Shown: positions 1 to 52,126 of the stretch, piece after piece | How positions within the stretch are numbered: position 1 is the first letter of the stretch | Layout: each line of letters begins with the position of its first letter | NCBI GenBank assembly: GCA_023131705.1 | Contig: JAGLZG010000057.1 | Location: forward strand, 1-52,126 | DNA: 52,126 nucleotides | Source of the DNA: Nanobdellota archaeon | Lineage (GTDB): Archaea; Nanobdellota; Nanobdellia; Woesearchaeales; B3-WOES | Reading direction: 5' to 3' | Notes under the pieces: generated by a model | What the model saw: only the letters and a program-made list of their open reading frames with translations | What the model was told of the DNA's origin: nothing | Database searches by the model: none | Made by a program: the position numbers and the translations under genes

Positions 1-12
1 TGATATTGTTAT

Positions 13-576
13 TCATTTATTTTCAAATTTTTCTCTTTTTTTCTTAGCCCTATGGTAAGTAGTCCAGATTGTTCTGTCGTTTTTGTTTAGGAGGACAGCT
101 ATGTCATGGAATTTAAGATTGCAATCTTCATGCAGGTGTTCAGAAACAGACTCCAGAATGCTTAATCTTCTATCACTGAAAGAAGCAAGTATTAAAGCAT
201 ATTTTGATTTTTTTGCTGCAAACCTTTCTTTTATTTTTTGTTTGGCATTATTGTAAGTAGTCCATATTGTTGTTGAATCCCTGTTTAGAAGAGCAGCTAT
301 TTCATTAAAGCTGAGATCCAGCTCTTCTTTTAAGTATTTAACAATGCTTTCTAAGGGGCTTAATTTTGTAGCAAAAACATAAACAGGGATTGAGATGTAT
401 TTGCCTTTTTGGTAAAGAATGTCAATAACCTGTTTTTCCTTAATGTTATATTTTCTTTTTATATTGTTTAATATAGCTTCTGACTCGTCTAATAGTTTGT
501 TTTCTTTAGAATCCAGCTGAAGAATAGCACTGTCACTGTTTAGGCTATCTCTTTTTTCTATAAATTCTTTTTTCAA
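13..576 (-). CDS. DNA-binding protein with two tandem helix-turn-helix repeats (sigma-70 region 4 / LuxR-like)
   Basis: 187-aa ORF with an internal duplication. Each half ends in an HTH-like stretch (LSFNEIAALLNRDSTTIWTTYNNAKQK and LKFHDIAVLLNKNDRTIWTTYHRAKKK). It is transcribed divergently from the glycan locus across a repeat-rich 400-bp spacer. Confidence 0.55.
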   Translation of the reverse strand: MKKEFIEKRDSLNSDSAILQLDSKENKLLDESEAILNNIKRKYNIKEKQVIDILYQKGKYISIPVYVFATKLSPLESIVKYLKEELDLSFNEIAALLNRDSTTIWTTYNNAKQKIKERFAAKKSKYALILASFSDRRLSILESVSEHLHEDCNLKFHDIAVLLNKNDRTIWTTYHRAKKKREKFENK

Positions 577-606
577 TTTGATATCAAACCGCTTATTTCT
601 TTATAA

Positions 607-864
607 TAATACCTAATATGTAAGTAATTATATATAAATATTGCTTATTTTTTATCTAATATGTAAGACATGCGCTTACATATGGAATTTTAATGGCTTT
701 GTTCTTGCCTGATTTTAGTTATTTAATACCTAATATGTAAGTAATCATATATAAGATTTATCATTTATTCATCTAATATGTAAGACATTTAAGAAATTTG
801 AATTATAGTGAATATTATAGTAAGCGACACAAAAATTAGGACATAAATAAATGTCGCTTACTAT
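607..864. promoter_or_regulatory. Operator-like array of GTAAG-core repeats in a divergent promoter region
   Basis: CTAATATGTAAG occurs at 613-624, 656-667, 730-741 and 773-784, all in the same orientation, with 43-bp spacing within pairs and a 117-bp period. An inverted copy CTTACATAT lies at 675-683. A related inverted pair is TAGTAAGCGACA (818-829) / TGTCGCTTACTA (852-863). The 64-bp units 607-670 and 724-787 are direct repeats with identical flanks around a TATATATAA core. Confidence 0.5.
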
Positions 865-869
865 CTTAG

Positions 870-938
870 AAAATGTCAGAAATCTTCGATTTCTGATCAT
901 GATCAAGAACTTATGGTTCTTGACAAGGCACAATTGCC
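870..938 (+). repeat. Multi-hairpin palindromic element, copy upstream of ugd
   Basis: Hairpin TCAGAAATC-ttc-GATTTCTGA (876-896); 12-bp palindrome TGATCATGATCA (894-905); hairpin CAAGAAC-ttatg-GTTCTTG (904-922); GGCA-caat-TGCC (927-938). Positions 870-896 match 17936-17962 at 23 of 27 positions, differing only in the loop. Confidence 0.45.
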
Positions 939-1019
939 CTATAACTAATGTCTTTTTCTATTAAATCACAAATTTTTTAAATGCCCTTTATTTATCTTTT
1001 TAAAGGCAAAGGTAATAAT

Positions 1020-2318
1020 ATGAAAATATCAGTATTTGGATCAGGGTATGTTGGATTGATAGTAGGAACATGTTTAGCAGACCTTGGAAATGAAGTAATT
1101 TGTGTTGATATAGATGAAGATAAGATAGAAAATCTGAAAAAGGCAATACCACCTATATATGAACCTGGTTTACAAGACCTTTTGAAGAGGAATATTGAAG
1201 AGAAGAGAATATCTTTTACAACAAACAGAGAAGAGGCAATAAAAAATTCTGAGGTTATTTTTATAGCGGTTGGAACACCGTCTAATAATGATAATAAAGC
1301 AGATTTAAGTTTTGTAAAGGCAGTTGCAGCAGATATTGGGAAATATATGAATGGTTACAAGGTTATTGTAGATAAAAGCACTGTTCCTGTTGGCACAGCA
1401 GATATGGTAAAAGATATTGTAAAAGAGAATCAAACTGGAAGCCATGAGTTTGATGTTGTATCTAATCCTGAATTTTTAAGAGAGGGAACAGCTATAAGAG
1501 ATTTTACAGTTCCTGATAGAATTGTTATTGGAGCTGACTCTGAAAAAGCAAAAAAGATTATGGAAAGGCTTTACAAGGGGATAGCAAGAGCGGACAAACC
1601 AATTATATTTACAGATGTAAAATCAGCCGAGATAATAAAATATGCAAGCAACGCAATGCTTGCCACAAGAATTTCTTTTATGAATATGGTTGCAAATCTT
1701 TGCGAGAATGCAGGGGCAGATGTTAAAGCAGTTGCAAATGGTATTGGTTTTGACTCAAGAATAGGTCCAAAATTCCTGCAGGCTGGTATTGGTTATGGCG
1801 GAAGCTGCTTTCCAAAAGATATTAATGCATTCATAGAGACGTTAAAAGAGAATAACTGTGATGCTTCTATACTTGAGGCAGTTGAATCAGTAAACAAGAA
1901 ACAGAAACAATCCTTATTACCAAAGATAAAAAAACTTGTTCCAGAGCTTAATGGAAAAACAATAACAATATGGGGGTTAGCTTTTAAACCAAAAACAGAT
2001 GATATGAGAGAAGCACCGTCACTAAAAGTAATAAGCCAACTGCAAAAAGAAGGGGTAGTAATAAATGCATTTGATCCGGAAGCAGAGGGAACAGCAAAGA
2101 AAATACTGAAAAATGTGAATTACTTCAAAACACCTTATGATGCGTTAGAGAACAGCTCATGCCTTGTTATTATTACAGAATGGAATGAGTTCAGGGATTT
2201 AGACAAGCAAAAGATAAAAGAGTTTATGAAAGAGCCTAATATTGTTGACGGCAGGAATGTTTATGAGCCTGAAGAGATGAAAGAGGCTGGTTTTAATTAT
2301 ATAGGTGTAGGCAGATAA
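1020..2318 (+). CDS. ugd: UDP-glucose 6-dehydrogenase (UDP-glucose/GDP-mannose dehydrogenase family)
   Basis: N-terminal Rossmann motif FGSGYVGL and catalytic-Cys motif GGSCFPKD. The length is typical of the family. I placed the start at ATG 1020 (MKISVFGSGYVG), 39 nt inside the tracked ORF 981-2318. Confidence 0.85.
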   Translation: MKISVFGSGYVGLIVGTCLADLGNEVICVDIDEDKIENLKKAIPPIYEPGLQDLLKRNIEEKRISFTTNREEAIKNSEVIFIAVGTPSNNDNKADLSFVKAVAADIGKYMNGYKVIVDKSTVPVGTADMVKDIVKENQTGSHEFDVVSNPEFLREGTAIRDFTVPDRIVIGADSEKAKKIMERLYKGIARADKPIIFTDVKSAEIIKYASNAMLATRISFMNMVANLCENAGADVKAVANGIGFDSRIGPKFLQAGIGYGGSCFPKDINAFIETLKENNCDASILEAVESVNKKQKQSLLPKIKKLVPELNGKTITIWGLAFKPKTDDMREAPSLKVISQLQKEGVVINAFDPEAEGTAKKILKNVNYFKTPYDALENSSCLVIITEWNEFRDLDKQKIKEFMKEPNIVDGRNVYEPEEMKEAGFNYIGVGR

Positions 2319-2385
2319 TTGCTTCGCAATTATTGAGCCTCCCCACTAGTGCACAACTAATGTGCTTTTCCCACCCCGACGGTTA
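2315..2385 (+). repeat. Hairpin plus G+C-rich patch overlapping the ugd stop codon (possible terminator or repeat-family member)
   Basis: An 8-bp stem ATAATTGC-ttc-GCAATTAT (2315-2333) includes the TAA stop. It is followed by TGAGCC, C-rich runs and the hairpin GCACA-actaa-TGTGC (2351-2365). The hairpin-then-TGAGC layout is shared with the elements at 17936 and 33617. No U-tract follows directly. Confidence 0.3.
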
Positions 2386-2426
2386 TTAATTATGCTTCAC
2401 AACTAAAATAAATCACAACCAAATAA

Positions 2427-3167
<741 letters not shown>

Positions 3168-3240
3168 ACCCAATAACAATAGTTTATAAATAAAAATTGA
3201 AAAACTTTATATATTTTGACTATACTCTAAAAAACATAAA

Positions 3241-3645
3241 ATGAAGATAATGGGTTTAATGGAAATAAATAAATTAAAAAAGACGAATTTTTCAAAATAT
3301 TTTATAACAAGTATAGCTGCAACCATTCTCTCTACTATTTTGCTATGGTTCTTTGTTGATGTTTTACATCTCTTAGCATCATTGATGAGCATTTTTATTT
3401 CTGGGCTTATATTCTTCTTTAAGTTTTTTTCCTATAATAAATTAAAAATGTTCAATGACAACAAAAGTAATTTTTTGAAATATACAATCATATGGGTTAT
3501 TATCATCAGTTTAACAGCCCTTTTATTATTGGTGTTTGTGGATTTAATGCATTTTTGGGTTGTAGTGGTTAATCCTATCATTTCTATTTTTATGTTTATT
3601 TTTAGATTTTATTTATTTAGATTATTTAATCTACTTGCAAAATAA
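3241..3645 (+). CDS. GtrA-like small polytopic membrane protein
   Basis: About 130 aa with four hydrophobic helices. It is adjacent to a GtrB-like GT2 and a large GT-C-like membrane protein (classical gtrABC arrangement). A close paralog lies at 13517-13936. Confidence 0.65.
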   Translation: MKIMGLMEINKLKKTNFSKYFITSIAATILSTILLWFFVDVLHLLASLMSIFISGLIFFFKFFSYNKLKMFNDNKSNFLKYTIIWVIIISLTALLLLVFVDLMHFWVVVVNPIISIFMFIFRFYLFRLFNLLAK

Positions 3646-3649
3646 AATT

Positions 3650-4531
3650 CTACTTCCTTAACATATCAGCAAGAAATCCAATCATCCATATCTGCACACC
3701 AGTCATTATTAATAATGCACTTAAAATAACCCTTGGAATACCACCAGCAATTCCAGTATTTATTATATTATAGGTTATCCATATTCCAACTAACAAGCCA
3801 AAGAAAATAAATATACCCCCAAATAACCCAAAAAATTTTAGTGGTTTATAATCCCTGTATATCCTTAAAAGATTTATCCATGCTTTTATTGCATAATCAA
3901 AAGGATTTTTCATTAATCTGCTTTTGGTGTTAGCACCTCTCTTTGCAAAATAAACAGGAACCTCTTTTATCTTAAATTTTTCTCTTGCTGCTCTTATTAT
4001 TTGTTCCTGGGTATAAGTATGAGTTGATGTTATTGGCAGTTTTGCAACCTCTTTTGTAAATGCTCTGAAGCCTGTCTGAGCATCTGTTATCTTTTGTTTA
4101 CTTATTTTGGATATAACTCCTGAAAATGCCTTATTGCCTAATCTTTTTATTAAAGGCATTGATTCTATTTTCCCCTTGAATCTTGAACCCAACACCAAAT
4201 CATATCCATTTTCAACTTCTTTTATAAGTTTTGGAATATCTTCTGCTGAATACTGCATGTCAGCATCTGTATGAACTATAATATCTGCCCCCATTTCCAG
4301 GCATTTTTTCATCTCTGTCCTAAATGTTTCAGCTAAACCAAAATTTCTTGGATGTGAAACAACAATTGCTCCAAGGGATTTTCCTATTTCTTTTGTTTTG
4401 TCTTTGCTTCCATCATCTACAACTAAGATCCTGTAAGAATAATCTGTTTGCATTACCTCTTTTATACTATTTATAACAAAACTAATTGTTTTTTCTTCAT
4501 TATATGCAGGTATGGTAATAATAATCTCCAT
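3650..4531 (-). CDS. GT2 polyprenyl-phosphate glycosyltransferase (GtrB/Dpm1/ArnC-like)
   Basis: ITIPAYNEEKTI, VVDDGSKDKT and the DxD-type motif TDADMQY, plus two C-terminal transmembrane helices typical of GtrB/ArnC-type enzymes. Confidence 0.8.
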   Translation of the reverse strand: MEIIITIPAYNEEKTISFVINSIKEVMQTDYSYRILVVDDGSKDKTKEIGKSLGAIVVSHPRNFGLAETFRTEMKKCLEMGADIIVHTDADMQYSAEDIPKLIKEVENGYDLVLGSRFKGKIESMPLIKRLGNKAFSGVISKISKQKITDAQTGFRAFTKEVAKLPITSTHTYTQEQIIRAAREKFKIKEVPVYFAKRGANTKSRLMKNPFDYAIKAWINLLRIYRDYKPLKFFGLFGGIFIFFGLLVGIWITYNIINTGIAGGIPRVILSALLIMTGVQIWMIGFLADMLRK

Positions 4532-4590
4532 AATTTCTATGAATAGGAAACTATTTAAATATGTTTCTAATTTAAAATATAAGAGATTAT

Positions 4591-6657
4591 ATGAGCATAA
4601 TAACTGTAATATTATTTTTTGTATTAAGTTGGGGTTTAGGATATATCATAACAAGATATGTCAAAAATTCTGATAATTTCTTAGAACGCAATCTAATGCG
4701 TATTGGATTTGGCATTGCTTTGTTTGCATTATTAAATATTATGTTGGGCTTATTACATATGCCCATAGACTGGCGAATCATACTTATGGTTGTCATCTTA
4801 CCCTTAGCATATTTTGCATATAAAGATATAAAAACAAAAAAGTTCTTTACACCAAAACTTAAACTTAAAAAATCAGATATTTATATTCTGATTATTCTGT
4901 TATTTTTTGTATTTACACTCTTTATGTATACAAAAGGCTCATTTAGTTATCCTTGGTTAGAGGATGGTGACCCATGGATACATGCAATCGGTGTGAAATA
5001 TATAAGCATTGAAAAAACCCTTCTTGAACCCGAACCATATGAAAGAATTCTGCAATATACAGATCCTTATCCGCCAGCATATGAATCTATTTTTGGAGTT
5101 TTATTTCAAGTCAGCAGAACAGATTTAATATGGCATATGAAATTTTTTAATAGCCTGATAATATCTTTAGGCATAATATTTTTTTATTTTTTTGCAAAGA
5201 AGTTTGTGAAGAACAATAAAAAGGCTTTATTTGCAACATTTATTCTTACAATAATACCTTGTTATATGAGCCATTTTATCTGGGCCCATTCTTTAGTCAT
5301 AATGCTTATTTTTCCAACATTATATGCTTTTGAGTGCATAAAGGAAGATAAAAGATGGAAATGGATAGCCTCAATAATGGTTGGTGCAATGCTTGTAACA
5401 CAACCAAGCCAGGTCATGAAATTTGGGGTTATTTTATTTGTTTATCTTCTTATTAATTCAATAATTAACAAGAAGATATGGTGGAGTGGATTTTTATCTG
5501 GTTTTTATGGGATTTTTATCTCGTTTTTATGGTGGATTCCAACTTTTATTAGGAGGGGCATACTTACATCTATAAAAATTGAACATCATGGACTTGGCAG
5601 AGCTATTGAAAGTCTGCCTAAGAAATGGTATGAATTTAAAGTTGTAGGTACTGCAGACAGGGTTTATAATTTTAAGGATTTTTTTATAGCAAAAGGACAG
5701 AACATGATTAATAATCCGATTGGGGTTGGCAAGGTACTAATCATACTTATTATATTAACCTTTATTTTTATGATATATCACCAGTTTAAGATTACATTGA
5801 ATAATAGAAAAGAGCATAAAAATCTGTCAATAGTATTATTTTCTCTACAAGGACTATCATTATTGATGCTGCTTTTTTCCTTTTTTTCACCAGTGAACTT
5901 ATTTATGGAATTAAAGGTTGGGCTAGTACATCAAGTTATTTTAACAATTGTTTCTATACTTCTTATTGCTATAAGTTATATTATATTGATAATGAATAAA
6001 TTAGAACACGATAAAAATATGTGGGTTCCTATAACATTAATAATATTAGCATTTACTTTTTTTGGCATTCATGGAGCTTCACTGCCAATACAACTATTCG
6101 CATTCAGATTTTGGATGCTGTTTGCAATATTTTTTAGCCTGATAGTGGCTGAGGGATTGTGGTTAATAATAAACACATTTAGAAATTATAAAACTGCTGT
6201 GAATATTTTTATTTTAATCTTAATTGTAGGATTATTGTTAACATCAGCAAAACAGAAATATGAGCTAAATACAGCGCAATGGGGAACAACTGGCTCTCTT
6301 ATGAAATACGGCCAGCTAAATTCATGGGTTTGGTTTGATGAAAATATCCCTGATAATTCAAATGTTTATTATTCATGCAAATCAAGATGGGGAGATTTTG
6401 CAATAATTGCTTATGATAAATGGAGCTGTTATTGGTGCAAGGATATAAGAGAATCAAAAAAATATATGTTGAATCAATCTTCTGAAAAGATATATAATTG
6501 GCTTAAACAAAAGGATTATGAATATATTGTGATAGATGGGAATTGTATAGGCGATTTTGGGGAGAACTTTACTAATGAAAAAATAAGAGAGATGTCTGCT
6601 TCAAATCTATTTATACCAGTTCATCAAGGGCAGGGCATGGTAATCTTTAGAATATAG
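4591..6657 (+). CDS. Large polytopic membrane protein, GT-C-like (GtrC-position glycosyltransferase candidate)
   Basis: 688 aa with more than 10 predicted hydrophobic helices, an acidic first loop (WLEDGDPWIH) and a soluble Cys/Trp-rich C-terminal domain. The function is inferred from position next to GtrA/GtrB-like genes. Confidence 0.45.
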   Translation: MSIITVILFFVLSWGLGYIITRYVKNSDNFLERNLMRIGFGIALFALLNIMLGLLHMPIDWRIILMVVILPLAYFAYKDIKTKKFFTPKLKLKKSDIYILIILLFFVFTLFMYTKGSFSYPWLEDGDPWIHAIGVKYISIEKTLLEPEPYERILQYTDPYPPAYESIFGVLFQVSRTDLIWHMKFFNSLIISLGIIFFYFFAKKFVKNNKKALFATFILTIIPCYMSHFIWAHSLVIMLIFPTLYAFECIKEDKRWKWIASIMVGAMLVTQPSQVMKFGVILFVYLLINSIINKKIWWSGFLSGFYGIFISFLWWIPTFIRRGILTSIKIEHHGLGRAIESLPKKWYEFKVVGTADRVYNFKDFFIAKGQNMINNPIGVGKVLIILIILTFIFMIYHQFKITLNNRKEHKNLSIVLFSLQGLSLLMLLFSFFSPVNLFMELKVGLVHQVILTIVSILLIAISYIILIMNKLEHDKNMWVPITLIILAFTFFGIHGASLPIQLFAFRFWMLFAIFFSLIVAEGLWLIINTFRNYKTAVNIFILILIVGLLLTSAKQKYELNTAQWGTTGSLMKYGQLNSWVWFDENIPDNSNVYYSCKSRWGDFAIIAYDKWSCYWCKDIRESKKYMLNQSSEKIYNWLKQKDYEYIVIDGNCIGDFGENFTNEKIREMSASNLFIPVHQGQGMVIFRI

Positions 6658-6724
6658 GATTTGGACCATATCTAGGAATTCATAAAATATTTAAAACGCT
6701 TAGAAACACATAATAGAATATAAA

Positions 6725-8323
6725 ATGGCAGATAAAAACATTTTTGCAAAAAAAGCACTAGCTGAGATACCAAGAATTCTTGGGCTTATGGATAGAAACA
6801 AGCTTTCACCCACTTATGGATGTTTTGACAGGAACTTTTGGCACTACAAAACAGTTGATTTTCCAACAGGAATGGCTCAATTGGGTGTTTTGCCTTTAGC
6901 CCTTGTTTACAGCTATAATTATCCTGATAATCCTTATTATAAAAAAGAGAGAATAAAAGAATTAGCTGTGGCAGGAATCTCTTACCTTGAAAAAAGCTCT
7001 CATAAAGATGGCACAACTGATGAGTTTTATCCATATGAAAGGGCATTAGGTGCAACATCTTTTTCTTTAATTGCATGCACAGAAGCTTATATGCTTTTGG
7101 GACTTGATAATAAGAAGTTTGTAAGATTTTTTAAGAAAAGGGCAGACTGGATGATTAAAAATACAGAGCCAAATGTTATAGCAAACCACCAGCTTAGTGT
7201 AGCTGTCCCATTGGTTAATGTTTATCTTATTACAAAAGAAGAAAAATACCTGAAAGCTGCAAAAGAAAAGATAAAGAATGCAATGAAATGGTGGAATGAT
7301 GAAGGATGGTTTTATGAATATGAAGGCTGTGATCCTGGGTATTCTACATTTGCAATAGATTTTCTTGCAAAATATTATAAAAAGACAAAAGATAAAGATG
7401 TTTTACCTACACTTAAAAAATCCATTGAGTTTTGCTCGTATTTTATAGCTCCTGACGGGAGTTATGGTGGAGAGTATGGGAGCAGAAACACAAGCCATTT
7501 CAGGCCAGATGGTTTTGAAATCATGGGAGAAGAATCCCTATTAGGGCTAGGAATAGTTGACAAATATCTTGAAGGGATAGAAAAAGGCAAGAATGAGTTT
7601 ATGAATGATGAAAAATACATGTTTTATGATGTTATTAATTATTTGCAGGCTTATATTGATTTTAATGAACAAAGACCTGGTTTTGTTAAGAGGGAGAAAG
7701 ACTTTGAAAAATATTTTGAAAAAGCCAAAATTTATGTTACCAAGAAAGGAAAATATTATGTTATTATAAGTCTTGCAAAAGGTGGTGTTATTAAGATATT
7801 TAGGGATGAGAAATTAGTTTACAAAGATAATGGATTTATAGCAAAAACATCTGATGATAATGTTATAGTAAGCCAGCTTATCTCAAATCATCAGGTAGAA
7901 GTTAGTGATAGTGATATAATTGTAAAAGGAAAGTTTGATATTGTTAAATTTAAGAGACCATCTGTATTTTCAATGATGGTCTTTAGGGTATTGCTTTTGA
8001 GTTTTGCATGGAACTGGAAAATAGGAAGCTTGGTTAAGCATTTGCTTGTCAAGATTTTAATAACAGGAAAGAAAAAGGCGCCTTTCTTTTTTGAGAGGAT
8101 TTTTAAAGTGGGTGAATCAGGAGTTGAAATAGTATCAACAATCAAATTACTTTCTAATAAAAAAATAAAGGAGCTATATTTAGGCACAGATCATGCGGTA
8201 ATAATGGTTCCTACAAGCAATTATTTCCAAGAGGGTGTTTTATTTCCCTGGATAAATCTTAATGACAAACTTCAAAAACTAAACAGTGAAAAAATGCTTA
8301 GATTTAGACAAACTATAAAATGA
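6725..8323 (+). CDS. Conserved hypothetical protein (possible alpha/alpha-toroid fold), function unknown
   Basis: A 532-aa uninterrupted ORF whose stop overlaps the next start (ATGA). I recognised no catalytic motif. The repeating aromatic/acidic helical pattern in the N-terminal 300 aa is only suggestive. Confidence 0.4.
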   Translation: MADKNIFAKKALAEIPRILGLMDRNKLSPTYGCFDRNFWHYKTVDFPTGMAQLGVLPLALVYSYNYPDNPYYKKERIKELAVAGISYLEKSSHKDGTTDEFYPYERALGATSFSLIACTEAYMLLGLDNKKFVRFFKKRADWMIKNTEPNVIANHQLSVAVPLVNVYLITKEEKYLKAAKEKIKNAMKWWNDEGWFYEYEGCDPGYSTFAIDFLAKYYKKTKDKDVLPTLKKSIEFCSYFIAPDGSYGGEYGSRNTSHFRPDGFEIMGEESLLGLGIVDKYLEGIEKGKNEFMNDEKYMFYDVINYLQAYIDFNEQRPGFVKREKDFEKYFEKAKIYVTKKGKYYVIISLAKGGVIKIFRDEKLVYKDNGFIAKTSDDNVIVSQLISNHQVEVSDSDIIVKGKFDIVKFKRPSVFSMMVFRVLLLSFAWNWKIGSLVKHLLVKILITGKKKAPFFFERIFKVGESGVEIVSTIKLLSNKKIKELYLGTDHAVIMVPTSNYFQEGVLFPWINLNDKLQKLNSEKMLRFRQTIK

Positions 8324-9300
8324 GATTAAAAAAATCATTGAAATATCTTATTTTTTTCTTTCCTACCATATTAATTTTTGTTTTATTGCTTTATTTTTCT
8401 GATTTAGGCAAGATAGGGGATACTTTAATGAGAATTCCATTTTGGGCTTATTTTGTTATTATTGTTATTTCAGCATTTTCATGGGTTATAAGGGGTGAAA
8501 GATGGAAAGTTTTCCTGCATCTAAATAAAATAAAAATAAAAATAATACCAGCAACAGCGCTTGCTGTATTTGGTAATTTTGCAAACTGGGTTGTTCCTGC
8601 AAGAATAGGAGATTTGGCATGGGCATATATTGCAAAAAGAGTTCTTAAAACAAGATTGCATATAACATTAATAACAATAATACTTAATCGTTTTCTTGAT
8701 TTTTTGTCTTTGATAATACTTCTTCAACTTGCCTTCTTTTTCGTAGGCAAGGAACTGCTTATAGGATGGGCAAAAGCATTGAATATAATCTCTATCATCA
8801 TACTAATCCTTTTCATCATAGTCATTAAAATATTATTGACAGAAAAACTAATACTTAAACTAACAAAAGGTCCATTAAAAAAGTTTAAAAAACATTATTT
8901 AATAATAAAAGAATCCCTCCTAGGCTCTACAAAGAGCAAAAAAACATTCTTTAAATGGATCTTTATGTCTGTTGTTATTTGGCTGATAGAAGCGTTAATA
9001 ACTTATATTCTGTTTATTAGCCTAGGCATTAATATAAATTTTTTCTTTATCATATTAGCAGTCATAATGGCAAACCTTACAAAAATACTAGGCATTACAC
9101 CAGGAGGAATAGGAACATACGAGGCAGCAATGGCGTTAACTATTGTTGCTTTGACAAGTTTAGATTATAGTGTAGTTTTGACAATATCTATATTAGATGC
9201 TTTGCTTAAAAAATTATTTATACTTATTGTAGGAGTAATAACAACAAATTATTATGGAATAAAGCTATTTTCCTTTAATAATAAAAAAGATAATAATTAA
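8320..9300 (+). CDS. Flippase-like membrane protein (UPF0104 / lysylphosphatidylglycerol-synthase TM-region family)
   Basis: Eight or so hydrophobic helices and the family-typical ITPGGIGTYEAAMA motif. Confidence 0.6.
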   Translation: MRLKKSLKYLIFFFPTILIFVLLLYFSDLGKIGDTLMRIPFWAYFVIIVISAFSWVIRGERWKVFLHLNKIKIKIIPATALAVFGNFANWVVPARIGDLAWAYIAKRVLKTRLHITLITIILNRFLDFLSLIILLQLAFFFVGKELLIGWAKALNIISIIILILFIIVIKILLTEKLILKLTKGPLKKFKKHYLIIKESLLGSTKSKKTFFKWIFMSVVIWLIEALITYILFISLGININFFFIILAVIMANLTKILGITPGGIGTYEAAMALTIVALTSLDYSVVLTISILDALLKKLFILIVGVITTNYYGIKLFSFNNKKDNN

Positions 9301-9965
9301 ACCTTCTTTGCCCCGATAGTAATTCTATACAAACCTATATGGCGTAGCTCTTTTCTAAATCCTAGTTTATACAACTCTTGTTCAATTTTATCCACATTCT
9401 TTAACCAAAAACTCATACTTTCTTTTTCTTCCTCTAGAACAACCCTCATATGCCTTGAATAGTAAAAAAGATTTGAGAGCGGTGAAAAGATTATCTTTTC
9501 CCCAATCCATCTAATCTTTGTTTGATAAGGTTCATTATAACTAAATAATCCGCCTGGTTTAAGCACCCTTCTTATTTCTTTAAAACATTTTATAATATTT
9601 TCAATTGTTTCAAGATGATGCAATACCCCTGCCAGGTATACACAATCAAAAGTATTATCAGGAAAACCAATATTCTGCGCATTCCCAACACTAATTTTAT
9701 TTTTAACAGGGCTTTTCTCAATAAGTTTTTTTGAAGGCTCAATCCCATACACATTATGATATCCTTTTTTCATAAGCATGTGCATAGTAATCCCTGTACC
9801 ACACCCTACATCAAGAATCATTGCATCTTTTCCTAAATCAAATAAGCCCATGGTTTTCATACGCTTTTCACGGGCTTTTTTTTCGCTCAGAAATGGATGA
9901 TATTTCTGTTTTGAATATGCCTTATGCCATCTTTTAGTTTCCATTATATTCCTCCTTATAAACAA
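9297..9965 (-). CDS. Class I SAM-dependent methyltransferase
   Basis: Motif I ILDVGCGTG, with downstream acidic and GGL motifs. A strong AGGAGG lies upstream of the ATG. Confidence 0.8.
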   Translation of the reverse strand: MFIRRNIMETKRWHKAYSKQKYHPFLSEKKAREKRMKTMGLFDLGKDAMILDVGCGTGITMHMLMKKGYHNVYGIEPSKKLIEKSPVKNKISVGNAQNIGFPDNTFDCVYLAGVLHHLETIENIIKCFKEIRRVLKPGGLFSYNEPYQTKIRWIGEKIIFSPLSNLFYYSRHMRVVLEEEKESMSFWLKNVDKIEQELYKLGFRKELRHIGLYRITIGAKKV

Positions 9966-9978
9966 CTCTTATTTATAT

Positions 9979-11301
9979 TTAAGGCTTTAGGTAAGCCATC
10001 CTGTTAAATAAAAACCCCTTAATAATTCCTATTGCTTTCTTTGGCACTTCTATGATGTTATTCTTAATCATCTGCAGTAATGTTATATCCTTCCCTGCAG
10101 GAATCATTCTGCTTCCAAACTGGACTATCAATCCAAGGTTCCACGCAACAAACAGCAGCCCAACAAGAACCAACAGCCATTGTTTCCATCCTTTCTTATT
10201 CAACCAAGCAATCAAATAAGCTAATCCCACTGCAAAAATAAAAGTGCAGTTAACCAATCTACGCTGACCAAAATCATAATGATACCCGCCACCGACAAAA
10301 TTAAGTATTATTAGTTGGGCAATAAAACCAACTGTCAAATACTTTACAACTTCTTTTTGTTTCTTCCAAAAAAGAAATAGCCCAATTAAAGAAAAAATAG
10401 CAATTGGAGTCCAGATAAACAAACCTCTTTCAGTAACACCAAATAATCTAAAGAATAATCTAAACAAACCAATTTTATCAGAACTTATTAAACTAAACCC
10501 ATTAATATTCCATACAATAAATTGTGGAACAAATAATATGGTAAATGCAAGAGCAGAAAGCAAATGCTTGGAAAGCAGATCTTTTATCTTCTTCATATTC
10601 GGCTTTTTAACAGCTTTATAATAGTAAGGAATGACTTCTATTGCTAAAACAGACAAGAACAACACATTCTGGTGTCTTACTAAAGTCATAAGAGCAGCCA
10701 ATATTCCAAGAACAATCCATTGCTTGATATTTCTGTTCTTAATTGTATTAAAAAAATAATACAGAAATGCAGTTACAATAAACATTGAAATAGCGTGGGA
10801 AAGTGATGGCTGTAGATACATATAAAATAAAACAGGCGTTGCAAACCAGATAATGGCAACACTTAATGTTGAAGTAAACTTATCAAAGTATTTTCTTAAA
10901 AAATTGTAGATAAGAATCAATCCTAAAAAAGCATAAAGTGATGAAGCAAAAGTTACGAATAAAACATATAAATAACCATAACCGTCACCTCTGCTAATAA
11001 TATGAGCTAATAAATAAAAAGGGGACCATAATATTGCAGTCCCTATTAAGTATTGGTTTGTTGTTCTTCCTGTCTCTTTTGATATCTTTACACCAATCTC
11101 AGGAAAAATCTTTGTGTAGTGCTCATATTCATTTTCAAGGTTAATATCTTTATCAATAACAGCAGACCTTAGATAGCTGTAATATCCAACCCCATCATTG
11201 CTGTGTATCCAAGGGGTTAAGAGAAAAGGAGTTATTATGATATATGTTATAATCAAGAATAATATTCCTTTGTCCATGTTTTTTAGTTTTTTAAAACACA
11301 T
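9979..11301 (-). CDS. Polytopic membrane protein, GT-C-like glycosyltransferase or polymerase candidate
   Basis: 440 aa, about 11 hydrophobic helices, with a first extracytoplasmic loop carrying HSNDGVGYYSY. No soluble domain. Confidence 0.45.
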   Translation of the reverse strand: MCFKKLKNMDKGILFLIITYIIITPFLLTPWIHSNDGVGYYSYLRSAVIDKDINLENEYEHYTKIFPEIGVKISKETGRTTNQYLIGTAILWSPFYLLAHIISRGDGYGYLYVLFVTFASSLYAFLGLILIYNFLRKYFDKFTSTLSVAIIWFATPVLFYMYLQPSLSHAISMFIVTAFLYYFFNTIKNRNIKQWIVLGILAALMTLVRHQNVLFLSVLAIEVIPYYYKAVKKPNMKKIKDLLSKHLLSALAFTILFVPQFIVWNINGFSLISSDKIGLFRLFFRLFGVTERGLFIWTPIAIFSLIGLFLFWKKQKEVVKYLTVGFIAQLIILNFVGGGYHYDFGQRRLVNCTFIFAVGLAYLIAWLNKKGWKQWLLVLVGLLFVAWNLGLIVQFGSRMIPAGKDITLLQMIKNNIIEVPKKAIGIIKGFLFNRMAYLKP

Positions 11302-11328
11302 TTTTTAATACTTAAAAATCTTTGATTT

Positions 11329-13077
11329 TTAATACTTTCTTTTAAGCATTTTTTCACTTGGGTTAAACCCTATTTTTCCATCCTCTGTTTGATACCATTC
11401 ACCATCAACTTCATAAACAATCCATGAATAACCTATATAATCAATAGGTTTAAATTGTTTTAGCCAATAAAAGCAATTAGGCATTTGAAAATTCATAAAT
11501 TCAACATTCATCACAACCTTTCCTATAAATCCATAACAAGGAGGAACTAAATCTATATCTGGGTGTTTTTCAAAATACCATTTAACTAATAAATCATCTT
11601 GATCATAGTCTATGTTTGAATCTTTGAAATGTGTATGCCCCATTTCCGGACCTCCTGCAATTTCATTGAAATAAGCTGTATGATGTGGAAAGATAGTAAT
11701 TACGCTTATTAATTGCCAACCCAGTAATAAAAAGATAATTATAGGTATAATAAACTTTTTATTTAATTTTATATTTATAAAATTAGAGCCTATTATAAAC
11801 ATAATGGGAAATAGCGGAGCTATGTGTCTTCCACCTATATTCATTTTTAATGTTAGACTTGTAAATATAAATATAAAAAGGAATATAAACAATAAATAAA
11901 GTGTTGAAAATTTCAGTTTAAGCATTTTAAAAAAGATAAATGGCAATAGTATAGCAACCACAAAAAATATCAGTTCTGGAATAGTATTTTTATAAAGCAT
12001 AGAATAAAAATAAAAAGATCTAAAACCAGTAGAAGATCCCTTTCCATTAAGCCAGGAAGCATGAGGCCCTAGTTCTGCATTTGCAGCAGCCTTTGTTGCA
12101 TCTATAGTTGCTATATACTTATAAGGAACAGGCAAGGGAATTTTATTTATAACAGGCATTTTTTCTAAATTTCTGAATGTGTTTGAGTAAGTGGGATATC
12201 TGTGGTTTTCTAATGTTTGGAACATATCATGACATAAGAATAAAGTGTTTAAAACAAAAAGAGCTATAATCATAATAATAAAAAAATGCTTTATCTTCTC
12301 TTTGATATTAATTTTTATTTTCCACCCAAATATTATGAAAATCAAAGCAAACATTATAACGCAATAAGCAGCAGTTATCTTTGTCGCTAATGCAATACCA
12401 AGAGTAACACCAGTTATTATACTATTTTTAAGATTAGATTCTTTCATAAACTTCCATAACCTATATAACGCAAATGTAACAACCAAGGCCAACATTAAAT
12501 CACTTGTTATTAATCTACTTAAAGATATCATCCAAGGTGAAAAAGAATACAAAAACAAAGCTAACAATCCACTTTTTAAGCCATAAATCTCTCTTGACCA
12601 TTTAAAAACTAAATAACCTAAAAGACAGCCAAACAAAGACAAAGCAAAAACATCCCATAATATGAACCTTCTTGGTATAAAAGGCAATTTGGAATTTTCA
12701 GTTACTGGATCTCGTCTGTATTGCTCTCTAAGGATTTTTATTTGGTTATCTGTTAATATGCCCCATTTATAAAAACTAACCCATTCTCCTGTGGAAGCAT
12801 ATTTTTCAATAAATTCTGTCCTGTTTCTTCCAAAATCTGCCATAAACACCAAGGGAAGATTGTGCAGCATACCTAATGGAAATATATTTATCTCTTCAAA
12901 ATCATCTTCTCCTATCAAAAACCCATGCTTTAGATATAAATATCCCCCAAGTATATTTTTTCCACAAGTATCTCTATTGTAGGACTTATATCTCATACTC
13001 CAGTTTACCTGGATTAAAAAAAGCAAAAGCAAAATAACTACAATATACTTGTAATGTTTCTTTAATTCAATTTTCAT
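11329..13077 (-). CDS. Polytopic membrane glycosyltransferase, ArnT/PMT (GT39/GT83)-like
   Basis: 582 aa with an N-terminal anchor, an acidic loop (GEDDFEE), about 11 helices and a soluble C-terminal domain. This architecture is typical of polyprenyl-phosphate-sugar-dependent GT-C enzymes. Confidence 0.5.
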   Translation of the reverse strand: MKIELKKHYKYIVVILLLLFLIQVNWSMRYKSYNRDTCGKNILGGYLYLKHGFLIGEDDFEEINIFPLGMLHNLPLVFMADFGRNRTEFIEKYASTGEWVSFYKWGILTDNQIKILREQYRRDPVTENSKLPFIPRRFILWDVFALSLFGCLLGYLVFKWSREIYGLKSGLLALFLYSFSPWMISLSRLITSDLMLALVVTFALYRLWKFMKESNLKNSIITGVTLGIALATKITAAYCVIMFALIFIIFGWKIKINIKEKIKHFFIIMIIALFVLNTLFLCHDMFQTLENHRYPTYSNTFRNLEKMPVINKIPLPVPYKYIATIDATKAAANAELGPHASWLNGKGSSTGFRSFYFYSMLYKNTIPELIFFVVAILLPFIFFKMLKLKFSTLYLLFIFLFIFIFTSLTLKMNIGGRHIAPLFPIMFIIGSNFINIKLNKKFIIPIIIFLLLGWQLISVITIFPHHTAYFNEIAGGPEMGHTHFKDSNIDYDQDDLLVKWYFEKHPDIDLVPPCYGFIGKVVMNVEFMNFQMPNCFYWLKQFKPIDYIGYSWIVYEVDGEWYQTEDGKIGFNPSEKMLKRKY

Positions 13078-13221
13078 ATAATCCCTTCACTCATTTTTTA
13101 TTCAATATATTTTTAAGATAGGACAACATTCTTTTTAACTCCTCTAAAACATAATTACTCTATACAACCTATCTTTTTTCATATTAATTACCCTTCAGAG
13201 CAAAGTAGTAATTATGTTATA

Positions 13222-13464
13222 TCAATCATTGATACCTTTAGTTACGCCATGTTTTCCTAACAACTTTTTAATATCATTAATATTCTTTATAGACATAACC
13301 TCATCCATATTAAATTTTACATTAAAATTCTTTTCAATCTCCGAAACAAGCATAAGTGTATTAAAAGAGTCCCATGAGTTAATATTATCTGGTGAAGAAT
13401 TATCATTAATTTCCTCTTTGTCAATCCCTAATATATTTGAAACCAATTCCTTCAAAGTTTTCAT
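13222..13464 (-). CDS. Acyl carrier protein
   Basis: 80 aa and acidic, with the phosphopantetheine attachment motif WDSFNTL (DS) followed by helix LVSEIEKNF. GAGGT lies upstream of the ATG. Confidence 0.8.
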   Translation of the reverse strand: MKTLKELVSNILGIDKEEINDNSSPDNINSWDSFNTLMLVSEIEKNFNVKFNMDEVMSIKNINDIKKLLGKHGVTKGIND

Positions 13465-13516
13465 TTCATTACCTCATAAAAATATTATCTTTAATCCTTT
13501 TTTGTTTTGACATTTT

Positions 13517-13936
13517 TTAAGTTTCTTTTTGAGACTCCTTTGTAAGCGTATTAAACCATTTGAATAAACAAAATCTAAAAATAAACATAAAAATAACAAT
13601 AATTGGATTGATTATCACAACCCGAAAGTGTATTATGTCTACAAATAGCCATAATAAAAATATTACTAAAAGATTAAGAAAGATCCAAATAATCATATAT
13701 TTTATAAAATTGCTTTTATTATCATTAAACATTTTTAGTTTCTTATACAAAAAAAACTGAAAGAAGAATATAAATGGAGAAATGAATATAGCTGTTACTG
13801 AAGCCATTAGATGTAAGATATCAACAAAAAACCAGAGCAAAAAAGTGGATACTATGGTTACAATTATTCCAGTTAGGGTATATTTTACAAAATTCATCTT
13901 TTTTAATTTATTGATAATTGATTTTTCTTTTGGCAT
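13517..13936 (-). CDS. GtrA-like small polytopic membrane protein (paralog of 3241-3645)
   Basis: Aligns over its full length with the 3241-3645 product, including the identical block KLKMFNDNKSNF and NPII.IFMFIFRF. Confidence 0.65.
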   Translation of the reverse strand: MPKEKSIINKLKKMNFVKYTLTGIIVTIVSTFLLWFFVDILHLMASVTAIFISPFIFFFQFFLYKKLKMFNDNKSNFIKYMIIWIFLNLLVIFLLWLFVDIIHFRVVIINPIIVIFMFIFRFCLFKWFNTLTKESQKET

Positions 13937-13938
13937 TT

Positions 13939-15741
13939 TTAAATGTCTTTGGTAATTATAAAAAATTTGGGATAATCATATTTATTTTTTAAATCGAAAT
14001 TCCAAATTTCTTTTTCATTAGTTTTCTTCCCAAGTTCAAATTTATTGCTCTTGTAAAAATCTTTTGCAAGGGAGTTCTTTTTTGTGGATATAAATTCCCC
14101 AATCAATTTTTTAATACCTTCTTTCTTTGCTTCTTCAATAATAAAACCAAGAAAAACTTTCTCAATTTCCTTTCCCAATATCCTGCAGCTTAATAAAAAG
14201 CTATCAACAAGCCAATCTTCTTTATTTTTCTTGACTATAGCTATACCTGTTATACCATAATCACCAAACTTGTCCTCAACATCAATACATTTTACAATAT
14301 ATTCTTTAGATTCTGAAAATTTTTTGATATCTGCATCCTGATATCTTCTTGTTGTAAGATTAAACTGGTTTGTTTTTTGGGTAAGCTGTGCTATTCTAGA
14401 TATGTTTGATTTTTTAGCTGAACTAATATTAACCTTGATTCCAAGCTGTTTTAGGAATGATTCAAGATCTTTTACTTTTAATTTTAATTCCCCCCTTTTT
14501 TTCTGGCTAACATACATCTTACCCCTATTTAAGTCCTCACCAGTTATAGTGAATGTGTTAAAGACCTTTAAATCTTCAATAACTTTAGGATAGAGGGAAG
14601 GGTCTTCAGGGAGATCAACAACCATCACCTCTGGAATAAATTTCTTTATTAATTCCCTATTTGTTTTGTCATCATCTAAAAACACAAGGCTGTCAAGACC
14701 AATATTCAACTCTTTTGCTATTTCTCTCGTATTAGTAACTTTGTCTTTCCAATTGATTTTTATGCATGCAAAATTATTTTCCTTGAGTAACATATATTTA
14801 TGTTTTTTCATAACTTCAATAACATCATTATAATTATTCTTGCTATTTATCGCAAGTATAATTCCTCTTTCAAATAGCTCAAGAAGTCTTTTCTGGAAAT
14901 CAAGAAATGGTTTTCCATCTTTTTCAGGTCCTAGTTTTATATTTTCGGTGCCTTCTTCACCAAGAATACCCCCCCATAATGTATTGTCTAAATCGAGAAT
15001 AACGCATTTTTTTGTTGAGGATGTCAATGGGAATATATATGCCATATATTCAATACCAATATTAACCAATGCCATGGGCGAAATTCTCATATCCCCAAGA
15101 TAATACATCTTTCTGTCAACCAGATTTTCATAACCCATCTTTGAACAAAATGAATTAAAGTCAAATATGAATAATTGTGAATCATCTATTGACAACGATT
15201 CAAACATTTCATTAAATCTATGTATAGATTTCTTAAGACCAAATTTTTGCTTGTTCTCAATAATACCTCTGCTTGAGTACAGAGGCACTAAAAGAGTATT
15301 AAACACTATTTTTGCATTTGTATTTTCTTTTAATATATTAATTAACCCCCTTAACTCATCAAACTTTTCCTTAGTATATTTCTCTCTTTGTTTTTCATCC
15401 ATCTTGTACATAGAATCTAACAATTGCTCAGAATCAAGGAGGATAAAGATAATATCTGAGTTAAAATCATATAATTTGCTGGATTTATTAAGAATTTCCT
15501 GCGCATACTGGTTATAAGGAACAGCATATGTTTCGGCATATATCCTTTGTTCAAAACATAATACCTTCATTGTCTCAGCAAGGCCATTAATTGTAAAATT
15601 TGAAAGAAATGCTAGTTTAACATCTTTCATGGATTTCTTTTTTATTAATTTTTTACTTTCATTAATATAATAACTTAAATTATTCTCATTAATTAATTTA
15701 TTTGGTTGTTCTTTCTCCTTTGAAGAGTTTATTTTTTCCAT
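13939..15741 (-). CDS. FkbH-like HAD-IIIC phosphatase / acyl-loading enzyme with C-terminal GNAT-like domain
   Basis: HAD motif I VILDLDNTLWGG, and C-terminal LLSCRILGKEIE with a GNAT-like tail. The 600-aa size matches FkbH-domain proteins. It is adjacent to ACP and AcpS. Confidence 0.7.
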   Translation of the reverse strand: MEKINSSKEKEQPNKLINENNLSYYINESKKLIKKKSMKDVKLAFLSNFTINGLAETMKVLCFEQRIYAETYAVPYNQYAQEILNKSSKLYDFNSDIIFILLDSEQLLDSMYKMDEKQREKYTKEKFDELRGLINILKENTNAKIVFNTLLVPLYSSRGIIENKQKFGLKKSIHRFNEMFESLSIDDSQLFIFDFNSFCSKMGYENLVDRKMYYLGDMRISPMALVNIGIEYMAYIFPLTSSTKKCVILDLDNTLWGGILGEEGTENIKLGPEKDGKPFLDFQKRLLELFERGIILAINSKNNYNDVIEVMKKHKYMLLKENNFACIKINWKDKVTNTREIAKELNIGLDSLVFLDDDKTNRELIKKFIPEVMVVDLPEDPSLYPKVIEDLKVFNTFTITGEDLNRGKMYVSQKKRGELKLKVKDLESFLKQLGIKVNISSAKKSNISRIAQLTQKTNQFNLTTRRYQDADIKKFSESKEYIVKCIDVEDKFGDYGITGIAIVKKNKEDWLVDSFLLSCRILGKEIEKVFLGFIIEEAKKEGIKKLIGEFISTKKNSLAKDFYKSNKFELGKKTNEKEIWNFDLKNKYDYPKFFIITKDI

Positions 15742-15765
15742 TCTTTATTTTTGATATTTTTCAGT

Positions 15766-16101
15766 TTATTTCTCAATCACCACAAAAGCCACTGCATAAT
15801 CATTTGTATGTGAAATGCTACATTTGACCCTATTATTTATTTTGCCATTAATTCTAACTTCTGATTTTCCCGATTCTAAATTTATTATTTCAATATTTTT
15901 AAGTATAATCTTTTTATCGTATGCTTTAATTATTGATTCTTTTGCGCAAAACTTCCCTGCAAAACTCATATAAGGTTTTTTCTTATTTTTACAATATATA
16001 ATTTCCTTATCTGTGAATATTAAGTTTAAAAAATTCTTATTTTCACACGCTTTTTCAAAACGTTTAATATTTTCGATATCCACACCTATTCCTGAAATCA
16101 T
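15766..16101 (-). CDS. acpS: Holo-ACP synthase (4-phosphopantetheinyl transferase, AcpS type)
   Basis: 111 aa with N-terminal GIGVDIENIKRF and KESIIKA motifs, the AcpS size class. Confidence 0.8.
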   Translation of the reverse strand: MISGIGVDIENIKRFEKACENKNFLNLIFTDKEIIYCKNKKKPYMSFAGKFCAKESIIKAYDKKIILKNIEIINLESGKSEVRINGKINNRVKCSISHTNDYAVAFVVIEK

Positions 16102-16184
16102 ATTCTTTCAATCCAGTTCTATAATATTATTCTTTTAAAATAAATTTAGTTATCCTATACTTTTAATTGTATTGTATTCTATTA

Positions 16185-16721
16185 TTAATTTGTCTTTCTA
16201 ATTACTTTTGCTGGAACGCCCACAGCAATACTATTAGATGGTATATTTTTATTGACGACAGAGCCTGGCCCTATTATAGCTTCGTCCCCTACATCCGCCA
16301 TAACTACTGTATTACTACCTACCCAAGAGTGTTTGCCTATCTTAATTGGAATTTTTTTTGGAGGATAAAATTTTTCGAGTATATTACCAGCTTTTGAATG
16401 ACTTATAATAGTACAATTAGGACCCATACTGGCATAGTCTGATATATCCACCCTATCATAAACGTCTATTAAAATTCCTGGTTCTATATGTGCAAATTTA
16501 CCTATTTTTAGGTTCTTTAAAGACCCAATATCATAGTTAATTAGATTGATATTATATATTATAGCATTATAACTAATCTTTGCCCCTAAGATATTCAAAA
16601 ATAAAATTCTTAATGGAGAATAAGGCAATAACTTTAATACAACCTCTAACAAAGGACTTAAAATAAGATATTTTAAAATAACCTTAACTCCTCTTTCTTT
16701 TATTATCTTCATTAAAATCAT
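16185..16721 (-). CDS. Hexapeptide-repeat (LbH) acyl/acetyltransferase with N-terminal hydrophobic segment
   Basis: C-terminal hexapeptide repeats IGKHSWVGSNTVVMADVGDEAIIGPGSVVNKNIPSNSIAVGVPAKVI. Confidence 0.75.
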   Translation of the reverse strand: MILMKIIKERGVKVILKYLILSPLLEVVLKLLPYSPLRILFLNILGAKISYNAIIYNINLINYDIGSLKNLKIGKFAHIEPGILIDVYDRVDISDYASMGPNCTIISHSKAGNILEKFYPPKKIPIKIGKHSWVGSNTVVMADVGDEAIIGPGSVVNKNIPSNSIAVGVPAKVIRKTN

Positions 16722-16834
16722 TATATTCCCCCGAAATTCTATTATTTTAGCATACTTAAAAACTTTGCGGAAATTAGTTTTATTTAAATAAACAAAGTAT
16801 TTATAAATAAATAAATTTTATCTTTGCTTGAGGG

Positions 16835-17545
16835 GTGTATTATATGTTATCAGTTATTATTCCTGCTTATAATGAAGAAAAAAGAATAGGTAAAACCTTG
16901 GAGAGGATTATTTCTTATTTGGATTCTAAAAAGTATAGTTATGAAATTATTGTAGTGGATGATGGAAGCAGGGATAGAACAAGGGATGTTGTTAGGGGAG
17001 TTAGGAATGTAAAGATAAATAAAAAAAGAAAAAACATGGGAAAAGGGTATTCTGTTAAGGAAGGTATGTTAATTGCTAAAGGAGATTATCTATTATTCTC
17101 AGATGCGGATTTATCAACACCTATTGAAGAATTAGAAAAATTAATGAACTATATTAAAAAATATGATGTTATTATAGGATCAAGGGCCCTTAAAGAATCC
17201 GATATCCAGATAAGACAACCTTTTTACAGAGAGTATATGGGTAAAATATTTAATTTCTTTGTACAAATATTAACAGTTAAGGGAATAAGGGATACACAGT
17301 GCGGCTTTAAGTTATTCACAAAAAAAGCAGCAAAAGAGATATTTAGCAAGCAAAAAATAGATGGTTTTGGATTTGATGTTGAGGTGTTATTTATTGCTAG
17401 AAAAAAAGGATTTAAAATTAAGGAAGTTCCTATTGTTTGGAGAAATAGCATAAACACCAAGGTAAGTCCTGTAAAAGATTCTGTTAGGATGTTTTATGAT
17501 ATTTTAAAGGTAAGATTAAATAGTATGAAAGGAAAATACAGGTAA
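16835..17545 (+). CDS. GT2 polyprenyl-phosphate glycosyltransferase (CsbB/Alg5/dolichyl-phosphate glucosyltransferase-like)
   Basis: SVIIPAYNEEKRIGKTL, VVDDGSRDRT and FSDADLSTP. It lies directly upstream of a YfhO-family gene. Confidence 0.8.
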   Translation: MYYMLSVIIPAYNEEKRIGKTLERIISYLDSKKYSYEIIVVDDGSRDRTRDVVRGVRNVKINKKRKNMGKGYSVKEGMLIAKGDYLLFSDADLSTPIEELEKLMNYIKKYDVIIGSRALKESDIQIRQPFYREYMGKIFNFFVQILTVKGIRDTQCGFKLFTKKAAKEIFSKQKIDGFGFDVEVLFIARKKGFKIKEVPIVWRNSINTKVSPVKDSVRMFYDILKVRLNSMKGKYR

Positions 17546-17570
17546 AATATTTGAAAGGTCGGTAAAGAAT

Positions 17571-20072
17571 ATGTTAAAAAAATTAATAAAATGGCCTCAT
17601 TTTTATTATGTTCTTTTTATAGTTATTCTTGCTCTTTTGTTAAGTGGCCCTTTACTTAATTTAAATAATTCTAAAAGGAACGGAGACTGGAGAAATTCTG
17701 ATACTCCTGGCTATCATTTTTTAAAGCAGTATGTTATTGAAGATAAAAGCTGGCCATTGTGGGATCATATGACTTTTAGCGGCAGGCCTTTATTTAGTTT
17801 TGGACTGCCTTTGCAGTATCCTGTAGCAATAATTTTATCATTATTCCTGCATCCATATGCAACACTAAATCTAATGATGATATTACATCTACTTTTAGCT
17901 GGGTTAGGAATGTATTTTCTTGCTTATGAAATCCTAAAATGTCAGAAATCGAAAATTTCTGAGCACACGAAAAAATCGAAGATTTTTTGTGCCCCAGAAA
18001 CGCAAAGCGTTTCTAAGGATGCTCAAAAACCGCTTGAACAATCTACATCAAGCAATACGCTACAGGTCTCTGATTGGCGGTTTTCGACAAATAAAAAATC
18101 TGCTTTGATTTCATCTGTTATTTATTCTTTATGCCCTTACCTTTTAATTAGTAGTTTAAATCATCCCTTCTGGGTTTATGGTTTATCTTATATTCCTCTA
18201 GAATTATTTTTAGCTATAAAATCATTTAAGAGCAAGCTCCATTTTATCAGATATTCTGTAATTCTAGGATTAGTTTTTGCATTACATTTTCTAAGTGGAG
18301 GTATTTTACAATGGTATTATGCAGTTGGTTTTGTTTCATTTTATTTGTTTTTTAAGATATTCGGAAAAAACTGGCAAAGCAGACTAATAAAATCCTCTTT
18401 GATTTTAATAATATTCCTCGCTCTTACATTTTCTTTGTCTGCTGTAAGGTTTTTGCCAGGAAATGAATGGACATCATTTACAAATAGGGGTGTTGGTTTG
18501 CCTATGGAAGAAATAATGAGGGTAGGGCACTTGGAATGGAATAATTTTATTGATACTTTTGTTTATTCTCTTCATCATGATTCCAAAGCTGGTAGAAGTA
18601 GATGTGGCCAAATTGGTTTAGTTGGATTAGGCCTTATGGTATTTGGAATTTATTCTTATTTTAAGAACAAGGATTATAAGATAAGAAAAAAAGATATGAT
18701 GTTGTTCTTAATAATAACAATGGTTTTGGTTTCTATTTTTGCATCAGGAATATTTTTAAAATATATTTACAATTTCCCAGGAATAAAATCTCAAAGAGGC
18801 TTAGACAGGTCTTTGATTATTTATGTTGTATGCGCTGCTTTAATGGCAGGATTTGGAATGAATTATTTATTTGAAAAATTAAAAACAAAAAATTATTCTC
18901 TAAAGAAAATGAATGTTATTTTTTTAATTGTAATTGTTTTGGTTGCCGGAAATCTTTTATTCATAGACCAAGAATCACTTTCTAATTTTAGAAGTGGATT
19001 TGAACATTATTCTATAACTGAGAACAATCCTGTTTTTTTGAAAATAGCTGAAGACAAAGATATCTTTAGATTTCATGTTATAGAAGTAGCAGGAGTTGAT
19101 TGGAATAATTTTTTAGGGTCTAGTATACCATTGAACTTAGAATCAATTTATGGTATGTATGGTCCCCTCTGGGATAGTAGATACTTCCATACATTTTTGG
19201 CTTCAACTTTTAGATCGCCTGCAAAATTGTGGGGGATGCTAAATGTTAAGTATATAATTTCTGCAAATGAGATTAATAATACAGATTATGAATTTGTGGA
19301 AAGGTTTGATGATGTTCCTTTAGATACAATAAGCAAAAAGAAATATAATAATACTGCTTACTTGTATAAAAATAAAAAATTCCTACCAAGAGCATTTATT
19401 TCTCCAACACCTATTTTGATTGTTGGTCAAGAAGATAATGTTAAACAGTTGATGTATGGATTATTGATTAATCCTAACTTTGATCCAAGCAAAACAATAA
19501 TAGTGCAAGGAAAAGAAACAATAGACAGCTATGGGATAAATGAGTTAAGAAGATATGATGCTGTTTTCTTAACACAAGGATCTATCACACAGAATTCCCA
19601 ATTTATCTTAGAATCATACAAAAATAAAGGAGGGGCAATTTTTCCAGATGTTTTAGATGGAAAAAATATGTTGTCAAATGAAGAGATTGATGAATTATTT
19701 TTAAAATTAAATAAAGTAAATAAAACTATGAAAAAGATTAAAATCATTAGTTATTATGATAAAACACCAAATTTCATGAGAATCAGTTTGGATAATAAAG
19801 AGAATTCATTTTTGTTTGTCAGTGAAAAATATACATTGTATCCTGGATGGACTGCAAAGATTGATGGAAAAGAAACAGAAATTTTATTATCTAACGGTGT
19901 TTTAAGCGCTGTTTATATCCCAATAGACTCTGAATACATAACCTTTAAATATTATCCAAGGAGCTTTAGAAAAGGATTAATAATAACTATTCTTTCATCA
20001 ATTATCATTCTTTTTTATTTTGGATACAAAACAATAAAATATCTTAAAAAAAAGAAACAAATTATCTCTTAG
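17571..20072 (+). CDS. YfhO-family polytopic membrane glycosyltransferase
   Basis: 833 aa with many helices and the C-terminal family signature YPGWTAKIDGKETEILLSNGVLSAVYIPIDSEYITFKYYP plus a final anchor helix. It carries an atypical hydrophilic insert of about 50 aa. Confidence 0.7.
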   Translation: MLKKLIKWPHFYYVLFIVILALLLSGPLLNLNNSKRNGDWRNSDTPGYHFLKQYVIEDKSWPLWDHMTFSGRPLFSFGLPLQYPVAIILSLFLHPYATLNLMMILHLLLAGLGMYFLAYEILKCQKSKISEHTKKSKIFCAPETQSVSKDAQKPLEQSTSSNTLQVSDWRFSTNKKSALISSVIYSLCPYLLISSLNHPFWVYGLSYIPLELFLAIKSFKSKLHFIRYSVILGLVFALHFLSGGILQWYYAVGFVSFYLFFKIFGKNWQSRLIKSSLILIIFLALTFSLSAVRFLPGNEWTSFTNRGVGLPMEEIMRVGHLEWNNFIDTFVYSLHHDSKAGRSRCGQIGLVGLGLMVFGIYSYFKNKDYKIRKKDMMLFLIITMVLVSIFASGIFLKYIYNFPGIKSQRGLDRSLIIYVVCAALMAGFGMNYLFEKLKTKNYSLKKMNVIFLIVIVLVAGNLLFIDQESLSNFRSGFEHYSITENNPVFLKIAEDKDIFRFHVIEVAGVDWNNFLGSSIPLNLESIYGMYGPLWDSRYFHTFLASTFRSPAKLWGMLNVKYIISANEINNTDYEFVERFDDVPLDTISKKKYNNTAYLYKNKKFLPRAFISPTPILIVGQEDNVKQLMYGLLINPNFDPSKTIIVQGKETIDSYGINELRRYDAVFLTQGSITQNSQFILESYKNKGGAIFPDVLDGKNMLSNEEIDELFLKLNKVNKTMKKIKIISYYDKTPNFMRISLDNKENSFLFVSEKYTLYPGWTAKIDGKETEILLSNGVLSAVYIPIDSEYITFKYYPRSFRKGLIITILSSIIILFYFGYKTIKYLKKKKQIIS
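17936..18090 (+). repeat. Multi-hairpin palindromic element inserted in frame within the yfhO-like CDS
   Basis: Hairpins TCAGAAAT-cgaaa-ATTTCTGA (17942-17962), AAAAAATC-gaa-GATTTTTT with outer GCAC/GTGC (17963-17992) and AGAAACGC-aaa-GCGTTTCT (17997-18015). There is a long-range pairing AAAACCGC (18026-18033) / GCGGTTTT (18077-18084). The stretch is visibly G+C-richer than its flanks and shares 23/27 nt with 870-896. Confidence 0.5.
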
Positions 20073-21393
20073 CATGTTTTTCCAAAAACTTTGTTAAGAC
20101 CTCTTGCATATAAGAAATTCTTTCCTTATTAATAGTTGGATAAATACCTATAAAAAATGTCCTTTCTGTAACTATATCCGAATTCTTAAGGTTTCCTGAA
20201 ACCCTATGGTTAATTCCTTCGTAAGCTGGTTGTCTTAATACATTACCTGAAAATAATAATCTAGTTTGAATTAAATTTTTTTCCAGATATTTTATAATGT
20301 CTAGTCTTTTGAAAGGAGACCCTTCTTTAATTGTTAGAGGATAGGCAAACCAGCAGGGTTCTGCATCAGGAATTGATTTTGGCAAAACAAACAAATCTTC
20401 ATATTTTTTAAAGAAAGATTGCATTATATCAAAATTTCTCTTTCTCTGCTCAATAAATTGAGGTAATTTCTTAAATTGCTCAATCCCAAAAGCACATTGA
20501 AATTCAAGGGGTTTTAAATTATAACCAATATGACTATAAACGTATTTATGATCATAACCATAAGGAAGATTCTTAAATTTAAAATCAAATCTTCTGCCAC
20601 ATGCACCATTAGACTTTTTCTCATTGTGTTTACAATAACAAGCTCTCCCCCAATCTCTTAAACTCCTTAATATCCTATCCATATTTAAGCTATTGGATAA
20701 TACAGCTCCACCTTCCCCCATTGTTATATGGTGTGCAGGATAAAAACTATAAGTGGACATAATGCCAAAACTGCCGCATCTTTTACCCTTAAAGGAAGAA
20801 CCAAGAGCATCGCACGCATCTTCTATCAACAAGATCTTCTTGTCTTCTGCAATCTCTTTAAGAGCAACCATATCATTAGGATTACCTAATGTATGCACAA
20901 TAAATATAGCCTTTGTTTTTGAAGATATCGCTTCTTTTATAGATTCAATACTGGGATTATAAGTTCCTAACTCACAATCAACAAAAACAGGTTTAAAATT
21001 ATTCTGAATAAGGGGATTAACAGTTGTTGGAAAAGAATTAGCACAAACTATAATCTCATCACCATCATTTAATTTACTCTCAAATTGTTTTGATTTTAAA
21101 GCAGAAATAGCTAAAAGATTTGCAGAAGAACCAGAGTTTGTAACCATACCATGTTTCATACCAATAAATTCAGCAAGCATATTCTCAAATAGTTCTGCTT
21201 TTTTACCTGTACCAAACCAACCATCTAAAAAAGAGTTTATAAATGCCCAAGATTCTTTATCATCAAAAACAGCCCCTGCATATTGTACTCTTGAAGAGCC
21301 TTTTACAAACACATCTTTTTGTTTTTTTAACCTAAATAATCCCATCACACTATTCTTGATACTTTCTCTTAATCTTTCTTCTTCTATGTCCAT
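20062..21393 (-). CDS. rfbH: RfbH/DdhC/AscC-type PMP-dependent NDP-4-keto-6-deoxyhexose 3-dehydrase (DegT superfamily)
   Basis: His replaces the Schiff-base Lys (SFYPAHHITMGEGG). The Fe-S-type Cys cluster is DWGRACYCKHNEKKSNGACGRRF. The 443-aa size matches E1-type dehydrases. Confidence 0.7.
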   Translation of the reverse strand: MDIEEERLRESIKNSVMGLFRLKKQKDVFVKGSSRVQYAGAVFDDKESWAFINSFLDGWFGTGKKAELFENMLAEFIGMKHGMVTNSGSSANLLAISALKSKQFESKLNDGDEIIVCANSFPTTVNPLIQNNFKPVFVDCELGTYNPSIESIKEAISSKTKAIFIVHTLGNPNDMVALKEIAEDKKILLIEDACDALGSSFKGKRCGSFGIMSTYSFYPAHHITMGEGGAVLSNSLNMDRILRSLRDWGRACYCKHNEKKSNGACGRRFDFKFKNLPYGYDHKYVYSHIGYNLKPLEFQCAFGIEQFKKLPQFIEQRKRNFDIMQSFFKKYEDLFVLPKSIPDAEPCWFAYPLTIKEGSPFKRLDIIKYLEKNLIQTRLLFSGNVLRQPAYEGINHRVSGNLKNSDIVTERTFFIGIYPTINKERISYMQEVLTKFLEKHAKR

Positions 21394-21555
21394 AAAGTTT
21401 CTCCTTTAAAAATATAAGTTAAATAATGGAATATTAAAGATTATATAAAATTTATGTTTATAAAGCCTTGGTTAAATCATATCCTATGTGGTCTCTCTTT
21501 GAGCCACGCTTTTCAATAAATTTATATAGATGTTTTAATTTATTCCCAAAAGAGA

Positions 21556-22704
21556 ATGATACCTATATTTAAACCAACTCTCGGGAAAGAAGAATTAGAA
21601 GAGATAAAAGAATCTTTTGATTCACATTGGATTGGACTTGGACCAAAAACAAAAAAATTTGAAGAGGAATTTAAAAAATATATAGAAGCAAAAAATGCCA
21701 TTTCTTTAAATTCTGGTACTGCAGCATTACATTTATCACTAATTGCTTCAGGAATAAAAGAAGGCGACGAAGTTTTAATCCCATCAATGACTTTTGCTTC
21801 AACAGGACATGCAGTTCTTTTCTGTAGAGCTAAACCAATATTAGTAGATGTTGACAGAGAAACTTTGCTTATGGATACAAATGATTTAAAGAAAAAAATA
21901 AATCCAAAAACAAAAGCCATTATAGCGGTCCATTACGGAGGACATATATGTGACATGGATAAAATTATAAGTATTGCTAAAGAAAAAGGAATTTCTCTAA
22001 TAGAAGATGCTGCAAACTGTGCAGGAGCAGAATATAAAGGTAAAAAAATAGGCAACCTAGATTCTGATTTTACATGTTTTAGTTTTGAAGCAAAAAAGAA
22101 CATGACAACAGGAGATGGTGGTATGTTAACTACCAATAAAGAAGGGAGGATGATAGACAAAATAAGAAGTTTGAGATGGGTTGGAATGGATAAAGATACT
22201 TTAAAAAGATTCTCTGGAAAAAGAAAACCTTGGGAATATGATATAATTGAGTTAGGATATAAATATAATATGAATGACATTGCGGCAAGTATTGGAATAG
22301 CTCAGCTAAAAAAACTTGATGATATGAATGATAAAAAAAGAAAAATACTTGAAAAATATAATAAAGTGTTTAAAGATTTAAAATGGTTAAAAACTCCTGT
22401 TGATAAGGACTATGCAAAAAATGCTTATTGGCTTTATATCTTAAGGGTTGAAGAAGGAGATAGAAACAAACTTATGGAATATCTTTTAAAAAAAGGCATA
22501 CAAACAACAACCAACTTTAAACCACTTCATTTATTTAGTTTTTATAAAGACTATTATCAAAAAAATGGAATAACTGTTAAATGTCCTGTTGCAGAAGAAG
22601 AATGGAAAAAAGTAGTGGTATTACCTCTTTACCCAACCATGACTGATGAAGAATTTAATAAAATAGTGGAATCAGTTAAAAATTATAAAAATGAAGATAA
22701 CTAA
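21556..22704 (+). CDS. DegT/DnrJ/EryC1/StrS-family sugar aminotransferase
   Basis: N-terminal IPIFKPTLGKEE and the PLP-Lys motif FSFEAKKNMTTGDGG. Confidence 0.8.
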   Translation: MIPIFKPTLGKEELEEIKESFDSHWIGLGPKTKKFEEEFKKYIEAKNAISLNSGTAALHLSLIASGIKEGDEVLIPSMTFASTGHAVLFCRAKPILVDVDRETLLMDTNDLKKKINPKTKAIIAVHYGGHICDMDKIISIAKEKGISLIEDAANCAGAEYKGKKIGNLDSDFTCFSFEAKKNMTTGDGGMLTTNKEGRMIDKIRSLRWVGMDKDTLKRFSGKRKPWEYDIIELGYKYNMNDIAASIGIAQLKKLDDMNDKKRKILEKYNKVFKDLKWLKTPVDKDYAKNAYWLYILRVEEGDRNKLMEYLLKKGIQTTTNFKPLHLFSFYKDYYQKNGITVKCPVAEEEWKKVVVLPLYPTMTDEEFNKIVESVKNYKNEDN

Positions 22705-23251
22705 AACAGAATTTGAAGGTCTATTAATAATTGAACCTGATATCTTTAATGATGATAGGGGTTGTTTTTTTGATATATATGACAAAAAAGAATTTAAAAA
22801 AATAGGCATAGATGTTGATTTTGTTCAAGATAGCCAAACAATATCAAAAAAAGATGTCATAAGAGGATTACATTTTCAAAAACCCCCTTTTACAAGAGAT
22901 AAAATACTTTATGTAAGCAAGGGTGCTGTTTTAGATGTTGTTGTAGATCTCAGAAAGAATTCCCCAACTTATGGTAAATGGTTTTCTACTGAACTAACAG
23001 AAGAAAATAAAAAGATGCTATTAGTTCCTAAGGGATTTGCTCATGGATATTTGGTTTTAGAAAACAACACAACACTCCAATATCAATTTTCAAATTTTTA
23101 CAATAAAGAATCTCAATCAGGAATGATATGGAATGATCCTGATGTAAATATTGATTGGCAACTTGGTAAATATGGAATAAGGGGGGATGAATTGATAATT
23201 TCAGAAAAAGATAAAAATAACCCTAAATTTAAAGAAATAGAGCCATTATAA
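22691..23251 (+). CDS. rfbC: dTDP-4-dehydrorhamnose 3,5-epimerase-family cupin
   Basis: FNDDRGCFFDIY, RGLHFQ and GFAHGY motifs; 186 aa. Confidence 0.85.
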   Translation: MKITKTEFEGLLIIEPDIFNDDRGCFFDIYDKKEFKKIGIDVDFVQDSQTISKKDVIRGLHFQKPPFTRDKILYVSKGAVLDVVVDLRKNSPTYGKWFSTELTEENKKMLLVPKGFAHGYLVLENNTTLQYQFSNFYNKESQSGMIWNDPDVNIDWQLGKYGIRGDELIISEKDKNNPKFKEIEPL

Positions 23252-23329
23252 TAAAAAAACATTAAACTTATAAATATTTGAGTATTCCTAAAATTAGATA
23301 TAGTGGTGATAGGAATTGGGGGCAGATAA

Positions 23330-24406
23330 ATGAAAGGATTAATACTTGCTGGAGGACATGGAGTGAGGCTTAGGCCAATAACAAATACCCTCCAAAAACA
23401 GCTTATACCCATAGCTAATAAACCCATTATACACTATGTAATAGAGGATTTAGTGAATGCAGGAATAAAAGATGTAGGTATTGTTGTAGGTCCAAACAAA
23501 GAACAGATAATAGAAGCAGTAGGAGATGGAACTAAATTGGGATGTAAAATAACCTATATCTACCAAGATGAACCAAAGGGACTGGCCCACGCAATCCTAG
23601 TTTCAAAAGATTACCTTAAAGACGAAGATTTTATTATGTATCTAGGAGACAATCTTATTAAAGGAGGTATCAAAAATTTTGTTAATAATTTCAAAAATAG
23701 CGATAATTCTTTAAGCCTTATGTTGACTGAAGTACCAAATCCTAAAGAGTATGGCATTGCCCTTATTGATGAACAAAAAAAAGTTATAACGAAATTATTA
23801 GAGAAACCAAAAAACCCACCAACAAATTTATCCATAGTAGGGATATATGGCTTTACTAAAGAAGTTTTTGAAGCAATTAAACATATTAAACCCTCATGGC
23901 GTAATGAACTTGAAGTAACAGATACTATGCAATGGATGATTGAAAATAACTACAAAGCTGGATTTGAAAAAGTAGTTGGATGGTGGAAAGATACTGGAGA
24001 TGCTAAATCACTTCTAGCTGCCAACCAACTTATACTGGATAGCTATATCAAACTCGAAGAGGGAACAAAAGATAATCTTATCAACCCTAATATACAAGGC
24101 AGGGTTAGAATTGGAAAGAATTGTAAAATAGCTAATAATGCTATAATCAGAGGTCCGGCAATTATAGGGGGTAACTGTACTATGGGGGAAAAAGTATTTA
24201 TCGGCCCATACACTTCTATAGGCAACAATGTTTCCATTAGAAAAGGAGAAATAGAAAACTCAATTATTATGGACAATGTTATTATCAACACTAAAGAACG
24301 TTTAATCAGCAGTATCTTTGGACGTGGTTCAGTATTTGAAACAAAAAATAGAATTCCCCATGGCAACAAAGTGATTATTGGGGATAATTCTCGAATAGAA
24401 CTTTAG
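23330..24406 (+). CDS. Glucose-1-phosphate thymidylyltransferase, long form (NTP-transferase plus C-terminal LbH domain)
   Basis: MKGLILAGGHGVRLRPITNTLQKQLIPIANKP at the N-terminus and C-terminal hexapeptide repeats (IGKNCKIANNAIIRGPAIIGGNCTMGEKVFIGPYTSIGNNVSI). Confidence 0.75.
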   Translation: MKGLILAGGHGVRLRPITNTLQKQLIPIANKPIIHYVIEDLVNAGIKDVGIVVGPNKEQIIEAVGDGTKLGCKITYIYQDEPKGLAHAILVSKDYLKDEDFIMYLGDNLIKGGIKNFVNNFKNSDNSLSLMLTEVPNPKEYGIALIDEQKKVITKLLEKPKNPPTNLSIVGIYGFTKEVFEAIKHIKPSWRNELEVTDTMQWMIENNYKAGFEKVVGWWKDTGDAKSLLAANQLILDSYIKLEEGTKDNLINPNIQGRVRIGKNCKIANNAIIRGPAIIGGNCTMGEKVFIGPYTSIGNNVSIRKGEIENSIIMDNVIINTKERLISSIFGRGSVFETKNRIPHGNKVIIGDNSRIEL

Positions 24407-24440
24407 GAAAATATAACTGAAGTTAAGAATTTTGAAGTGA

Positions 24441-25181
24441 CTATTTAAATTTCTTAAGATTTATTAGATGCAACTGTTGTAACTTATAAAGGAATATTTC
24501 AGAAAATAAAGTAACTCCATATTTAACAGCTTTCTTAAACTTTATAGATGAGGAATCATATTCATATCTTGTTGGAATTGGTACTTCAACCATCTTAAAT
24601 TTACGCTTAGCACACTGAATTATAACTTCTTCATCAAAACAATAACCATCATGATTATACATAAAAGGGATTGATTTAAGTACCTTTTTGCTATAAGCAA
24701 TATAACCAGTAGCACTATCAGTAAATTCTGTTCCTAACATGATATTCATGTAGATAGTTAATAAAAAATTTCCAGCTCTTTTCCAAAAAGGCATCCTCCC
24801 TTTCATTGCCATACCTCTTATTAACATCCTAGAACCATAAACAACATCAGCCTTGCCTTCTTTTATTGGCTTGACCATTTCAGGAACTAAAGTGGGGTCA
24901 TATTGAAAATCTGGATGAAGCATTACAATAATATCCCCCCCTTTTCCCAAAGCAGTATTATAGCAGGTTTTCTGGTTTGCACCATAGCCTTTGTTTTTCT
25001 CATGAACAATTACTTTTAATCCTAACTTTTTTGCAATTTCTACAGTATTATCTTTACTGCAATCATCTACAAGAATTATATTATCATAGCTTTTCTTTGG
25101 AATTGCTTTGTAAGTCTTTTCAAGAGTTTTAGCTGCATTATAAGCAGGCATAACAATGATTACTTTTTGTTTTCTAGTCAT
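24441..25181 (-). CDS. GT2 glycosyltransferase (soluble Dpm1-like)
   Basis: VIIVMPAYNAAKTL, LVDDCSKDNT and HPDFQYDP; 246 aa with no TM helices. Confidence 0.8.
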   Translation of the reverse strand: MTRKQKVIIVMPAYNAAKTLEKTYKAIPKKSYDNIILVDDCSKDNTVEIAKKLGLKVIVHEKNKGYGANQKTCYNTALGKGGDIIVMLHPDFQYDPTLVPEMVKPIKEGKADVVYGSRMLIRGMAMKGRMPFWKRAGNFLLTIYMNIMLGTEFTDSATGYIAYSKKVLKSIPFMYNHDGYCFDEEVIIQCAKRKFKMVEVPIPTRYEYDSSSIKFKKAVKYGVTLFSEIFLYKLQQLHLINLKKFK

Positions 25182-25261
25182 AATCCACCCTAAACTAAAT
25201 TAAATAGAAATCTATTTAAATAAATTGTGTTTTTTATGTTAATTAAGGGGGTTATTATTAA

Positions 25262-26305
25262 ATGATAGCAGACAAGAGTTCAGTGGAAATAAACGAATTC
25301 AACGCATTTGAAAAAATTTTTAAGTATTATGATAAATTGGATTATTTTTTCAATAGATTTAAGACTTTGATTTCTATTGAACTTGACTTAACAAACCTAT
25401 GTGATAGCAATTGTCCTGCATGTACTGGTATAAAAGACAATCCAGTTTCACTCACATTTAATCAAGTAAAAAAGCTTGTAGATGAACTTGCTGATGTATT
25501 TGAAGCAAAGTCTGTTATTATTAGTGGTGGAGGAGAACCTTTATTGCACCCAGATTTTGTAAAAATTTTGTATTATATCAAAGGAAAAGGATTAAAGATT
25601 GGGCTTAATTCAAATGGCCTTTCTCTTGATAGGGAAAAAGCAAAGGCAATAATTGAATGCTGCTCATACATTAGAATAAGCCTTGATGCAGGAACACCTG
25701 AGATGTATAAAAAAACACATGGTTTGGGTGAAAAAGCATTTCAAAAACTTGTTGGAAATATGAAAATGTTTACAAAGCTTAAGAAAGAACTTAATGGGAA
25801 GGTAGCATGGGGAACAGGCTTTTTAACAAGTGAAATGACAAAACCAGACATTTTAAACTTTTTTAGGTTAAGCAAAGAATGTGGTGTTGACTTTGCACAG
25901 CTTAGACCATTTACAGGGGATTTTACAAAGGTTGATGAAGAATTAGAAAAAGCAAAAGAGCTATATGAAAACAAAAACTTCAAGGTAACAGCATCCTATC
26001 ATAAATACAGGCGTTTTGATGATAAAGAGAAACGTCCATATAAAAAATGTATTGGAATGTTCTTTAATACTGTTGTAACAGCGGACTTTAAGGTATTTGC
26101 CTGTTTGTGTCATAGGCAAAAAAATAAATATTTTATTGGTGATTTAAACAAGAATACACTAAAAGAACTCTGGACATCACCAAGAATAATTGAAGTCTTT
26201 AATAATATAGACTTTTCTGATTGTCCTTACTTTTGCAGGAATGATGATATTAATAGGGGGCTAGATAACATCTCAAAACCTGTTAAGCATGTAGGGTTCC
26301 TTTAG
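25262..26305 (+). CDS. Radical SAM enzyme with C-terminal Cys-rich (SPASM/twitch-like) region
   Basis: CxxxCxxC motif LCDSNCPACTG, glycine-rich SAM motif ISGGGEPLL, and C-terminal cysteines CIGMF...FACLCH...DCPYFC. Confidence 0.8.
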   Translation: MIADKSSVEINEFNAFEKIFKYYDKLDYFFNRFKTLISIELDLTNLCDSNCPACTGIKDNPVSLTFNQVKKLVDELADVFEAKSVIISGGGEPLLHPDFVKILYYIKGKGLKIGLNSNGLSLDREKAKAIIECCSYIRISLDAGTPEMYKKTHGLGEKAFQKLVGNMKMFTKLKKELNGKVAWGTGFLTSEMTKPDILNFFRLSKECGVDFAQLRPFTGDFTKVDEELEKAKELYENKNFKVTASYHKYRRFDDKEKRPYKKCIGMFFNTVVTADFKVFACLCHRQKNKYFIGDLNKNTLKELWTSPRIIEVFNNIDFSDCPYFCRNDDINRGLDNISKPVKHVGFL

Positions 26306-26393
26306 TAAACCAAAAAATTTTACTTTAACATAATTTGTGCATTAAAATGAATTTAATAAAATATTTAGTTTAAAAATAAATAGAAAACTTATT

Positions 26394-26735
26394 GTGACAA
26401 TATTAATTGTATGTATTGTAATATTCACTTTAGGAGAATTTGCAAAAGCAAGCATAGCATCAAAGCAACACATTAAATATCTTGACGATTTTGAATGGGT
26501 AAAATCAAATACACCTAAAGATTCTATATTTTATCCTTTTGTCCATGGGCTTGTTTATAACCTGGACAGATACGTTATAAATGATTATTCATCAACAGAT
26601 TATTATTTTGAGCAATATTCACATAAACTAGAACCTTTATCTCTAAATGTCATTGAAGAAAACTTTGATTTAGTTGATGATAGCCTGTATACAGATGTTA
26701 AGGTTTATAAATCTATAAATAACAAAAACATTTAA
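26394..26735 (+). pseudogene. Orphan fragment homologous to the C-terminal anchor plus soluble domain of the GT-C protein at 30977-32599
   Basis: The 113-aa GTG-initiated ORF aligns with residues about 430-540 of the 30977-32599 product (IVCIVIFTLGEFAKASIASKQHIKYLDDFEWVKSNTPKD vs IICIIIFVVAEFVKVEVAAGTHKKYVDDFKWLKENIPED; both end in VK.YK). In-frame stops lie immediately upstream and there is no N-terminal GT-C body. Confidence 0.45.
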
Positions 26736-26770
26736 ATATTATCATCTTATTCTATTTTAGGGGATTAATT

Positions 26771-27784
26771 GTGAAAACAGCACTAATTACAGGTATTACA
26801 GGACAAGATGGGTCTTATTTAGCAGAATTTTTACTTAAAAAGGGATATAAAGTAGTTGGGATTCAGAGAAGGTCAAGCGTATTTAATACAGAACGAATAA
26901 ATCATATTTATGAAACTCCTCATTTTGATACTGTTTATGGTGACTTGACTGATGCAAGCAGTATAAACAAGATATTAAGAATGGTCAAGCCTGATGAAAT
27001 ATATAATCTTGGTGCACAAAGCCATGTAAGGGTTAGTTTTGATGTACCAGAATATACAGCAAATACAGTTGCTTTAGGAACCCTAAGAATACTAGAGGCA
27101 TTAAGAGAAAATCATTTTAAATCAAAATTTTATCAGGCCTCTAGTTCTGAAATGTTTGGAAAGGTGAAGGAAACTCCTCAAAAAGAAACAACTCCTTTTT
27201 ATCCAAGAAGCCCTTATGCATGCGCAAAGGTTTTTGCATATTGGACAACTATAAATTACAGGGAAGCACATGGTATGTTTGCATGCAATGGAATACTGTT
27301 CAATCATGAGTCTCCTAGAAGGGGAAACACATTTGTAACAAAGAAAATTGTAAGAGGATTAGTAGCTATTAAAAAAGGCATTAAAAAGAAATTATTTCTT
27401 GGAAATCTTGAAGCTAAAAGAGACTGGGGTTATGCAAAAGAGTATGTTGAAGCAATGTGGATGATGCTCCAACAAGAAAAACCAGATGATTATATAATTG
27501 CAACTGGCGAAACACATACTGTAAAGGAGTTTGTAGAAGAATGCGCAAGTTATTTAGGTATGCCTATAAAATGGGAAGGCAGTGGTTTAGATGAAAAAGG
27601 CATCAATACAAAAACAAGTGAAGTTATAATAGAGATTGCAGAAAGATATTTTAGACCAAGCGAGACTGACTTGCTTATTGGAGATGCAACAAAGGCAAAG
27701 AACAAATTAGGATGGGAGCCAAAAGTCAAATTCAAAGAACTGGTTAAGATAATGATTGATGATGAATTAAAAAATCCAACATGA
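26771..27784 (+). CDS. gmd: GDP-mannose 4,6-dehydratase
   Basis: [30 protein letters not shown] and the YxxxK motif [15 protein letters not shown] start preceded by AGGGGA. Confidence 0.9.
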
Positions 27785-29220
27785 TAAATCAAAACATTCT
27801 TAAAAAATTAAAAATCCATTATGACTCTTTAGCAAAAAGAAGATATAAATGGATTAGAAGAAATAAGTTCTATCATAAGGAGATATTACGATATTATCGC
27901 TTTTTAATTCCAAAACATAGTTCTATCTTAGAATTAGGATGCGGAACAGGCAACCTTATTGGAAATCTTTTTCCTTCCTATGGCATTGGTGTTGATATTA
28001 GCGAAGAAATGTTAAAAATTGCTAAACAAAAATACCCTTATATAAATTTTATTTGTCAAGACATAGAAGAATTTTCATCAAACAAAAAATTTGATTACAT
28101 CATAATTTCAGGAACTCTTAATTCTGTGAGAGATATTCAGCGACTATTGCAAAGAATATCAAAAATGGCTACCCATGATACAAGAATAATAATAAATTGT
28201 TATAATCAATTATGGAATCCAATCATTAGATTATCACAAAAATCAGGATTAAAAATGCCTGAAATAATCTTCAATTGGTTATCTATCGACGATGTTGAAA
28301 ACTTTTTTAATATTTCAGGCTACCAAGTCATTAAAAAGGATTTTTTCTTGCTTTTCCCAAAATATATCCCTATAATAACAACAATATTCAATAAATTTAT
28401 CGGAAAATTGCCGCTTATAAGACATCTATCATTAGAACAATTTGTAATTGCCAGATTAAATAAGCCTCCAGAAAACACATCTAAATTAACAACTTCAGTA
28501 GTGATTACCTGCCGTGATGAAGAAGGAAATATTGAAGGTTTAGTAAAAAGAATCCCAGAAATGGGAAAACATACTGAAATTATTTTTGTTGAAGGCCATT
28601 CCAAAGACAATACAGTTGGAAAAATAAAGGAAATGATTAAAAAATATCCTAAAAAAGACATCAAACTCTTAAAACAAAAAGGCATAGGACAAGGCGATGC
28701 ATTCAGGATGGGTTTTGATCATGCTAAAGGAGATTTTGTATGTTGGCTTGAAGCAGATTTAACAACACCTCCTGAAGAGATATCTCTTTTTTGGGATGCA
28801 TATATCAAAGGAAAAGGTGATTACATAAATGGCAGTCGTTTTGTTTACAAAATGGAAAAAAATTCTATGCCTTTTTTTAATTACATAGGAAATCGGTTTT
28901 TTGGTAATCTATTTACCGCTATATTAGGACAAAGATTTACAGATACTCTTTGCGGTTTTAAGGCAATTTCTAAAAAAAATTATTTAAAAATAAGAAACAA
29001 TATTGATCATTTTGGAGATTTCGACCCTTTTGGAGATTTCGAATTAATCTTTGGTGCCATTAAAAATAATCTTCAAGTAATTGAAATACCTGTTCATTAT
29101 AGGCCGAGAGAATATGGGCATTCAAAAGCTTATGGCCAAACCATAAAAAGTTTTTTAAAGCATGTCTTTTTATTATTAAGAATGAGTTGGATCTCATTTA
29201 AAAAATTCAAACTAAACTAA
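27781..29220 (+). CDS. Fusion protein: N-terminal SAM methyltransferase plus C-terminal GT2 glycosyltransferase
   Basis: Methyltransferase motif [12 protein letters not shown] in the N-terminal half. The C-terminal half carries [26 protein letters not shown] and [14 protein letters not shown] overlap with gmd. Confidence 0.75.
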
Positions 29221-29232
29221 AACGTAAGCAAT

Positions 29233-30339
29233 ATGAATTACAAAGTCCCTCAATTGGAACCATATCTAAATAAAGACGAATTAAATAATCTTAAAAAGGT
29301 TATAGAAACTGGATGGTTAACTGAAGGTCCTTTTTCAAAAGAGTTTTTAGAAAAAATTCAGGAATTCACAAAAGCAAAGTATGCTGTTTTAGCTCCTAAC
29401 GGAACTTTAGCTTTATATTTGTCCTTGTTAGCCAACAACATTAAAACAGGGGACGAAGTTATAGTTCCGGATTTTACATTCAACGCTTCAGCAGCATCTG
29501 TTATGTTTACAGGAGCGAAACCTGTTTTTGTTGATATTTCTAATTCGGATTTAAACATTGATTCCACAAAAATTGAAAAAGCTTTAACACCCAAAACCAA
29601 GGCAATAATGCCTGTGCATGTTTATGGTCAGTCCTGTGATATGGACCCAATAATTGAAATTGCAGATAAACATAATCTTAAAATTATTGAGGATGCAGCT
29701 CAGGGTTTTGGTGTTTTCTATAAGGGGGTTCATACAGGAACTTTAGGTGATACAGGGATAATATCTTTTTTTGCAGATAAAACCATCACTACTGGCGAAG
29801 GTGCAGTGATTTTAACAAATACTAAAGCTATATATGAAAAACTTAAGTTATTAAGAAACCAAGGAAGACCAAACAGCGGCACTTTCATTCATCAAAAATT
29901 AGGTATGAATTTCAGGATGACTGATTTACAATGTGCTGTGGGGGTAGCACAATTAAATAAATTTAAAGAGATTGAAAAAATAAAATTAAGAAATTATAAT
30001 TTATATAAATCTTTTCTAAAAGATATTCATCAGATAAAATTTGTAGAAGAGAACAACTATTCTAATTTTGTCCCATTTAGAGCAAACATTAGGGTAGAAA
30101 GATTAACTCAACTTATACCTTATCTTGAGAATAAAGGCATACAAACAAGAAGATTTTTTTATCCATTACATCTGCAACCTTGTTATTCATCTTTAAATTC
30201 TAACGCAAATAATTTTCCAAATACAAACAAAGCTTATGATGAAGGATTATCTTTGCCAGTTTTTTGCAATCTAAAAGAAGAACAAATAAAGTATGTTTGT
30301 GATAATATAATCAAATTTTATAAGAAAGAAAACCAGTAA
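29233..30339 (+). CDS. DegT-family sugar aminotransferase (perosamine-synthase-like by context)
   Basis: PLP-Lys motif ISFFADKTITTGEGA. It lies 1.4 kb downstream of gmd in the same operon. Confidence 0.75.
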   Translation: MNYKVPQLEPYLNKDELNNLKKVIETGWLTEGPFSKEFLEKIQEFTKAKYAVLAPNGTLALYLSLLANNIKTGDEVIVPDFTFNASAASVMFTGAKPVFVDISNSDLNIDSTKIEKALTPKTKAIMPVHVYGQSCDMDPIIEIADKHNLKIIEDAAQGFGVFYKGVHTGTLGDTGIISFFADKTITTGEGAVILTNTKAIYEKLKLLRNQGRPNSGTFIHQKLGMNFRMTDLQCAVGVAQLNKFKEIEKIKLRNYNLYKSFLKDIHQIKFVEENNYSNFVPFRANIRVERLTQLIPYLENKGIQTRRFFYPLHLQPCYSSLNSNANNFPNTNKAYDEGLSLPVFCNLKEEQIKYVCDNIIKFYKKENQ

Positions 30340-30341
30340 AA

Positions 30342-30878
30342 ATGTTTACGCAAAAGATTAGAGGATATGTGGTCCTGTTAGCTTTTAAGAATTGCTTAAA
30401 TGAAGATCTAAAAGTATTAGATATTGGGTGTGGGAATGGGATAATAACAAAGATGATCAGAGATAAATTTAAATGTGATATTACTGGAACAGATATCTTA
30501 AATTATGCAGAAGATATAAAATATAGACAGATGAACAACCCATATATTCTGCCTTTTGGGAGCAATTCTTTTGATTTTGCCCTTATGATTGACGCATTAC
30601 ACCATATAGAAGATCAAAAAAAAGCAATAAAAGAAGCTTTAAGAGTTGCAAACAAATTGCTAATTTATGATATAGAACCCGGGTTTTGGGCTTGGTTTTT
30701 AGATGTTTTTTTGAATTATATTACTAATAAAAAAATGGAAAAAACATTTACTCAAAAAACAATTAAAGAATGGAAGCATTTTTTTGATGAATTAAATTTA
30801 AGATATAGAAAGATAAATTTTAAAAAACCATTTTGGTATCCCCTCCAACAATTTGCTTTTATAATTGAGAAAAATTAA
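30342..30878 (+). CDS. Class I SAM-dependent methyltransferase
   Basis: Motif I VLDIGCGNGIIT, with DALHHI downstream. Confidence 0.7.
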   Translation: MFTQKIRGYVVLLAFKNCLNEDLKVLDIGCGNGIITKMIRDKFKCDITGTDILNYAEDIKYRQMNNPYILPFGSNSFDFALMIDALHHIEDQKKAIKEALRVANKLLIYDIEPGFWAWFLDVFLNYITNKKMEKTFTQKTIKEWKHFFDELNLRYRKINFKKPFWYPLQQFAFIIEKN

Positions 30879-30976
30879 TATGGAAAGTTATACATCTTTA
30901 GATAACTTGTCAAAGCTGTACGTCTGATTTGTTCGACCTTATAAGATTGGTTTTTAATTAATATAGACAAAATAAA

Positions 30977-32599
30977 ATGGAAATAAATTTTTTTGGAATT
31001 AAATTATGCAATGGATGTAATAATAATATTCAATGTAAAACAACAAAAGAATGCCCTGTTTCTATAAAGAAGATTTATAAAAAGTTTGGATTCAATTTAA
31101 TAGAAAAATTTAAGAAACTTGATAAATATACTCAAACAGCAATAATAATTATAATTTTAGGTATAATAATAAGATTTGCAATAACCCTTTTTGTTTATCC
31201 TTCGGGCGATTCATGTAAGCATTTGGCCGTTGCTAGATTTATTGCCGAATTTGGTAGAATACCTCTTTACGAATTTTTAGGAGAGATTCCTGTTTTGAGC
31301 AGGCCCATATTATTTCATTTAATCGCTGCACTTTTTTATAAGATGTTTTTAGTATTTGGTGAACATGTGGCTTTGAAGTCAATGAATTTTGTTAACCCCA
31401 TATTTGGCTCTTTAACTTTGATTGTTTTTTATTTATTTGTCAAAGATTTAATAAATAAAAAAATAGCCCTTTATTCACTTATTTTTTTAACATTCATTCC
31501 CATACATATGTATTATAGTACCATTTCACATGTTGATGCAACAATAATATTCTTTGTTATTACTACTTTATATTTATTACATAAAAAAAAGTTTTATCTT
31601 TCAGCTATATTTTGTGGATTGGGACTTTTTACGAAGTATAGTATGCTATTTTTATTCCCTTTGATTATTTTCTTGATTTTTAGAGAAAACAAAAATATTC
31701 AAAATTTTATTAAGAAACTAATTTCATATTTTGCTATAACATTTATTATAGGCTTGCCATGGTATATAAGAAATGCTTATTACTTTGGAAATCCATTTTA
31801 TCCTTTATTAAACCCATTTTTTGCATCATTAGGATTTCACCCATTCCAACTTGCTGAAAGAATGTTGATACATACTGGAGGATTATATAATATGGGGTTA
31901 GCACGTTTGCCCCATCATCTATTAACAGCTTATCTTGATTTGTTTGGTGTTCCTTTAGGTTTGACAGAGAATCTTTCTTATTTTCCATTTAGACCTTATT
32001 CCCTGATTGCATGGGGTATAATAACTCTAATTTTCTTTTTGCCCTTGATTATTGGCATATTTTTGAGAAAACCATGGAAAGTTAAATGGATTTTGTGGAT
32101 ATGGATACTATCTTATATTATTATGATGATTATTTTTCTTCTCGATTGGCCTGATTTCTTTTTGAGATTGTTTTTACCTGCTTTGCCCGCTTTAGCAATA
32201 ATTTGGGGTTATGGTTTTAATAAAATATTTAGTTTCAGTAAAAATCTAAAATTAAAAAAAATTATTTGGTTTTCATTAATCATTTGCATAATTATTTTTG
32301 TTGTTGCGGAGTTCGTTAAGGTAGAAGTGGCAGCAGGAACCCATAAAAAATATGTAGATGACTTTAAATGGCTTAAAGAAAATATTCCGGAAGACGCTTT
32401 GATGGTTCCATCTTCTGGAGGATTAACTTATTATTCTGATAGAGCAAATAAACCAATTTTGGATTTGATTCCTTATAATCAAAGCAAGGTTTATTATTGG
32501 GTTAATAAGAAATTTAAAGGAACCTTACCTGAAAATACTGAGCTCATTTATGAAAGTAGTAAAACAGAAGTAAAAATATATAAATACACCGATAGTTAA
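30977..32599 (+). CDS. Polytopic membrane glycosyltransferase, ArnT/PMT_2 (GT-C)-like, with N-terminal Cys-rich extension
   Basis: 540 aa; first loop YPSGDSCKHLAVARFIAEFGRIP; about 12 helices; soluble C-terminal domain. The N-terminus carries CNGCNNNIQCKTTKEC. Confidence 0.55.
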   Translation: MEINFFGIKLCNGCNNNIQCKTTKECPVSIKKIYKKFGFNLIEKFKKLDKYTQTAIIIIILGIIIRFAITLFVYPSGDSCKHLAVARFIAEFGRIPLYEFLGEIPVLSRPILFHLIAALFYKMFLVFGEHVALKSMNFVNPIFGSLTLIVFYLFVKDLINKKIALYSLIFLTFIPIHMYYSTISHVDATIIFFVITTLYLLHKKKFYLSAIFCGLGLFTKYSMLFLFPLIIFLIFRENKNIQNFIKKLISYFAITFIIGLPWYIRNAYYFGNPFYPLLNPFFASLGFHPFQLAERMLIHTGGLYNMGLARLPHHLLTAYLDLFGVPLGLTENLSYFPFRPYSLIAWGIITLIFFLPLIIGIFLRKPWKVKWILWIWILSYIIMMIIFLLDWPDFFLRLFLPALPALAIIWGYGFNKIFSFSKNLKLKKIIWFSLIICIIIFVVAEFVKVEVAAGTHKKYVDDFKWLKENIPEDALMVPSSGGLTYYSDRANKPILDLIPYNQSKVYYWVNKKFKGTLPENTELIYESSKTEVKIYKYTDS

Positions 32600-32679
32600 A
32601 TTTTTATTAAAAAACGAAAAAAATAATAAAGACCATACTAAAAAGTTTTATATACTTATAGCCACAACAATATATAAAA

Positions 32680-33615
32680 ATGAAAATATCAGTTACTGGC
32701 GGAAAAGGATTTTTAGGGAAGAATGTAGTGAATTTACTAAAACAAAAAGGTTATGAAGTTTTTTCAATGGATAAAACAGATAGCATAGATATTTTAGATT
32801 ATGATTTTTTTAAAGTTCAGCTAGAAAAAATAAAACCAGATATAGTGGTTCATTGTGCAGCCCATGTAGGGGGAATTGCTTACAATAGACTTCATCCTGT
32901 TGAGGTCTTTGAAGATAATGTTAAAATAGGTCTTAATATAGTTAGAGCTTGTAATGAGGTTGGGATCAATAATTTTATTAATATAATGCCTAACTGCACA
33001 TATCCTGGTAATATGGAAGAATATGAAGAAAGCAAATGGTGGGATGGACCAATGCATGATTCTGTTTTAACTTATGGTCTTCCAAGAAAGATGGTATGGG
33101 GGGCTTGTTTTGCATATTGCAAGAAAAATAAAGACTTCAAACCAATTCACCTCATATTTCCTAATATGTATGGTCCAAATGACCATTTTGAAATTATAAG
33201 GTCTCATGCATTAGGCGCATTAATATCAAAAATAATTGATGCAAAAGAAAAAAATAAAAAAATAGTTGAGATATGGGGTACAGGCAATCCTGTAAGAGAG
33301 TGGCTTTTTGTTAAAGATGGTGCTGAATCAATCTTAAAGGCAATTGAAAACATTGATAAATTTGATCCAAACGAGATAATGAACATAGGTGTAAGAAAAG
33401 GAATTTCAATAAAAGACATGGCCGAGATTATTAAAGAAATTGTTGGATGGAAAGGTAAGTTTGTTTATCAAACAGAAAAACCCGATGGAGCAATGAAAAA
33501 AATTCTTGTTACTGAGAAGATGAAGCAGAAATTGAATTGGGAGCCTTCTACTGAGTTAAAAGAAGGCATTAAACTTACAGTTGACTGGTATTATAAGAAT
33601 ATAATAAAGAAATGA
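32680..33615 (+). CDS. GDP-L-fucose synthase-like NAD(P)-dependent epimerase/reductase
   Basis: ISVTGGKGFLG Rossmann motif plus Fcl-like blocks NMYGPNDHF and IWGTGNPVREWLFVKD. The usual YxxxK reads YGLPRK, so the exact specificity is uncertain. Confidence 0.65.
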   Translation: MKISVTGGKGFLGKNVVNLLKQKGYEVFSMDKTDSIDILDYDFFKVQLEKIKPDIVVHCAAHVGGIAYNRLHPVEVFEDNVKIGLNIVRACNEVGINNFINIMPNCTYPGNMEEYEESKWWDGPMHDSVLTYGLPRKMVWGACFAYCKKNKDFKPIHLIFPNMYGPNDHFEIIRSHALGALISKIIDAKEKNKKIVEIWGTGNPVREWLFVKDGAESILKAIENIDKFDPNEIMNIGVRKGISIKDMAEIIKEIVGWKGKFVYQTEKPDGAMKKILVTEKMKQKLNWEPSTELKEGIKLTVDWYYKNIIKK

Positions 33616-33616
33616 T

Positions 33617-33762
33617 TATGTCGGAGTCGAGCTTAAAACTATTGGACTTTAGTCCGTAGATAAAGGCTCGACTCTGAGCATCCTAAAAATCAGTCTATAA
33701 ATGCAAGCGTCCATTCAAACTCCTGCCTAAAGGCAGGAGTAGGATGCTTGCGACCGATTTTT
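33617..33762 (+). repeat. G+C-rich double long-hairpin element between the fcl-like gene and wzx (structured RNA, terminator or MITE-like repeat)
   Basis: Hairpin A pairs CGGAGTCGAGC (33622-33632) with GCTCGACTCTG (33666-33676) and has a nested GGACT/AGTCC. Hairpin B pairs AAAAATCAGTC (33685-33695) with GACCGATTTTT (33752-33762), TGCAAGCGTCC (33702-33712) with GGATGCTTGCG (33742-33752), and ACTCCTGCC-taaa-GGCAGGAGT (33719-33740). An alternative pairing is AGCATCCT (33677-33684) / AGGATGCT (33741-33748). Confidence 0.5.
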
Positions 33763-33841
33763 ATGATATTAAAATTTATTAGTTATGAGACACAGCAACA
33801 AATTCATAAACCTTTTAAAACCCACTCAATCTGTTCTTTAA

Positions 33842-35335
33842 ATGACAAATTATCTATCTAGGGGGCTAAAAGGATTGTTTTTTATATTTACTTTTACATT
33901 TCTTGCCTATCTTACAGGTTATGTAACAAGGACATTATTAGCTAGAAATTTAGAAACTTCTCAATTTGGTCTGTTTTATGCTGTTTATACTCTTATTATG
34001 TTTGCTACCATATTTGCTTATTTTGGTTTTGGTGCACCTTTGGTAAAATATATTGTAGAGTTTAAAGCAAAAAAGAAGTATGAAAAACTAACATTTTCTA
34101 TTTTTTTCCCAACTTTAATTATGGCTTCACTTGCTATAATCATCTCTATTTTTTTATTTCTGAGTTCAAATTTTTTAGCAATAAATTTTTTTAAGACCCT
34201 GGAAGCTTTGTTTATAATAAGATTGTTTTCTATAGTTATGATATTAACTGTAATATTTCATACTCTAAATTTAATATTTAAGGGATTTCAAGACTTCTTT
34301 TTTGTTGGTCTTTCTACTTTCTTTGGAAAATTTTCTTTTACAATTTTTGTTATATTATTTCTTTTACTTGGCTTTGAAAAAAACGTGTATTTACCAACTT
34401 ATGCCATATTATTTGGGTTTGTGTTAACCATATTGTTGTTCTTGCCAAGGCTGCTTAAATATAAGGGTTATTTCAGAAAAATAAAATTTTCTTCTGATTT
34501 GGCAAAAAAAATCAAAAATTTTGCATTTGCATCTTTTTTAGCTTCAATTGGTTTATTAATAATTGGTTATGTTGATACTCTTATGTTAACATATTTTAGG
34601 TCTTTGGAAGAAGTTGGAATCTATAATGTTGTCTTACCGACTGTTATGGTATTGAGTATGTTTACTCAATCAGTCCGTAGTGTTTTGGCTCCTATGGTAA
34701 GTGAATTGTGGGCTAAAAATCTTAAAGAAAGATTAAGCAATGGAATAAAAATATTAAGAGATTATTCTTTAGTATTAATAGTTCCTATGATTCTTGTTCT
34801 GTTTGTTTTTCCGAAACCCATAATCACATTATTATTTGGTGCAAAGTATGTTAGCGGTTATTTAGCTATGCAGATCCTTTCTATAGGGATTGTATTTTTT
34901 ACAATTGGATTTATGGACATAATAATCATAAGATTTATTGGAAAACCAAAGGAAACAACAAAGATTATATTCATTGCAGTCATATTTAATGTAATTGCTA
35001 ATTTAATCCTTATACCTCTTTTTGGAATAAATGGAGCTGCTATAACAACAACACTAAGTTATTTTATTGTAATGATATTATCTTCTGTAAAATTAAATCA
35101 TTTTGTTAAGGTAAAATCAAGTTTATCATTTTGGTTTAAGGTTATATTTGCAGCTGTATTTTTTGTAATTACAGTAGCAATCGTTAAGGCATTATTGAAT
35201 ATAAACCAATTTGTTGAGGCTGCGATTTGTTTGATTTTAGCAACTGCTGTTTACCTTGGAATCTGTTATATGTTAAACCTTATTAAAATAAAAGAGGTTA
35301 AATTATTTTTGAGGAGTTTTTTATTGAGAAAATGA
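33842..35335 (+). CDS. MOP-superfamily polysaccharide flippase (Wzx-like)
   Basis: 497 aa with 12-14 hydrophobic helices, the Polysacc_synt-type architecture. Confidence 0.75.
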   Translation: MTNYLSRGLKGLFFIFTFTFLAYLTGYVTRTLLARNLETSQFGLFYAVYTLIMFATIFAYFGFGAPLVKYIVEFKAKKKYEKLTFSIFFPTLIMASLAIIISIFLFLSSNFLAINFFKTLEALFIIRLFSIVMILTVIFHTLNLIFKGFQDFFFVGLSTFFGKFSFTIFVILFLLLGFEKNVYLPTYAILFGFVLTILLFLPRLLKYKGYFRKIKFSSDLAKKIKNFAFASFLASIGLLIIGYVDTLMLTYFRSLEEVGIYNVVLPTVMVLSMFTQSVRSVLAPMVSELWAKNLKERLSNGIKILRDYSLVLIVPMILVLFVFPKPIITLLFGAKYVSGYLAMQILSIGIVFFTIGFMDIIIIRFIGKPKETTKIIFIAVIFNVIANLILIPLFGINGAAITTTLSYFIVMILSSVKLNHFVKVKSSLSFWFKVIFAAVFFVITVAIVKALLNINQFVEAAICLILATAVYLGICYMLNLIKIKEVKLFLRSFLLRK

Positions 35336-36381
35336 AAAAACCATTATTAGAAATCAAAAAAATATGGGACATTTATAATAATCCAAAAGATTATTACAGA
35401 TTTAATTATATTGGTCAAGAAATTAATATATTCTTTGGTAAAAATATTTTGCATAAACATTTAAAAGAAATATCTTGTTCTAAACCATTAAAAATCCTTT
35501 TTGAAGACATAGACTCAATAAAAACCTTAAAAAATGAACTTGAAAAAGATTTTCCAACAAAAGAAGATTCAAATTTAATTATCTCTTTAGGGGGAGCGGT
35601 AGCAATTAATAAAGGAAAAATATTGCGTAATGAAAATAAAAATAGCAGGCTTATAATTGTTCCAACCACATGCGCAAACGATGGATTTTTTACAAACAGA
35701 TATAAAAAAGATAAAAACTCAGCTTCTACAGCTTTAAGTGGGCTTATGCCTGACTTTCTAATTGTTGATACAGAAATGATAAAAAAATTAGTTACAGAAG
35801 ATATGATATATGCAGGATGGGGTGAGTTTTTGTCTTTAATTGCATCATATAATGATTGGAAGGAAAATAATAAAGGCCTAATTGAAAAAGATGAATTAGA
35901 GCTACTTGATAAACTTGTTGATAAGATGTTTAAAGATGCAAGAGATTTTTTTGAAAAAGAAGATGATATTAATAAAAGCGTTGATATTTTGATGCATTTG
36001 CTTTTTATGAAATGCTTATTTATGATGATTTATGATGACAATTCAATAGGGGCTTCAAGTGATCATATGTTTGCTTATAGTATAGAAGGGTTAGGTTATT
36101 GTGATAAGTTAAGACATGGGCAAAAAGTTTTGTTTGGAGCTATTGTATCTTCAGGATGCTATTCTATTATTAATGGAAATGGTTTTGTAGATATGATTCC
36201 TAAAAAAATAGTGGATTATGTTGTAAAAGAGGAATGTTTTAAAAAGATTTTAAATCCACAAGATTTAAAAGTGATTTTAGACAAAGCATTAGTATCAAGA
36301 AACAGGAAAACCATACTTAATAAGATACATAGTGATCACACATTTTACAATAGTTTAGTTAAAGAGATAAAAAATGTTTAG
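35332..36381 (+). CDS. Glycerol-1-phosphate dehydrogenase / AraM-like enzyme (DHQS-like, iron-ADH superfamily fold)
   Basis: SLGGAVAINKGK loop, VPTTCANDGF (cf. G1PDH VPTxxSxDG), AGWGEF (cf. GxGD), and putative metal ligands in SSDHMF and RHGQKV. ATGA overlap with wzx. Confidence 0.55.
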   Translation: MKKPLLEIKKIWDIYNNPKDYYRFNYIGQEINIFFGKNILHKHLKEISCSKPLKILFEDIDSIKTLKNELEKDFPTKEDSNLIISLGGAVAINKGKILRNENKNSRLIIVPTTCANDGFFTNRYKKDKNSASTALSGLMPDFLIVDTEMIKKLVTEDMIYAGWGEFLSLIASYNDWKENNKGLIEKDELELLDKLVDKMFKDARDFFEKEDDINKSVDILMHLLFMKCLFMMIYDDNSIGASSDHMFAYSIEGLGYCDKLRHGQKVLFGAIVSSGCYSIINGNGFVDMIPKKIVDYVVKEECFKKILNPQDLKVILDKALVSRNRKTILNKIHSDHTFYNSLVKEIKNV

Positions 36382-37540
36382 AAATCTTATACTAAAATAT
36401 AGGGTAGAGGAATCATCAAACAAAGAGATGGATATTGTTATAGATGTACTTATACAAAAAGTTATTGCAGATGCTTCTTTAGGAACAGATTATGTATTAA
36501 CTGCAACCGGTCAAGAATTTTCTGTTCATGAAAAACAAGATGATGTTGTTGAGGCTAAAGTTGTAAAAAGAGAAAAAATTGATGATAAAACTACCGAACT
36601 TGTATTTAGTGTCCCTATTTATTTTGAGGAGAAATCTGATTTCTTTCCAATGTTTTTAACATGTACTGGAGAACCGCCAGGATTCCATTCAAATATTTAT
36701 TTAGAGGATTTTTCTTTTGAAGGCGAAGATCCTTTTAAAAATGATTTAGCAAATGGACCAGAGAAGTATAAAAGATATTTTGGTAGAGAAGGCCCTTTTG
36801 TTGGAACAATAATAAAACCAAATCTTGGAACAGATATGGAGAAAAGGCTTGATTTAATAAAGAAGCTTATGATGGCTGGTGTTGATTTTCTTAAAGATGA
36901 TGAAGTTTTTGGGCATAAAAGTTTTGAGGATTTTGAAGAATATGTTATAAAAGTAAATAAAATAAGAGAAGAAGTTTATAAAAAAACAGGCTACAAAGCA
37001 TTAGTTTGTTTTAACATAACTTCTTTAGCTTCAAAAGCTGATGAAATATATAAATTGCCAATAGATGGAATTATGATAAATTTTTTGGCTTTAGGATTCT
37101 CAAAATCATATGATTTGGTACAGAAGTTCAAAGGTAAATGCATTATTCATGGCCACAGAGTAGGATCTGCTATTTTTTTAAGCAGAATTCATAAGAATGT
37201 TCTAATTAAATTAGCAAGCATGATTGGATTAGATAGCACACATATTGGAACATCACAACTAGATAAAATTGAGAAAGATTCAGAAAAGTTAGATACCCCT
37301 TATATAAAAACAATTTTAGCTACATTCACTAAAGTCAATCCAAAATATGTTGAACCCTTGATAAATAATTTTGGAAAAGATATCTTATTTTTACCTTGTG
37401 GAGGAGTTTACAGGCATCCAGGAGGTTTTGAAAAAGGGGTTAGAGCATTTAGAACAGCAATAGATATATATAATAATGAACAAAGTCAATTTTATGATAA
37501 AAAAGCATTTGATAAAGCATTAGCAAGGTGGGGTTATTAA
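36374..37540 (+). CDS. RuBisCO large-subunit-like protein (form IV RLP)
   Basis: IIKPNLG (cf. KPKLG), GVDFLKDDE (cf. DFTKDDE with carbamyl-Lys and metal ligands), IHGHRVG (cf. HxHRA), THIGT (cf. LHSGT) and LPCGGV (cf. SGG). At 388 aa it is short, with a divergent N-domain. Confidence 0.8.
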   Translation: MFRNLILKYRVEESSNKEMDIVIDVLIQKVIADASLGTDYVLTATGQEFSVHEKQDDVVEAKVVKREKIDDKTTELVFSVPIYFEEKSDFFPMFLTCTGEPPGFHSNIYLEDFSFEGEDPFKNDLANGPEKYKRYFGREGPFVGTIIKPNLGTDMEKRLDLIKKLMMAGVDFLKDDEVFGHKSFEDFEEYVIKVNKIREEVYKKTGYKALVCFNITSLASKADEIYKLPIDGIMINFLALGFSKSYDLVQKFKGKCIIHGHRVGSAIFLSRIHKNVLIKLASMIGLDSTHIGTSQLDKIEKDSEKLDTPYIKTILATFTKVNPKYVEPLINNFGKDILFLPCGGVYRHPGGFEKGVRAFRTAIDIYNNEQSQFYDKKAFDKALARWGY

Positions 37541-38403
37541 TGGGAATAAAAAATTTTTTTGAGGAAAAAGGATATTCTGATGCAGAAATAGTTAATGAAA
37601 GGATAGGATTCCTCAATTTAGTATATACTATAAAAGCAGGAGGTGAAACATTTTTCTATAAAAAAGCAGAGGAAAAAACAGGGTTGCCAACACCAATAAA
37701 TCCTGACAGGGTTTTTAATGAGTGGAAAGCAATTAATGCAGCAAAAACAGTAATTCCAGAGCATGTGCCTGAGATATTTGATTTTAGCAAAGAAAACAAC
37801 GTTATTATTACAAAAGCCCCCTCAAAAAAAGAATACACTCTTTTGAGATACGAACTATTAGATGGAAATCTTAATCTAGAATTGATTAAAAAAATTGCGA
37901 TTGCCCTAAAAAAACTTCATACTATAAAACAAGGAGATTTTAATAAGGAATTGTTTGAAAAAGCAAATATAGATTTTTGGTATAAAGAATTAGCAAAAGA
38001 ATATCCTAAAGTTATTGAAAAATTAATAGAGAATCTTAATCAAGAAAAATGTTTAACTCATGCAGACTTTAATCCAAAGAACATTGTTGTTTTTGAAGAC
38101 GGTTTTTATATTATTGACTGGGAAAAAGCTTTCATAAGCAGCCCAGAACATGATATTGGCAATATGCTTGCTCATTTTGTAATTAAAGGAATCCATTTGG
38201 GAAGAGAAGATTATCTTAAGGTTCCTGAAATATTTTTAGAAGCTTATGGTGAATATGTCGATAAAAACATTATTAATGGCCATATAGGGGTACTTATGTG
38301 GGCTAGAATAAAATCCTCTGCAAAAGCAAGATATTTGACATCTGAAACATCACAGAAAGTTCTTGAAGGGGCTCACAAGTATTTGAGAGAGTTTAAGCTT
38401 TAA
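37528..38403 (+). CDS. Small-molecule kinase of the APH / choline kinase / MtnK fold
   Basis: Brenner-type motif LTHADFNPKNIVV followed by IIDWEKAF. The N-terminal region YKKAEEKTGLPTPINPDRVFNEWKAI resembles the MtnK N-lobe. It overlaps the RLP stop. Confidence 0.7.
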   Translation: MGLLMGIKNFFEEKGYSDAEIVNERIGFLNLVYTIKAGGETFFYKKAEEKTGLPTPINPDRVFNEWKAINAAKTVIPEHVPEIFDFSKENNVIITKAPSKKEYTLLRYELLDGNLNLELIKKIAIALKKLHTIKQGDFNKELFEKANIDFWYKELAKEYPKVIEKLIENLNQEKCLTHADFNPKNIVVFEDGFYIIDWEKAFISSPEHDIGNMLAHFVIKGIHLGREDYLKVPEIFLEAYGEYVDKNIINGHIGVLMWARIKSSAKARYLTSETSQKVLEGAHKYLREFKL

Positions 38404-38424
38404 ATAAATTTTGATGAAATTACA

Positions 38425-39342
38425 ATGAAACCTGTAAAAGAATGTATACCATGTCAAAGAAAGAGAGCTATGCTTATTACTAAAAATCTTAGTGAAGAGA
38501 AAAAGAAGGAATTGACCAAAAGGATAAATGTTCTTTTCTCTAATCTGGATATGAATAGATGCACAATAGATATAGCTAATGAGAGGAATAGGATAATCAA
38601 AGAAATTGCAGGTAAAGATGCATTAATGGATGATTTAAGGGAAGATAGTATGAAGGCTGCTGAAAAGATTTCTCCTAATCTAGAACAAGATTTAGAAAAA
38701 ATAAAAGATGAAGAGGAGAGATTTTGTAAGGCACTTAGAATAGCTTTGGCAGGAAATGTAATTGAATTTGGGACTACTAATCATGTTGTTAAAATAGGGG
38801 AAATAGAAAAAAGAGTACATGAAACAATTAAGCAGGAACCAGCAATAGATGACAGCAGAATGGTTTATGAAATTGTTCAAGCTTACAACCATTCAAACAG
38901 AATATTATATCTTGTTGATAATGCTGCTGAGATAGCATTTGACAGGTTGTTCATAAAGGAATTAGTAAAACATGCTATTGTTGTTATTGCAGCTTTATCA
39001 GAGCCGGATCAGGATGATGCTTGTGTAGAGAATCTAAAACGTTTTGGTATAGACAAGATACCTAATTGTGAAATTATAACAAAAGGGAAGTATATAGGGG
39101 CATATTTTCCAAACACAACAAAGCAATTTAAGGTAGAGTTTGAAAAAGCTGATTTAATTATATCAAAAGGCATGGGGAATTATGAGAGTCTAAGTGAATA
39201 CTCAGATAAGATAATAAACAAAGTTGTATTTATGTTAAAATTAAAATGTGGACCTGTTGCAGATAGCTTTAGTGATTTCTTCAATATAGGAAACAAACTA
39301 GAAGTTGGGGCAAATGTAATCAAGTTTGCTTCTAAAAATTAA
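38425..39342 (+). CDS. DUF89 (ARMT1-like) metal-dependent phosphatase family protein
   Basis: Family motifs VDNAAEIAFD (DNxxE...D) and KGMGNYESL. Confidence 0.7.
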   Translation: MKPVKECIPCQRKRAMLITKNLSEEKKKELTKRINVLFSNLDMNRCTIDIANERNRIIKEIAGKDALMDDLREDSMKAAEKISPNLEQDLEKIKDEEERFCKALRIALAGNVIEFGTTNHVVKIGEIEKRVHETIKQEPAIDDSRMVYEIVQAYNHSNRILYLVDNAAEIAFDRLFIKELVKHAIVVIAALSEPDQDDACVENLKRFGIDKIPNCEIITKGKYIGAYFPNTTKQFKVEFEKADLIISKGMGNYESLSEYSDKIINKVVFMLKLKCGPVADSFSDFFNIGNKLEVGANVIKFASKN

Positions 39343-41494
39343 TGAAATGAATAATATTAAAAAAACAAAAAATTATTGTATGATAGGTCATGTATCAATT
39401 TTAACTTCTAAAACTAAAGAAGGTAATAAAGGTAAATCCAATTCTGATATAATTAAAGAAAGAAAACCCTCTCAAAGAATAATGTCCTTGTTGACTAGTT
39501 TTGAGCAAAAAGATTATAAAAAAAACTATGTTTTCAAAAATTATTCAAAGACAATAAAAAACAAGAAACCAATAGAGCAATTTAAGTATTATCTGGAAAA
39601 CAATCCAGTTGTAATAAATGACAATGAACTTCTTGTAGGAGGTATCTTCCTAAGGTTTAAAGATATTAAGATGGAATTAAAGGCAGGAAATGCCTTTAAA
39701 AGGGTAATTGGAGATTCATATTTTTCAACAGGAGTTAAAGGGTATAGTATAAGAACTCCTCCAGGATATAAAAATATAATAAAATTTGGTTTTGCAGGAC
39801 TAAGAGACAAATCATTAAGATTATTAAAAAAAGAGAAAGATCCTGAAAAGATAAAGTTTTTAGAGAACAGCGCTAAAGCCAATGATTTAGCTTGTAAGTT
39901 TATAGCAAAATATTCTGAAGAAGCCTTGAGGAAATCTAAAACTGAAAAAAATCTTTCTAGAAAAAGAGAGTTATTGAAGATAGCAAAATGCTGTCATGAT
40001 ATTTCTGTTAGAGAACCACGTCATTTTTATGAAGGGGTCCAGATTATCTGGTTTACTAAGGTCTTTGGTGCTGTTGGTGGCTTAGGAAGATTTGACCAAT
40101 ATCTTTGGAAATTATTTAAAAAAGACCTCAAGGAAGGAAGATTGAATTATGAGGGGGCATTAGACCTTATTGAAGATTTTTGGATAAAATGCAATTTATG
40201 GAATCAGGGATGGACTGCACCAAATGATTCATGGCAGCACATTACATTATCAGGATTAAAACCTAATGGGGGAGATGGTACAAATGATTTAACTTACTTA
40301 TGTTTACAGGCGCAATATGATCTAAAATTACCAGAACCTAAAGTTAGTGTGAGGTTTTCAGGTAAACATCCTGAAGGGTTAGTTGCTGAAACCTGTAAGG
40401 TTCTTAGATTGGGATTAGGAATGCCTTCTATCTATAATGATAAAGTTGTTATTCCTGGTCTTAAAAGATTAGGGATAAGTTTGAAAGATGCAAGAGATTA
40501 TACAAATAATGGATGTTCAGAGATAATTTTAGATGGTAATTCAACAACTTGTTTTGCTCAAATAAATCTTTTGGATATATTGAATAAAACAATAAGAAAA
40601 AAAGCATTTTCTAATTTTAAAGATTTGTTAGATACATATAAAGTTGAGATTGAAAAAGAGATACAAATTCCAGAAGTAAATTCTGTTACACACCCTCTTT
40701 TAGCTTCTACAATGGATGATTGCCTTTTGAAAGGCTCTGGCAATTGCGCAAGATACATTCTTAAAGGAAGCCTTGCTAATGCAACACCAAATGCAGTGGA
40801 TGGTTTAGCAGCAATAAATAAACTGGTTTTTGAAGATAAAAAATTATCATTGAACAAATTTATTAAAGCATTAGATTCTAATTTCAAGGATAATTCTATC
40901 AGGCACTTAATTATTAATGTTCCTAAATATGGAAATGATGAATCTTATGCAGATTTAATAGCAAAGGATATTGCAGAATATTTTTGTGATGCTGTTTTAA
41001 GAAAATATCCTAATAAAAAAGGAGATAATATCAAGGTTTCTCCAGGATTATTGGCTTTTGATGTACAATATCTTAGACATATGGATGCATCTCCAGATGG
41101 AAGAAAGAAAGGAGAGCATGTTGCTAATGCTATAAGCCCAGCTATTGGGAGAGATTTAAAAGGACCTACAGCAGTAATCAATTCTGCTAGGAAAATAGAT
41201 TTTAGAAAAGCAAGCTATGGCTCTGTTCTTGACATGGTTTTTTATTCAGGTTTATTTTCTCAACAAACAGAAGACAGATTTGTTGATTTTATTAGAACTT
41301 TTTTAAAGTATCCATCTACAGCAACATTACATGTCAATTTTCTTGACATAGAACTTTTGAAAGCTGTTCAAAAAGATCCTAAAAACCCAGCGTATAAAAA
41401 TATAATTGTAAGAGTATGGGGATTCTCAGCTTATTTTGTTGATTTGGACAAGGATTTACAAGATCATATTATCAAAAGGACACAATTTATGTAA
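39326..41494 (+). CDS. Glycyl radical enzyme, eliminase/dehydratase-type Cys loop
   Basis: C-terminal glycyl radical motif VRVWGFSAYFVDL and Cys loop NNGCSEIIL (GCxE, as in the diol/choline/hydroxyproline eliminases, not the CC of PFL). The start codon is uncertain (39326, 39347 or further in). Confidence 0.85.
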   Translation: MLLKINEMNNIKKTKNYCMIGHVSILTSKTKEGNKGKSNSDIIKERKPSQRIMSLLTSFEQKDYKKNYVFKNYSKTIKNKKPIEQFKYYLENNPVVINDNELLVGGIFLRFKDIKMELKAGNAFKRVIGDSYFSTGVKGYSIRTPPGYKNIIKFGFAGLRDKSLRLLKKEKDPEKIKFLENSAKANDLACKFIAKYSEEALRKSKTEKNLSRKRELLKIAKCCHDISVREPRHFYEGVQIIWFTKVFGAVGGLGRFDQYLWKLFKKDLKEGRLNYEGALDLIEDFWIKCNLWNQGWTAPNDSWQHITLSGLKPNGGDGTNDLTYLCLQAQYDLKLPEPKVSVRFSGKHPEGLVAETCKVLRLGLGMPSIYNDKVVIPGLKRLGISLKDARDYTNNGCSEIILDGNSTTCFAQINLLDILNKTIRKKAFSNFKDLLDTYKVEIEKEIQIPEVNSVTHPLLASTMDDCLLKGSGNCARYILKGSLANATPNAVDGLAAINKLVFEDKKLSLNKFIKALDSNFKDNSIRHLIINVPKYGNDESYADLIAKDIAEYFCDAVLRKYPNKKGDNIKVSPGLLAFDVQYLRHMDASPDGRKKGEHVANAISPAIGRDLKGPTAVINSARKIDFRKASYGSVLDMVFYSGLFSQQTEDRFVDFIRTFLKYPSTATLHVNFLDIELLKAVQKDPKNPAYKNIIVRVWGFSAYFVDLDKDLQDHIIKRTQFM

Positions 41495-41495
41495 A

Positions 41496-42251
41496 ATGAA
41501 ATTAAATAAGTCAAATAAATCAGAGAAATTAATTGTTTTTGATATTAAGAGGTTTGCAATACATGATGGTCCAGGTATAAGGACAACTGTTTTTTTACAA
41601 GGATGTCCTTTAAGATGTGGCTGGTGCCATAATCCTGAAGGAATTAGTATTGGTAAAGGTCCAAAATCTAAAAAAATTGAATTAAATGAATTATTTGAGG
41701 AAATAATTAAAGATAAACCTTTTTATGAGATTTCTAAGGGGGGAGTTAGTTTTTCTGGTGGAGAGCCAATGCTCCAATTTAAACCGCTTACTAAACTTTT
41801 AAGAATGTGTAAGAAATCCAAGGTTAATACAGCAGTGGAAACTTGCGGACATTGCAATTGGGAAGCTTTTGAAAAGATAATCCCTTTTGTTGATTTGTTT
41901 TTTTATGATTTGAAGCATATTGATAATAAAATTCATAAAAAAGGGACTGGAAGCAGTAATAAAATAATTCTTGACAATCTAAAAAAGCTTGATAAAAGGG
42001 GATGTAATATTGTTATTAGAATACCTCTTATTTCTGGTTTTAATGATGACAAAAAAACCTTTTCAGATATTGGAAAATTTCTTTCAGAATTAAAAAACAT
42101 AAGATTTATAGAAGTTCTTCCTTTTAATGTGTTTGCAGAATCAAAATACTCTAAGCTTGGGAAAAAGATTGATGAGAAATTTACTAAAATTTTATCTCAG
42201 CAGAAGATTAATGAATTAACAGAACCCTTAAGAAAGGAGATTAGGAAATAA
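41496..42251 (+). CDS. Glycyl radical enzyme activating enzyme (radical SAM, short PflA-like form)
   Basis: FAIHDGPGIRTTVFLQGCPLRCGWCHNPE and SGGEPMLQ. The start is set to ATG 41496, 1 nt after the GRE stop. The tracked ORF begins at 41436, inside the GRE. Confidence 0.85.
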   Translation: MKLNKSNKSEKLIVFDIKRFAIHDGPGIRTTVFLQGCPLRCGWCHNPEGISIGKGPKSKKIELNELFEEIIKDKPFYEISKGGVSFSGGEPMLQFKPLTKLLRMCKKSKVNTAVETCGHCNWEAFEKIIPFVDLFFYDLKHIDNKIHKKGTGSSNKIILDNLKKLDKRGCNIVIRIPLISGFNDDKKTFSDIGKFLSELKNIRFIEVLPFNVFAESKYSKLGKKIDEKFTKILSQQKINELTEPLRKEIRK

Positions 42252-42269
42252 TTTTATTGTTGATAGACT

Positions 42270-43712
42270 TTAACAAACAATTTTTAACTTTCGCTTTAAA
42301 AAAGGAACAACATAATTAAGGATTCTTAATTTTTCCAATAGCATAATCTTTTTTAGATAATTTGGATGGGTTTTTAGGAATTTACTCTCACTTAACATTT
42401 TTATAAACCAATTAGGCGTTATTGTGCTCGCGAGAATGTATAAACTATTGTAAAACCTTTCATAATCTTTTCCTTTATCTTTATTAAATCTCCAGTTAGT
42501 ATGCATCTTATTACTATACTGCTCGAGATCATCATGTTTTATAAAACCTTTCTCCAATGCTAAATTTGTTAGCTCTGTATTTGGGAAATAAATAAGTGAG
42601 AATATTATTAAATCAAAAGGTTTCCTCAGTTTTAAGAGAAGATTAAGAGTTTCTTCCTTGTTTTGTTTAGTTTCAAATGGGTTATCAACTATTAAATGAT
42701 ATGTTACATTTATTCCCCACCTTTTTAGCATTTTAGAAACATCTATTAACATTTTATTAGACATAAATCTTTTATAAAGTCCTTGTCTTATCTTTTCAGA
42801 ACCAGATTGAATTCCTACAAAAACTCTCTCTAAATTAGCTTCTTTAAGTTTTGTTAGGATTTCTTCATCACAGAACAGAGGATGTATGTTGATGTAAAAC
42901 GGAATGTTAATGTGTTTCTTGTATTTTTCTGCAAATTCCAGGACCCATTTTCTATCCATAAGAAAAACATCATCTCTTATATCTACTATCTTTATATCAT
43001 AGTTTTCTTTTAATTCCTGCAATTCCTTTATAACATTATCAACACTCCTTCTTCTTATGTAATTACCACATTCCTTCTGGGCATTTCTTAATGAGTTATT
43101 GCCACAATAAGTGCAGGAATAAGGACATCCTCTTGCACCCATTATATATGCAACCTCTATCTTTTTTAGTTCTGTTTTTATTGTGTTATCTTCTATATAA
43201 TATTTGTTCTTATCTGTCCAGTCTGCAAATTCTTGTTTGTTTGGGTCTGTGAACTTTCTTAGTTTGTTTCTTATTATCTTACCATTTTTATTGACCCAAA
43301 TATTTAATATGCTATCTGTCCTTTTTTGTATGAGATCTGGTAATGCTTCTTCAGCTTCTCCAACACATATATAATCTGCTTCTTTAATACATTCTTCAGG
43401 ATTAGTTGTTGGATGAAATCCACCCCAAATGACTTTTGCATTCGTGTTCTCTTTAATCAATTTTGTTATCTTTTTAGATAGCTGAAAGTAATGAGACATT
43501 AAACTTATTCCTACAAAATTAGGATTTAATTCTTTTATTTTGCTGATTAGTAAATTAAATTCCTGTTCTGTTGGATATTCCAGTTTGTTTTTTTGGTATG
43601 TATCTTTTAGAAAAATAGTATGAACTTCAATCTTTTTATTGTATAGAGTTTTATGTAATATTCTAATTGGATGATTCCTGAAATCATAAAATGCTATTAA
43701 AACAATCTTCAT
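42270..43712 (-). CDS. B12-binding-domain radical SAM enzyme (class B)
   Basis: An N-terminal Rossmann-like B12-binding-type domain (MKIVLIAFYDF...GISLMS...VIWGGFHPT) followed by GARGCPYSCTYCGN (CxxxCxxC). Confidence 0.75.
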   Translation of the reverse strand: MKIVLIAFYDFRNHPIRILHKTLYNKKIEVHTIFLKDTYQKNKLEYPTEQEFNLLISKIKELNPNFVGISLMSHYFQLSKKITKLIKENTNAKVIWGGFHPTTNPEECIKEADYICVGEAEEALPDLIQKRTDSILNIWVNKNGKIIRNKLRKFTDPNKQEFADWTDKNKYYIEDNTIKTELKKIEVAYIMGARGCPYSCTYCGNNSLRNAQKECGNYIRRRSVDNVIKELQELKENYDIKIVDIRDDVFLMDRKWVLEFAEKYKKHINIPFYINIHPLFCDEEILTKLKEANLERVFVGIQSGSEKIRQGLYKRFMSNKMLIDVSKMLKRWGINVTYHLIVDNPFETKQNKEETLNLLLKLRKPFDLIIFSLIYFPNTELTNLALEKGFIKHDDLEQYSNKMHTNWRFNKDKGKDYERFYNSLYILASTITPNWFIKMLSESKFLKTHPNYLKKIMLLEKLRILNYVVPFLKRKLKIVC

Positions 43713-43731
43713 AAATACATACCTTTTTTAA

Positions 43732-44871
43732 TTAAAATGTTTCGTCAAAAACCATTCCAACAACTTCTTCTGTTATTTCAATTGGATCACGACCTGTAAG
43801 TACATCCATAGTATTTTTTATTATCCTTGCTTTGTCATCTTGTGTTATTCCTAATTCACTTAATCTTGTTTTTTCTCCTGTGTCTTTAATTAGTTTCTTC
43901 ATTTTGTTACCAAATTCTTCTACTGTTTTGCAATCAACAACATTAGCCATTTCCAATATCTCATTTTTAACTTCTTTACCACATTTCTCTGCATAAATAT
44001 TTAAAAATGCAGGCAAGGGCAAGATACAAGCATATCCATGGTTAATGTTGTGGAATGTTGTAAGTGGGCATGAAAATGAATGTGGTCCAACTGTTCCTGT
44101 TTGAGTAAAAGCAAGTCCAGCGTATAGGCTTGCTAAAGCCATGTTTGTTCTTGCATCAATATTTTCTGGTTGGTCTACTGCCGTTTTTAAATTATCAAAC
44201 ACCATTGTTATTGCTTTTAATGCAAACATTTTTGATATAGGGTTTTTGTTGCTGTTTGATAGGCAAGATTCAACTGCCTGAGCTAGCACATCATATCCTG
44301 TATGGGCTGTTATGTGTTTAGGCATTGTTAGAGTCAATTCAGGATCAATTATTGCAATATTAGGATACATGTATTCACTTCTTATACCCATCTTTATGCC
44401 TGTTTCTTCATCTGTTATTACAGATGCAATAGTTACTTCTGATCCTGTACCTGATGTAGTAGGTATAGCTATTAATGGAATACTTTCTCTCCCTATAATT
44501 CTTCTTTTGTGGATATAATCATTAATTGTTCCAGCGTTTGTCATTAACATAGCAATAGCTTTTCCAGTGTCCATTGCACTTCCACCACCTATAGCTATTA
44601 TTAATTCTATTTTATTTTTCTGAGCAAGTCTTTTTCCTTTTTCAATTATTTTTGAGTGAGGATTTGGTTCAACATACTCAAAAATAGTTAAATTACAATC
44701 TTTTAGTTGCTTAAGTAATCTCTCTTTGAGTTCTAGTTTTTCCATCAATACTTTTTCTGTTACAAGAAGTATGTTTTTTACATTAAAATCTTGTTTAATA
44801 TATTTACCAATCTTATTAAACTCCCCATTACCAATATGTAGTTTTACTGGCATTTCATATTTGAAACTCAT
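43732..44871 (-). CDS. Iron-containing (group III) alcohol dehydrogenase
   Basis: IAIGGGSAMDTGKAIA, IPTTSGTGSE and His-rich metal site motifs. The start is set to MSFKYEMPVKLHIGNGEF (44871), the normal family N-terminus. The tracked ORF extends to 44976. Confidence 0.8.
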   Translation of the reverse strand: MSFKYEMPVKLHIGNGEFNKIGKYIKQDFNVKNILLVTEKVLMEKLELKERLLKQLKDCNLTIFEYVEPNPHSKIIEKGKRLAQKNKIELIIAIGGGSAMDTGKAIAMLMTNAGTINDYIHKRRIIGRESIPLIAIPTTSGTGSEVTIASVITDEETGIKMGIRSEYMYPNIAIIDPELTLTMPKHITAHTGYDVLAQAVESCLSNSNKNPISKMFALKAITMVFDNLKTAVDQPENIDARTNMALASLYAGLAFTQTGTVGPHSFSCPLTTFHNINHGYACILPLPAFLNIYAEKCGKEVKNEILEMANVVDCKTVEEFGNKMKKLIKDTGEKTRLSELGITQDDKARIIKNTMDVLTGRDPIEITEEVVGMVFDETF

Positions 44872-45028
44872 TTTGTTATTTTTTATTAGAAGTAAAGGAG
44901 GATATATAAAGGTTTTTGTTAATTTTAATTTTTGTAAGTTATAAATGAAAACTTTGTTATTGAAAATTGGATTCATAAATCATAAATACATAACTTTTAT
45001 AAACTAACCAAAGTTTTTCTATTTTAAA

Positions 45029-45766
45029 ATGTTCGATAATTTCAAAAAAAAAGTAAAAGAAGAAACAAAAGTCAGAGTATTCTATACAGAAAAAATAACT
45101 AGGAATATCACTCCTTTAATAACCAAACTTCTTTTATTAACACCAATAACAGCAAACCAAGTTACTTTTATTATGCTCTTAACAGGACTAGTTGCTGCTT
45201 TTTTATTTGTTTTTGATATCCAATCATATGCTATAATTGGTTCATTATTGTTGATTTTACAACATACCTTAGATGCAGTTGACGGAGAAATAGCAAGATA
45301 CAAAAAAATATCTTCTCTGAGAGGAAAATATCTAGATATAATAACTCATTATACAACTGAACCTGCACTTTTTATTGGTATTATGTTTGGAATTTTAAGG
45401 TCAAATCCAACAATAACTATCATAATAGCTGGAATTTCTTGTGCAATATTTATCTCCTTAATCAATTTAACTTATTTAATAAAAAAATATATAGTAATAG
45501 AACAAGTAGCTAAACAAGGAAAATGGAAAACCGTAAAAAAAGAGAGAAATAAAAATATCCTATCAAAGATTTATAGACCTTTAGCACCAATATTCAGATG
45601 GCCAGAATATCATTTTGTTGTATTATTGGCCTCTATATTTTATAGACTTGACTGGTTGCTGTATTTCTATGGATGCACCCTACCAATAATATTCTTAATT
45701 AGATCATTTGTTGAATTTTATGCTATACCCAAAGATATAAAAAAAATCAAGAAAATAATATGGTAA
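45029..45766 (+). CDS. CDP-alcohol phosphatidyltransferase-family membrane protein
   Basis: Signature LDAVDGEIARYKKISSLRGKYLDIITH (DxxDGxxAR...GxxxD), with about 6 hydrophobic helices. The last signature Asp reads His. Confidence 0.7.
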   Translation: MFDNFKKKVKEETKVRVFYTEKITRNITPLITKLLLLTPITANQVTFIMLLTGLVAAFLFVFDIQSYAIIGSLLLILQHTLDAVDGEIARYKKISSLRGKYLDIITHYTTEPALFIGIMFGILRSNPTITIIIAGISCAIFISLINLTYLIKKYIVIEQVAKQGKWKTVKKERNKNILSKIYRPLAPIFRWPEYHFVVLLASIFYRLDWLLYFYGCTLPIIFLIRSFVEFYAIPKDIKKIKKIIW

Positions 45767-45767
45767 A

Positions 45768-46508
45768 ATGAAAGCTTTACTCTTTGCAGCAGGAAGGGGA
45801 AAAAGAATAAGTGAATTAGCAAAAGATATTCCAAAACCTCTGTTAGGAATAGCAGAAGGAAAAACCATTATTGAAAATCTATTAGATATGCTTTTATTAA
45901 ATAATGTTAAAGAAGCTGTTATTGTTATTGGTTTTAAAGGAGAAAAAATAATTGAAAAATTAACTAACAATTATAAAGGAATAAAGATTACCTATGTTTT
46001 GAATAAAGACTATGAAACAACAAACAGTGCTTATTCTTTTTATGTTGCCAGAAACTATGTAAAAGAAGGATGCTTGCATTTTAATGCAGATAATGTAATG
46101 CACCCAAAAATAATTGAAATACTTATTAATGCTGAAAAAGAGAATGCCTTTATGTATGATGATATGAATCCTCCATGTGAAGAGGATTGCAAAGTTAGAA
46201 TAGATGAGAAAGGAGCAATACTTGACTTAGGTAAACAGATGGATCCTTCAAATACCCAGGGATGGATTATAGGAAGCGGTAAATTCTCAGCAGAAGGTAT
46301 CAAAAAAGTAGTTGATATAATGGAAAATGATATTGAAAAATGGAAAAAGCTTAATATACCATTACTTCTTTTTGGGCAGGGCATTGATGTTTATGCTGTG
46401 AGCAGTAAGGGTTATCCTTTTGGTGAGATTGATAATGTAGAGGATTTAGAAAAAGTAAGAAATGAAGTTTACCCAAAGATTTTAAAAGACATTCAAAATT
46501 TAACTTAG
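45768..46508 (+). CDS. Nucleotidyltransferase (LicC/MobA-like, phospho-alcohol or sugar-phosphate cytidylyltransferase candidate)
   Basis: N-terminal MKALLFAAGRGKRISELAKDIPKPLLGI; 246 aa. It starts 2 nt after the CDP-alcohol transferase stop. Confidence 0.65.
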   Translation: MKALLFAAGRGKRISELAKDIPKPLLGIAEGKTIIENLLDMLLLNNVKEAVIVIGFKGEKIIEKLTNNYKGIKITYVLNKDYETTNSAYSFYVARNYVKEGCLHFNADNVMHPKIIEILINAEKENAFMYDDMNPPCEEDCKVRIDEKGAILDLGKQMDPSNTQGWIIGSGKFSAEGIKKVVDIMENDIEKWKKLNIPLLLFGQGIDVYAVSSKGYPFGEIDNVEDLEKVRNEVYPKILKDIQNLT

Positions 46509-47579
46509 TTTGTATATCTTAAGATATTTCTCTGCTATCTTTTTCCAATCATAATTTTCTAACACATATTTCCTGCAATTTCTAGTTAATCCTTTCCTGA
46601 ATTTATCATCTTTTATTTTGATTAAAGCATTTACTAAATCAATTTTATTTTTTGGCTTTACCTTCATACCAATATCATCATTAATAATATCTCTCATTCC
46701 ACCAATATTAGATGCTATTACAGGCACCCCACAAGACAAAGCTTCTAATGTTACAAAACCAAAAGGCTCTTTTGTTGAAGGAACAATCAAAACATCTGCA
46801 GATGAATAAACACCAGGCATTTTATTATGGTCGATAAAATCTTTAATTTCAACTTTATCTTGAATTTTTAATCTTTTAACAAGGGATGCAATATCTTTTT
46901 TTTCTGGCCCTGATCCTACTATCAATAACTTATAGTCAAAAGGATACCTTGAGCACGCTTTGATTAAGTGCTTAATTCCTTTCTCTTTTGATAATCTTCC
47001 TACAAAGAGGATTGTAAACTTATCTTTTTTGAACGTGGGTTTTGAAGGCTTGAATAATTCAGTATCAATACCATTTGGAATCACTGTTACAGCTTCTTTT
47101 TTTATTCCAGAATATTTTACAAGATTATCTTTGCTTTCTGTTGTTAAGGCTGTTATTTTTTTTGCTTTTTTCATGATATTTTTCCCGAATAACATCACAA
47201 AAAGCTTAATTGAGTTTGGATATTTGTTTATTCTTTGTGTTAATATCAAATTTTTAAAGCTTAAACAAACCCAAGTTAGAGGCATTATCCATTCCTGTAC
47301 ATGCACAACATCAATTTTATCTTTTTTTAGCTGTTTTTTTAGGCCAATTAAATAATTCATACCTTTTTTTCTTATGCCTACCGAAGGAAGCCTTATAATA
47401 TCAACATTCTTTAATTTTGATGGTTCGTTTGTTTTTTTTATTTTTCCATAACGCAGGATAGTAAATTTAGTAACATAAATATTAACTTTGTGTCCTTTTT
47501 TTGATAAGAATTTAGCTAGATAATATTCATTTCCACCATATTTTTCTTCATAATAAGATGTTATTAAAGCAATTTTCAT
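46500..47579 (-). CDS. GT4 (GT-B fold) glycosyltransferase
   Basis: E-x7-E region EPFGFVTLEALSCGVPVIASNIGGMRDII, with N-terminal MKIALITSYY. Confidence 0.85.
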   Translation of the reverse strand: MKIALITSYYEEKYGGNEYYLAKFLSKKGHKVNIYVTKFTILRYGKIKKTNEPSKLKNVDIIRLPSVGIRKKGMNYLIGLKKQLKKDKIDVVHVQEWIMPLTWVCLSFKNLILTQRINKYPNSIKLFVMLFGKNIMKKAKKITALTTESKDNLVKYSGIKKEAVTVIPNGIDTELFKPSKPTFKKDKFTILFVGRLSKEKGIKHLIKACSRYPFDYKLLIVGSGPEKKDIASLVKRLKIQDKVEIKDFIDHNKMPGVYSSADVLIVPSTKEPFGFVTLEALSCGVPVIASNIGGMRDIINDDIGMKVKPKNKIDLVNALIKIKDDKFRKGLTRNCRKYVLENYDWKKIAEKYLKIYKLS

Positions 47580-47673
47580 TGTATGAATAAACTTATTGCT
47601 CTTTTTAAATTTTATGAAGAATAGTTTTTAAATTCAGAATATTTAAATAGGGCTTTACAAATTTATTTAAAGT

Positions 47674-48996
47674 ATGAAAAATACTATTGAAAAAGTAACA
47701 AATAATAATTTGTGTAATGGATGTGGAACATGTATCGGAATTTGCCCTGTTAATGCAATATCTCTTAGGAAAAATCTTTCTGGTAATTTTTATCTTCCTT
47801 TAATAGATAAGGAAAGATGCATAAATTGCGGGAAATGCTATAATGTATGCCCTGGACATTCTGTCGATTTTAAAAAATTAAATCAAAAAATATTTGGAAA
47901 ACAACCTGAAAATAAATTAATTGGTAATTTTATAAAAGCATATACGGGGTTTTCTAAAGATGAGAATCTGAGATTCAATTGTTCTTCTGGAGCTTTAGTT
48001 ACAGAATTGCTCTTATTTTTATTAGAAAATAGAGAAATTGATGGAGCTTTAGTTACAACAATGAATGAGAAAAATCCATTAGAACCCAAAGTAATCCTTG
48101 CTAAAACCAAAAAGCAGATTCTAAATGCTTCAAAATCAAAATACTGTCCAGTTGCTCTTGGGGTAGGATTGAAAGAAGTTCTAAAAAATAAAGGAAAGTT
48201 TGCAGTAGTTGGGCTTCCTTGTCATATACATGGAATAAGAAAAGCGGAACAATTGATTCCTGATTTAAAGGACAAGATAAAATTTCATTTTGGCCTAGTT
48301 TGTATGCATACAATGGGATTTTTAGCAACAGAATATTATCTAAAATCTCTTAATATAAAAAAAGAAGATATCAAAGAAATACAATACAGGGGAAAAGGTT
48401 GGCCCGGTTTTACATCAATTTACCTTAAAAATGGAAAAAAGATTGAAATACCAAGAAACAATAAAAAAAAGAAAAATTTCAAACAAATATTGGATTATGA
48501 AACAGCATTCCACCTAAGTTTTATACCTGAAAGGTGTTTAACTTGCACTGATGGTTTGAATGAATTGGCAGATATAACTTTTGGTGATGCATGGTTACCC
48601 GAATATTTAAAAACTGATAATAAAGGAACTTCTTTAGTTATAACGAGAACAAAAAAAGCAGATGAATTAATAGAAAGAGTCAAAGCAAACAAAAAAATAG
48701 AACTAAATGAACTACCTATTGAATCAGTAATTAAGGGACATAAAAATGCTTTAATATTCAAAAAAAGTTTAAAAGCAAAGACATTATTTCTGAAAAAACC
48801 AAATTATAACCAAGATTTAATAAAAAATGTTACTATAAAAAATTGGATACTTTCATTTATTTCCATAATCTTCTCAAAAATTTCAAAAAGAAGGTGGTCA
48901 TGGTTATTTTTGAATATATACCCTTTTGTTTATCTCCTATCTTCACGGATTTATTTTTTCTTCAGAAAATTAAAAAATAGGTTTAAAATTTATTAA
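47674..48996 (+). CDS. FrhB-like (coenzyme F420 hydrogenase/dehydrogenase beta subunit family) flavo-iron-sulfur protein
   Basis: Two ferredoxin motifs, CNGCGTCIGICP and CINCGKCYNVCP, followed by an FrhB-like body and a C-terminal hydrophobic tail. Convergent overlap with the pyruvyl transferase gene. Confidence 0.7.
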   Translation: MKNTIEKVTNNNLCNGCGTCIGICPVNAISLRKNLSGNFYLPLIDKERCINCGKCYNVCPGHSVDFKKLNQKIFGKQPENKLIGNFIKAYTGFSKDENLRFNCSSGALVTELLLFLLENREIDGALVTTMNEKNPLEPKVILAKTKKQILNASKSKYCPVALGVGLKEVLKNKGKFAVVGLPCHIHGIRKAEQLIPDLKDKIKFHFGLVCMHTMGFLATEYYLKSLNIKKEDIKEIQYRGKGWPGFTSIYLKNGKKIEIPRNNKKKKNFKQILDYETAFHLSFIPERCLTCTDGLNELADITFGDAWLPEYLKTDNKGTSLVITRTKKADELIERVKANKKIELNELPIESVIKGHKNALIFKKSLKAKTLFLKKPNYNQDLIKNVTIKNWILSFISIIFSKISKRRWSWLFLNIYPFVYLLSSRIYFFFRKLKNRFKIY

Positions 48997-50173
48997 TGAA
49001 TCTGCTTAATATTTTTGTATTTTTCAAACAAAGTTTCTCAATTTTCGGTATTTTTTCTTTTAAATTTTTTTCTATCTTTTTCTTATTTAACCATAACTGC
49101 TCAAATTTTAATTTAAATTTATTAAAATCAACTTTTTGGTAGTTGAAAACATATTCTTCAAGGTTAAAAAGCTGCATAACTTCAACATATTTGTGGCTCC
49201 ATCCAAGGACAATTGTTGGAACTTTCATTGAGGTTGAGGCAACTATAGAATGATATCTTGAACCAATAAATACTTTACACAAACCAATTATTGCTTTGAG
49301 TTCTTCAGGACCATAATTTTTCTCTATTATCCTTATTTTATCCTTATTTTTACATTTTTTATACACTTCTTTGGCAACAAAAACATCGTCTTTTCCTTTA
49401 ACACTCACATAGTGTGGAATAAAGAGAATATTCACATCTAAATTTGAATTTAGATAGTCTGTAAGTTTAACCAAGAAATCAACATATCTTTTGTTTTTTT
49501 TATAGATGTACTCATTTACAGCAATACCTATTATTTTTTCATTCTGCTCTATTTTTTCATTCTTTATTATTTGATTAATTCTGTCTTTTCCAATAGGCTC
49601 TAAAAGAAAGGCACTGTCTGGGAAAACATAATCTGCTTTTATTCCAATTTGCTTTAAGTAATTTTTACTGGCATTGCCCCTTACAGTTATTAGCTTCACT
49701 TTTTTAAGAGCATATTTTGCAAGAATCCTATTTGATAATTTTTTAAATGGACCAAAAGACTGGCTGTACATTATAACTGATTTTTTTAGCATAAAAGCTA
49801 ATTTTAATCTTAGAGCTAATCCTAAGTTTACATTGAATTTAAAAGCATCTGTAAAAGAGATACCATTTAAATCCAGAATAACATCTGCATTATTGTAGGC
49901 ATTCAGAACTTTGTCTTTGTTCTTTAGCTTTCTATTGAAGAAAAATCTTAAAGGCAGAACAATATATTTAACTGGATTATTAGATAAATAACTCATATCT
50001 ACTATATTAATCTTATATTTATCACAATATTTTTTATCGTAATCAGCATTAGGAGATAACATAGTTATTTCTAATGGTTTTATCAGCGTTCTTAGAGCAT
50101 TAGATGTGCTTATTAACATTGCTCCCGCCCCTTTATTCTGAAAATGGGTTCCTGTTATGAGTATTTTTGTCAT
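48983..50173 (-). CDS. Polysaccharide pyruvyl transferase (CsaB/WcaK family)
   Basis: C-terminal family block FIGSRYHSIVASTSMKVPTIVLGWSHKY; 396 aa. Confidence 0.8.
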   Translation of the reverse strand: MTKILITGTHFQNKGAGAMLISTSNALRTLIKPLEITMLSPNADYDKKYCDKYKINIVDMSYLSNNPVKYIVLPLRFFFNRKLKNKDKVLNAYNNADVILDLNGISFTDAFKFNVNLGLALRLKLAFMLKKSVIMYSQSFGPFKKLSNRILAKYALKKVKLITVRGNASKNYLKQIGIKADYVFPDSAFLLEPIGKDRINQIIKNEKIEQNEKIIGIAVNEYIYKKNKRYVDFLVKLTDYLNSNLDVNILFIPHYVSVKGKDDVFVAKEVYKKCKNKDKIRIIEKNYGPEELKAIIGLCKVFIGSRYHSIVASTSMKVPTIVLGWSHKYVEVMQLFNLEEYVFNYQKVDFNKFKLKFEQLWLNKKKIEKNLKEKIPKIEKLCLKNTKILSRFINKF

Positions 50174-51327
50174 AATAATCCCCTCACTTTTTCCAAAACA
50201 TCCTCAACTGTTATGCTTAGCATGCATTTCTTATCATAATCACATTTATACAACAACCCACAAGGCCAGCATTTTACATTACGTTTTATGATAATATGCT
50301 CTTTTTTATCTCCATAAGGCCCCCATCTCCTGTAATCAGTTGGACCTATTAATGTTATTGTTTTACATCCAACAGCAGAAGCCATGTGCATTGGCCCTGA
50401 ATCAACGCCAATTAACAGGTCAGACAGGCTTAGCAAGGCTGCTGTCTGCATTAGTTTTAGTTTTCCTGTAAGGTTGATTATTTTGTCTTTGTTTTGTATC
50501 TTTTGGAGCAGGGATTCTGATTTTTGAATATCGTTGGAACCACCAATTATTATAATCTTTGTTTTGTATTTTTTTATAAGATTATCAATCAGTTCAGCAA
50601 ATTTTTCCAAAGGCCATTCCTTTGAAGGATAGCCTGCAAATGGGTTGATTACAATCCTTTTGTTTATTTTGTTTTTTGCCAGTATTCTTTTTATTTTTGT
50701 GATGTCTTGTTTTTTAACATCAAGTTCAGGAATTGTTTCTTTTATTGGGCAGTTTATTGCTTTTAGTAAACTTAGGTTTTTTTCAACTTCATGGATTCCC
50801 TGCTTATATTTTACATTTTTTGTCAGGAAATAAGAACCTCCTGTATAGCCAAAACCAATCCTTTGCTTTGCTCCAGAAAGATACAGGAATAAAAGGTTAT
50901 TTCTAAAGTCCCCCCTTGTATCAATTGCCAGGTCAAATCTTTGTTTTCTTATCTTTTTTATAAATTTTAGATATGTCAGTATGTCTTTGATGTTAAATCC
51001 TTTTTTGTATCTAATCCATGGAGCATCATATAATATGATATTATCAATATTTTTGTTGTTTTTCCACAAATCAATGAATTTAGGGTTTATGACAAGAGAT
51101 ATTTTTGCATCTTTGCAGCAGTTTCTTAGATTATTGATTAAAGGAATTGATAGGATACTGTCTCCTATATAGCCAGAATTGATTATTAATATTTTTTTAA
51201 TTTTTATGTTTCTATCTATTCTTAACCATTGAAATGTTATAAGCTGATATAATCTGAATAATATCATTAGAACCATGTTTATTAAAAAAATAATTATTGC
51301 TTTTTTCTTATTGATTACCTTAACCAT
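50170..51327 (-). CDS. GT9 glycosyltransferase (heptosyltransferase family)
   Basis: LIGVDSGPMHMASAVGCKTITLIGPT block, with the N-terminal ILIINSGYIGDSIL motif. Confidence 0.85.
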   Translation of the reverse strand: MVKVINKKKAIIIFLINMVLMILFRLYQLITFQWLRIDRNIKIKKILIINSGYIGDSILSIPLINNLRNCCKDAKISLVINPKFIDLWKNNKNIDNIILYDAPWIRYKKGFNIKDILTYLKFIKKIRKQRFDLAIDTRGDFRNNLLFLYLSGAKQRIGFGYTGGSYFLTKNVKYKQGIHEVEKNLSLLKAINCPIKETIPELDVKKQDITKIKRILAKNKINKRIVINPFAGYPSKEWPLEKFAELIDNLIKKYKTKIIIIGGSNDIQKSESLLQKIQNKDKIINLTGKLKLMQTAALLSLSDLLIGVDSGPMHMASAVGCKTITLIGPTDYRRWGPYGDKKEHIIIKRNVKCWPCGLLYKCDYDKKCMLSITVEDVLEKVRGLL

Positions 51328-51369
51328 ACTTATTCTAAGAAATAAAGTTAATTTAAAAGGTTTATGTAT

Positions 51370-51894
51370 TTATTGTTCTTTAAACAGGTTTACTATTTTT
51401 TTTATTATTTTAGATGCAGAAGCATCACTATTAATATTTATTATATTTATCTTCCCCCCATAACTTTCTATTATCTTTCTCTCATTTTGATTAATTGCTG
51501 GTTTTTCTTCTGTAGCATCTTTTGGATCAATAACATAGTCCCCACCTTTGCAATATATTTTTGGCTTTAATTCTTTTAGTATATTTTCTATTGTGGGATT
51601 ATAGAATATAAATGTATAATCAACACACTCTAAGGCTGATAAAACCTCTGCTCTTTCTTTTTCTGGTATAATTGGTCTTTTTTCATCTTTATAGGCTTTT
51701 ATTGAACTATCAGAATTTAGAGCAACAATTAGTATACCTCCTAATTCCTTGGCTTTTTGTAAATATTTCACATATCCTACATGGAGCAAATCAAAACCCC
51801 CATTTGTAAAAACAACTTTCTTGCCTTGCCTTTCAGCATATTCCATTATTTCTTTTATTTCTTCTTTTGTCTTTATTTTTTTATTAGATTCCAT
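51370..51894 (-). CDS. D-glycero-beta-D-manno-heptose-1-phosphate adenylyltransferase-like cytidylyltransferase (RfaE domain II / HldC)
   Basis: VVFTNGGFDLLHVGYVKYLQKAKELGGILIVALNSDSS...RPIIPEKERAEVLSALECVDY...KGGDY, colinear with RfaE domain II. Confidence 0.75.
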   Translation of the reverse strand: MESNKKIKTKEEIKEIMEYAERQGKKVVFTNGGFDLLHVGYVKYLQKAKELGGILIVALNSDSSIKAYKDEKRPIIPEKERAEVLSALECVDYTFIFYNPTIENILKELKPKIYCKGGDYVIDPKDATEEKPAINQNERKIIESYGGKINIININSDASASKIIKKIVNLFKEQ

Positions 51895-52126
51895 TTTCCC
51901 TTAAAAATTTATCATAATCTATTATCCCTTGTTTTAGATTATATTTTGCTTTAAATCCAAGCATTTTCTCAGCTTTTGTTGTATCTGCCTGTGTGTTGTT
52001 TTGATAAGTTCCGTCATAAGGATTGTCAATATATTCGGGCTCAAGTTGAGTTCCTAAAACTTCATTTAGTGTCTTAACAAGTTCGTTAAAGCTGACAGCG
52101 GTTCCTGTGCCAACATTATAGACTCC
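51884..52126 (-). CDS. ADP-L-glycero-D-manno-heptose 6-epimerase-like SDR, C-terminal part (5-prime end outside the window)
   Basis: My own translation of the minus strand gives GVYNVGTGTAVSFNELV...YQNNTQADTTKAEKMLGFKAKYNL...FLRENGI-stop. The YQxxTQAD block resembles HldD. The stop overlaps the rfaE-II-like start. Confidence 0.55.
   Translation of the reverse strand, partial: GVYNVGTGTAVSFNELVKTLNEVLGTQLEPEYIDNPYDGTYQNNTQADTTKAEKMLGFKAKYNLKQGIIDYDKFLRENGI

What the first reader, a model, noticed from the sequence alone, without database searches (positions are those of the whole stretch)
17936..18090. Palindromic multi-hairpin element of about 150 bp inserted in frame into the yfhO-like coding sequence
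The stretch encoding ...KCQKSKISEHTKKSKIFCAPETQSVSKDAQKPLEQSTSSNTLQVSDWRFSTNKK... is visibly G+C-richer than the gene around it. It is hydrophilic in an otherwise hydrophobic protein, and it sits where YfhO proteins normally have only a short loop between two helices (LGMYFLAYEILK / SALISSVIYSLCP). At DNA level it consists of three consecutive perfect 8-bp hairpins with 3-5-nt loops plus a long-range 8-bp pairing. Its first 27 nt recur upstream of ugd (870-896). Its layout (hairpin, CTGAGCA, inner hairpins, AGGATGCT, A-run...CCG/CGG...T-run) parallels the intergenic element at 33617-33762. This looks like the Rickettsia palindromic element phenomenon, in which a selfish or structured repeat is tolerated in frame inside a protein loop. 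I am not aware of this being described for CPR/DPANN-type genomes.
Basis: partly seen in the sequence, partly recalled or inferred. Interest (0 to 1): 0.65.

Follow-up and report, generated by a model that had tools for sequence, protein, structure and literature searches.

The report
Hairpin mobile element inside yfhO gene
A 150-base, hairpin-rich mobile DNA element, from a repeat family found across many DPANN (Woese-/Pace-/Nanoarchaeota) genomes, sits in frame inside a membrane glycosyltransferase gene and most likely adds a floppy 50-residue loop, much as the Rickettsia palindromic elements do in bacteria.

Summary
Window 17940-18089 is an exact 150-nt, stop-free, G+C-richer, multi-hairpin insert in a YfhO-like ORF. 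It is absent from all 12 orthologs and from a closely related cold-seep allele.

It is a member of a large, previously unlisted repeat family. The core is a 52-nt double hairpin, TG-TCAGAAAT..ATTTCTGA-GCATGC-TCARAAAC..GTTTYTGA-CA. The family is abundant in Woese-/Pace-/Nanoarchaeota MAGs and metagenomes. The window holds two more copies, at 874-925 and 33619-33767.

- **Polarity and target:** copies lie directly 3' of a TTRAWA motif that the empty yfhO sites already carry.
- **No target-site duplication:** none is visible at the yfhO junctions.
- **Arrangement:** copies form tandems and nest in hairpin loops.

This is the signature of single-strand, IS200/IS605 (PATE)- or REP-like transposition. 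No cognate transposase was found.

Copies are depleted in genes (5% against 45% for controls). Every intragenic copy is 3n long and stop-free, including one in ribosomal protein uL3. Others sit in RNase P RNA and a tRNA intron.

The RPE analogy is supported. Translation and the mobilising enzyme remain inferred. I rate it a new member of a known kind.

The parts
17571..20072 (+). Host gene: YfhO-family (GT-C-like) membrane protein, 833 aa including the insert
   Evidence: Pfam PF09586, E 3e-13. Orthologs are 772-794 aa. AF2 model: pLDDT 80, pTM 0.80.
17934..17939 (+). Target (TAM-like) motif CTAAAA directly 5' of the element. It pre-exists in empty sites.
   Evidence: Empty sites read L001 TTAAAA|AAT, L002 TTAAAA|AAC and X4 contig TTGAAA|AAT. 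The family-wide left-flank consensus is TT-R-A-W-A.
17940..18089 (+). The inserted element: 150 nt, termini TGTC...GACA, no target-site duplication, read in frame as residues 124-173 (CQKSK...WRFST). Boundaries are ambiguous by 1 nt because of flanking A.
17940..17965 (+). Left half (LE): TG + hairpin TCAGAAAT-CGAAA-ATTTCTGA + GCA
   Evidence: Hairpin I8. Matches model R1 at 34 bits, E 1.6e-7. Identical in type to the LE of more than 100 family members.
17966..18019 (+). Internal module of two hairpins (17970-17988 and 17996-18014) between the halves. The same arrangement occurs in L063, L072 and L075.
18020..18089 (+). Right half (RE): TGC + stem TCAAAAACCGC/GCGGTTTTCGA + CA, with a 43-nt loop module homologous to the big-loop right halves of L053, L063 and L204
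   Evidence: Inverted repeat I3. Sequence comparison.
874..925 (+).
   Evidence: Model R1 at 71.1 bits, E 4.8e-18. Sequence.
33619..33767 (+). Sister sub-family copy, intergenic. It has a left half with an expanded loop (TG-TCGGAGTCGAGC...GCTCGACTCTGA-GCA), then a TAAAAATC...GATTTTTA hairpin and TGAT. The right end is approximate.
   Evidence: ssDNA fold z = -8.4. Not detected by the minimal model R1.
11306..11334 (-). Weak single-hairpin match (TTAAAAATC-TTT-GATTTTTAA), possibly a decayed remnant or an unrelated hairpin
   Evidence: Model R1 at 18.3 bits, E 0.005

Best explanation
The 150-nt stretch is a non-autonomous, hairpin-built mobile DNA element.

**Family.** It belongs to a large, polar repeat family of DPANN archaea. 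The family core is a 52-nt double hairpin, TG-[TCAGAAAT..ATTTCTGA]-GCATGC-[TCARAAAC..GTTTYTGA]-CA. Longer members carry extra hairpin modules in the loops or between the two halves.

**The insertion event.** In the lineage of this window, one expanded copy inserted precisely 3' of a pre-existing TTRAAA motif. The site lies in the part of yfhO that codes for the short loop between two transmembrane helices. No target-site duplication was made (shown).

**Why it is tolerated.** The copy is 3n long and stop-free in the host frame, so it is most likely read through as a hydrophilic, disordered 50-residue loop (inferred).

**Mobilisation.** Several features together point to single-strand, hairpin-guided 'peel-and-paste' transposition of the IS200/IS605 (PATE) or REP/RAYT kind, by a trans-acting HUH enzyme that was not identified (inferred). 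The features are a one-sided target motif, no duplication, hairpins 2 nt from each end, head-to-tail tandems, and nesting in hairpin loops.

**Selection.** Selection then keeps only those intragenic copies that preserve the reading frame (shown statistically).

**How sure.** The overall figure of 0.8 is for the core claim, a mobile-element insertion from a repeat family. My sub-estimates are about 0.9 for that insertion, about 0.7 for in-frame translation and about 0.45 for the HUH-type mechanism.
For: **Insertion**
- Clean 50-column gap in 12 orthologs.
- DNA empty sites TTAAAA|AAT and TTAAAA|AAC in L001 and L002.
- Empty allele TTGAAA|AAT in a cold-seep run.
- The insert allele is present in an independent Logan assembly, 100% identical over 13,176 nt. 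It is also in a second sample, as a contig spanning the left junction.

**Family**
- More than 116 genome loci and more than 120 metagenome loci contain exact seeds.
- Model R1 finds many further copies: up to 5 in 8 kb, and copies at contig ends.
- Stems covary: 98.4% paired, 30 double-change cells against 9.7 in shuffles, 0 of 500 shuffles as high.

**Polarity and target**
- In 85 non-redundant copies, position -3 is A in 80/85 and -1 is A in 72/85. Positions -6 and -5 are T in 59 and 55 of 85 (1.32 and 0.99 bits at -3 and -1).
- The right flank carries 0.33 bits or less.
- Tandems abut as ...TTTTTGACA|TGTCAG....
- A copy is nested in a hairpin loop.

**Coding behaviour**
- 7 of 135 bounded copies lie inside ORFs, against 198 of 436 shifted control segments.
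- All 7, plus the window copy, are 3n long and stop-free. Only 45% of all copies are 3n (P about 0.002).
- An 18-aa copy sits in frame in uL3 in several lineages, with a compensatory stem change and a 33-nt in-frame partial deletion.

**Protein context**
- In the AF2 model, residues 126-165 have pLDDT below 50, between helices 95-123 and 160-186.
- The peptide has no genuine homolog.

**Mechanistic reference:** IS200/IS605 elements insert downstream of a TAM, without duplication, using LE/RE hairpins. PATEs are their gene-less derivatives (PMC10055086).
Against: - **No cognate transposase.** No gene recurs next to copies. The only Y1 tnpA seen (L096) has unrelated end hairpins and is itself disrupted by a copy.
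- **Geometry differs from IS608.** The hairpins sit 2 nt from the ends. In IS608 the left cleavage site is about 19 nt from the hairpin (my own knowledge, not checked here).
- **Unusual conservation.** Phylum-wide sequence conservation of the left hairpin is odd for a selfish MITE and could mean a host function.
- **No expression data.** No RNA or protein data exist for this locus, so translation is inferred.
- **Boundary uncertainty.** The element boundary is ambiguous by 1 nt.
- **Taxonomy not proven.** The window's own taxonomy is inferred only from the element's distribution and weak archaeal-type family hits.
Confidence: 0.8

Rival explanations
1. A classical TIR-type MITE, moved by a DDE transposase through cut-and-paste. 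The two halves would be its terminal inverted repeats with TG...CA tips.
For: The halves are inverted repeats of each other, and the termini read TG...CA. An rve-domain ORF lies near one uL3 copy in L123.
Against: No target-site duplication appears at the yfhO junctions with known empty sites. Flank conservation is strictly one-sided. Length variation sits inside the hairpin loops while the central GCATGC junction stays intact, which is not what internal-deletion MITEs show. The rve ORF is not flanked by element ends.
Confidence: 0.08
2. A host-functional structured module that has been copied around the genome. It could be a protein-binding DNA or RNA hairpin pair acting in transcript 3'-end formation, mRNA stability or regulation, as proposed for REP/BIME. 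The yfhO copy would be a by-product. This reading is compatible with mobility.
For: The left hairpin sequence is conserved across Woese-, Pace- and Nanoarchaeota. Stems covary. Copies persist in uL3 across lineages 65-100% identical, with a compensatory change. Copies lie in RNase P RNA and a tRNA intron.
Against: No Rfam family matches. Positions are not syntenic. Presence/absence polymorphism exists between close strains. Contigs break at copies. There is no consistent position relative to genes. Conservation may simply reflect recognition by a conserved transposase.
Confidence: 0.15
3. The insert is removed or skipped at the RNA level, as an archaeal bulge-helix-bulge intron or by ribosomal bypassing. 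It would then never appear in the protein.
For: The element is hairpin-dense. The same hairpin lies inside a tRNA-Thr intron (L028).
Against: The exon flanks (CCTAAAA / AATAAAAAA) cannot pair to form the outer helix of a BHB motif (sequence). All 8 intragenic copies are 3n long and stop-free, which splicing would not require. Frame-breaking copies whose removal restores an ORF are not enriched: 2 of 135 against 14 of 436 controls. A 21-nt remnant left by a 33-nt deletion in uL3 stays in frame.
Confidence: 0.05
4. A lineage-specific native loop of the protein, or an assembly artefact.
For: None beyond the open reading frame.
Against: The insert is absent from orthologs up to 76% identical and from a closely related allele. 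Its DNA is a nested palindrome belonging to a repeat family. The peptide has no homologs. The same sequence occurs in independent assemblies.
Confidence: 0.02

Closest known systems
Rickettsia palindromic elements (RPE; Ogata et al. 2000, as summarised in PMC10969869)
   Same: Both are roughly 100-150-bp palindromic dispersed repeats that are repeatedly found in frame inside unrelated protein genes. They add hydrophilic peptides at positions compatible with the fold. Neither encodes a transposase.
   Different: The host differs: DPANN archaea rather than an alpha-proteobacterial genus. The sequence family is presumably unrelated, though RPE consensus sequences were not compared here. The present family has a 52-nt minimal core, clear polarity, a defined TTRAWA target and modular hairpin-in-hairpin growth. 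Only about 5% of its copies are intragenic, whereas a large share of RPE copies are in ORFs.
PATEs: gene-less derivatives of IS200/IS605 elements (Haloquadratum, PMC3119063; Geobacillus, PMC10055086)
   Same: Both abut a short T-rich motif on the left side only and make no target-site duplication. Both have hairpins at both ends and are small and non-coding. The right end resembles the target, and tandems occur.
   Different: No autonomous parent or cognate TnpA was found. The hairpins lie 2 nt from the tips. The two halves are near-perfect inverted copies of each other. The family spans a whole phylum-level group rather than one species.
REP / BIME / REPIN elements mobilised by RAYT (TnpA-REP) in bacteria
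   Same: The unit is a short hairpin preceded by a conserved tetranucleotide. Units pair in inverted orientation and build mosaic clusters. The mobilising enzyme is of the HUH type and acts in trans.
   Different: REPs are extragenic and bacterial, and each family is tied to a single RAYT gene flanked by REPs. Here copies also sit in ORFs and RNA genes, and no RAYT-like gene was seen.

Membership tests
Rickettsia palindromic elements (RPE) | Dispersed palindromic repeat of about 100-150 bp without coding capacity of its own | tested here: met
Rickettsia palindromic elements (RPE) | Recurrent in-frame insertion into unrelated ORFs | tested here: met
   yfhO, uL3, further ORFs
Rickettsia palindromic elements (RPE) | Sequence homology to RPE-1..10 consensus; host genus Rickettsia | not tested
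   No RPE consensus was available to compare. The hosts here are DPANN archaea, so I treat it as an analogue, not a member.
IS200/IS605-derived PATE | Insertion without target-site duplication | tested here: met
   Filled and empty yfhO sites
IS200/IS605-derived PATE | Conserved short motif (TAM) abutting the left end only, and pre-existing in the target | tested here: met
   TT-R-A-W-A in 85 copies, with an uninformative right flank. The motif is present in the empty sites.
IS200/IS605-derived PATE | Structured hairpins at both ends | tested here: met
IS200/IS605-derived PATE | Autonomous relative with the same ends encoding a Y1 HUH TnpA | tested here: inconclusive
   None was found in about 1.6 Mb of fetched loci. 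The single tnpA seen (L096) has different end hairpins. Whole genomes were not searched.
IS200/IS605-derived PATE | Base-pairing between a guide next to the hairpin foot and the TAM/TEM | not tested
   Only 2 nt separate the tips from the hairpins. No analysis was made.
TIR-type MITE (DDE transposase) | Terminal inverted repeats | tested here: met
   The halves are inverted copies.
TIR-type MITE (DDE transposase) | Target-site duplication flanking the element | tested here: not met
REP/BIME-RAYT | Hairpin units with a conserved 5' tetranucleotide, in inverted doublets and mosaic clusters | tested here: met
REP/BIME-RAYT | Strictly extragenic; an associated RAYT gene flanked by REPs | tested here: not met
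   Copies occur in ORFs and RNA genes. No RAYT-like gene was seen.
Archaeal bulge-helix-bulge intron | BHB motif formed across the two junctions; no constraint on length or frame | tested here: not met
   The A-rich flanks cannot pair. All intragenic copies are 3n long and stop-free.
Any curated RNA family (Rfam 15) | Covariance-model match | tested here: not met

The most novel reading that the evidence does not exclude
DPANN archaea carry a phylum-wide family of hairpin transposons with no linked transposase. The elements are moved by a still unknown, possibly host-encoded or TnpB/TnpA-related, single-strand enzyme that reads a TTRAWA motif. The family would be old enough and tolerated enough to have become a permanent part of essential molecules: an 18-residue segment of ribosomal protein uL3, an expansion of an RNase P RNA helix, and tRNA introns. 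It may have acquired a host function at the DNA or RNA level.
Probability: 0.25. Interest if true: 0.75.

Novelty: new member of a known kind. Interest (0 to 1): 0.6.

Why it matters
- **Extends a known phenomenon.** Selfish palindromic DNA written into proteins is best known from Rickettsia. This finding extends it to the reduced genomes of DPANN archaea. There it reaches even ribosomal protein uL3 and RNase P RNA.
- **Practical tools.** The work yields a concrete 52-nt consensus, a covariance model and a target motif. These can be used to annotate the repeats. That matters because they break assemblies, inflate 'hypothetical' loops and can mislead alignments and phylogenies of marker proteins.
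- **A tractable question.** It poses a clear one: which enzyme moves a TTRAWA-targeting, duplication-free hairpin element in organisms with about 1-Mb genomes?

Tried and rejected
- **Rfam** at gathering and E-value thresholds, on the window, the element and 21 related loci. The element itself was never matched. The only hits were RNase P RNA, 5S rRNA and tRNAs in related loci.
- **Known small ribozymes**, checked by eye. The hammerhead core needs CUGAnGA and GAAA. Here the sequence is CUGAGCA and GACA, so I rejected it.
- **Box C/D sRNA.** No C box at the 5' end and no D box at the 3' end, so I rejected it.
- **Protein-level homology of the 50-aa insert** against 1.84 billion representatives. 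The only hit was a spurious tandem-repeat ORF, P0034.
- **Viral contigs (IMG/VR).** No copy of the left half.
- **RNA-seq runs.** None are available.
- **Linked transposase.** All-against-all clustering of ORFs around about 200 copies gave only housekeeping genes, TrmB-like regulators and Fic proteins.
- **rve ORF near the uL3 copy in L123.** It is not flanked by element ends.
- **Y1 tnpA motif scan of all fetched DNA.** One hit, in L096, which is a different IS disrupted by a copy.
- **PDB alignment of the uL3 protein.** It did not resolve the insert because that region is variable. Close orthologs did resolve it.
- **Taxonomic placement of the window** from its own genes. Inconclusive: it is a glycan-biosynthesis island with only weak archaeal-type hits. 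Cluster look-up gave no names.
- **Literature searches.** Searches for DPANN MITEs, palindromic repeats and the sequence motifs found no description of this family.
Full report
**1. The observation**

ORF 17571-20072 (+) encodes an 833-aa YfhO-family membrane protein (Pfam PF09586).

- Three perfect 8-bp hairpins lie at 17942-62, 17970-88 and 17996-18014. A long-range pairing joins 18023-33 to 18077-87.
- The region folds far better than shuffled sequence. As RNA, z = -4.8. As ssDNA, z = -5.1.
- Its G+C is 0.413 against 0.285 for the rest of the gene. No other 150-nt window of the gene reaches this value, and only 0.6% of windows in the 52 kb do.
- Its peptide is hydrophilic: GRAVY -1.0 against +0.2 for the rest of the protein.

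**2. It is an insertion, and a recent one**

The 12 best homologs (32-76% identity, 688-794 aa) align on both sides of a clean 50-column gap. That gap fixes the insert at codons 124-173, or 17940-18089, exactly 150 nt.

At DNA level the two closest loci have uninterrupted sites:

- L001 reads ...GTTTTAAAA|AATGAAAAA...
- L002 reads ...ATATTAAAA|AACAAAAAA...
- The window reads CTAAAA[TGTC...150 nt...GACA]AATAAAAAA.

No target-site duplication is present.

The source is a cold-seep community. An independent Logan assembly carries the same 13,176 nt, insert included. A contig from a second sample spans the left junction. In another study's run, a 151-nt contig matches 17820-17929 (1 mismatch) and 18089-18119 (2 mismatches) and skips the insert. 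It reads TAT GAG ACA TTG AAA|AAT AAA AAA TCT. A close relative therefore has the empty site. Other contigs of that run are only about 90% identical to the window.

Many other contigs in these runs match element modules at high depth with unrelated flanks. Other copies therefore abound in the community.

**3. It belongs to a large family**

They break down as follows:

| Label | Loci |
|---|---|
| Woese-, Pace- or Nanoarchaeota | 59 |
| 'archaeon' | 3 |
| 'uncultured Methanosarcinales' MAGs | 23 |
| Faecousia/Oscillospiraceae repeat that merely shares the hairpin | 19 |
| Other bacterial labels (mostly stray matches; L005 and L118 carry canonical copies) | 15 |

For the one 'Methanosarcinales'-labelled MAG tested (L078), the only named relatives of its uL3 are Woesearchaeota and Nanoarchaeota proteins.

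Reading the flanks shows a common 52-54-nt unit: TG-TCAGAAATC-nnn-GATTTCTGA-GCATGC-TCARAAACnn-nnn-nnGTTTYTGA-CA. The unit is a palindrome made of two halves, and each half is itself a hairpin.

On 23 minimal copies, 98.4% of cells pair. Thirty cells carry changes on both sides, against 9.7 +/- 3.1 in shuffles (0 of 500 shuffles as high). Sliding the partners destroys the pairing.

The covariance model R1 gave these results:

- **In the window:** 874-925 (71 bits), the left part of the yfhO insert (34 bits) and a weak hairpin at 11306-34.
- **In 85 archaeal loci:** 200 strand-matches. Each palindromic copy scores on both strands. Many of these copies were missed by the exact seed. There are up to five in 8 kb (L051).
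- **At contig ends:** L001, L060 and L098, as expected of repeats that break assemblies.

The yfhO insert is an expanded member. It has a canonical left half (17940-65), two internal hairpins arranged as in L063, L072 and L075, and a right half whose loop holds a 43-nt module homologous to those of L053, L063 and L204.

The intergenic element at 33619-~33767 is a sister sub-family. It has a left half with an expanded loop, then GCATCC-TAAAAATC...GATTTTTA-TGAT, as in L015, L084, L103 and L116.

**4. Anatomy that bears on mechanism**

The family is polar. In 85 non-redundant metagenome copies (52-215 nt), the six bases 5' of TGTC read as follows:

| Position | Base | Count of 85 | Information |
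|---|---|---|---|
| -6 | T | 59 | 0.48 bits |
| -5 | T | 55 | 0.45 bits |
| -4 | A or G | 72 | 0.41 bits |
| -3 | A | 80 | 1.32 bits |
| -2 | A or T | 75 | 0.28 bits |
| -1 | A | 72 | 0.99 bits |

The ten bases 3' of GACA carry at most 0.33 bits. The smaller genome set shows the same left-flank bias.

This TTRAWA motif is not part of the element. The empty yfhO sites already read TTAAAA or TTGAAA at the junction.

Further features:

- The right tip (TTTTTGACA) resembles the target. Head-to-tail tandems ...TTTTTGACA|TGTCAGAAAT... occur in L124, L174 and L230.
- A minimal copy is nested in the loop of an inner hairpin of a long copy, in L135 and L197.
- A conserved long form of about 165 nt exists with unrelated flanks, in L157, L227, L159, L132 and L203.

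A one-sided target motif, no duplication, hairpins at both ends, tandems and loop targeting are the hallmarks of HUH single-strand 'peel-and-paste' transposition. That mechanism is described for IS200/IS605 and its gene-less PATE derivatives (PMC10055086; PMC3119063). The architecture also recalls REP/BIME doublets.

This step is inference, because no cognate enzyme was found:

- No gene family recurs next to copies.
- No copy is in IMG/VR viral contigs.
- The only Y1 tnpA in 1.6 Mb of fetched DNA (L096, a Nanoarchaeota MAG) has different end hairpins. It is itself split after its HUH motif by a frame-shifting 52-nt copy.

**5. Behaviour in genes**

Of 135 copies with clear boundaries, 7 (5%) lie inside ORFs with at least 60 codons on each side. 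Of segments shifted by 400-700 nt, 198 of 436 (45%) do. Copies are therefore strongly excluded from coding sequence. Some of those 7 ORFs may be spurious; only uL3 was verified by homologs.

All 7, and the window copy, are multiples of three and stop-free. Only 45% of all copies are 3n (P about 0.002). Copies whose removal would restore an ORF are not enriched: 2 of 135 against 14 of 436. This argues for read-through and purifying selection, not removal at RNA level.

The best-documented second case is ribosomal protein uL3.

- An 18-residue segment, MSETQ(S/G)VSEHAQKSSISD, is present in P0035, P0043, P0044, P0045 (variant: VSETQGVSEHDQKSKNS, second hairpin decayed) and P0048. These are 65-100% identical to each other.
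- It is absent in P0039-42, P0047, P0050, P0051 and P0058.
- It is half-present in P0036, which is 95% identical.
- At DNA level, L078 and L122 hold intact 54-nt copies at the same site.
- L123 has a compensated stem: ACGC/GCGT has become ACAC/GTGT.
- L121 has lost 33 nt between two TCAGAAA repeats, still in frame.

Other in-frame copies sit in an FtsY-like protein (L119), a pilin-like N-terminus (L020) and several further ORFs. These identities are my reading of the sequences, not tested.

For YfhO itself, AlphaFold2 gives a confident model (pLDDT 80, pTM 0.80). Residues 126-165 fall below 50, between helices 95-123 and 160-186. The insert is a disordered excursion of a short inter-helix loop. 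The 50-aa peptide has no genuine homolog among 1.84 billion representatives.

**6. Other contexts**

- A 52-nt copy lies within a 90-nt expansion of an apical loop of an archaeal RNase P RNA gene. The gene is at L093 6070-6453 (103 bits) and the copy at 6173-6224.
- The family hairpin lies in the intron of a tRNA-Thr(CGT) gene at L028 5595-5712. The tRNA call is; the anticodon and intron position are my reading of the sequence.

Hairpin loops and non-essential RNA segments thus also tolerate, or attract, the element.

**7. Rivals**

- **DDE-type TIR MITE.** Contradicted by the missing duplication and the one-sided flank.
- **BHB intron or ribosomal bypass.** Contradicted by flanks that cannot pair and by the 3n/stop-free rule.
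- **Native loop or artefact.** Excluded.
- **Host function of the hairpins.** A regulatory or structural role, as proposed for REP/BIME, cannot be excluded and is compatible with mobility. The phylum-wide conservation of the left hairpin is the main observation that pure selfishness does not explain.

**8. Known relatives and novelty**

In behaviour this is the RPE phenomenon (PMC10969869). In inferred mechanism it resembles PATE or REP elements.

I do not file it in any of these families, for three reasons. Sequence relation to RPE was not tested and the host differs. The defining transposase of PATE or REP was not found. The defining duplication of TIR-MITEs is absent.

Searches of 8.3 million papers found no description of this family or of in-frame palindromic elements in DPANN. 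A MITE census only notes that one Woesearchaea genome is MITE-dense (PMC11602168). A 2024 review lists archaeal MITEs only for Sulfolobus, haloarchaea and a few others. Absence from the searchable literature is not proof of novelty.

**9. Not shown**

- Translation of the insert.
- The side of the membrane it faces.
- The enzyme that moves it.
- Current activity of the family.
- The taxonomy of the window itself. Only weak archaeal-type hits were found.

Noticed in passing
Its left flank is TTAGAAAA|TGTC. Whether it affects that gene's promoter is unknown.
   Followed up: partly
window 33619-33767: A sister sub-family element starts 3 nt after the stop of ORF 32680-33615 and is very strongly structured (ssDNA z = -8.4). 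It has a left half with an expanded loop, then a TAAAAATC...GATTTTTA hairpin enclosing two inner stems. The minimal model misses it.
   Followed up: partly
L078 616-669; L122 1877-1930; L123 1877-1929; L121 1349-1377: The same element sits in frame at one site of the ribosomal protein uL3 gene in several DPANN lineages, with a patchy distribution. It is intact in two, carries a compensatory stem change in one, and is reduced by a 33-nt in-frame deletion in one.
   Followed up: yes
L093 6070-6453 (element at 6173-6224): A 52-nt copy lies inside an archaeal RNase P RNA gene, within a 90-nt expansion of an apical loop (8 nt in the Rfam model).
   Followed up: partly
L028 5595-5712: A tRNA-Thr(CGT) gene has an intron of about 45 nt, apparently at the canonical position. 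The intron contains the family hairpin TCAGAAATC-TTC-GATTTCTGA in antisense orientation.
   Followed up: partly
L096 about 2560-3200: An IS200/IS605-type Y1 transposase gene in a Nanoarchaeota MAG is split right after its HUH motif (PDHLH|IFVGARP) by a frame-shifting 52-nt copy. Its own end hairpins (AGCAATCACCT..., TTACAAAGTAG...) are unrelated to the family, so it is not the obvious mobiliser.
   Followed up: partly
L131, L141, L169, L193, L235: Copies recur in one conserved context, ...C(C/G)CTCAAG|element|CGCCG(C/T)GGGGGCTATTG.... This suggests insertion in an unidentified conserved gene or RNA. Rfam finds nothing there. L040, L054 and L061 share another context (GCTCACT|...|..CTTACAG).
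   Followed up: no
L012, L016, L021, L024, L026, L029, L033, L034 and others (Faecousia/Oscillospiraceae MAGs): A different, G+C-rich bacterial repeat (GGGGGC-TGTCAGAAATCnnnGATTTCTGAC-TGGGGG...) contains the same 10-bp hairpin stem. Whether this is coincidence or a shared recognition hairpin is not known.
   Followed up: no
L100, L107, L113, L091, L081, L039, L087 (Nanoarchaeota and Pacearchaeota MAGs): A larger mosaic repeat starts ATCAAAAAAACAATGTGCCACCACA. It carries the family left hairpin nested inside a long stem (…CCACCACA / TGTGTGG…) and ends near TTGTTTTTAGGATGC. Several copies per genome have unrelated flanks.
   Followed up: partly
L104 3475-3545 (= L217): A 71-nt copy (not 3n) whose removal in silico fuses two ORFs into one of 186 aa. 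It may be a gene disrupted by the element.
   Followed up: no
L020 263-352; L119 2725-2775; L140; L160; L101: Further in-frame or start-proximal copies. By my reading of the sequences they lie in a pilin-like N-terminus, an FtsY-like N-terminal domain, a methylthiotransferase-like ORF, a serine-acetyltransferase-like ORF and a phosphomannomutase-like ORF. With the usual flanking A, the element tip reads ATG TCA GAA (MSE) and could supply a start codon.
   Followed up: partly
window 1-52126: The whole window is a glycan/cell-surface biosynthesis island: glycosyltransferases, DegT aminotransferases, RmlC, FkbH-ACP-PPTase, PMT-like proteins, a pyruvyl transferase, a GT9 protein, and a PFL-like glycyl-radical enzyme at 39326-41494. 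It has no tRNA or rRNA genes.
   Followed up: partly

Follow-up and report, generated by a model that had tools for sequence, protein, structure and literature searches.

The locus examined here raises the question of why a RuBisCO-like protein (RLP) is encoded beside a glycyl radical enzyme (GRE) within an archaeal glycan-biosynthesis island and whether the two belong to one pathway. A preliminary description of this DNA had proposed that they do, either in a route to a CDP-activated alcohol that decorates an exported glycan or in an oxygen-independent salvage of 5-deoxyribose or methylthioribose. The window, meaning the whole stretch analyzed, comprises 52,126 nt (positions 1 to 52,126, forward strand) of contig JAGLZG010000057.1 (GCA_023131705.1), from a Nanobdellota archaeon of the B3-WOES group. 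The block under study, 33842-46508, contains eleven genes running from Wzx through NTP_transferase:

33842..35335, + strand, Wzx/MOP-family flippase (PF01943, 98 bits)
35332..36381, + strand, G1PDH-like dehydrogenase of the DHQS/Fe-ADH superfamily (NF002022, 56 bits versus a cut-off of 413)
36374..37540, + strand, RLP of an isolated, uncharacterized clade (PF00016, 95.5 bits)
37540..38403 (alternative GTG start 37528), + strand, APH/choline-kinase-fold small-molecule kinase (PF01636, 49 bits)
38425..39342, + strand, DUF89/ARMT1-type metal-dependent phosphatase (PF01937, 155 bits; PDB 2g8l, 91 bits)
39347..41494 (ORF from 39326), + strand, GRE of the PFL2/1,2-eliminase type (PF02901, 333 bits, plus PF01228)
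41496..42251, + strand, GRE activase, a short PflA-like radical SAM protein (TIGR02494, 262 bits versus a cut-off of 174)
42270..43712, - strand, B12-binding radical SAM enzyme, convergent to the GRE operon (PF02310 plus PF04055)
43732..44976 (probable start 44871), - strand, Fe-ADH (PF00465, 168 bits, plus PF25137)
45029..45766, + strand, CDP-alcohol phosphotransferase-family membrane enzyme (PF01066, 38.7 bits)
45768..46508, + strand, NTP_transferase-fold nucleotidyltransferase, IPCT/PntC/LicC-like (PF00483, 45.5 bits)

Long ORFs in DNA of 29% GC, together with strong family E-values, place these eleven genes far beyond chance, and the ORF coordinates and directly read junctions bear out the gene count, family assignments, and tight packing given previously. 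The Wzx and G1PDH-like genes overlap at an ATGA, the G1PDH-like and RLP genes overlap by 8 nt, and the RLP and kinase genes meet at a TAATG (1-nt overlap); gaps of 21 nt (kinase/DUF89), 4 nt (DUF89/GRE), and 1 nt (GRE/activase) follow. From this packing we infer that the genes from Wzx to the activase are co-transcribed. Relative to the ORF list, some starts were corrected, with likely ATG codons at 37540 for the kinase, 39347 for the GRE (a 715-aa protein in the database gene call), and 41496 for the activase. The surrounding glycan-biosynthesis island is a mosaic in which many lineage-specific insertions surround a conserved backbone; its GC content is uniform, and the GRE region matches its flanks.

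The RLP itself resembles no described family closely. When 1.84 billion cluster representatives were searched with a profile, its own cluster scored 704 bits and the runner-up only 106 bits, and its scores against the NCBIfam equivalogs all fell far under the cut-offs. The protein represents a tiny, isolated, and very rare clade that lies apart from every characterized RLP family. Residues K175, K201, D203, E204, H294, R295, H327, G403, and G404 are kept, whereas K177 is replaced by N, a deletion in loop 6 takes K334, and S379-G381 are lost. The pattern points to a carbamate-Lys/Mg2+ site and enolization residues that have been retained in a protein from which the carboxylation-specific residues have gone, and because of these three changes carboxylation is not expected.

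The gene directly 5' of the RLP gene encodes a dehydrogenase whose best solved relatives are PDB 3ce9 and the G1PDH 4rgq. Its residues D117, H245, and H262 line up with the metal ligands, it carries the loop GGAVAINKGK, and the family has only four members among 5.8e9 proteins. The same arrangement is found in the window and in L001-4, L005, L006, and L011. All 5 of the 5 lineages of the RLP clade have the pair, and distant homologues of the dehydrogenase lie upstream of short RLPs in L027 and L029 (hhalign, 98% and 98%).

The unit conserved over five lineages is this pair, with the G1PDH-like dehydrogenase gene ahead of the RLP gene. Closer relatives add APH-fold kinase, CDP-alcohol transferase, and NTP transferase genes after it; the whole usually sits behind Wzx, and some phosphatase is always nearby. 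Orthologs in L001-L005 are 59% (Wzx), 55-62% (G1PDH-like), 72-75% (RLP), 66-67% (kinase), 60-77% (CDP-alcohol transferase; 60% in L001 and 77% in L005), and 54-71% (nucleotidyltransferase; 54% in L001 and 71% in L005) identical to the window proteins. The Wzx gene of L001/L002, at 59% identity, likewise overlaps the G1PDH-like gene; the kinase orthologs of L001 and L005 (66-67%) are encoded directly 3' of the RLP; and in L005 the orthologs from Wzx to the nucleotidyltransferase form a single contiguous operon. L006, whose RLP is 51% identical, has no kinase directly downstream of the RLP.

Other roles recur even where the proteins filling them do not. The phosphatase is a DUF89 protein in the window, an HAD-IA protein in L001, and an unrelated HAD encoded upstream in L005; the cassette phosphatases (DUF89 versus two unrelated HADs) are mutually non-orthologous. 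Around the RLPs of four distant lineages (L024, L026, L027, and L029), a small sample on which to judge recurrence, the neighbors include G1PDH-like proteins, NTP transferases, CDP-alcohol transferases, B12 radical SAM enzymes, and non-homologous kinases and phosphatases. There the phosphatase role extends to a nucleotidyltransferase-HAD fusion (L024) and a His_Phos_1 protein, and the kinase role, filled by an APH fold in the window, passes to a dTMP-kinase-like protein in L026 and to 2PGK-like proteins in L027 and L029. One outgroup RLP (P0089) is surrounded by a nucleotidyltransferase, a CDP-alcohol transferase, and three B12 radical SAM enzymes. The conserved RLP cassette is made up of the G1PDH-like dehydrogenase, RLP, kinase, phosphatase (DUF89 here), nucleotidyltransferase, and CDP-alcohol phosphotransferase, and it is coupled to Wzx by overlapping reading frames within the mosaic island. 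The proposed linkage of the RLP with kinase, phosphatase, nucleotidyltransferase, CDP-alcohol transferase, and flippase genes has thus held up in independent lineages and, more loosely, around distant RLPs. Because analogues fill their roles in relatives that have no GRE, the DUF89 protein and the B12 radical SAM enzyme are more readily seen as members of this cassette than as partners of the GRE.

Conservation of this kind does not extend to the GRE, which is found in 0 of the 4 other lineages of the RLP clade and at 0 of the 4 outgroup RLP loci. The RLP-GRE linkage is unique to this contig, a finding that the preliminary description had itself named as refuting its proposal. The best solved relative of the GRE is the B12-independent glycerol dehydratase 1r8w (272 bits, ~30% identity); C433 and E435 are kept in the Cys loop NNGCSE, as is the radical glycine in the motif RVWGF. 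This best match and the GCSE loop argue for an eliminase rather than a PFL-type enzyme, as had been supposed. The alignment to glycerol dehydratase, however, shows no conservation of H164, D447, or the NGHS loop, a W in place of Y339, and a shortened N terminus. Because the GRE lacks the residues with which glycerol dehydratase protonates the departing hydroxyl, the type of elimination is uncertain. A search of 5.8 billion proteins returned no homologue above 33% identity, and the gene neighborhoods of the nearest relatives are unrelated to that of the window. The protein is an orphan of the eliminase type with an altered pocket. Its activase carries CX3CX2C (CPLRCGWC), has no ferredoxin insert, and matches TIGR02493 over its full length. 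Since the GRE is absent in relatives, is an orphan, and lies in a slot that is empty in L005 and filled by an HAD in L001, we tentatively regard the GRE, activase, and Fe-ADH as a lineage-specific add-on that occupies a variable position in the cassette, after the kinase and before the CDP-alcohol transferase. The GRE block could also be a functionally separate passenger.

Family matches of the remaining proteins bear on what the cassette might make. The N terminus of the kinase is weakly MtnK-like (TIGR01767, 44.7 bits versus a cut-off of 275). The CDP-alcohol transferase is matched best, among NCBIfam models, by archaetidylinositol-phosphate synthase (60 bits); in its signature, DxxDGxxAR..G..D...H, the fourth and last Asp has become His in all five paralogs, and its chemistry may therefore differ. 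The nucleotidyltransferase matches the IPCT half of IPCT/DIPPS over its full length (58 bits), and among solved structures it is closest to 6pd1 (52.7 bits over full length), with LicC at 32.6 bits; 6pd1 is PntC, an AEP cytidylyltransferase (PMC6697681). For the B12 radical SAM enzyme, the best NCBIfam models are rSAM_ladder_B12 (114 bits) and then HpnJ (94); its closest metagenome relative is 36% identical, and it is 32-34% identical to three paralogs flanking the outgroup RLP in L024. The Fe-ADH scores ~230 bits on each of the ErcA and Phn_Fe-ADH models, under their cut-offs. With no more than 32-34% identity to the Fe-ADH adjoining the cassette in L001, it is not an ortholog of that protein. 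Directly upstream of the cassette-abutting Fe-ADH in L001-L003 lies the C terminus of a phosphonopyruvate decarboxylase (Ppd; TIGR03297, E 6e-11).

The explanation that we favor, at somewhat less than an even chance, is that the RLP cassette makes a nucleotide-activated head group for a glycan of the cell surface and that the GRE is a lineage-specific addition to it. Both the step order and the identity of the alcohol are inferred. The kinase, RLP, and dehydrogenase would together yield an unusual polyol or ketol phosphate, with the RLP enolizing, isomerizing, or epimerizing a keto-phosphate and the G1PDH-like dehydrogenase interconverting keto and hydroxyl groups beside the phosphate, as in the conversion of DHAP to G1P. 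The nucleotidyltransferase would turn this product, or a partner molecule, into a CDP- or CMP-linked donor, which the membrane CDP-alcohol transferase would join to an acceptor at the cytoplasmic face; the phosphatase would strip the phosphate left behind, as happens in the PGP, AIP, and DIPP pathways, and Wzx would export the decorated lipid-linked glycan. Most likely the GRE would carry out a radical 1,2-elimination to an aldehyde that the Fe-ADH would reduce, and the output of this pair would change or supply the head-group alcohol, paralleling the Ppd and Fe-ADH genes that abut the cassette in the sister lineage. Tailoring of a nucleotide-linked intermediate, for example by methylation, is the probable role of the B12 radical SAM enzyme. 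A route of this kind, leading through the RLP to a CDP-linked head group, has better support than an RLP-GRE pathway and would still be undescribed. Of the decoration route first proposed, the part that joins the cassette to CDP-alcohol transfer and a flippase recurs in relatives, while the coupling to the GRE does not.

Of the alternatives, a phosphonate head group fares best, although we consider it unlikely. The nucleotidyltransferase would be a PntC/Fom1-like enzyme whose product is a CMP-phosphonate (for instance, CMP-2-hydroxyethylphosphonate), the B12 radical SAM enzyme would methylate the CMP-linked intermediate as Fom3 does, the Fe-ADH would be a phosphonoaldehyde reductase, the CDP-alcohol-family enzyme would move the phosphonyl group to the glycan, and the GRE could dehydrate a dihydroxyalkylphosphonate. 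Fom1, FomC, and Fom3 are the nucleotidyltransferase, Fe-ADH, and B12 radical SAM enzyme of the early steps of fosfomycin biosynthesis and so provide a precedent for this trio. The PntC and Phn_Fe-ADH matches, the Ppd fragment in L001-L003, and weak matches of the nucleotidyltransferase and B12 radical SAM enzyme to the Sden_1164 and Sden_1168 (P-methyltransferase) models all speak for it, and the cytidylyltransferase activity of Fom1 is on record (PMC6697681). Yet neither PEP mutase nor phosphonopyruvate decarboxylase occurs among the ORFs of at least 100 aa in the 52-kb window, nor in L005 or L024; every phosphonate-model score is far under its cut-off; the nucleotidyltransferase matches IPCT about equally well; and the invariant G1PDH-like/RLP pair and the kinase are left without a role.

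It is rather improbable that the GRE, activase, and Fe-ADH are an independent fermentative or catabolic module of the glycerol/diol dehydratase plus DhaT type, unlinked to the cassette, that came to lie in a glycan island prone to recombination. In its favor, the GCxE GREs known so far are catabolic, glycerol dehydratase is the closest solved structure, an Fe-ADH gene lies next to the GRE block in the window, and a GRE unique to this contig would suit a mosaic island rich in lineage-specific insertions. Such an origin fits poorly, however, with an insertion placed exactly within an otherwise contiguous operon, 4 nt past DUF89, with GC content equal to that of the flanks, with the lack of conservation of the glycerol-dehydratase substrate residues, and with a window that holds no uptake, regulatory, or cofactor-recycling genes; gene blocks in glycan islands, moreover, normally contribute to the glycan. 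The strict form of the original proposal, one linear route through the RLP, kinase, DUF89 phosphatase, and an obligatory GRE step, seems to us a poor prospect. The co-stranded genes from Wzx to the activase (overlaps or gaps of 1-21 nt), the position of the GRE between the kinase and the CDP-alcohol transferase, and the lack in the window of the transport, regulatory, or microcompartment genes that mark catabolic GRE loci favor it, but the cassette runs GRE-free in four other lineages of the RLP clade, the four outgroup RLP loci have no GRE either, and with all GRE relatives at ≤33% identity no co-evolution with the RLP is demonstrable. The salvage of 5-deoxyribose or methylthioribose, with the kinase, RLP, and phosphatase in the parts of MtnK, MtnW, and MtnX and the GRE taking over from the dehydratase and dioxygenase, is very improbable and found no positive support: the triad resembles MtnK-MtnW-MtnX (the L001 phosphatase being an HAD, like MtnX), the kinase N terminus weakly matches MTR kinase, and the island encodes several radical SAM enzymes, but the MtnK (44.7 versus 275) and MtnW (75-80 versus 409-513) scores fall far short, the window encodes no MtnA, MtnB, MtnD, or aldolase, the phosphatases are not mutually orthologous, and the cassette is always joined to a nucleotidyltransferase and a CDP-alcohol transferase and usually to Wzx.

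Comparison with known systems brings out what the RLP-dependent head-group route would share with each. In Bacillus, MtnK (MTR kinase), MtnW (an RLP acting as DK-MTP-1-P enolase), and MtnX (an HAD phosphatase) are encoded together, as are the kinase, RLP, and phosphatase here; the kinase has an APH fold with a weakly MtnK-like N terminus, and the RLP, like MtnW, retains the KDDE carbamate/Mg site and enolization residues. The window proteins differ in scoring far below the cut-offs, in the absence of MtnA, MtnB, and MtnD, in a phosphatase drawn either from DUF89 or from several unrelated HADs, and in the cassette's obligate G1PDH-like partner, nucleotidyl and CDP-alcohol transfer, and flippase. 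Form III RuBisCO of the archaeal/CPR AMP pathway is the top characterized relative of the RLP (TIGR03326, 118 bits; 2cwx, 81 bits) and shares with it most RuBP-binding and enolization residues, but no AMP phosphorylase or R15P isomerase is encoded near the window RLP. The GRE glycerol dehydratase of Clostridium butyricum has the same Cys, general-base Glu (GCxE), and radical Gly and an Fe-ADH nearby, whereas the window activase lacks the auxiliary-cluster insert and the operon setting is that of glycan biosynthesis. The phosphonate and fosfomycin pathways (PntC or Fom1, FomC, Fom3) use the same trio of enzyme families, and the sister lineage adds Ppd and Fe-ADH, but the window is without PEP mutase or Ppd, its RLP, G1PDH-like protein, and kinase go unexplained there, and scores are subthreshold. 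TarI/TarJ make CDP-ribitol and TagD makes CDP-glycerol for teichoic acids and capsules, and in these routes too a reduced sugar phosphate is nucleotide activated and then added to a surface polymer; they rely, however, on IspD-like or TagD-like cytidylyltransferases, SDR/MDR reductases, and TagF-type transferases, and we know of no RLP in any of them. The IPCT/DIPPS and AIP/PIP synthase pathways activate a polyol phosphate with CDP, use a CDP-alcohol transferase to transfer it, and then dephosphorylate the product. The window differs from these in its far-sub-cut-off scores, the His at the fourth signature Asp, the Wzx glycan setting, and the lack of an inositol-phosphate synthase, in place of which the kinase, RLP, and G1PDH-like dehydrogenase would supply the polyol phosphate; what it has in common with them is a nucleotidyltransferase gene adjoining that of a CDP-alcohol transferase, each with its best family match in these systems, and a phosphatase alongside.

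A conserved cassette is coupled to the Wzx flippase of this window and lies inside a mosaic glycan island. It comprises a G1PDH-like gene, a RuBisCO-like protein (RLP), a kinase, a phosphatase, a CDP-alcohol phosphotransferase (CDP-OH transferase) and an NTP_transferase-fold nucleotidyltransferase (NTPt). Every gene named in the preliminary description is present, and the ORF map and profile searches agree on them.

Genes of the cassette region in the window, assigned from the ORF map and profile searches, with motifs where noted
33842-35335, + strand: Wzx flippase
35332-36381, + strand: G1PDH/DHQS-superfamily protein (G1PDH-like)
36374-37540, + strand: RLP
37540-38403, + strand: APH-fold kinase
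38425-39342, + strand: DUF89 phosphatase
39347-41494, + strand: glycyl radical enzyme (GRE); NNGCSE Cys loop, RVWGF glycine motif
41496-42251, + strand: short activase; CX3CX2C, without ferredoxin insert
42270-43712, - strand: B12 radical SAM enzyme
43732-44976, - strand: Fe-ADH
45029-45766, + strand: CDP-OH transferase
45768-46508, + strand: NTPt

Read from the sequence, the junctions are an ATGA overlap between Wzx and the G1PDH-like gene, overlaps of 8 nt (G1PDH-like/RLP) and 1 nt (RLP/kinase), and gaps of 21 nt (kinase/DUF89), 4 nt (DUF89/GRE) and 1 nt (GRE/activase).

The entire 52-kb window is a glycan island, which also encodes glycosyltransferases, DegT aminotransferases, RmlC, GDP-mannose dehydratase, YfhO, PMT_2, a pyruvyl transferase and heptose genes. 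Conserved backbone and strain-specific inserts alternate in it as a mosaic. From YfhO to Wzx (20073-33841), genes for sugar nucleotides and glycosyltransferases take up about 13.8 kb, where L001, a locus with the same RLP clade, holds a single methyltransferase (L001:6648-7462). Neither of the two large ORFs at 4591-8323 (688 and 532 aa) has a Pfam or NCBIfam match; the shorter one has a counterpart of 66% identity in L001 and is therefore part of the conserved backbone. Several other features of the island were seen in passing. An FkbH-like protein (TIGR01686, 300 bits), a 4'-phosphopantetheinyl transferase and a hexapeptide acyltransferase are grouped on the - strand at 13939-16721, an arrangement suggestive of glyceryl or acyl decoration via a carrier protein within this island. 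The sugar-nucleotide genes have among them a second radical SAM enzyme, a SPASM-type one (25262-26305), and an F420-hydrogenase-beta-like Fe-S protein is convergent and overlapping with a polysaccharide pyruvyl transferase (47674-50173). The - strand at 13-576 encodes a sigma-70 region 4 protein, the sole taxonomic hint in the window, which suggests a bacterium. No tRNA genes were found in the window, and a promoter/terminator scan of it returned fewer sites than shuffled sequence and is uninformative in such AT-rich DNA.

The cassette recurs in sister lineages, as the comparison with L001 and with L005, another locus carrying this RLP clade, makes clear.

Identity of window proteins to their counterparts at two sister loci (tblastn)
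Wzx: L001 59%; L005 no match
G1PDH-like: L001 55%; L005 62%
RLP: L001 75%; L005 72%
Kinase: L001 66%; L005 67%
CDP-OH transferase: L001 60%; L005 77%
NTPt: L001 54%; L005 71%

At L005 the G1PDH-like gene, RLP, kinase, CDP-OH transferase, NTPt and a second CDP-OH transferase form a single unbroken operon, with a HAD phosphatase just upstream. The related loci L001-L004 have a different, unrelated HAD between kinase and CDP-OH transferase, and a methyltransferase between CDP-OH transferase and NTPt. None of the cassette loci L001-L005 contains a GRE, an activase, a DUF89 protein or a B12 radical SAM enzyme. Compared with these sister loci, the window therefore has additional genes at 38425-44976, at a point that in L005 is a 1-nt junction. 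Two members of this stretch were considered in other roles. DUF89 as a partner of the GRE was rejected, since its position and role equal those of the HADs in GRE-less relatives. Fe-ADH as a conserved cassette member was rejected as well, since the L001 Fe-ADH is only 32-34% identical and goes with a phosphonopyruvate decarboxylase (Ppd) gene. That gene is represented by a 42-47-aa Ppd C terminus (TIGR03297, E 6e-11) at the contig ends (L001:16605-16733, L002:10568-10711, L003:6781-6912), directly upstream of Fe-ADH; all three assemblies break inside it.

More distant loci retain the arrangement in part. The outgroup consists of the four nearest RLPs, 24-28% identical to the window RLP, and is thus a small sample of four contexts. 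At the P0089 locus (L024, GCA_034660355.1) a B12 radical SAM gene comes next after the RLP, then genes for a CDP-OH transferase, an NTPt and a further B12 radical SAM enzyme; the opposite strand encodes a second CDP-OH transferase, a fusion of NTPt and HAD, and the last of three B12 radical SAM enzymes. This locus (JAYEIZ010000195.1, 311-10568; RLP 27% identical) also has an epimerase and a cupin and is itself an uncharacterised cluster. Each of the three P0089 copies shares 32-34% identity with the window B12 radical SAM enzyme, nearly as much as the latter's best match in a metagenome scan (36%), in which every relative lay at or below that figure. At the P0090 locus (L026) the RLP lies between a dTMP-kinase-like protein and an unknown protein, and an NTPt comes after the latter; for the 264-aa gene after the RLP there, kinase-like and CDP-OH-like assignments were both rejected. 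At P0092 and P0094 a distant G1PDH-like homologue lies directly upstream of the RLP (hhalign 98.2% and 97.8%, respectively), with 2-phosphoglycerate-kinase-like kinases and His_Phos_1 phosphatases nearby. In these two loci (L027:990-5095 and L029:8849-13785) the short RLPs (361-365 aa), the G1PDH-like protein, the 2-phosphoglycerate-kinase-like kinase and a 407-410-aa histidine-phosphatase protein make up a conserved set; the histidine-phosphatase protein of L027 has a phosphoribosyltransferase-like N-terminal half, and the L029 copy adjoins a transposase and defence-type genes. The outgroup contexts indicate that the kinase, G1PDH-like, RLP and phosphatase roles recur, and that non-homologous proteins take the first and last of these. 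Some of the outgroup (n = 4) also has NTPt, CDP-OH transferase and B12 radical SAM enzymes, and no GRE was found in any of the four contexts.

The RLP itself is very rare. A search of 5.8 billion proteins yielded only three relatives, at 75, 72 and 51% identity; a four-sequence profile run against 1.84 billion cluster representatives gave 704 bits for its own cluster and 106 bits for the next, and a profile scan of GTDB species representatives found no relative encoded. It belongs to the RuBisCO large-subunit superfamily (PF00016 catalytic TIM barrel, 95.5 bits against a cut-off of 30.1) and matches PDB RuBisCO and RLP chains with up to 81 bits. It lies outside the characterised clades: every NCBIfam RLP/RuBisCO model scores far under its cut-off, including those for form III RuBisCO (TIGR03326, 118 vs 497), MtnW/DK-MTP-1-P enolase of form IV-YkrW (NF007095, 79.7 vs 409; TIGR03332, 75.4 vs 513.6) and the 3-oxo-isoapionate-4-P decarboxylase OiaX/OiaC (NF042437, 68.9 vs 700). 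Its nearest neighbours are themselves unclassified. In a neighbor-joining tree that is crude and only indicative, the window RLP clade is sister to 26 short RLPs, including P0092 and P0094.

Alignments to a form III RuBisCO structure and a form III-like sequence show that the RLP retains K175, K201, D203, E204, H294, R295, H327, G403 and G404. K177 is replaced by N and H298 by S, S379-G381 are lost or replaced, and K334 is removed by a seven-residue deletion in loop 6; the carbamate/Mg site is thus kept and carboxylation residues are lost, as in form IV. With that site retained and K177, K334 and S379-G381 lost, the protein is predicted to be a Mg-dependent enolising enzyme, and carboxylation is not expected. 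AlphaFold models of the RLP (pLDDT 60) and the G1PDH-like protein (pLDDT 53), built on 3-4-sequence alignments, were too poor for use. RLPs are generally regarded as isomerases or epimerases (summarised in PMC7325909).

The G1PDH-like protein is as rare as the RLP, with four members, and its gene immediately precedes that of the RLP in each lineage seen (the window, L001-L004, L005, L006 and L011). Its D/H/H metal ligands align with those of EgsA/AraM, so fold and metal site are common to both, but the score against the sn-glycerol-1-phosphate dehydrogenase model does not place it in that family (NF002022, 56.4 vs 413). The kinase resembles methylthioribose (MTR) kinase (MtnK) over the N-terminal third only and lies below the family threshold (TIGR01767, 44.7 vs 275). 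The DUF89 protein has the DUF89/ARMT1 Pfam domain (PF01937, 155 vs 25) but lies below the NCBIfam equivalog (123 vs 440). The CDP-OH transferase matches PF01066 (38.7 vs 22). Of the family signature D(x)2DG(x)2AR(x)8G(x)3D(x)3D, it has the Gly, the Ala-Arg and every Asp but the fourth, which is an invariant His (DxxDGxxAR-x8-GxxxDxxxH) in all five of the following paralogs.

CDP-alcohol transferase paralogs sharing the Asp-to-His change
Window, 45029-45766
L001:12729-13496
L001:14763-15479
L005:3667-4410
L005:5136-5876

A GTDB scan with the CDP-OH transferase profile returned a single weak match, at an unrelated Flavobacterium housekeeping locus. Neither transfer enzyme belongs to the IPCT/DIPPS family (NF041135: NTPt 57.9, CDP-OH transferase 42.7, cut-off 580), and no inositol-1-phosphate synthase (MIPS) was found in the window.

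The likeliest mechanism that these assignments suggest is as follows. The kinase would produce a phosphorylated keto-sugar or ketol, which the RLP would enolise, isomerise or epimerise, and the G1PDH-like enzyme would interconvert keto and hydroxyl groups next to the phosphate, much as DHAP is converted to G1P. The NTPt would then form a CDP- or CMP-linked donor, the CDP-OH transferase would join donor and acceptor, and the phosphatase would strip the residual phosphate. In this lineage GRE and Fe-ADH would make and then reduce an aldehyde, altering or supplying the alcohol, and would parallel the Ppd and Fe-ADH pair of the sister lineage. By analogy, the B12 radical SAM enzyme may tailor a nucleotide-linked intermediate, for which Fom3, which acts on CMP-HEP, provides a precedent. 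A bolder reading, less likely than not, is an unrecognised RuBisCO branch of short RLPs (K177 replaced, loop 6 truncated) with an obligate G1PDH/DHQS-fold partner and interchangeable kinases and phosphatases, which would carry out a new keto-sugar-phosphate reaction leading to a CDP-linked head group of surface glycans or lipids, here joined by a new type of GRE eliminase.

A serious rival, which we nevertheless consider unlikely, is that the head group is a phosphonate. The best solved relative of the NTPt is the AEP cytidylyltransferase PntC (6pd1, 52.7 bits; PMC6697681, which also cites the Fom1 activity), the sister lineage carries Ppd with Fe-ADH, and there are weak matches to the Sden_1164 and Sden_1168 models. 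However, window ORFs of at least 100 aa include no match to PEP mutase (PF13714) or to Ppd/TPP enzymes, and a phosphonate would leave the invariant RLP/dehydrogenase pair without explanation.

Two further alternatives concern the GRE. Its membership in the GRE superfamily is clear (PF02901, 333 bits; PF01228, 50 bits; motifs RVWGF and NNGCSE), and it falls in the PFL2/eliminase group, with B12-independent glycerol dehydratase (GDH, 1r8w; 272 bits) as the best solved match. The GCSE loop aligns with C433 and E435 of 1r8w, as in 1,2-eliminases; thiyl Cys, general-base Glu and radical Gly are conserved, and the enzyme looks functional. Its assignment as an eliminase rather than a PFL was borne out by the single loop Cys and by TIGR01255 (68 vs 994). 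It fits no characterised substrate family, scoring under the cut-offs for HpsG (299 vs 1000), HypD (291 vs 1100), CutC (269 vs 1050) and the PFL2-3 subfamily (356 vs 678). The GDH residues H164, H281/S282 and D447 have no identical aligned residues in pairwise and MAFFT alignments, which are imprecise near gaps. In pairwise and 56-sequence alignments, a His (H164 in GDH) is absent from the window GRE and present in 28 of its 29 closest homologues. The loop preceding GRFDQY is shortest in the window protein, D447 falls in a gap, and Y339 is replaced by W. DGC[SA]E and RVWGFSAYFV are common to it and a few uncharacterised Chloroflexi-type GREs. The best homologue anywhere is 33% identical, and the neighbourhoods of the three nearest homologues are unrelated to the window locus. 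The activase is a GRE-activating enzyme (TIGR02494, 262 vs 174.35; CPLRCGWC present) of a short PflA-like form. It lacks the auxiliary ferredoxin insert that eliminase activases typically have, even though the GRE it accompanies belongs to the GCxE type.

The GRE-activase pair is a lineage-specific insertion in the variable slot of the cassette. That the GRE block is an independent catabolic passenger seems rather improbable, given that it sits inside the operon. A strict linear pathway from RLP to GRE is more doubtful still, as conservation gives it no support. The interpretation in the preliminary description is partly supported. The proposed undescribed route would have the RLP cassette at its centre rather than a partnership of RLP and GRE: the GRE is absent in relatives, and no co-occurrence beyond this contig appeared in the sister lineages or the four outgroup loci. 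The other proposal of the preliminary description, salvage of MTR or 5-deoxyribose, is very improbable, with no positive evidence, a kinase and an RLP outside MtnK and MtnW, and no eIF2B-like isomerase, class II aldolase-like dehydratase or ARD (MtnA/MtnB/MtnD) found in the window.

The window RLP clade stands outside every characterised family, is always beside the same novel dehydrogenase, and is linked with a flippase and with enzymes for nucleotidyl activation and CDP-alcohol transfer. To our knowledge, the known functions of RLPs are few (methionine salvage, the MTA-isoprenoid shunt, and the catabolism of apionate and tetronate-type acid sugars), and all are salvage or catabolic. If the proposed head-group route is true, an RLP would for the first time have a biosynthetic role directed at the envelope, and the window GRE would be among the first to serve anabolism and not catabolism; the inference, should it hold, would also establish a new way of making phospho-alcohol or phosphonate decorations. 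The GRE is of interest in its own right: it is an orphan of the eliminase type, its pocket is remodelled, its activase is minimal, and it lies within a biosynthetic operon. The cassette is small, at four to six genes, and because non-homologous proteins supply the same partner functions around distant RLPs, the model is directly testable.

In the literature searched, we found no link of RLPs to nucleotidyl or CDP-alcohol transfer, G1PDH-like enzymes, 2PGK or GREs, and nothing relevant for GREs with DUF89 or with polysaccharide. The component families are already known, as is the overall logic of a nucleotide-activated head group. The proposed NTPt, CDP-OH transferase and phosphatase steps follow the same logic as the PGP, AIP and DIPP pathways, whose families are the best family matches of the NTPt and the CDP-OH transferase. 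Set beside these systems, the RLP/G1PDH-like supply module and the anabolic GRE would be new.

Follow-up and report, generated by a model that had tools for sequence, protein, structure and literature searches.

A rare RuBisCO-like protein in an archaeal gene module with cytidylyl and CDP-alcohol transferases: a candidate role in surface head-group biosynthesis

Introduction

RuBisCO-like proteins (RLPs) have, in the literature that we searched, been assigned to methionine salvage, the MTA-isoprenoid shunt and apiose degradation, all of which are salvage or catabolic functions, and no description of a role in head-group biosynthesis was found there. The form IV-YkrW protein MtnW/YkrW, which does not carboxylate, enolises a 1-phospho-2-keto substrate, 2,3-diketo-5-methylthiopentyl-1-phosphate, and in Bacillus the APH-fold kinase MtnK acts earlier in the same pathway and the phosphatase MtnX acts after it (PMC6302742). 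For the RLP of Rhodospirillum rubrum (MTRu-1-P 1,3-isomerase) and the apiose-pathway proteins OiaX/OiaC, the substrates are keto-sugar monophosphates, the reactions are isomerisation, decarboxylation or transcarboxylation, and a kinase and a dehydrogenase act in the same pathway (PMC6302742).

Here, we describe an RLP encoded in a glycan island on a 52,126-nucleotide stretch of DNA from a Nanobdellota archaeon (GCA_023131705.1, JAGLZG010000057.1:1-52126; the whole stretch is called the window hereafter). With a probability that we put at roughly 55%, this protein would be a catalytically competent, non-carboxylating member of the RuBisCO superfamily that enolises or isomerises a keto-sugar monophosphate and thereby supplies a CDP-activated head group for the cell surface. 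A sequence-only reading of the window had already placed the protein in a genomic context unlike the described RLP neighbourhoods, and this was borne out.

Results

Gene, family and fold

The gene is an intact ORF, and all of the motif strings quoted for it in the sequence-only reading are present (ADASLGTDY at residues 32-40, KPNLG at 148-152, DFLKDDE at 171-177, HGHRVG at 259-264, THIGT at 289-293, PCGGV at 341-345 and HPGG at 348-351). With a dN/dS of 0.12-0.27, it is a real gene under purifying selection; no RNA-seq runs with the RLP gene were found. Membership of the superfamily is indicated by a match, far above chance level, of residues 140-319 to Pfam RuBisCO_large (PF00016; E 4.5e-27 at 95.5 bits, where the cut-off is 30.1), though the protein scores far under every NCBIfam equivalog cut-off. 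Type III RuBisCO heads its NCBIfam matches, with 118 bits where 497 would be required, the further type III and large-subunit comparisons give 107 against 438 and 54 against 489 bits, and the MtnW equivalogs (79.7 against 409 and 75.4 against 513.6) and the OiaX equivalog (68.9 against 700) are likewise distant.

Structurally, an AlphaFold model built on a 109-sequence alignment (pLDDT 93.6, pTM 0.90), which replaced a version made from the 4-sequence clade alignment alone (pLDDT 60), is predicted to combine the N-terminal alpha/beta domain and the C-terminal TIM barrel of the superfamily, and Foldseek matched it to 2d69, 3a12 and 2zvi with TM-scores of 0.77-0.80 over about 415-435 aligned columns.

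Active-site residues

Active-site positions follow the RuBisCO family list in spinach numbering and were placed by alignment to canonical-motif sequences. The RLP keeps the K201/D203/E204 metal and carbamate triad, K175, H294, R295 and H327, and the alignments thereby bear out the earlier claim that the carbamylated Lys with its acidic Mg ligands, the His-Arg pair and the loop His are retained. The triad (K174, D176 and E177 of the RLP) does not vary within the clade and hardly varies across 105 other RLPs. Altered or gone are K177, N123, H298, K334 and the S379-G380-G381 phosphate loop. Among the carboxylation residues, K177 is N150, the change from KPKLG to KPNLG that had been spotted by eye; N123 is E100; and K334 has no counterpart in a conserved loop 6 Lys, loop 6 being shorter by 6-7 residues in the alignments, with a true deletion in the segment that follows it as well. 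Because K177, N123, H298, K334 and S379-G380-G381 are lost, we class the protein as an RLP and not as a carboxylase, in agreement with the sequence-only prediction of a non-carboxylating protein with an intact metal and carbamate site.

The two phosphate sites are not both intact. T38 (T65), R262 (R295), H290 (H327) and G343 (G404) are kept, W66 is replaced by D/N39, H298 by S/F and G403 by C342, and the equivalent of S379-G380-G381 is T319-K320 with a one-residue deletion (TFT-KVNP); judged from the alignments, the R295/H327 phosphate site is retained and the other has been rebuilt. The string PCGGV had been taken for the SGG motif with its Ser changed to Cys. Three independent alignments (HMMER against the PDB, MAFFT and the 109-sequence alignment) place PCGGVYRHP instead on the (G)GGG-x-x-G-H-P motif, with G403 as C342 and both G404 and G405 kept. 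Since PCGG is part of the GHP motif, the reported shortening between SGG and GHP is an artefact of this misassignment, and no segment is missing there. The N-domain blocks, of which the ESSTGTW-type one had been called unrecognisable, are degenerate but can be recognised, ADASLGTDY aligning with AESSxGTW (E60 as D33, T65 as T38, W66 as D/N39) and GEPPGFH with GNxFGxK (N123 as E100).

The non-canonical positions are invariant or consistently non-canonical across the clade, and the clade-specific residues E100, K320 and C342 at active-site columns are invariant in it. The protein adds a data point on the active-site changes that accompany lost carboxylation, namely K334 and loop 6, N123E, K177N and SGG to T-K.

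Rarity, related lineages and host

Only four full-length proteins of the clade occur among 5.8e9 clusters, and a separate search returned a single representative in 1.84e9 with an E-value under 1e-30. A degenerate DNA pattern for PCGG[VI]Y[RQ]HP recovered one extra member (L097), and a scan of GTDB genomes and JGI metagenomes with clade-alignment patterns found no relatives. By these searches the clade is an orphan, very rare and previously unsampled. A neighbour-joining placement among 225 superfamily members was dropped because the distances were saturated (1.6 or more to every other member) and the clade attached by long-branch attraction, and affinity was judged by hhalign profile scores in place of a tree.

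Evolutionarily, the best profile-profile match (score 211) is the P0005-like clade, which also provides the best sequence match outside the window's own clade (106 bits). These RLPs come from Nanoarchaeota MAGs (GCA_034660355.1 and relatives), are 26-30% identical to the window RLP, and share with it the derived KPN, Asp/Glu at position 123, CGG[VI][YH][RQ]HP, and [ST][KR] with a one-residue deletion at SGG. Around them lie a CDP-alcohol phosphotransferase, a nucleotidyltransferase (one copy fused to HAD), a B12-binding radical SAM enzyme and a flippase, and in locus L016 the RLP directly follows the nucleotidyltransferase. Unlike the window RLP, they are 414-432 residues long and keep E60, H298 and the loop 6 Lys, and their loci carry neither the kinase nor the dehydrogenase found beside the window RLP, so substrate supply must differ in this clade. 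We propose, from shared residues and neighbours, to group the two clades as transferase-associated RLPs. A separate RLP lineage, also in glycan loci, is physically fused to a nucleotidyltransferase of the same family; a small cupin follows these fusions, which are unrelated to the window RLP.

The source is cold-seep metagenomes. The window's UDP-glucose dehydrogenase is closest to that of a P0005-carrying Nanoarchaeota MAG (71%), then to Woesearchaeota, and one relative's contig bears archaeal housekeeping genes; the host is most likely a DPANN archaeon of the Woesearchaeales/Nanoarchaeota type from a cold seep.

Gene neighbourhood

The RLP sits within a module that opens with a flippase (Table 1), whose counterpart in the corresponding place of L001 shares 59% identity with it. 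The flippase, dehydrogenase, RLP, kinase, CDP-alcohol phosphotransferase and nucleotidyltransferase genes form a core that is orthologous in the window, L001 and L005 (55-76% identity). Neither the dehydrogenase partner upstream nor the two transferases downstream had been mentioned in the sequence-only reading.

Table 1. Features around the RLP gene, with coordinates counted from the first nucleotide of the window.
Feature	Coordinates	Strand	Basis
MOP/Wzx-type flippase, opens the conserved module	33842..35335	+	Pfam Polysacc_synt, 98 bits
Glycerol-1-phosphate-dehydrogenase-like protein (G1PDH-like; Fe-ADH_2 / DHQS-like fold)	35332..36381	+	NCBIfam, PDB matches, synteny
RuBisCO-like protein (RLP), 388 aa	36374..37540	+	Pfam, NCBIfam, alignments, predicted model
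APH-fold small-molecule kinase, weakly MtnK-like N-lobe	37540..38403	+	Pfam APH, 49 bits
ARMT1/DUF89 damage-control-type phosphatase, accessory	38425..39342	+	Pfam ARMT1-like, 155 bits
Glycyl-radical enzyme (GRE), PFL2/dehydratase class, 722 aa, accessory	39326..41494	+	Pfam PFL-like, 333 bits; Gly_radical, 50 bits
GRE activase (radical SAM), accessory	41436..42251	+	NCBIfam TIGR02494, 262 bits (cut-off 174)
B12-binding radical SAM enzyme (B12-rSAM), accessory	42270..43712	-	Pfam B12-binding and Radical_SAM
Iron-containing alcohol dehydrogenase (Fe-ADH), accessory	43732..44976	-	Pfam Fe-ADH, 168 bits
CDP-alcohol phosphotransferase, module member	45029..45766	+	Pfam CDP-OH_P_transf
Nucleotidyl (cytidylyl) transferase of the small-phospho-alcohol type, module member	45768..46508	+	Pfam NTP_transferase

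The G1PDH-like dehydrogenase is the one invariant partner of the RLP. Its gene lies immediately 5' of the RLP gene in all loci in which the upstream side is visible, and the pair, with overlapping stop and start, is present in the window and in L001-4, L005, L006, L007 and L015; in the window the dehydrogenase stop and the RLP start share 8 nt (ATGTTTAG). The dehydrogenase is as rare as the RLP, with only four such proteins among 5.8e9 clusters, and has a dN/dS of 0.2-0.4. It scores 56 bits, under the cut-off, against the NCBIfam G1P dehydrogenase, and its top PDB matches are 3ce9 and then the G1PDHs 5fb3 and 9h4x. Three invariant residues, D146, H245 and H262, are by analogy its candidate metal ligands.

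On the other side, the kinase start was placed at ATG 37540 and not at GTG 37528, since ATG 37540 overlaps the RLP stop as TAATG and agrees with where the orthologues begin. The kinase is 66-67% identical to those of L001 and L005 and contains HADFNPKN and IIDWE motifs. Its top NCBIfam family is S-methyl-5-thioribose kinase, far under the cut-off at 44.7 bits, and it matches PDB 2pyw at E 0.002, an entry named 'Uncharacterized protein' that we take to be the Arabidopsis MTR kinase. Since the stop and start overlap and the two genes stay adjacent in the three closest lineages, a functional link between the RLP and the kinase is plausible. In the P0004-like sub-branch (L006, L097), the RLP closes its operon and no kinase follows.

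Of the two transferases, the nearest NCBIfam families of the CDP-alcohol phosphotransferase are archaetidylinositol-phosphate (AIP) synthase and DIPPS, and it matches AF2299 (4o6m) and IPCT-DIPPS (4mnd) in the PDB; it is 76% identical to the L005 copy, which directly follows the L005 kinase. A His replaces the fourth Asp of the family in its DxxDGxxAR..GxxxDxxxH motif, and because this Asp is missing its chemistry may depart from the textbook reaction. The cytidylyltransferase, 71% identical to its L005 orthologue, has NCBIfam matches that include IPCT over the full length; its top PDB match is 6pd1 ('Nucleotidyl transferase/aminotransferase, class V'), presumably a PntC-type phosphonate cytidylyltransferase fusion, followed by 4jd0 and LicC (1jyk). 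By sequence similarity, both resemble enzymes acting on small phospho-alcohols (AIP synthase, DIPPS and AF2299; PntC, LicC and IPCT) and not those acting on sugar-1-phosphates. Genes of both families (PF01066 and PF00483) neighbour the RLP in the window, L001-L003, L005, L012, L013 and L016; in L006, L015 and L097 the RLP is last in its operon or the contig stops too early to show them. Because the P0004-like contigs end too soon to show any transferase genes, the complete module is on record for just three lineages.

Between kinase and transferases the window carries an accessory block, across whose borders the continuity of the window rests on the original assembly, the Logan contigs breaking exactly there. 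In L001 and L005, both of the related loci that show this interval, the GRE, activase, ARMT1, B12-rSAM and Fe-ADH genes are missing between kinase and transferase genes. Its first gene, ARMT1, is absent from both loci; a HAD hydrolase/phosphatase follows the L001 kinase in the corresponding slot. The GRE is under the cut-off for all NCBIfam equivalogs and has no counterpart in L001, L005, L012 or L016. The sequence-only reading had stressed that the RLP is next to a GRE, an emphasis that did not survive comparison: the GRE lies two genes downstream, and because it is absent from these related loci we rejected it as the RLP's partner. The B12-rSAM is 32-34% identical to those beside P0005-like RLPs in L012 and L016, and the Fe-ADH, which scores about 230 bits, under the cut-off, against the NCBIfam ErcA/PsrA-like family, has a distant counterpart in L001 (32% identity). 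We read the GRE, activase, B12-rSAM and Fe-ADH as a lineage-specific add-on whose probable role is head-group tailoring by deoxygenation or methylation. Because the window yielded neither a PEP mutase nor any phosphonate route, we do not propose a phosphonate head group, although weak similarities to phosphonate families were seen in the Fe-ADH, B12-rSAM and nucleotidyltransferase.

Discussion

Proposed role

Functionally, we posit that the RLP would bind the monophosphate of a keto-sugar or keto-polyol that terminates in phosphate-CH2-C(=O)- and would abstract the proton beside the Mg-bound carbonyl to form an enediolate, through which the substrate would be isomerised, epimerised or tautomerised. 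The translationally coupled dehydrogenase would act with the RLP as one unit, reducing a similar 2-keto-1-phosphate end to a polyol phosphate, by analogy with G1P dehydrogenase, which converts DHAP to glycerol-1-phosphate. The phosphorylated precursor would come, in the sub-branch to which the window belongs, from the MtnK-like kinase. Next, the LicC/PntC/IPCT-like nucleotidyltransferase would activate the phospho-alcohol with CTP, the CDP-alcohol phosphotransferase would move it to a lipid or lipid-linked glycan, a phosphatase (ARMT1 in the window, HAD in L001) would take off a terminal phosphate, like the step that comes after PIP, AIP and DIPP synthases, and the MOP flippase would export the product as a surface decoration. 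Here the substrate, the order of the steps and the acceptor are those that we infer. The invariant G1PDH-like partner and the cytidylyltransferase and CDP-alcohol phosphotransferase downstream lead us to favour activated head-group biosynthesis over catabolism.

A more specific and rather unlikely version is that the RLP and its private G1PDH-like partner form a two-enzyme route to a polyol phosphate not described before, such as the phosphate of a deoxy- or methylthio-pentitol, which would be CDP-activated and displayed on DPANN surfaces or lipids. Given the MtnK-like kinase and the many radical SAM enzymes of the island, its carbon could derive from 5-deoxyribose or methylthioribose, both by-products of SAM. 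Such a route, if true, would give the RuBisCO superfamily its first anabolic function other than carbon fixation, and archaea a new head-group pathway. The two transferase-associated clades and the fusion lineage suggest that the RuBisCO scaffold was recruited repeatedly for activated envelope head groups. To our knowledge, DPANN envelope chemistry is almost unknown, and the six-gene core offers a small and concrete set for discovering a new phospho-alcohol decoration in these archaea.

Alternative functions

The kinase and the phosphatase also fit a salvage or catabolic pathway of the methionine or 5-deoxyribose type, in which a kinase would make a sugar-1-phosphate, the RLP would enolise or isomerise a keto-phosphate further along and a phosphatase would act last, as in MtnK/MtnW/MtnX or the R. 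rubrum MTRu-1-P isomerase route, so as to recycle radical-SAM by-products, the transferase neighbours being coincidental or merely fed by the product (for example, DHAP reduced to G1P). The window does hold three radical-SAM-type enzymes, MTR kinase is the top family match of the kinase, if a weak one, the C-domain aligns in full with MtnW models (75-80 bits), and a phosphatase follows the kinase (ARMT1 in the window, HAD in L001) as in MtnK...MtnW-MtnX. We nevertheless consider this unlikely, since MtnA (IF-2B), MtnB (class II aldolase), MtnD (ARD) and a cupin were not found among the window's ORFs, MtnW is among the two most distant groups by profile-profile score, the position of N123, commonly Lys in other RLPs including those annotated as MtnW in Bacillus, is Glu in the window RLP, R295 is kept where MtnW-annotated proteins have Pro, and the module opens with a flippase and has transferases that are orthologous across lineages. 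It is rather doubtful, too, that the RLP acts after nucleotide activation, as a tailoring isomerase or epimerase of a CDP- or NDP-linked keto-sugar or keto-polyol whose diphosphate would occupy the rebuilt K320 site. The RLP::NTP_transferase fusions, the L016 sister-clade RLP immediately 3' of its nucleotidyltransferase and the cationic K320 (Arg in the sister clade) in place of the glycine phosphate loop would suit such a substrate, though the fusions would be just as well accounted for if the RLP product were channelled to the transferase, the window-clade RLP is coupled to dehydrogenase and kinase with the nucleotidyltransferase 1-8 kb off, and no characterised RLP is known, in the literature that we searched, to use a nucleotide-linked substrate.

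Many DPANN archaea use a form III RuBisCO in nucleotide salvage, and the top NCBIfam family, the top structural matches and the retention of K175, K201, D203, E204, H294, R295 and H327 could be read as signs of a true, if unusual, form III-like RuBP carboxylase. The shortfall of the match (118 bits against 497), the substitutions of K177 (Asn), N123 (Glu), H298 (Ser/Phe) and G403 (Cys), the deleted K334 and the rebuilt S379-G381 make this scarcely credible, and neither AMP phosphorylase nor R15P isomerase was found in the window. It is also very improbable that the homologue is decaying or has no catalytic role, whether as a pseudo-enzyme or as a subunit with a structural or regulatory part in the dehydrogenase: the RLP is the shortest among its close relatives, with several loops shortened, and belongs to an orphan clade tightly coupled to one partner, but the ORF is intact in all lineages under the purifying selection noted above, the model is confidently folded, and the metal/carbamate triad, K175, H294, R295, H327, E100, K320 and C342 are invariant.

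Comparison with known systems

Set beside type III RuBisCO (Pyrococcus horikoshii 2cwx/2d69, Thermococcus kodakarensis 3a12), the RLP that we propose to act on a keto-sugar monophosphate shares the two-domain fold (TM 0.78-0.80, 23-25% identity), the carbamate/Mg triad, K175, H294, R295, H327, T65 and G404; it differs in K177N, N123E, H298S/F, E60D, Cys at G403, SGG to T-K and the loss of K334, is about 35-55 residues shorter, and has no AMP-salvage context. MtnW resembles the RLP model in fold (TM 0.77), yet at the N123 position MtnW-annotated proteins commonly have a Lys that we take to be the general base (K98 in G. kaustophilus), and at 295 they have Pro, whereas the RLP has the invariant E100 and keeps R295; its context is biosynthetic, as against salvage for MtnW. 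The R. rubrum RLP and OiaX/OiaC carry out the type of chemistry that we propose here. Their pathways are catabolic or salvage and lack nucleotidyl or CDP-alcohol transferases, unlike the window, in which neither the cupin methylsulfurylase that partners R. rubrum-type IV-DeepYkr proteins nor a DUF1537-type kinase was found. The downstream pathway logic of the window matches that of IPCT/DIPPS, AIP/PIP synthase and the Kennedy-type LicA-LicC system, in which activation with CTP by a small NTP_transferase is followed by PF01066 transfer and often by a phosphatase; in those pathways the phospho-alcohol comes from inositol-phosphate synthase or choline kinase alone, whereas here it would come from the RLP and its G1PDH-like partner.

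The RuBisCO-like protein and its residue map

The gene for the RuBisCO-like protein (RLP) is real, its product folded, and it is under selection. The ORF of 388 aa is uninterrupted, and residues 140–319 match RuBisCO_large (Pfam) with 95.5 bits, above the 30.1 cut-off. Among NCBIfam models, the order is type III RuBisCO (118 bits), the generic large subunit (107), MtnW (80 and 75), OiaX (69) and form II (54), every score lying 4–10 fold under its curated cut-off. Structure prediction with the four sequences of the clade (the RLP and its few close relatives) as sole alignment was poor (pLDDT 60); a 109-sequence alignment of RLPs from homology searches gave a model with pLDDT 93.6 and pTM 0.90, matching the type III RuBisCOs of P. 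horikoshii and T. kodakarensis, as well as MtnW from Bacillus/Geobacillus, at TM 0.77–0.80 and 20–25% identity. In pairwise comparisons with three other lineages, dN/dS is 0.12–0.27, with dS close to saturation.

Residues were mapped, in spinach RuBisCO numbering, from three clade alignments: HMMER to PDB chains, MAFFT with form III-like proteins bearing all canonical motifs, and the clade's place within the 109-sequence alignment. The sequence-only reading, all of whose quoted peptide strings occur in the ORF, had called the metal/carbamate site, the His-Arg pair and the loop His retained, and the alignments agree (spinach = window: K201 = K174, D203 = D176 and E204 = E177; H294 = H261 and R295 = R262; H327 = H290). 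Also kept are T65 = T38, T173 = T145, K175 = K148 and G404 = G343, and E60→D33 and S379→T319 are conservative changes. Lost or altered are W66→D/N39, N123→E100, K177→N150 (the KPNLG for KPKLG already noted by eye), H298→S265 (Phe in the relative P0004), G380→K320 and G403→C342. K334 is absent, G381 is deleted, loop 6 is shortened by 6–7 residues, and the clade has K/D/N/D at position 298.

Other parts of the motif reading need correction. PCGGVYRHP, taken for the SGG motif, aligns instead with GGG-x-x-GHP, and the SGG equivalent is TFT-KVNP, so that the deletion inferred between the "SGG" and "GHP" motifs is not real. Nor are the N-domain motifs unrecognisable, since ADASLGTDY aligns with AESSxGTW and GEPPGFH with GNxFGxK. 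The main point of that reading, an RLP that does not carboxylate and sits in an unusual setting, is upheld: judged by its residues, the prediction of a protein unable to act as a carboxylase still stands, with the loss of K334 and N123 adding to its strength.

The clade forms a new, orphan sub-family among RuBisCO-like proteins, in which the activation site is intact and the substrate site has been remodelled. A word-indexed search of 5.8e9 protein clusters found three relatives (75, 72 and 51% identity), all metagenomic, and among 1.84e9 cluster representatives, searched exhaustively with a HMMER profile, just one belonged to the clade, the next best match scoring 106 bits. Two further partial members lie at contig ends, in loci L015 (49% identity) and L097 (C-terminal 49 residues 63% identical). 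Profile–profile scores against the clade are 211 for the P0005-like proteins (a sister clade from Nanoarchaeota MAGs, GCA_034660355.1 and relatives), 199 for form III-like proteins, 192 for P0006/P0022, 177 for P0019-like proteins and 125 for Bacillus MtnW; a distance tree for placement was set aside, its distances being saturated. The searches also brought up many short RLP-like proteins of 340–365 aa without the HxHR and GHP motifs (distant matches P0008, P0010, P0011, P0013, P0018 and others), which perhaps correspond to the phage-type "form IV-like" group (PMC6389311), and two proteins of 726–742 aa (P0015 and P0040) with a canonical-looking C-terminal RuBisCO domain behind a ~460-aa N-terminal extension.

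Gene order and synteny

Features of the window around the RLP gene and elsewhere
Feature	Position	Strand	Remark
UDP-glucose 6-dehydrogenase	981-2318
ORF, 139 aa	13517-13936	-	no Pfam match
FkbH-like protein	13939-15741	-	inside glycan island
4'-phosphopantetheinyl transferase	15766-16101	-	beside FkbH-like gene
Hexapeptide acyltransferase	16185-16721	-	same cluster
MOP flippase	33842-35335	+
G1P-dehydrogenase-like protein	35332-36381	+
RLP	36374-37540	+
APH-fold kinase	37540-38403	+
ARMT1/DUF89 phosphatase	38425-39342	+
Glycyl-radical enzyme (GRE)	39326-41494	+	722 aa only; TTG start overlaps ARMT1 gene
GRE activase	41436-42251	+	follows GRE (39326-42251 together)
B12-radical-SAM enzyme	42270-43712	-
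Fe-ADH	43732-44976	-
CDP-alcohol phosphotransferase	45029-45766	+
Nucleotidyltransferase	45768-46508	+
FrhB/FdhB-like iron-sulfur flavoprotein	47674-48996	+	convergent with next gene, 3' ends overlapping (47674-50173)
Polysaccharide pyruvyl transferase	48983-50173	-

The RLP gene overlaps its neighbours at both ends, its start with the stop of the dehydrogenase gene (ATGTTTAG) and its stop with the ATG of the kinase gene (TAATG). A mechanical ORF listing puts the kinase start at GTG 37528; we place it at ATG 37540 because of the TAATG overlap and the N-termini of orthologues.

In the related loci L001–L004, the order is flippase, dehydrogenase, RLP, kinase, HAD phosphatase and CDP-alcohol phosphotransferase (CDP-OH_P_transf), followed by a methyltransferase, a nucleotidyltransferase (NTP_transf), a second CDP-OH_P_transf and an Fe-ADH; in L005 it is dehydrogenase, RLP, kinase, CDP-OH_P_transf, NTP_transf and CDP-OH_P_transf. 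The window phosphotransferase and nucleotidyltransferase are 76% and 71% identical (BLASTP) to the L005 orthologues directly 3' of the kinase, and therefore the 6.5-kb ARMT1-GRE-activase-B12-rSAM-Fe-ADH block is absent from that interval in L001 and L005, which undercuts the earlier emphasis on the neighbouring GRE. In L001 the kinase is followed by a HAD phosphatase, and the module closes with a distant Fe-ADH (32% identical). The dehydrogenase matches the RLP in rarity (4 proteins in 5.8e9) and lies directly upstream of it in every locus with a visible upstream side, including L006 and L015. In the P0004-like branch (L006 and L097) the RLP is the last gene of the operon, with a convergent GT-like gene beyond it; kinase adjacency is therefore not universal. 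That convergent gene (L006 1471-2559(-), L097 11651-13117(+)) is 60% identical between the two loci and has no Pfam match over the region common to both; the L097 copy carries a fused C-terminal NUDIX domain.

In the best-matching Logan run, contigs of even depth (~22–29) break with 30-nt overlaps at window positions 35320-35349, 38541-38570 and 44824-44853, coinciding exactly with the borders of the dehydrogenase-RLP-kinase unit and the ARMT1..Fe-ADH block. These breaks may mark strain-level presence/absence of cassettes, or graph branching, and continuity of the window there rests on the original assembly. The GRE falls under every NCBIfam equivalog cut-off (best: PFL2-3 subfamily, sulfopropanediol dehydratase and HypD); it could act with the Fe-ADH to remove oxygen from a head group that contains a diol. 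Elsewhere in the island, the FkbH-like/4'-phosphopantetheinyl transferase/acyltransferase cluster suggests carrier-protein-linked glyceryl or acyl decoration.

The host is probably a DPANN archaeon, with the caveat that glycan genes move horizontally. The window has ~30% G+C, the sequence is present in cold-seep metagenomes, and the contig of a relative (L097) bears Taw2/Trm5, LeuRS and DUF63 genes. The UDP-glucose 6-dehydrogenase is 71% identical to the copy (L017) of Nanoarchaeota MAG177 (JAYEIZ01), which also encodes the sister-clade RLP P0005; its next matches are from Woesearchaeota and anammox Planctomycetota.

A putative head-group biosynthesis module

Independent support comes from two other RLP lineages linked to transferase genes, one by position and the other by fusion. 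The clade and the P0005-like proteins have derived motifs in common (KPN; Asp/Glu at 123; [ST][KR] with a one-residue deletion; CGG[VI][YH]RHP), and the P0005-like neighbours (L012, L013 and L016) are CDP-OH_P_transf, NTP_transferase (one fused to HAD), methyltransferases, a flippase and B12-rSAMs 32–34% identical to the window copy. RLP::NTP_transferase fusions of 658–672 aa (L008–L011 gene 8001-10019; P0213 and ~15 related clusters) belong to an RLP lineage of their own (KPKVG, Gly at 123, HFQK in place of HR), and their glycan loci also hold PEP mutase, phosphonopyruvate decarboxylase, Fe-ADH, two sulfatase-family genes, a small cupin, a flippase and PMT_2. The P0019-like family, by contrast, sits in a catabolic-looking sugar locus. 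Full-text literature searches yielded no description of RLPs associated with nucleotidyltransferase/CDP-alcohol genes, or of such RLPs in DPANN/Woesearchaeota; a 2018 survey of CPR and DPANN RuBisCOs has only one DPANN RLP, of IV-Photo type (PMC6389311).

Functionally, the families nearest both window transferases work on small phospho-alcohols, which they activate and transfer. For the nucleotidyltransferase the closest match is PDB 6pd1, a PntC-type phosphonate cytidylyltransferase fusion that the PDB labels only nucleotidyl transferase/aminotransferase, with further resemblance to LicC and inositol-phosphate cytidylyltransferase. For the PF01066 enzyme the closest are AF2299, IPCT-DIPPS and archaetidylinositol-phosphate synthase. 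The motif of this enzyme reads DxxDGxxAR(x8)GxxxDxxxH, with the fourth signature Asp replaced by His in 5/5 copies of the clade's loci (window, L001 and L005) and, in the L016 copies, by Thr or Gly, so its chemistry or acceptor may be atypical. The dehydrogenase retains D146, H245, H262 and the GGA and PTxxxND motifs of the G1PDH/GldA fold, and G1PDH reduces the 2-keto-1-phosphate end of DHAP. To our knowledge, a phosphate-CH2-C(=O)- end is common to all characterised RLP substrates and RuBP. Of these RLPs, MtnW and the R. rubrum enzyme are summarised in PMC6302742.

We thus posit that the RLP, as its gene neighbourhood indicates, is locked to a private dehydrogenase inside a head-group biosynthesis module. 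The kinase would provide the phosphorylated precursor, the RLP would enolise or isomerise a keto-sugar monophosphate, and the dehydrogenase would reduce this to a polyol phosphate (or these two steps could run in the opposite order), which would then be CDP-activated, passed to a lipid or lipid-linked glycan and flipped. This model is backed by synteny across three RLP lineages. A phosphatase often acts after transferases of this kind, as in the pathways of PIP, AIP and DIPP synthases, and the ARMT1 or HAD gene would agree with such a step.

Follow-up and report, generated by a model that had tools for sequence, protein, structure and literature searches.

In a stretch of 52,126 nucleotides (hereafter, the window), a five-gene block has been inserted into a conserved head-group cassette, and it carries an oxygen-sensitive glycyl radical enzyme (GRE) together with its radical SAM activase. 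The best explanation of the pair is that the GRE is functional and belongs to the Cys-x-Glu (1,2-eliminase/isomerase) class, and that its activase has been minimised secondarily. Our tentative reading, held with slightly less than even confidence, is that the GRE works within a surface cassette as a radical 1,2-eliminase, tailoring a head-group precursor of the polyol-phosphate type, and is served by the minimised activase.

The glycyl radical enzyme and its activase

The longest open reading frame of the GRE (39326-41494, + strand) has a TTG start and codes for 722 aa. From the first ATG (39347..41494) the protein has 715 aa, as has the database gene call P0001. Pfam searches detected the PFL-like (PF02901, 4e-99) and Gly_radical (PF01228, 5e-13) domains. 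The glycyl radical motif RVWGFSA (41411..41431, +), in which G692 aligns to G763 of glycerol dehydratase (GDH), continues as RVWGFSAYF, and the complete RVxG[FWY]x6-8[IL]x4Qx2[IV]x2R fingerprint reads RVWGFSAYFVDLDKDLQDHIIKR. The Cys loop NGCSE (40508..40522, +) holds C390 and E392, aligned to C433 and E435 of GDH, and its catalytic Cys column was invariant across 338 homologues. Both motifs, as reported in the initial annotation, are thus intact. The PFL-like barrel, the Gly radical fingerprint, the catalytic Cys and the adjoining radical-SAM activase place the protein in the GRE superfamily. The Cys-x-Glu on its Cys loop (G-C390-S-E392) corresponds to the CXE motif, a hallmark of GRE eliminases and isomerases that defines the 1,2-eliminase/isomerase class (PMC13450708).

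The same annotation had described the enzyme as compact, at about 700-720 aa, which agrees with the 715 aa found. An in-frame stop codon lies ahead of 39326 and the DUF89 gene upstream extends to 39342, so the N-terminus cannot be longer than annotated. The shortness results from numerous small internal deletions, mainly after residues 101-133 and 416-444. The AlphaFold (AF2) model shows a complete barrel (pLDDT 88.6, pTM 0.91). Because residues 1-30 are disordered in this model, the folded enzyme comprises ~670-685 aa.

The activase gene (41496..42251, +) begins 1 nt past the GRE stop codon and codes for a GRE-activating radical SAM enzyme of 251 aa (TIGR02494). Its CX3CX2C cluster motif, read from the translation, is CPLRCGWCHNPE (41604..41639, +), and DGPGIR and GGEP motifs are also present. 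The ferredoxin insert is absent, as first proposed. When aligned with E. coli PflA (3c8f), the region after CX3CX2C had one 3-residue gap and no insertion of ferredoxin size. The spacer between CX3CX2C and GGEP is 43 residues long and Cys-free, compared with ~96 residues and 8 Cys in ferredoxin-bearing activases. The two CX2CX2CX3C motifs that follow CX3CX2C in the PFL2 type (TIGR02494) are therefore lacking.

The label "PflA-sized" was right for size, since the protein equals PflA in length and single-domain architecture, and wrong if taken as type. A PflA-type activase was rejected, as TIGR02493 gave 190 bits vs 232, while TIGR02494 gave 262 bits (split over two stretches) vs a cut-off of 174, and E. 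coli PflA was the most distant entry in the distance matrix. The partner of PflA, PFL, has a Cys-Cys pair, whereas the GRE has one Cys at this place. The activase falls within the ferredoxin-bearing activases, at a large distance from E. coli PflA, and the insert was therefore lost secondarily.

The compact GRE and the insert-less activase are two uncoupled features. Eleven of the 64 other activases adjoining PFL2-type GREs have no insert, always beside long GREs (787-880 aa), where they arose several times. Conversely, at least two of three loci read for compact relatives of the GRE (L082-L084) have 304-aa activases with Fer4 inserts. The proposal that both features jointly define a clade was therefore not upheld. 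Compactness and insert loss are real, and both recur elsewhere, 12 of the 13 best non-self matches of the exhaustive search having 692-744 aa.

We consider it extremely improbable that the pair is an artefact or in decay, through chimeric assembly, truncation of the GRE or accidental deletion within the activase. The GRE forms a cluster of its own at 90% and per-run unitigs end ~120-150 bp inside both block ends, as might be expected of an artefact. However, the GRE was found with the same neighbours in an independent per-run assembly (L001), and a strain variant from another sample (L092) also has it, with an identical arrangement of the B12 radical-SAM gene in both. Independent assemblies, drawn from two samples or more, gave sequences that agreed fully or at 99% identity. 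Read depth was even (~23x), and single contigs from independent assemblies spanned both block junctions. No catalytic motif is damaged, and confidence in the fold model is high. A much longer N-terminus owing to an assembly or annotation error, which would have undermined the initial annotation, was not seen.

Relationship to known glycyl radical enzymes

As judged from its sequence, the GRE is a very divergent, distinct lineage. No relative above 42% identity was found among 5.8 billion proteins or 1.84 billion representatives; the best non-self matches had 36-42% identity, and those in the GTDB genomes searched reached 34% at most. No NCBIfam equivalog (HypD, CutC, HpsG/HpfG, NF007437 (formate C-acetyltransferase, PRK09983), IAD, HPAD and PFL) reached its cut-off, the best score being 299 bits against cut-offs of 994-1150, and the subfamily model TIGR01774 gave 356 bits vs 678. 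Pyruvate formate-lyase was rejected, both by the single Cys of NGCSE in place of a Cys-Cys pair and by TIGR01255 (68 bits vs 994). In the fold search all characterised eliminases and isomerases scored nearly equally (TM ~0.8, identity 22-26%), with 1r8w, 9rco, PflD and CutC as best PDB matches, and in the tree the GRE formed a solitary long branch. The expectation of a distinct lineage was thereby supported, and tight clustering with a characterised GRE, which would have spoken against it, was not observed.

The closest relatives, at 36-42% identity and 670-745 aa, are compact "RVWGF" metagenome GREs (e.g. P0091, P0266-P0282, P0093), a loose radiation of 670-750-aa proteins to which compactness is common. 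They share the loop deletions, NDGCSE and RVWGFSA with the GRE. They differ from it by a His at the leaving-group position and by LRN instead of WQH. Around the GREs of L082-L084, URO-D-family genes, esterases or other unrelated genes abound.

DhaB1/DhaB2 of Clostridium butyricum (1r8w/1r9d) gave the best sequence (1e-79) and fold (TMq 0.81) match. DhaB1 has the same CXE loop, Gly-radical domain and ten-stranded barrel, and its pathway also has an Fe-dependent alcohol dehydrogenase (Fe-ADH) partner. Identity is ~26%, however, and the GRE is ~70 residues shorter. His164 is replaced by Arg136 and Tyr339 by Trp, the window activase lacks the ferredoxin domain, and DhaB1/DhaB2 belong to the dha regulon, in contrast to a biosynthetic context here. 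A glycerol/1,2-propanediol dehydratase pocket was rejected: the general-acid His is changed to Arg136, and the diol-binding residues Ser282 and Asp447 have no counterpart, with the His281/Ser282 loop deleted and the Asp447 column gapped in a region 2 residues shorter.

CutC (C-N) and IslA/IseG/HpsG (C-S), which act on non-water leaving groups, have CXE chemistry in common with the GRE, but none of their specificity residues (Arg/Gln/Arg triad; Asp/Phe/Thr set) is present. Their activases carry ferredoxin inserts, unlike that of the window, and the CutC model scored 269 bits vs 1050, far under the cut-off.

Arg136 (39752..39754, +) occupies the leaving-group position, equivalent to His164 of GDH, the Asp of CutC and Gln191 of IseG; the latter two contact the leaving group. 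The stretch reads R-T-P-P-G-Y in the GRE, H-Y-P-P-G-H in the nearest relatives and G-H-V-S-V-D-Y in GDH. As the MAFFT alignment of 338 sequences misplaced this loop of the GRE, Arg136 was assigned from smaller alignments and from the x-x-P-P-G-[YH] spacing; Arg occurs at the position in ~4% of homologues of the large alignment. By alignment, Arg136 would contact the substrate there. Arg in place of the dehydratase acid His suggests an anionic leaving group, or an anionic neighbour to it, and phosphate would be the obvious candidate. The His-to-Arg change provides a concrete, testable specificity hypothesis.

The five-gene block and its host cassette

The block is 6.6 kb long. It starts with a DUF89/ARMT1-like metal-dependent phosphatase (38425..39342, +; PF01937, 2.9e-45), followed by the GRE and the activase. 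A B12-binding radical SAM enzyme (42270..43712, -; Pfam B12-binding and Radical_SAM) is convergent with the activase, and an Fe-ADH (43732..44976, -; Pfam Fe-ADH, 2e-49) comes last. The longest Fe-ADH frame has 414 aa, and from the ATG at 44853 it has 373 aa, matching the 373-aa gene call. This is the Fe-ADH previously noticed beside the pair, and it belongs to the same inserted block.

The upstream half of the host cassette (35332..38403, +) consists of a G1PDH/AraM-like dehydrogenase (35332-36381, +), which resembles 3ce9 (2e-12) and 4rgq (9e-8), a RuBisCO-like protein (36374-37540, +) and an APH-fold kinase (37528-38403, +). Orthologues of this half, 44-75% identical, were found in three other loci (L086, L090, L091). 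The downstream half (45029..46508, +) has two genes identified by Pfam, a CDP-alcohol phosphotransferase-family membrane protein (45029-45766, +) and a nucleotidyltransferase (45768-46508, +). In L090, whose proteins are 62-77% identical, kinase, CDP-alcohol transferase and nucleotidyltransferase are contiguous, and in L086 a single HAD hydrolase gene separates kinase and transferase. The window carries the block at this kinase/transferase site, whereas these two related metagenomic cassettes are without it. Both also lack the DUF89 phosphatase, whose position is held in L086 by the HAD phosphatase. The Fe-ADH of L086 is only 34% identical to that of the block. On the plus strand the genes are tightly packed at the insertion (kinase end 38403, DUF89 38425-39342, GRE from 39347, activase from 41496).

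All 52 kb surrounding the pair are occupied by glycan and surface-biosynthesis genes. Flanking repeats were looked for at the block ends and none were found, no tRNAs were detected in the window, and promoter and terminator scans gave matches at or below the shuffled expectation. A look for RNA runs returned none. An ORF at 13-576 carries a sigma-70 region-4 domain, the one taxonomic hint, which points towards a bacterium. A context like that of the window was seen in none of the 84 other GRE loci, and protein and metagenome searches returned no GRE relative with the same gene context; the block is known from one population. When metagenomes were scanned with the block's B12 radical-SAM enzyme, which weakly matches AprD4 (8e-18), the best match had 36% identity and shared no context. 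A literature search on GREs in glycan biosynthesis, or on the present RuBisCO-like cassette, returned nothing relevant.

GRE and Fe-ADH also form a classic catabolic pairing. The block might thus be a self-contained catabolic or fermentative module, with a diol/glycerol-type dehydratase and aldehyde reduction by the Fe-ADH (as in DhaB1/DhaB2 with DhaT), that landed in a variable island and has no link to the cassette. This would agree with the top sequence and fold hits, which are B12-independent glycerol dehydratase and 1,2-propanediol dehydratase, and with two ordinary GRE loci, L006 and L012, where an Fe-ADH adjoins the GRE. The nearest compact relatives lie in unrelated, catabolic-looking contexts, and the block is absent from related cassettes and therefore dispensable for them. 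We nevertheless regard such a module as unlikely. The dehydratase pocket is lost, and the phosphatase and the B12 radical-SAM enzyme would be superfluous for simple diol fermentation. No transporter, regulator or microcompartment genes were found near the GRE in the window; no ORF of at least 120 aa has a BMC domain, and the GRE flanks are filled by other genes, unlike in a GRM locus. The block is also spliced among co-directional cassette genes with spacers of 4-22 bp.

A PflD/YbiW-like isomerase, which would cleave C-O without net elimination, so as to open a cyclic sugar-phosphate or cyclitol-phosphate or to rearrange it, and would feed the RuBisCO-like and dehydrogenase steps, is quite improbable. 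PflD and YbiW, sugar-phosphate C-O lyases, have this CXE loop too and act with it on sugar 6-phosphates, PflD was fourth in the fold search with a match comparable to those of the dehydratases, and the neighbouring kinase, phosphatase and RuBisCO-like protein all act on phosphorylated sugars. However, identity to PflD/YbiW is only 23-25%, NF007437 gave 297 bits vs a cut-off of 1109, and related cassettes work without the GRE. PflD and YbiW, which serve catabolism in enteric and gut bacteria, are longer (~765-810 aa) and have ferredoxin-bearing activases.

Proposed role and mechanism

The motifs, the fold, the orphan status, the architecture of the activase and the insertion into the cassette are observed; what chemistry the GRE performs, on which class of substrate and in a biosynthetic role, we infer. 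Guilt by association fails for the enzyme itself, because the contexts of its nearest relatives are unrelated to that of the window. The location in a cell-surface decoration cluster of an uncultured cold-seep microbe points to building rather than the usual degradative role. Among the points in favour of our reading are the resemblance of the first cassette gene to G1PDH/AraM and the glycerol dehydratase that came top among the PDB matches to the GRE.

Following family chemistry, the activase, with a single [4Fe-4S] cluster and SAM, would place a radical on Gly692, which would generate a thiyl radical on Cys390. The thiyl would take a hydrogen from the carbinol carbon of the substrate, Glu392 would deprotonate the hydroxyl, and the beta leaving group would then be lost, yielding a carbonyl product. 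The host cassette seems to produce a CDP-activated alcohol-phosphate for transfer to a surface glycan or lipid. The GRE would tailor, most likely deoxygenate, a polyol-phosphate-type precursor such as glycerol-1-phosphate, and the co-inserted Fe-ADH would reduce the resulting carbonyl. In apramycin biosynthesis, AprD4/AprD3, a radical SAM diol dehydratase and a reductase, deoxygenate a sugar-like block by vicinal-diol dehydration and subsequent reduction. The likeness to the GRE lies in pathway logic only; AprD4/AprD3 belong to another superfamily and no homology is implied.

A more far-reaching version is a doubtful possibility, namely that this is the first GRE recruited for biosynthesis, a radical lyase that takes an anionic group linked through oxygen, namely phosphate, or else a hydroxyl, off a polyol-phosphate. 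The resulting deoxy head group would undergo CDP activation and attachment to the cell surface, and the lyase would have a single-cluster activase. A 2026 review mentions no GRE with a biosynthetic role (PMC13450708). What the ferredoxin domain does in GRE activases is not known, according to the same review, and the chief obstacle to characterising new GREs is their activation (PMC13450708). A single-cluster activase, if real, would mean that eliminase-type GREs can do without the ferredoxin domain, and this naturally minimal activase of a CXE-type GRE, plus the 11 others found, offers convenient test cases. A GRE in a surface-decoration pathway would, if true, widen the role of the family and point to uncultured anaerobes having a head group that is deoxygenated or modified in some other way.

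The GRE gene and its relatives

Two genes on the forward strand occupied the interval 39326–42251, in which the initial annotation had described a compact glycyl radical enzyme (GRE) and a small activase. The longest open reading frame of the GRE starts at a TTG (39326–41494, 722 aa). Its first ATG (39347) lies 4 nt past the stop codon of the preceding gene; translation from there yields a protein of 715 aa, matching the database gene call in length. Pfam detected the PFL-like (4e-99) and Gly_radical (5e-13) domains. The glycyl-radical fingerprint, of the RVWGFSA type, was complete (RVWGFSAYFVDLDKDLQDHIIKR, G692), and the Cys loop read NGCSE (C390, E392), the aligned counterpart of C433/E435 in Clostridium butyricum glycerol dehydratase (GDH). 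The activase gene (41496–42251, + strand) begins one base past the GRE stop and encodes a 251-aa radical-SAM protein with the motifs DGPGIR, CPLRCGWCHNPE and GGEP. The motifs, compact length and small activase first read from the sequence were all confirmed.

The GRE cannot extend further at its N-terminus, where an in-frame stop and the preceding gene leave no room for a longer reading frame. In an independent per-run assembly (L001), the GRE, activase and neighboring genes were all identical to those in the window. In a second sample (L092), the activase was 99% identical and of equal length, and the arrangement was unchanged. Read depth was even (~23×), and each outer junction of the gene block around the GRE was covered by single contigs. 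The GRE and activase sequences are not assembly artefacts. A longer true N-terminus and an assembly error, both raised initially as possible objections, were thereby excluded, and we regard an artefactual origin as exceedingly improbable.

The shortness of the GRE resulted from many small deletions, mainly after residues 101–133 and 416–444. An AlphaFold model (91 sequences) showed a complete GRE barrel (pLDDT 88.6, pTM 0.91), with disorder limited to residues 1–30 and 108–130. A word-indexed search of 5.8 billion proteins recovered the GRE itself and otherwise matches of ≤33% identity. An exhaustive HMMER search of 1.84 billion representatives found best relatives at 36–42% identity, and 12 of the 13 best non-self matches were 692–744 aa long. 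Further compact relatives (671–722 aa) were found by profile search. The compact size is therefore shared across a loose metagenomic radiation, wholly uncharacterised, most members of which carry RVWGF instead of the usual RVAGY. Among the GTDB species genomes, no relative exceeded 34% identity. One compact relative (683 aa, 41% identical) lies amid five URO-D-family paralogues on a 1.48-Mb contig (L082, ENA ERZ25072999). Two ferredoxin-type activases and a second GRE of 813 aa are encoded at the same locus, which seems to represent a separate, uncharacterised GRE pathway.

In a neighbour-joining tree (crude, but one of the checks proposed at the outset), the GRE formed a long solitary branch, sister of two compact clades. 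No NCBIfam equivalog came near its cut-off for the GRE (best 299 bits, against at least 994). By Foldseek, the model was about equidistant (TM ~0.8, 22–26% identity) from glycerol dehydratase, two propanediol dehydratases, PflD, YbiW, CutC, HypD, IseG, IslA and HpsG. An isomerase like PflD or YbiW, which are in this set at about the same distance as the others, seems a rather improbable reading of the protein.

An activase without the ferredoxin insert

Past the cluster motif, alignment of the activase with E. coli PflA showed a single 3-residue gap and no ferredoxin-sized insertion. The 43-residue spacer between CX3CX2C and GGEP held no cysteine. A ferredoxin-like domain is found in the vast majority of GRE activases, with only those of PFL and class III RNR lacking it (2026 review, PMC13450708). 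This statement was checked on 84 fetched GRE loci, from which 64 other activases adjoining PFL2-type GREs were scored. The Cys-rich insert was absent in 11 of them (251–260 aa, measured from a point 22 residues ahead of the cluster motif), degenerate in two and halved in one. Reduced and insert-less activases were scattered over several separate spots of a distance tree, and all were partnered by GREs of 787–880 aa.

Eight loci from gut and rumen Clostridia MAGs (L017, L019, L020, L041, L045, L059, L071 and L077) formed a clade of 801–880-aa GREs with ~260-aa insert-less activases. Further insert-less activases were found in L046, L065 and L068, and a Promethearchaeati MAG is among the isolated cases. 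Activases of this kind are thus commoner than the literature summary suggests.

In the distance tree, the window's activase was nested among ferredoxin-bearing activases, far from E. coli PflA. It passed the TIGR02494 model (262 bits, cut-off 174) and failed the PflA model (190 bits, cut-off 232). The protein is therefore no PflA orthologue but an activase of the eliminase type from which the insert was lost. Loci were read for the three nearest compact GRE relatives: two adjoin 304-aa activases with Fer4 inserts, and in the third no activase was called beside the GRE. Since compact GREs occur with Fer4 activases, and insert-less activases with long GREs, compactness and insert loss are independent. 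The initial observation therefore stood and its interpretation held in part: the GRE is a distinct orphan lineage (≤42% identity, solitary branch), but the two features do not jointly mark a clade.

Glycan island, cassette and inserted block

The sequence derives from cold-seep metagenomes, and such anoxic habitats fit the presence of a GRE. The entire 52-kb window is a surface-glycan island with glycosyltransferases, PMT_2/YfhO-type membrane transferases, a Wzx-type flippase, DegT aminotransferases, RmlC, GDP-mannose dehydratase, methyltransferases and a pyruvyl transferase. Radical enzymes are unusually numerous in it, with more radical-SAM-related genes at 25262–26305 (SPASM-domain radical SAM enzyme) and 51370–51894 (cytidylyltransferase-like, with a weak radical-SAM match). 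An FrhB/FdhB-like Fe-S protein adjoins a polysaccharide pyruvyl transferase (47674–50173), and a minus-strand ORF (13–576) encodes a sigma-70 region-4 domain (1e-9), which hints at a bacterial host and is the window's sole clue to taxonomy. Two large ORFs, 4591–6657 (688 aa) and 6725–8323 (532 aa), had no or sub-threshold Pfam matches; the latter shares 66% identity with a gene annotated Ulvan_lyase_N that lies at the beginning of L086.

Immediately 5′ of the GRE, co-directional genes whose ends overlap or nearly touch encode the flippase, a dehydrogenase, a RuBisCO-like protein, an APH-fold kinase and a DUF89 phosphatase. The dehydrogenase (349 aa) matched profiles of G1PDH/AraM-type enzymes (3ce9, 2e-12; 4rgq, 9e-8). 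The RuBisCO-like protein (36374–37540, 388 aa) keeps the DFLKDDE (carbamyl-Lys/Asp/Glu), HGHR and THIG motifs and the GG loops, but Lys177 is replaced by Asn and Ser379 by Cys. Form III RuBisCO was its nearest match, with a score of 118 bits, well under the cut-off of 497. On the 3′ side of the activase, convergent to it, follow a B12 radical-SAM enzyme and an Fe-ADH, then a CDP-alcohol phosphotransferase-family protein and a nucleotidyltransferase.

Only three relatives of the RuBisCO-like protein were found in 5.8 billion proteins (75, 72 and 51% identity), and their contigs revealed a conserved cassette. In L090, the genes for the G1PDH-like, RuBisCO-like, kinase, CDP-alcohol transferase and nucleotidyltransferase proteins are contiguous. 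L086–L089 keep the cassette genes, with a HAD hydrolase between kinase and transferase, and share YfhO, flippase, LPG-synthase and PMT_2 flanks with the window. The window therefore holds a 6.6-kb five-gene block (38404–45028) spliced between kinase and CDP-alcohol transferase, comprising the DUF89, GRE, activase, B12 radical-SAM and Fe-ADH genes. None of the 84 other GRE loci had a homologue of any cassette gene nearby. The window's Fe-ADH was only 34% identical to that of L086 and thus belongs to the block, which bears out its proposed pairing with the GRE. The cassette (35332–38403 and 45029–46508; L086–L091) adjoins a flippase in glycan islands, with only four versions in 5.8 billion proteins.

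G+C content stayed near 30% across the window, and composition did not shift at the block. Per-run unitigs of two samples ended at the same points (38541–38570 and 44824–44853), ~120–150 bp inside the block ends, with no repeat at either; they may reflect strain variants differing in content at this site.

Systems based on CDP-glycerol, CDP-ribitol, CDP-inositol or CDP-choline pair a nucleotidyltransferase with a CDP-alcohol phosphotransferase to transfer a CDP-activated alcohol phosphate. By this analogy, the cassette probably assembles a small head group, a polyol phosphate or alcohol phosphate, and attaches it, and the inserted block resembles an optional tailoring module. The block could also be a catabolic diol-dehydratase module unrelated to its surroundings, a reading that we consider unlikely.

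Active site and proposed role

The GDH sequence was rebuilt from alignment, checked for numbering and added to the 91-sequence alignment. GDH C433, E435 and G763 corresponded to C390, E392 and G692, H164 to R136, and Y339-Q-N to W296-Q-H; H281/S282 fell in a deleted loop and D447 in a gap. The R136 assignment was based on conserved spacing (R-T-P-P-G-Y, against H-Y-P-P-G-H in the nearest relatives and H-V-S-V-D-Y in GDH); a larger automatic alignment, which misplaced this loop, was discarded. The same column holds Asp in CutC and, after correction of a 20-residue chain-numbering offset, Gln191 of IseG, one of three sulfonate-anchoring residues. In GDH, His164 protonates the leaving hydroxyl (PMC13450708). 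The residue in this column thus points toward the leaving group in all three classes compared. Judged from the alignment, Arg at this place, which is also present in ~4% of homologues, suggests an anionic group.

By Cys-x-Glu (CXE) chemistry (PMC13450708), the thiyl radical would take a hydrogen from the carbinol carbon, Glu would deprotonate the hydroxyl, and a beta leaving group, either water or phosphate, would be eliminated. Return of the hydrogen atom would yield a carbonyl, and its reduction by the Fe-ADH would amount to net deoxygenation. Glycerol-1-phosphate or a similar polyol phosphate is the leading candidate substrate, because a G1PDH-like enzyme heads the cassette, glycerol dehydratase was the best structural match and Arg replaces the acid His. 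We tentatively propose that the GRE tailors such a phosphate within the head-group pathway, and leave what remains of our confidence to something outside the readings considered. The pair consists of a compact, orphan CXE-type GRE and an activase that was minimised secondarily, and it sits within what is probably a biosynthetic cassette for a head group.
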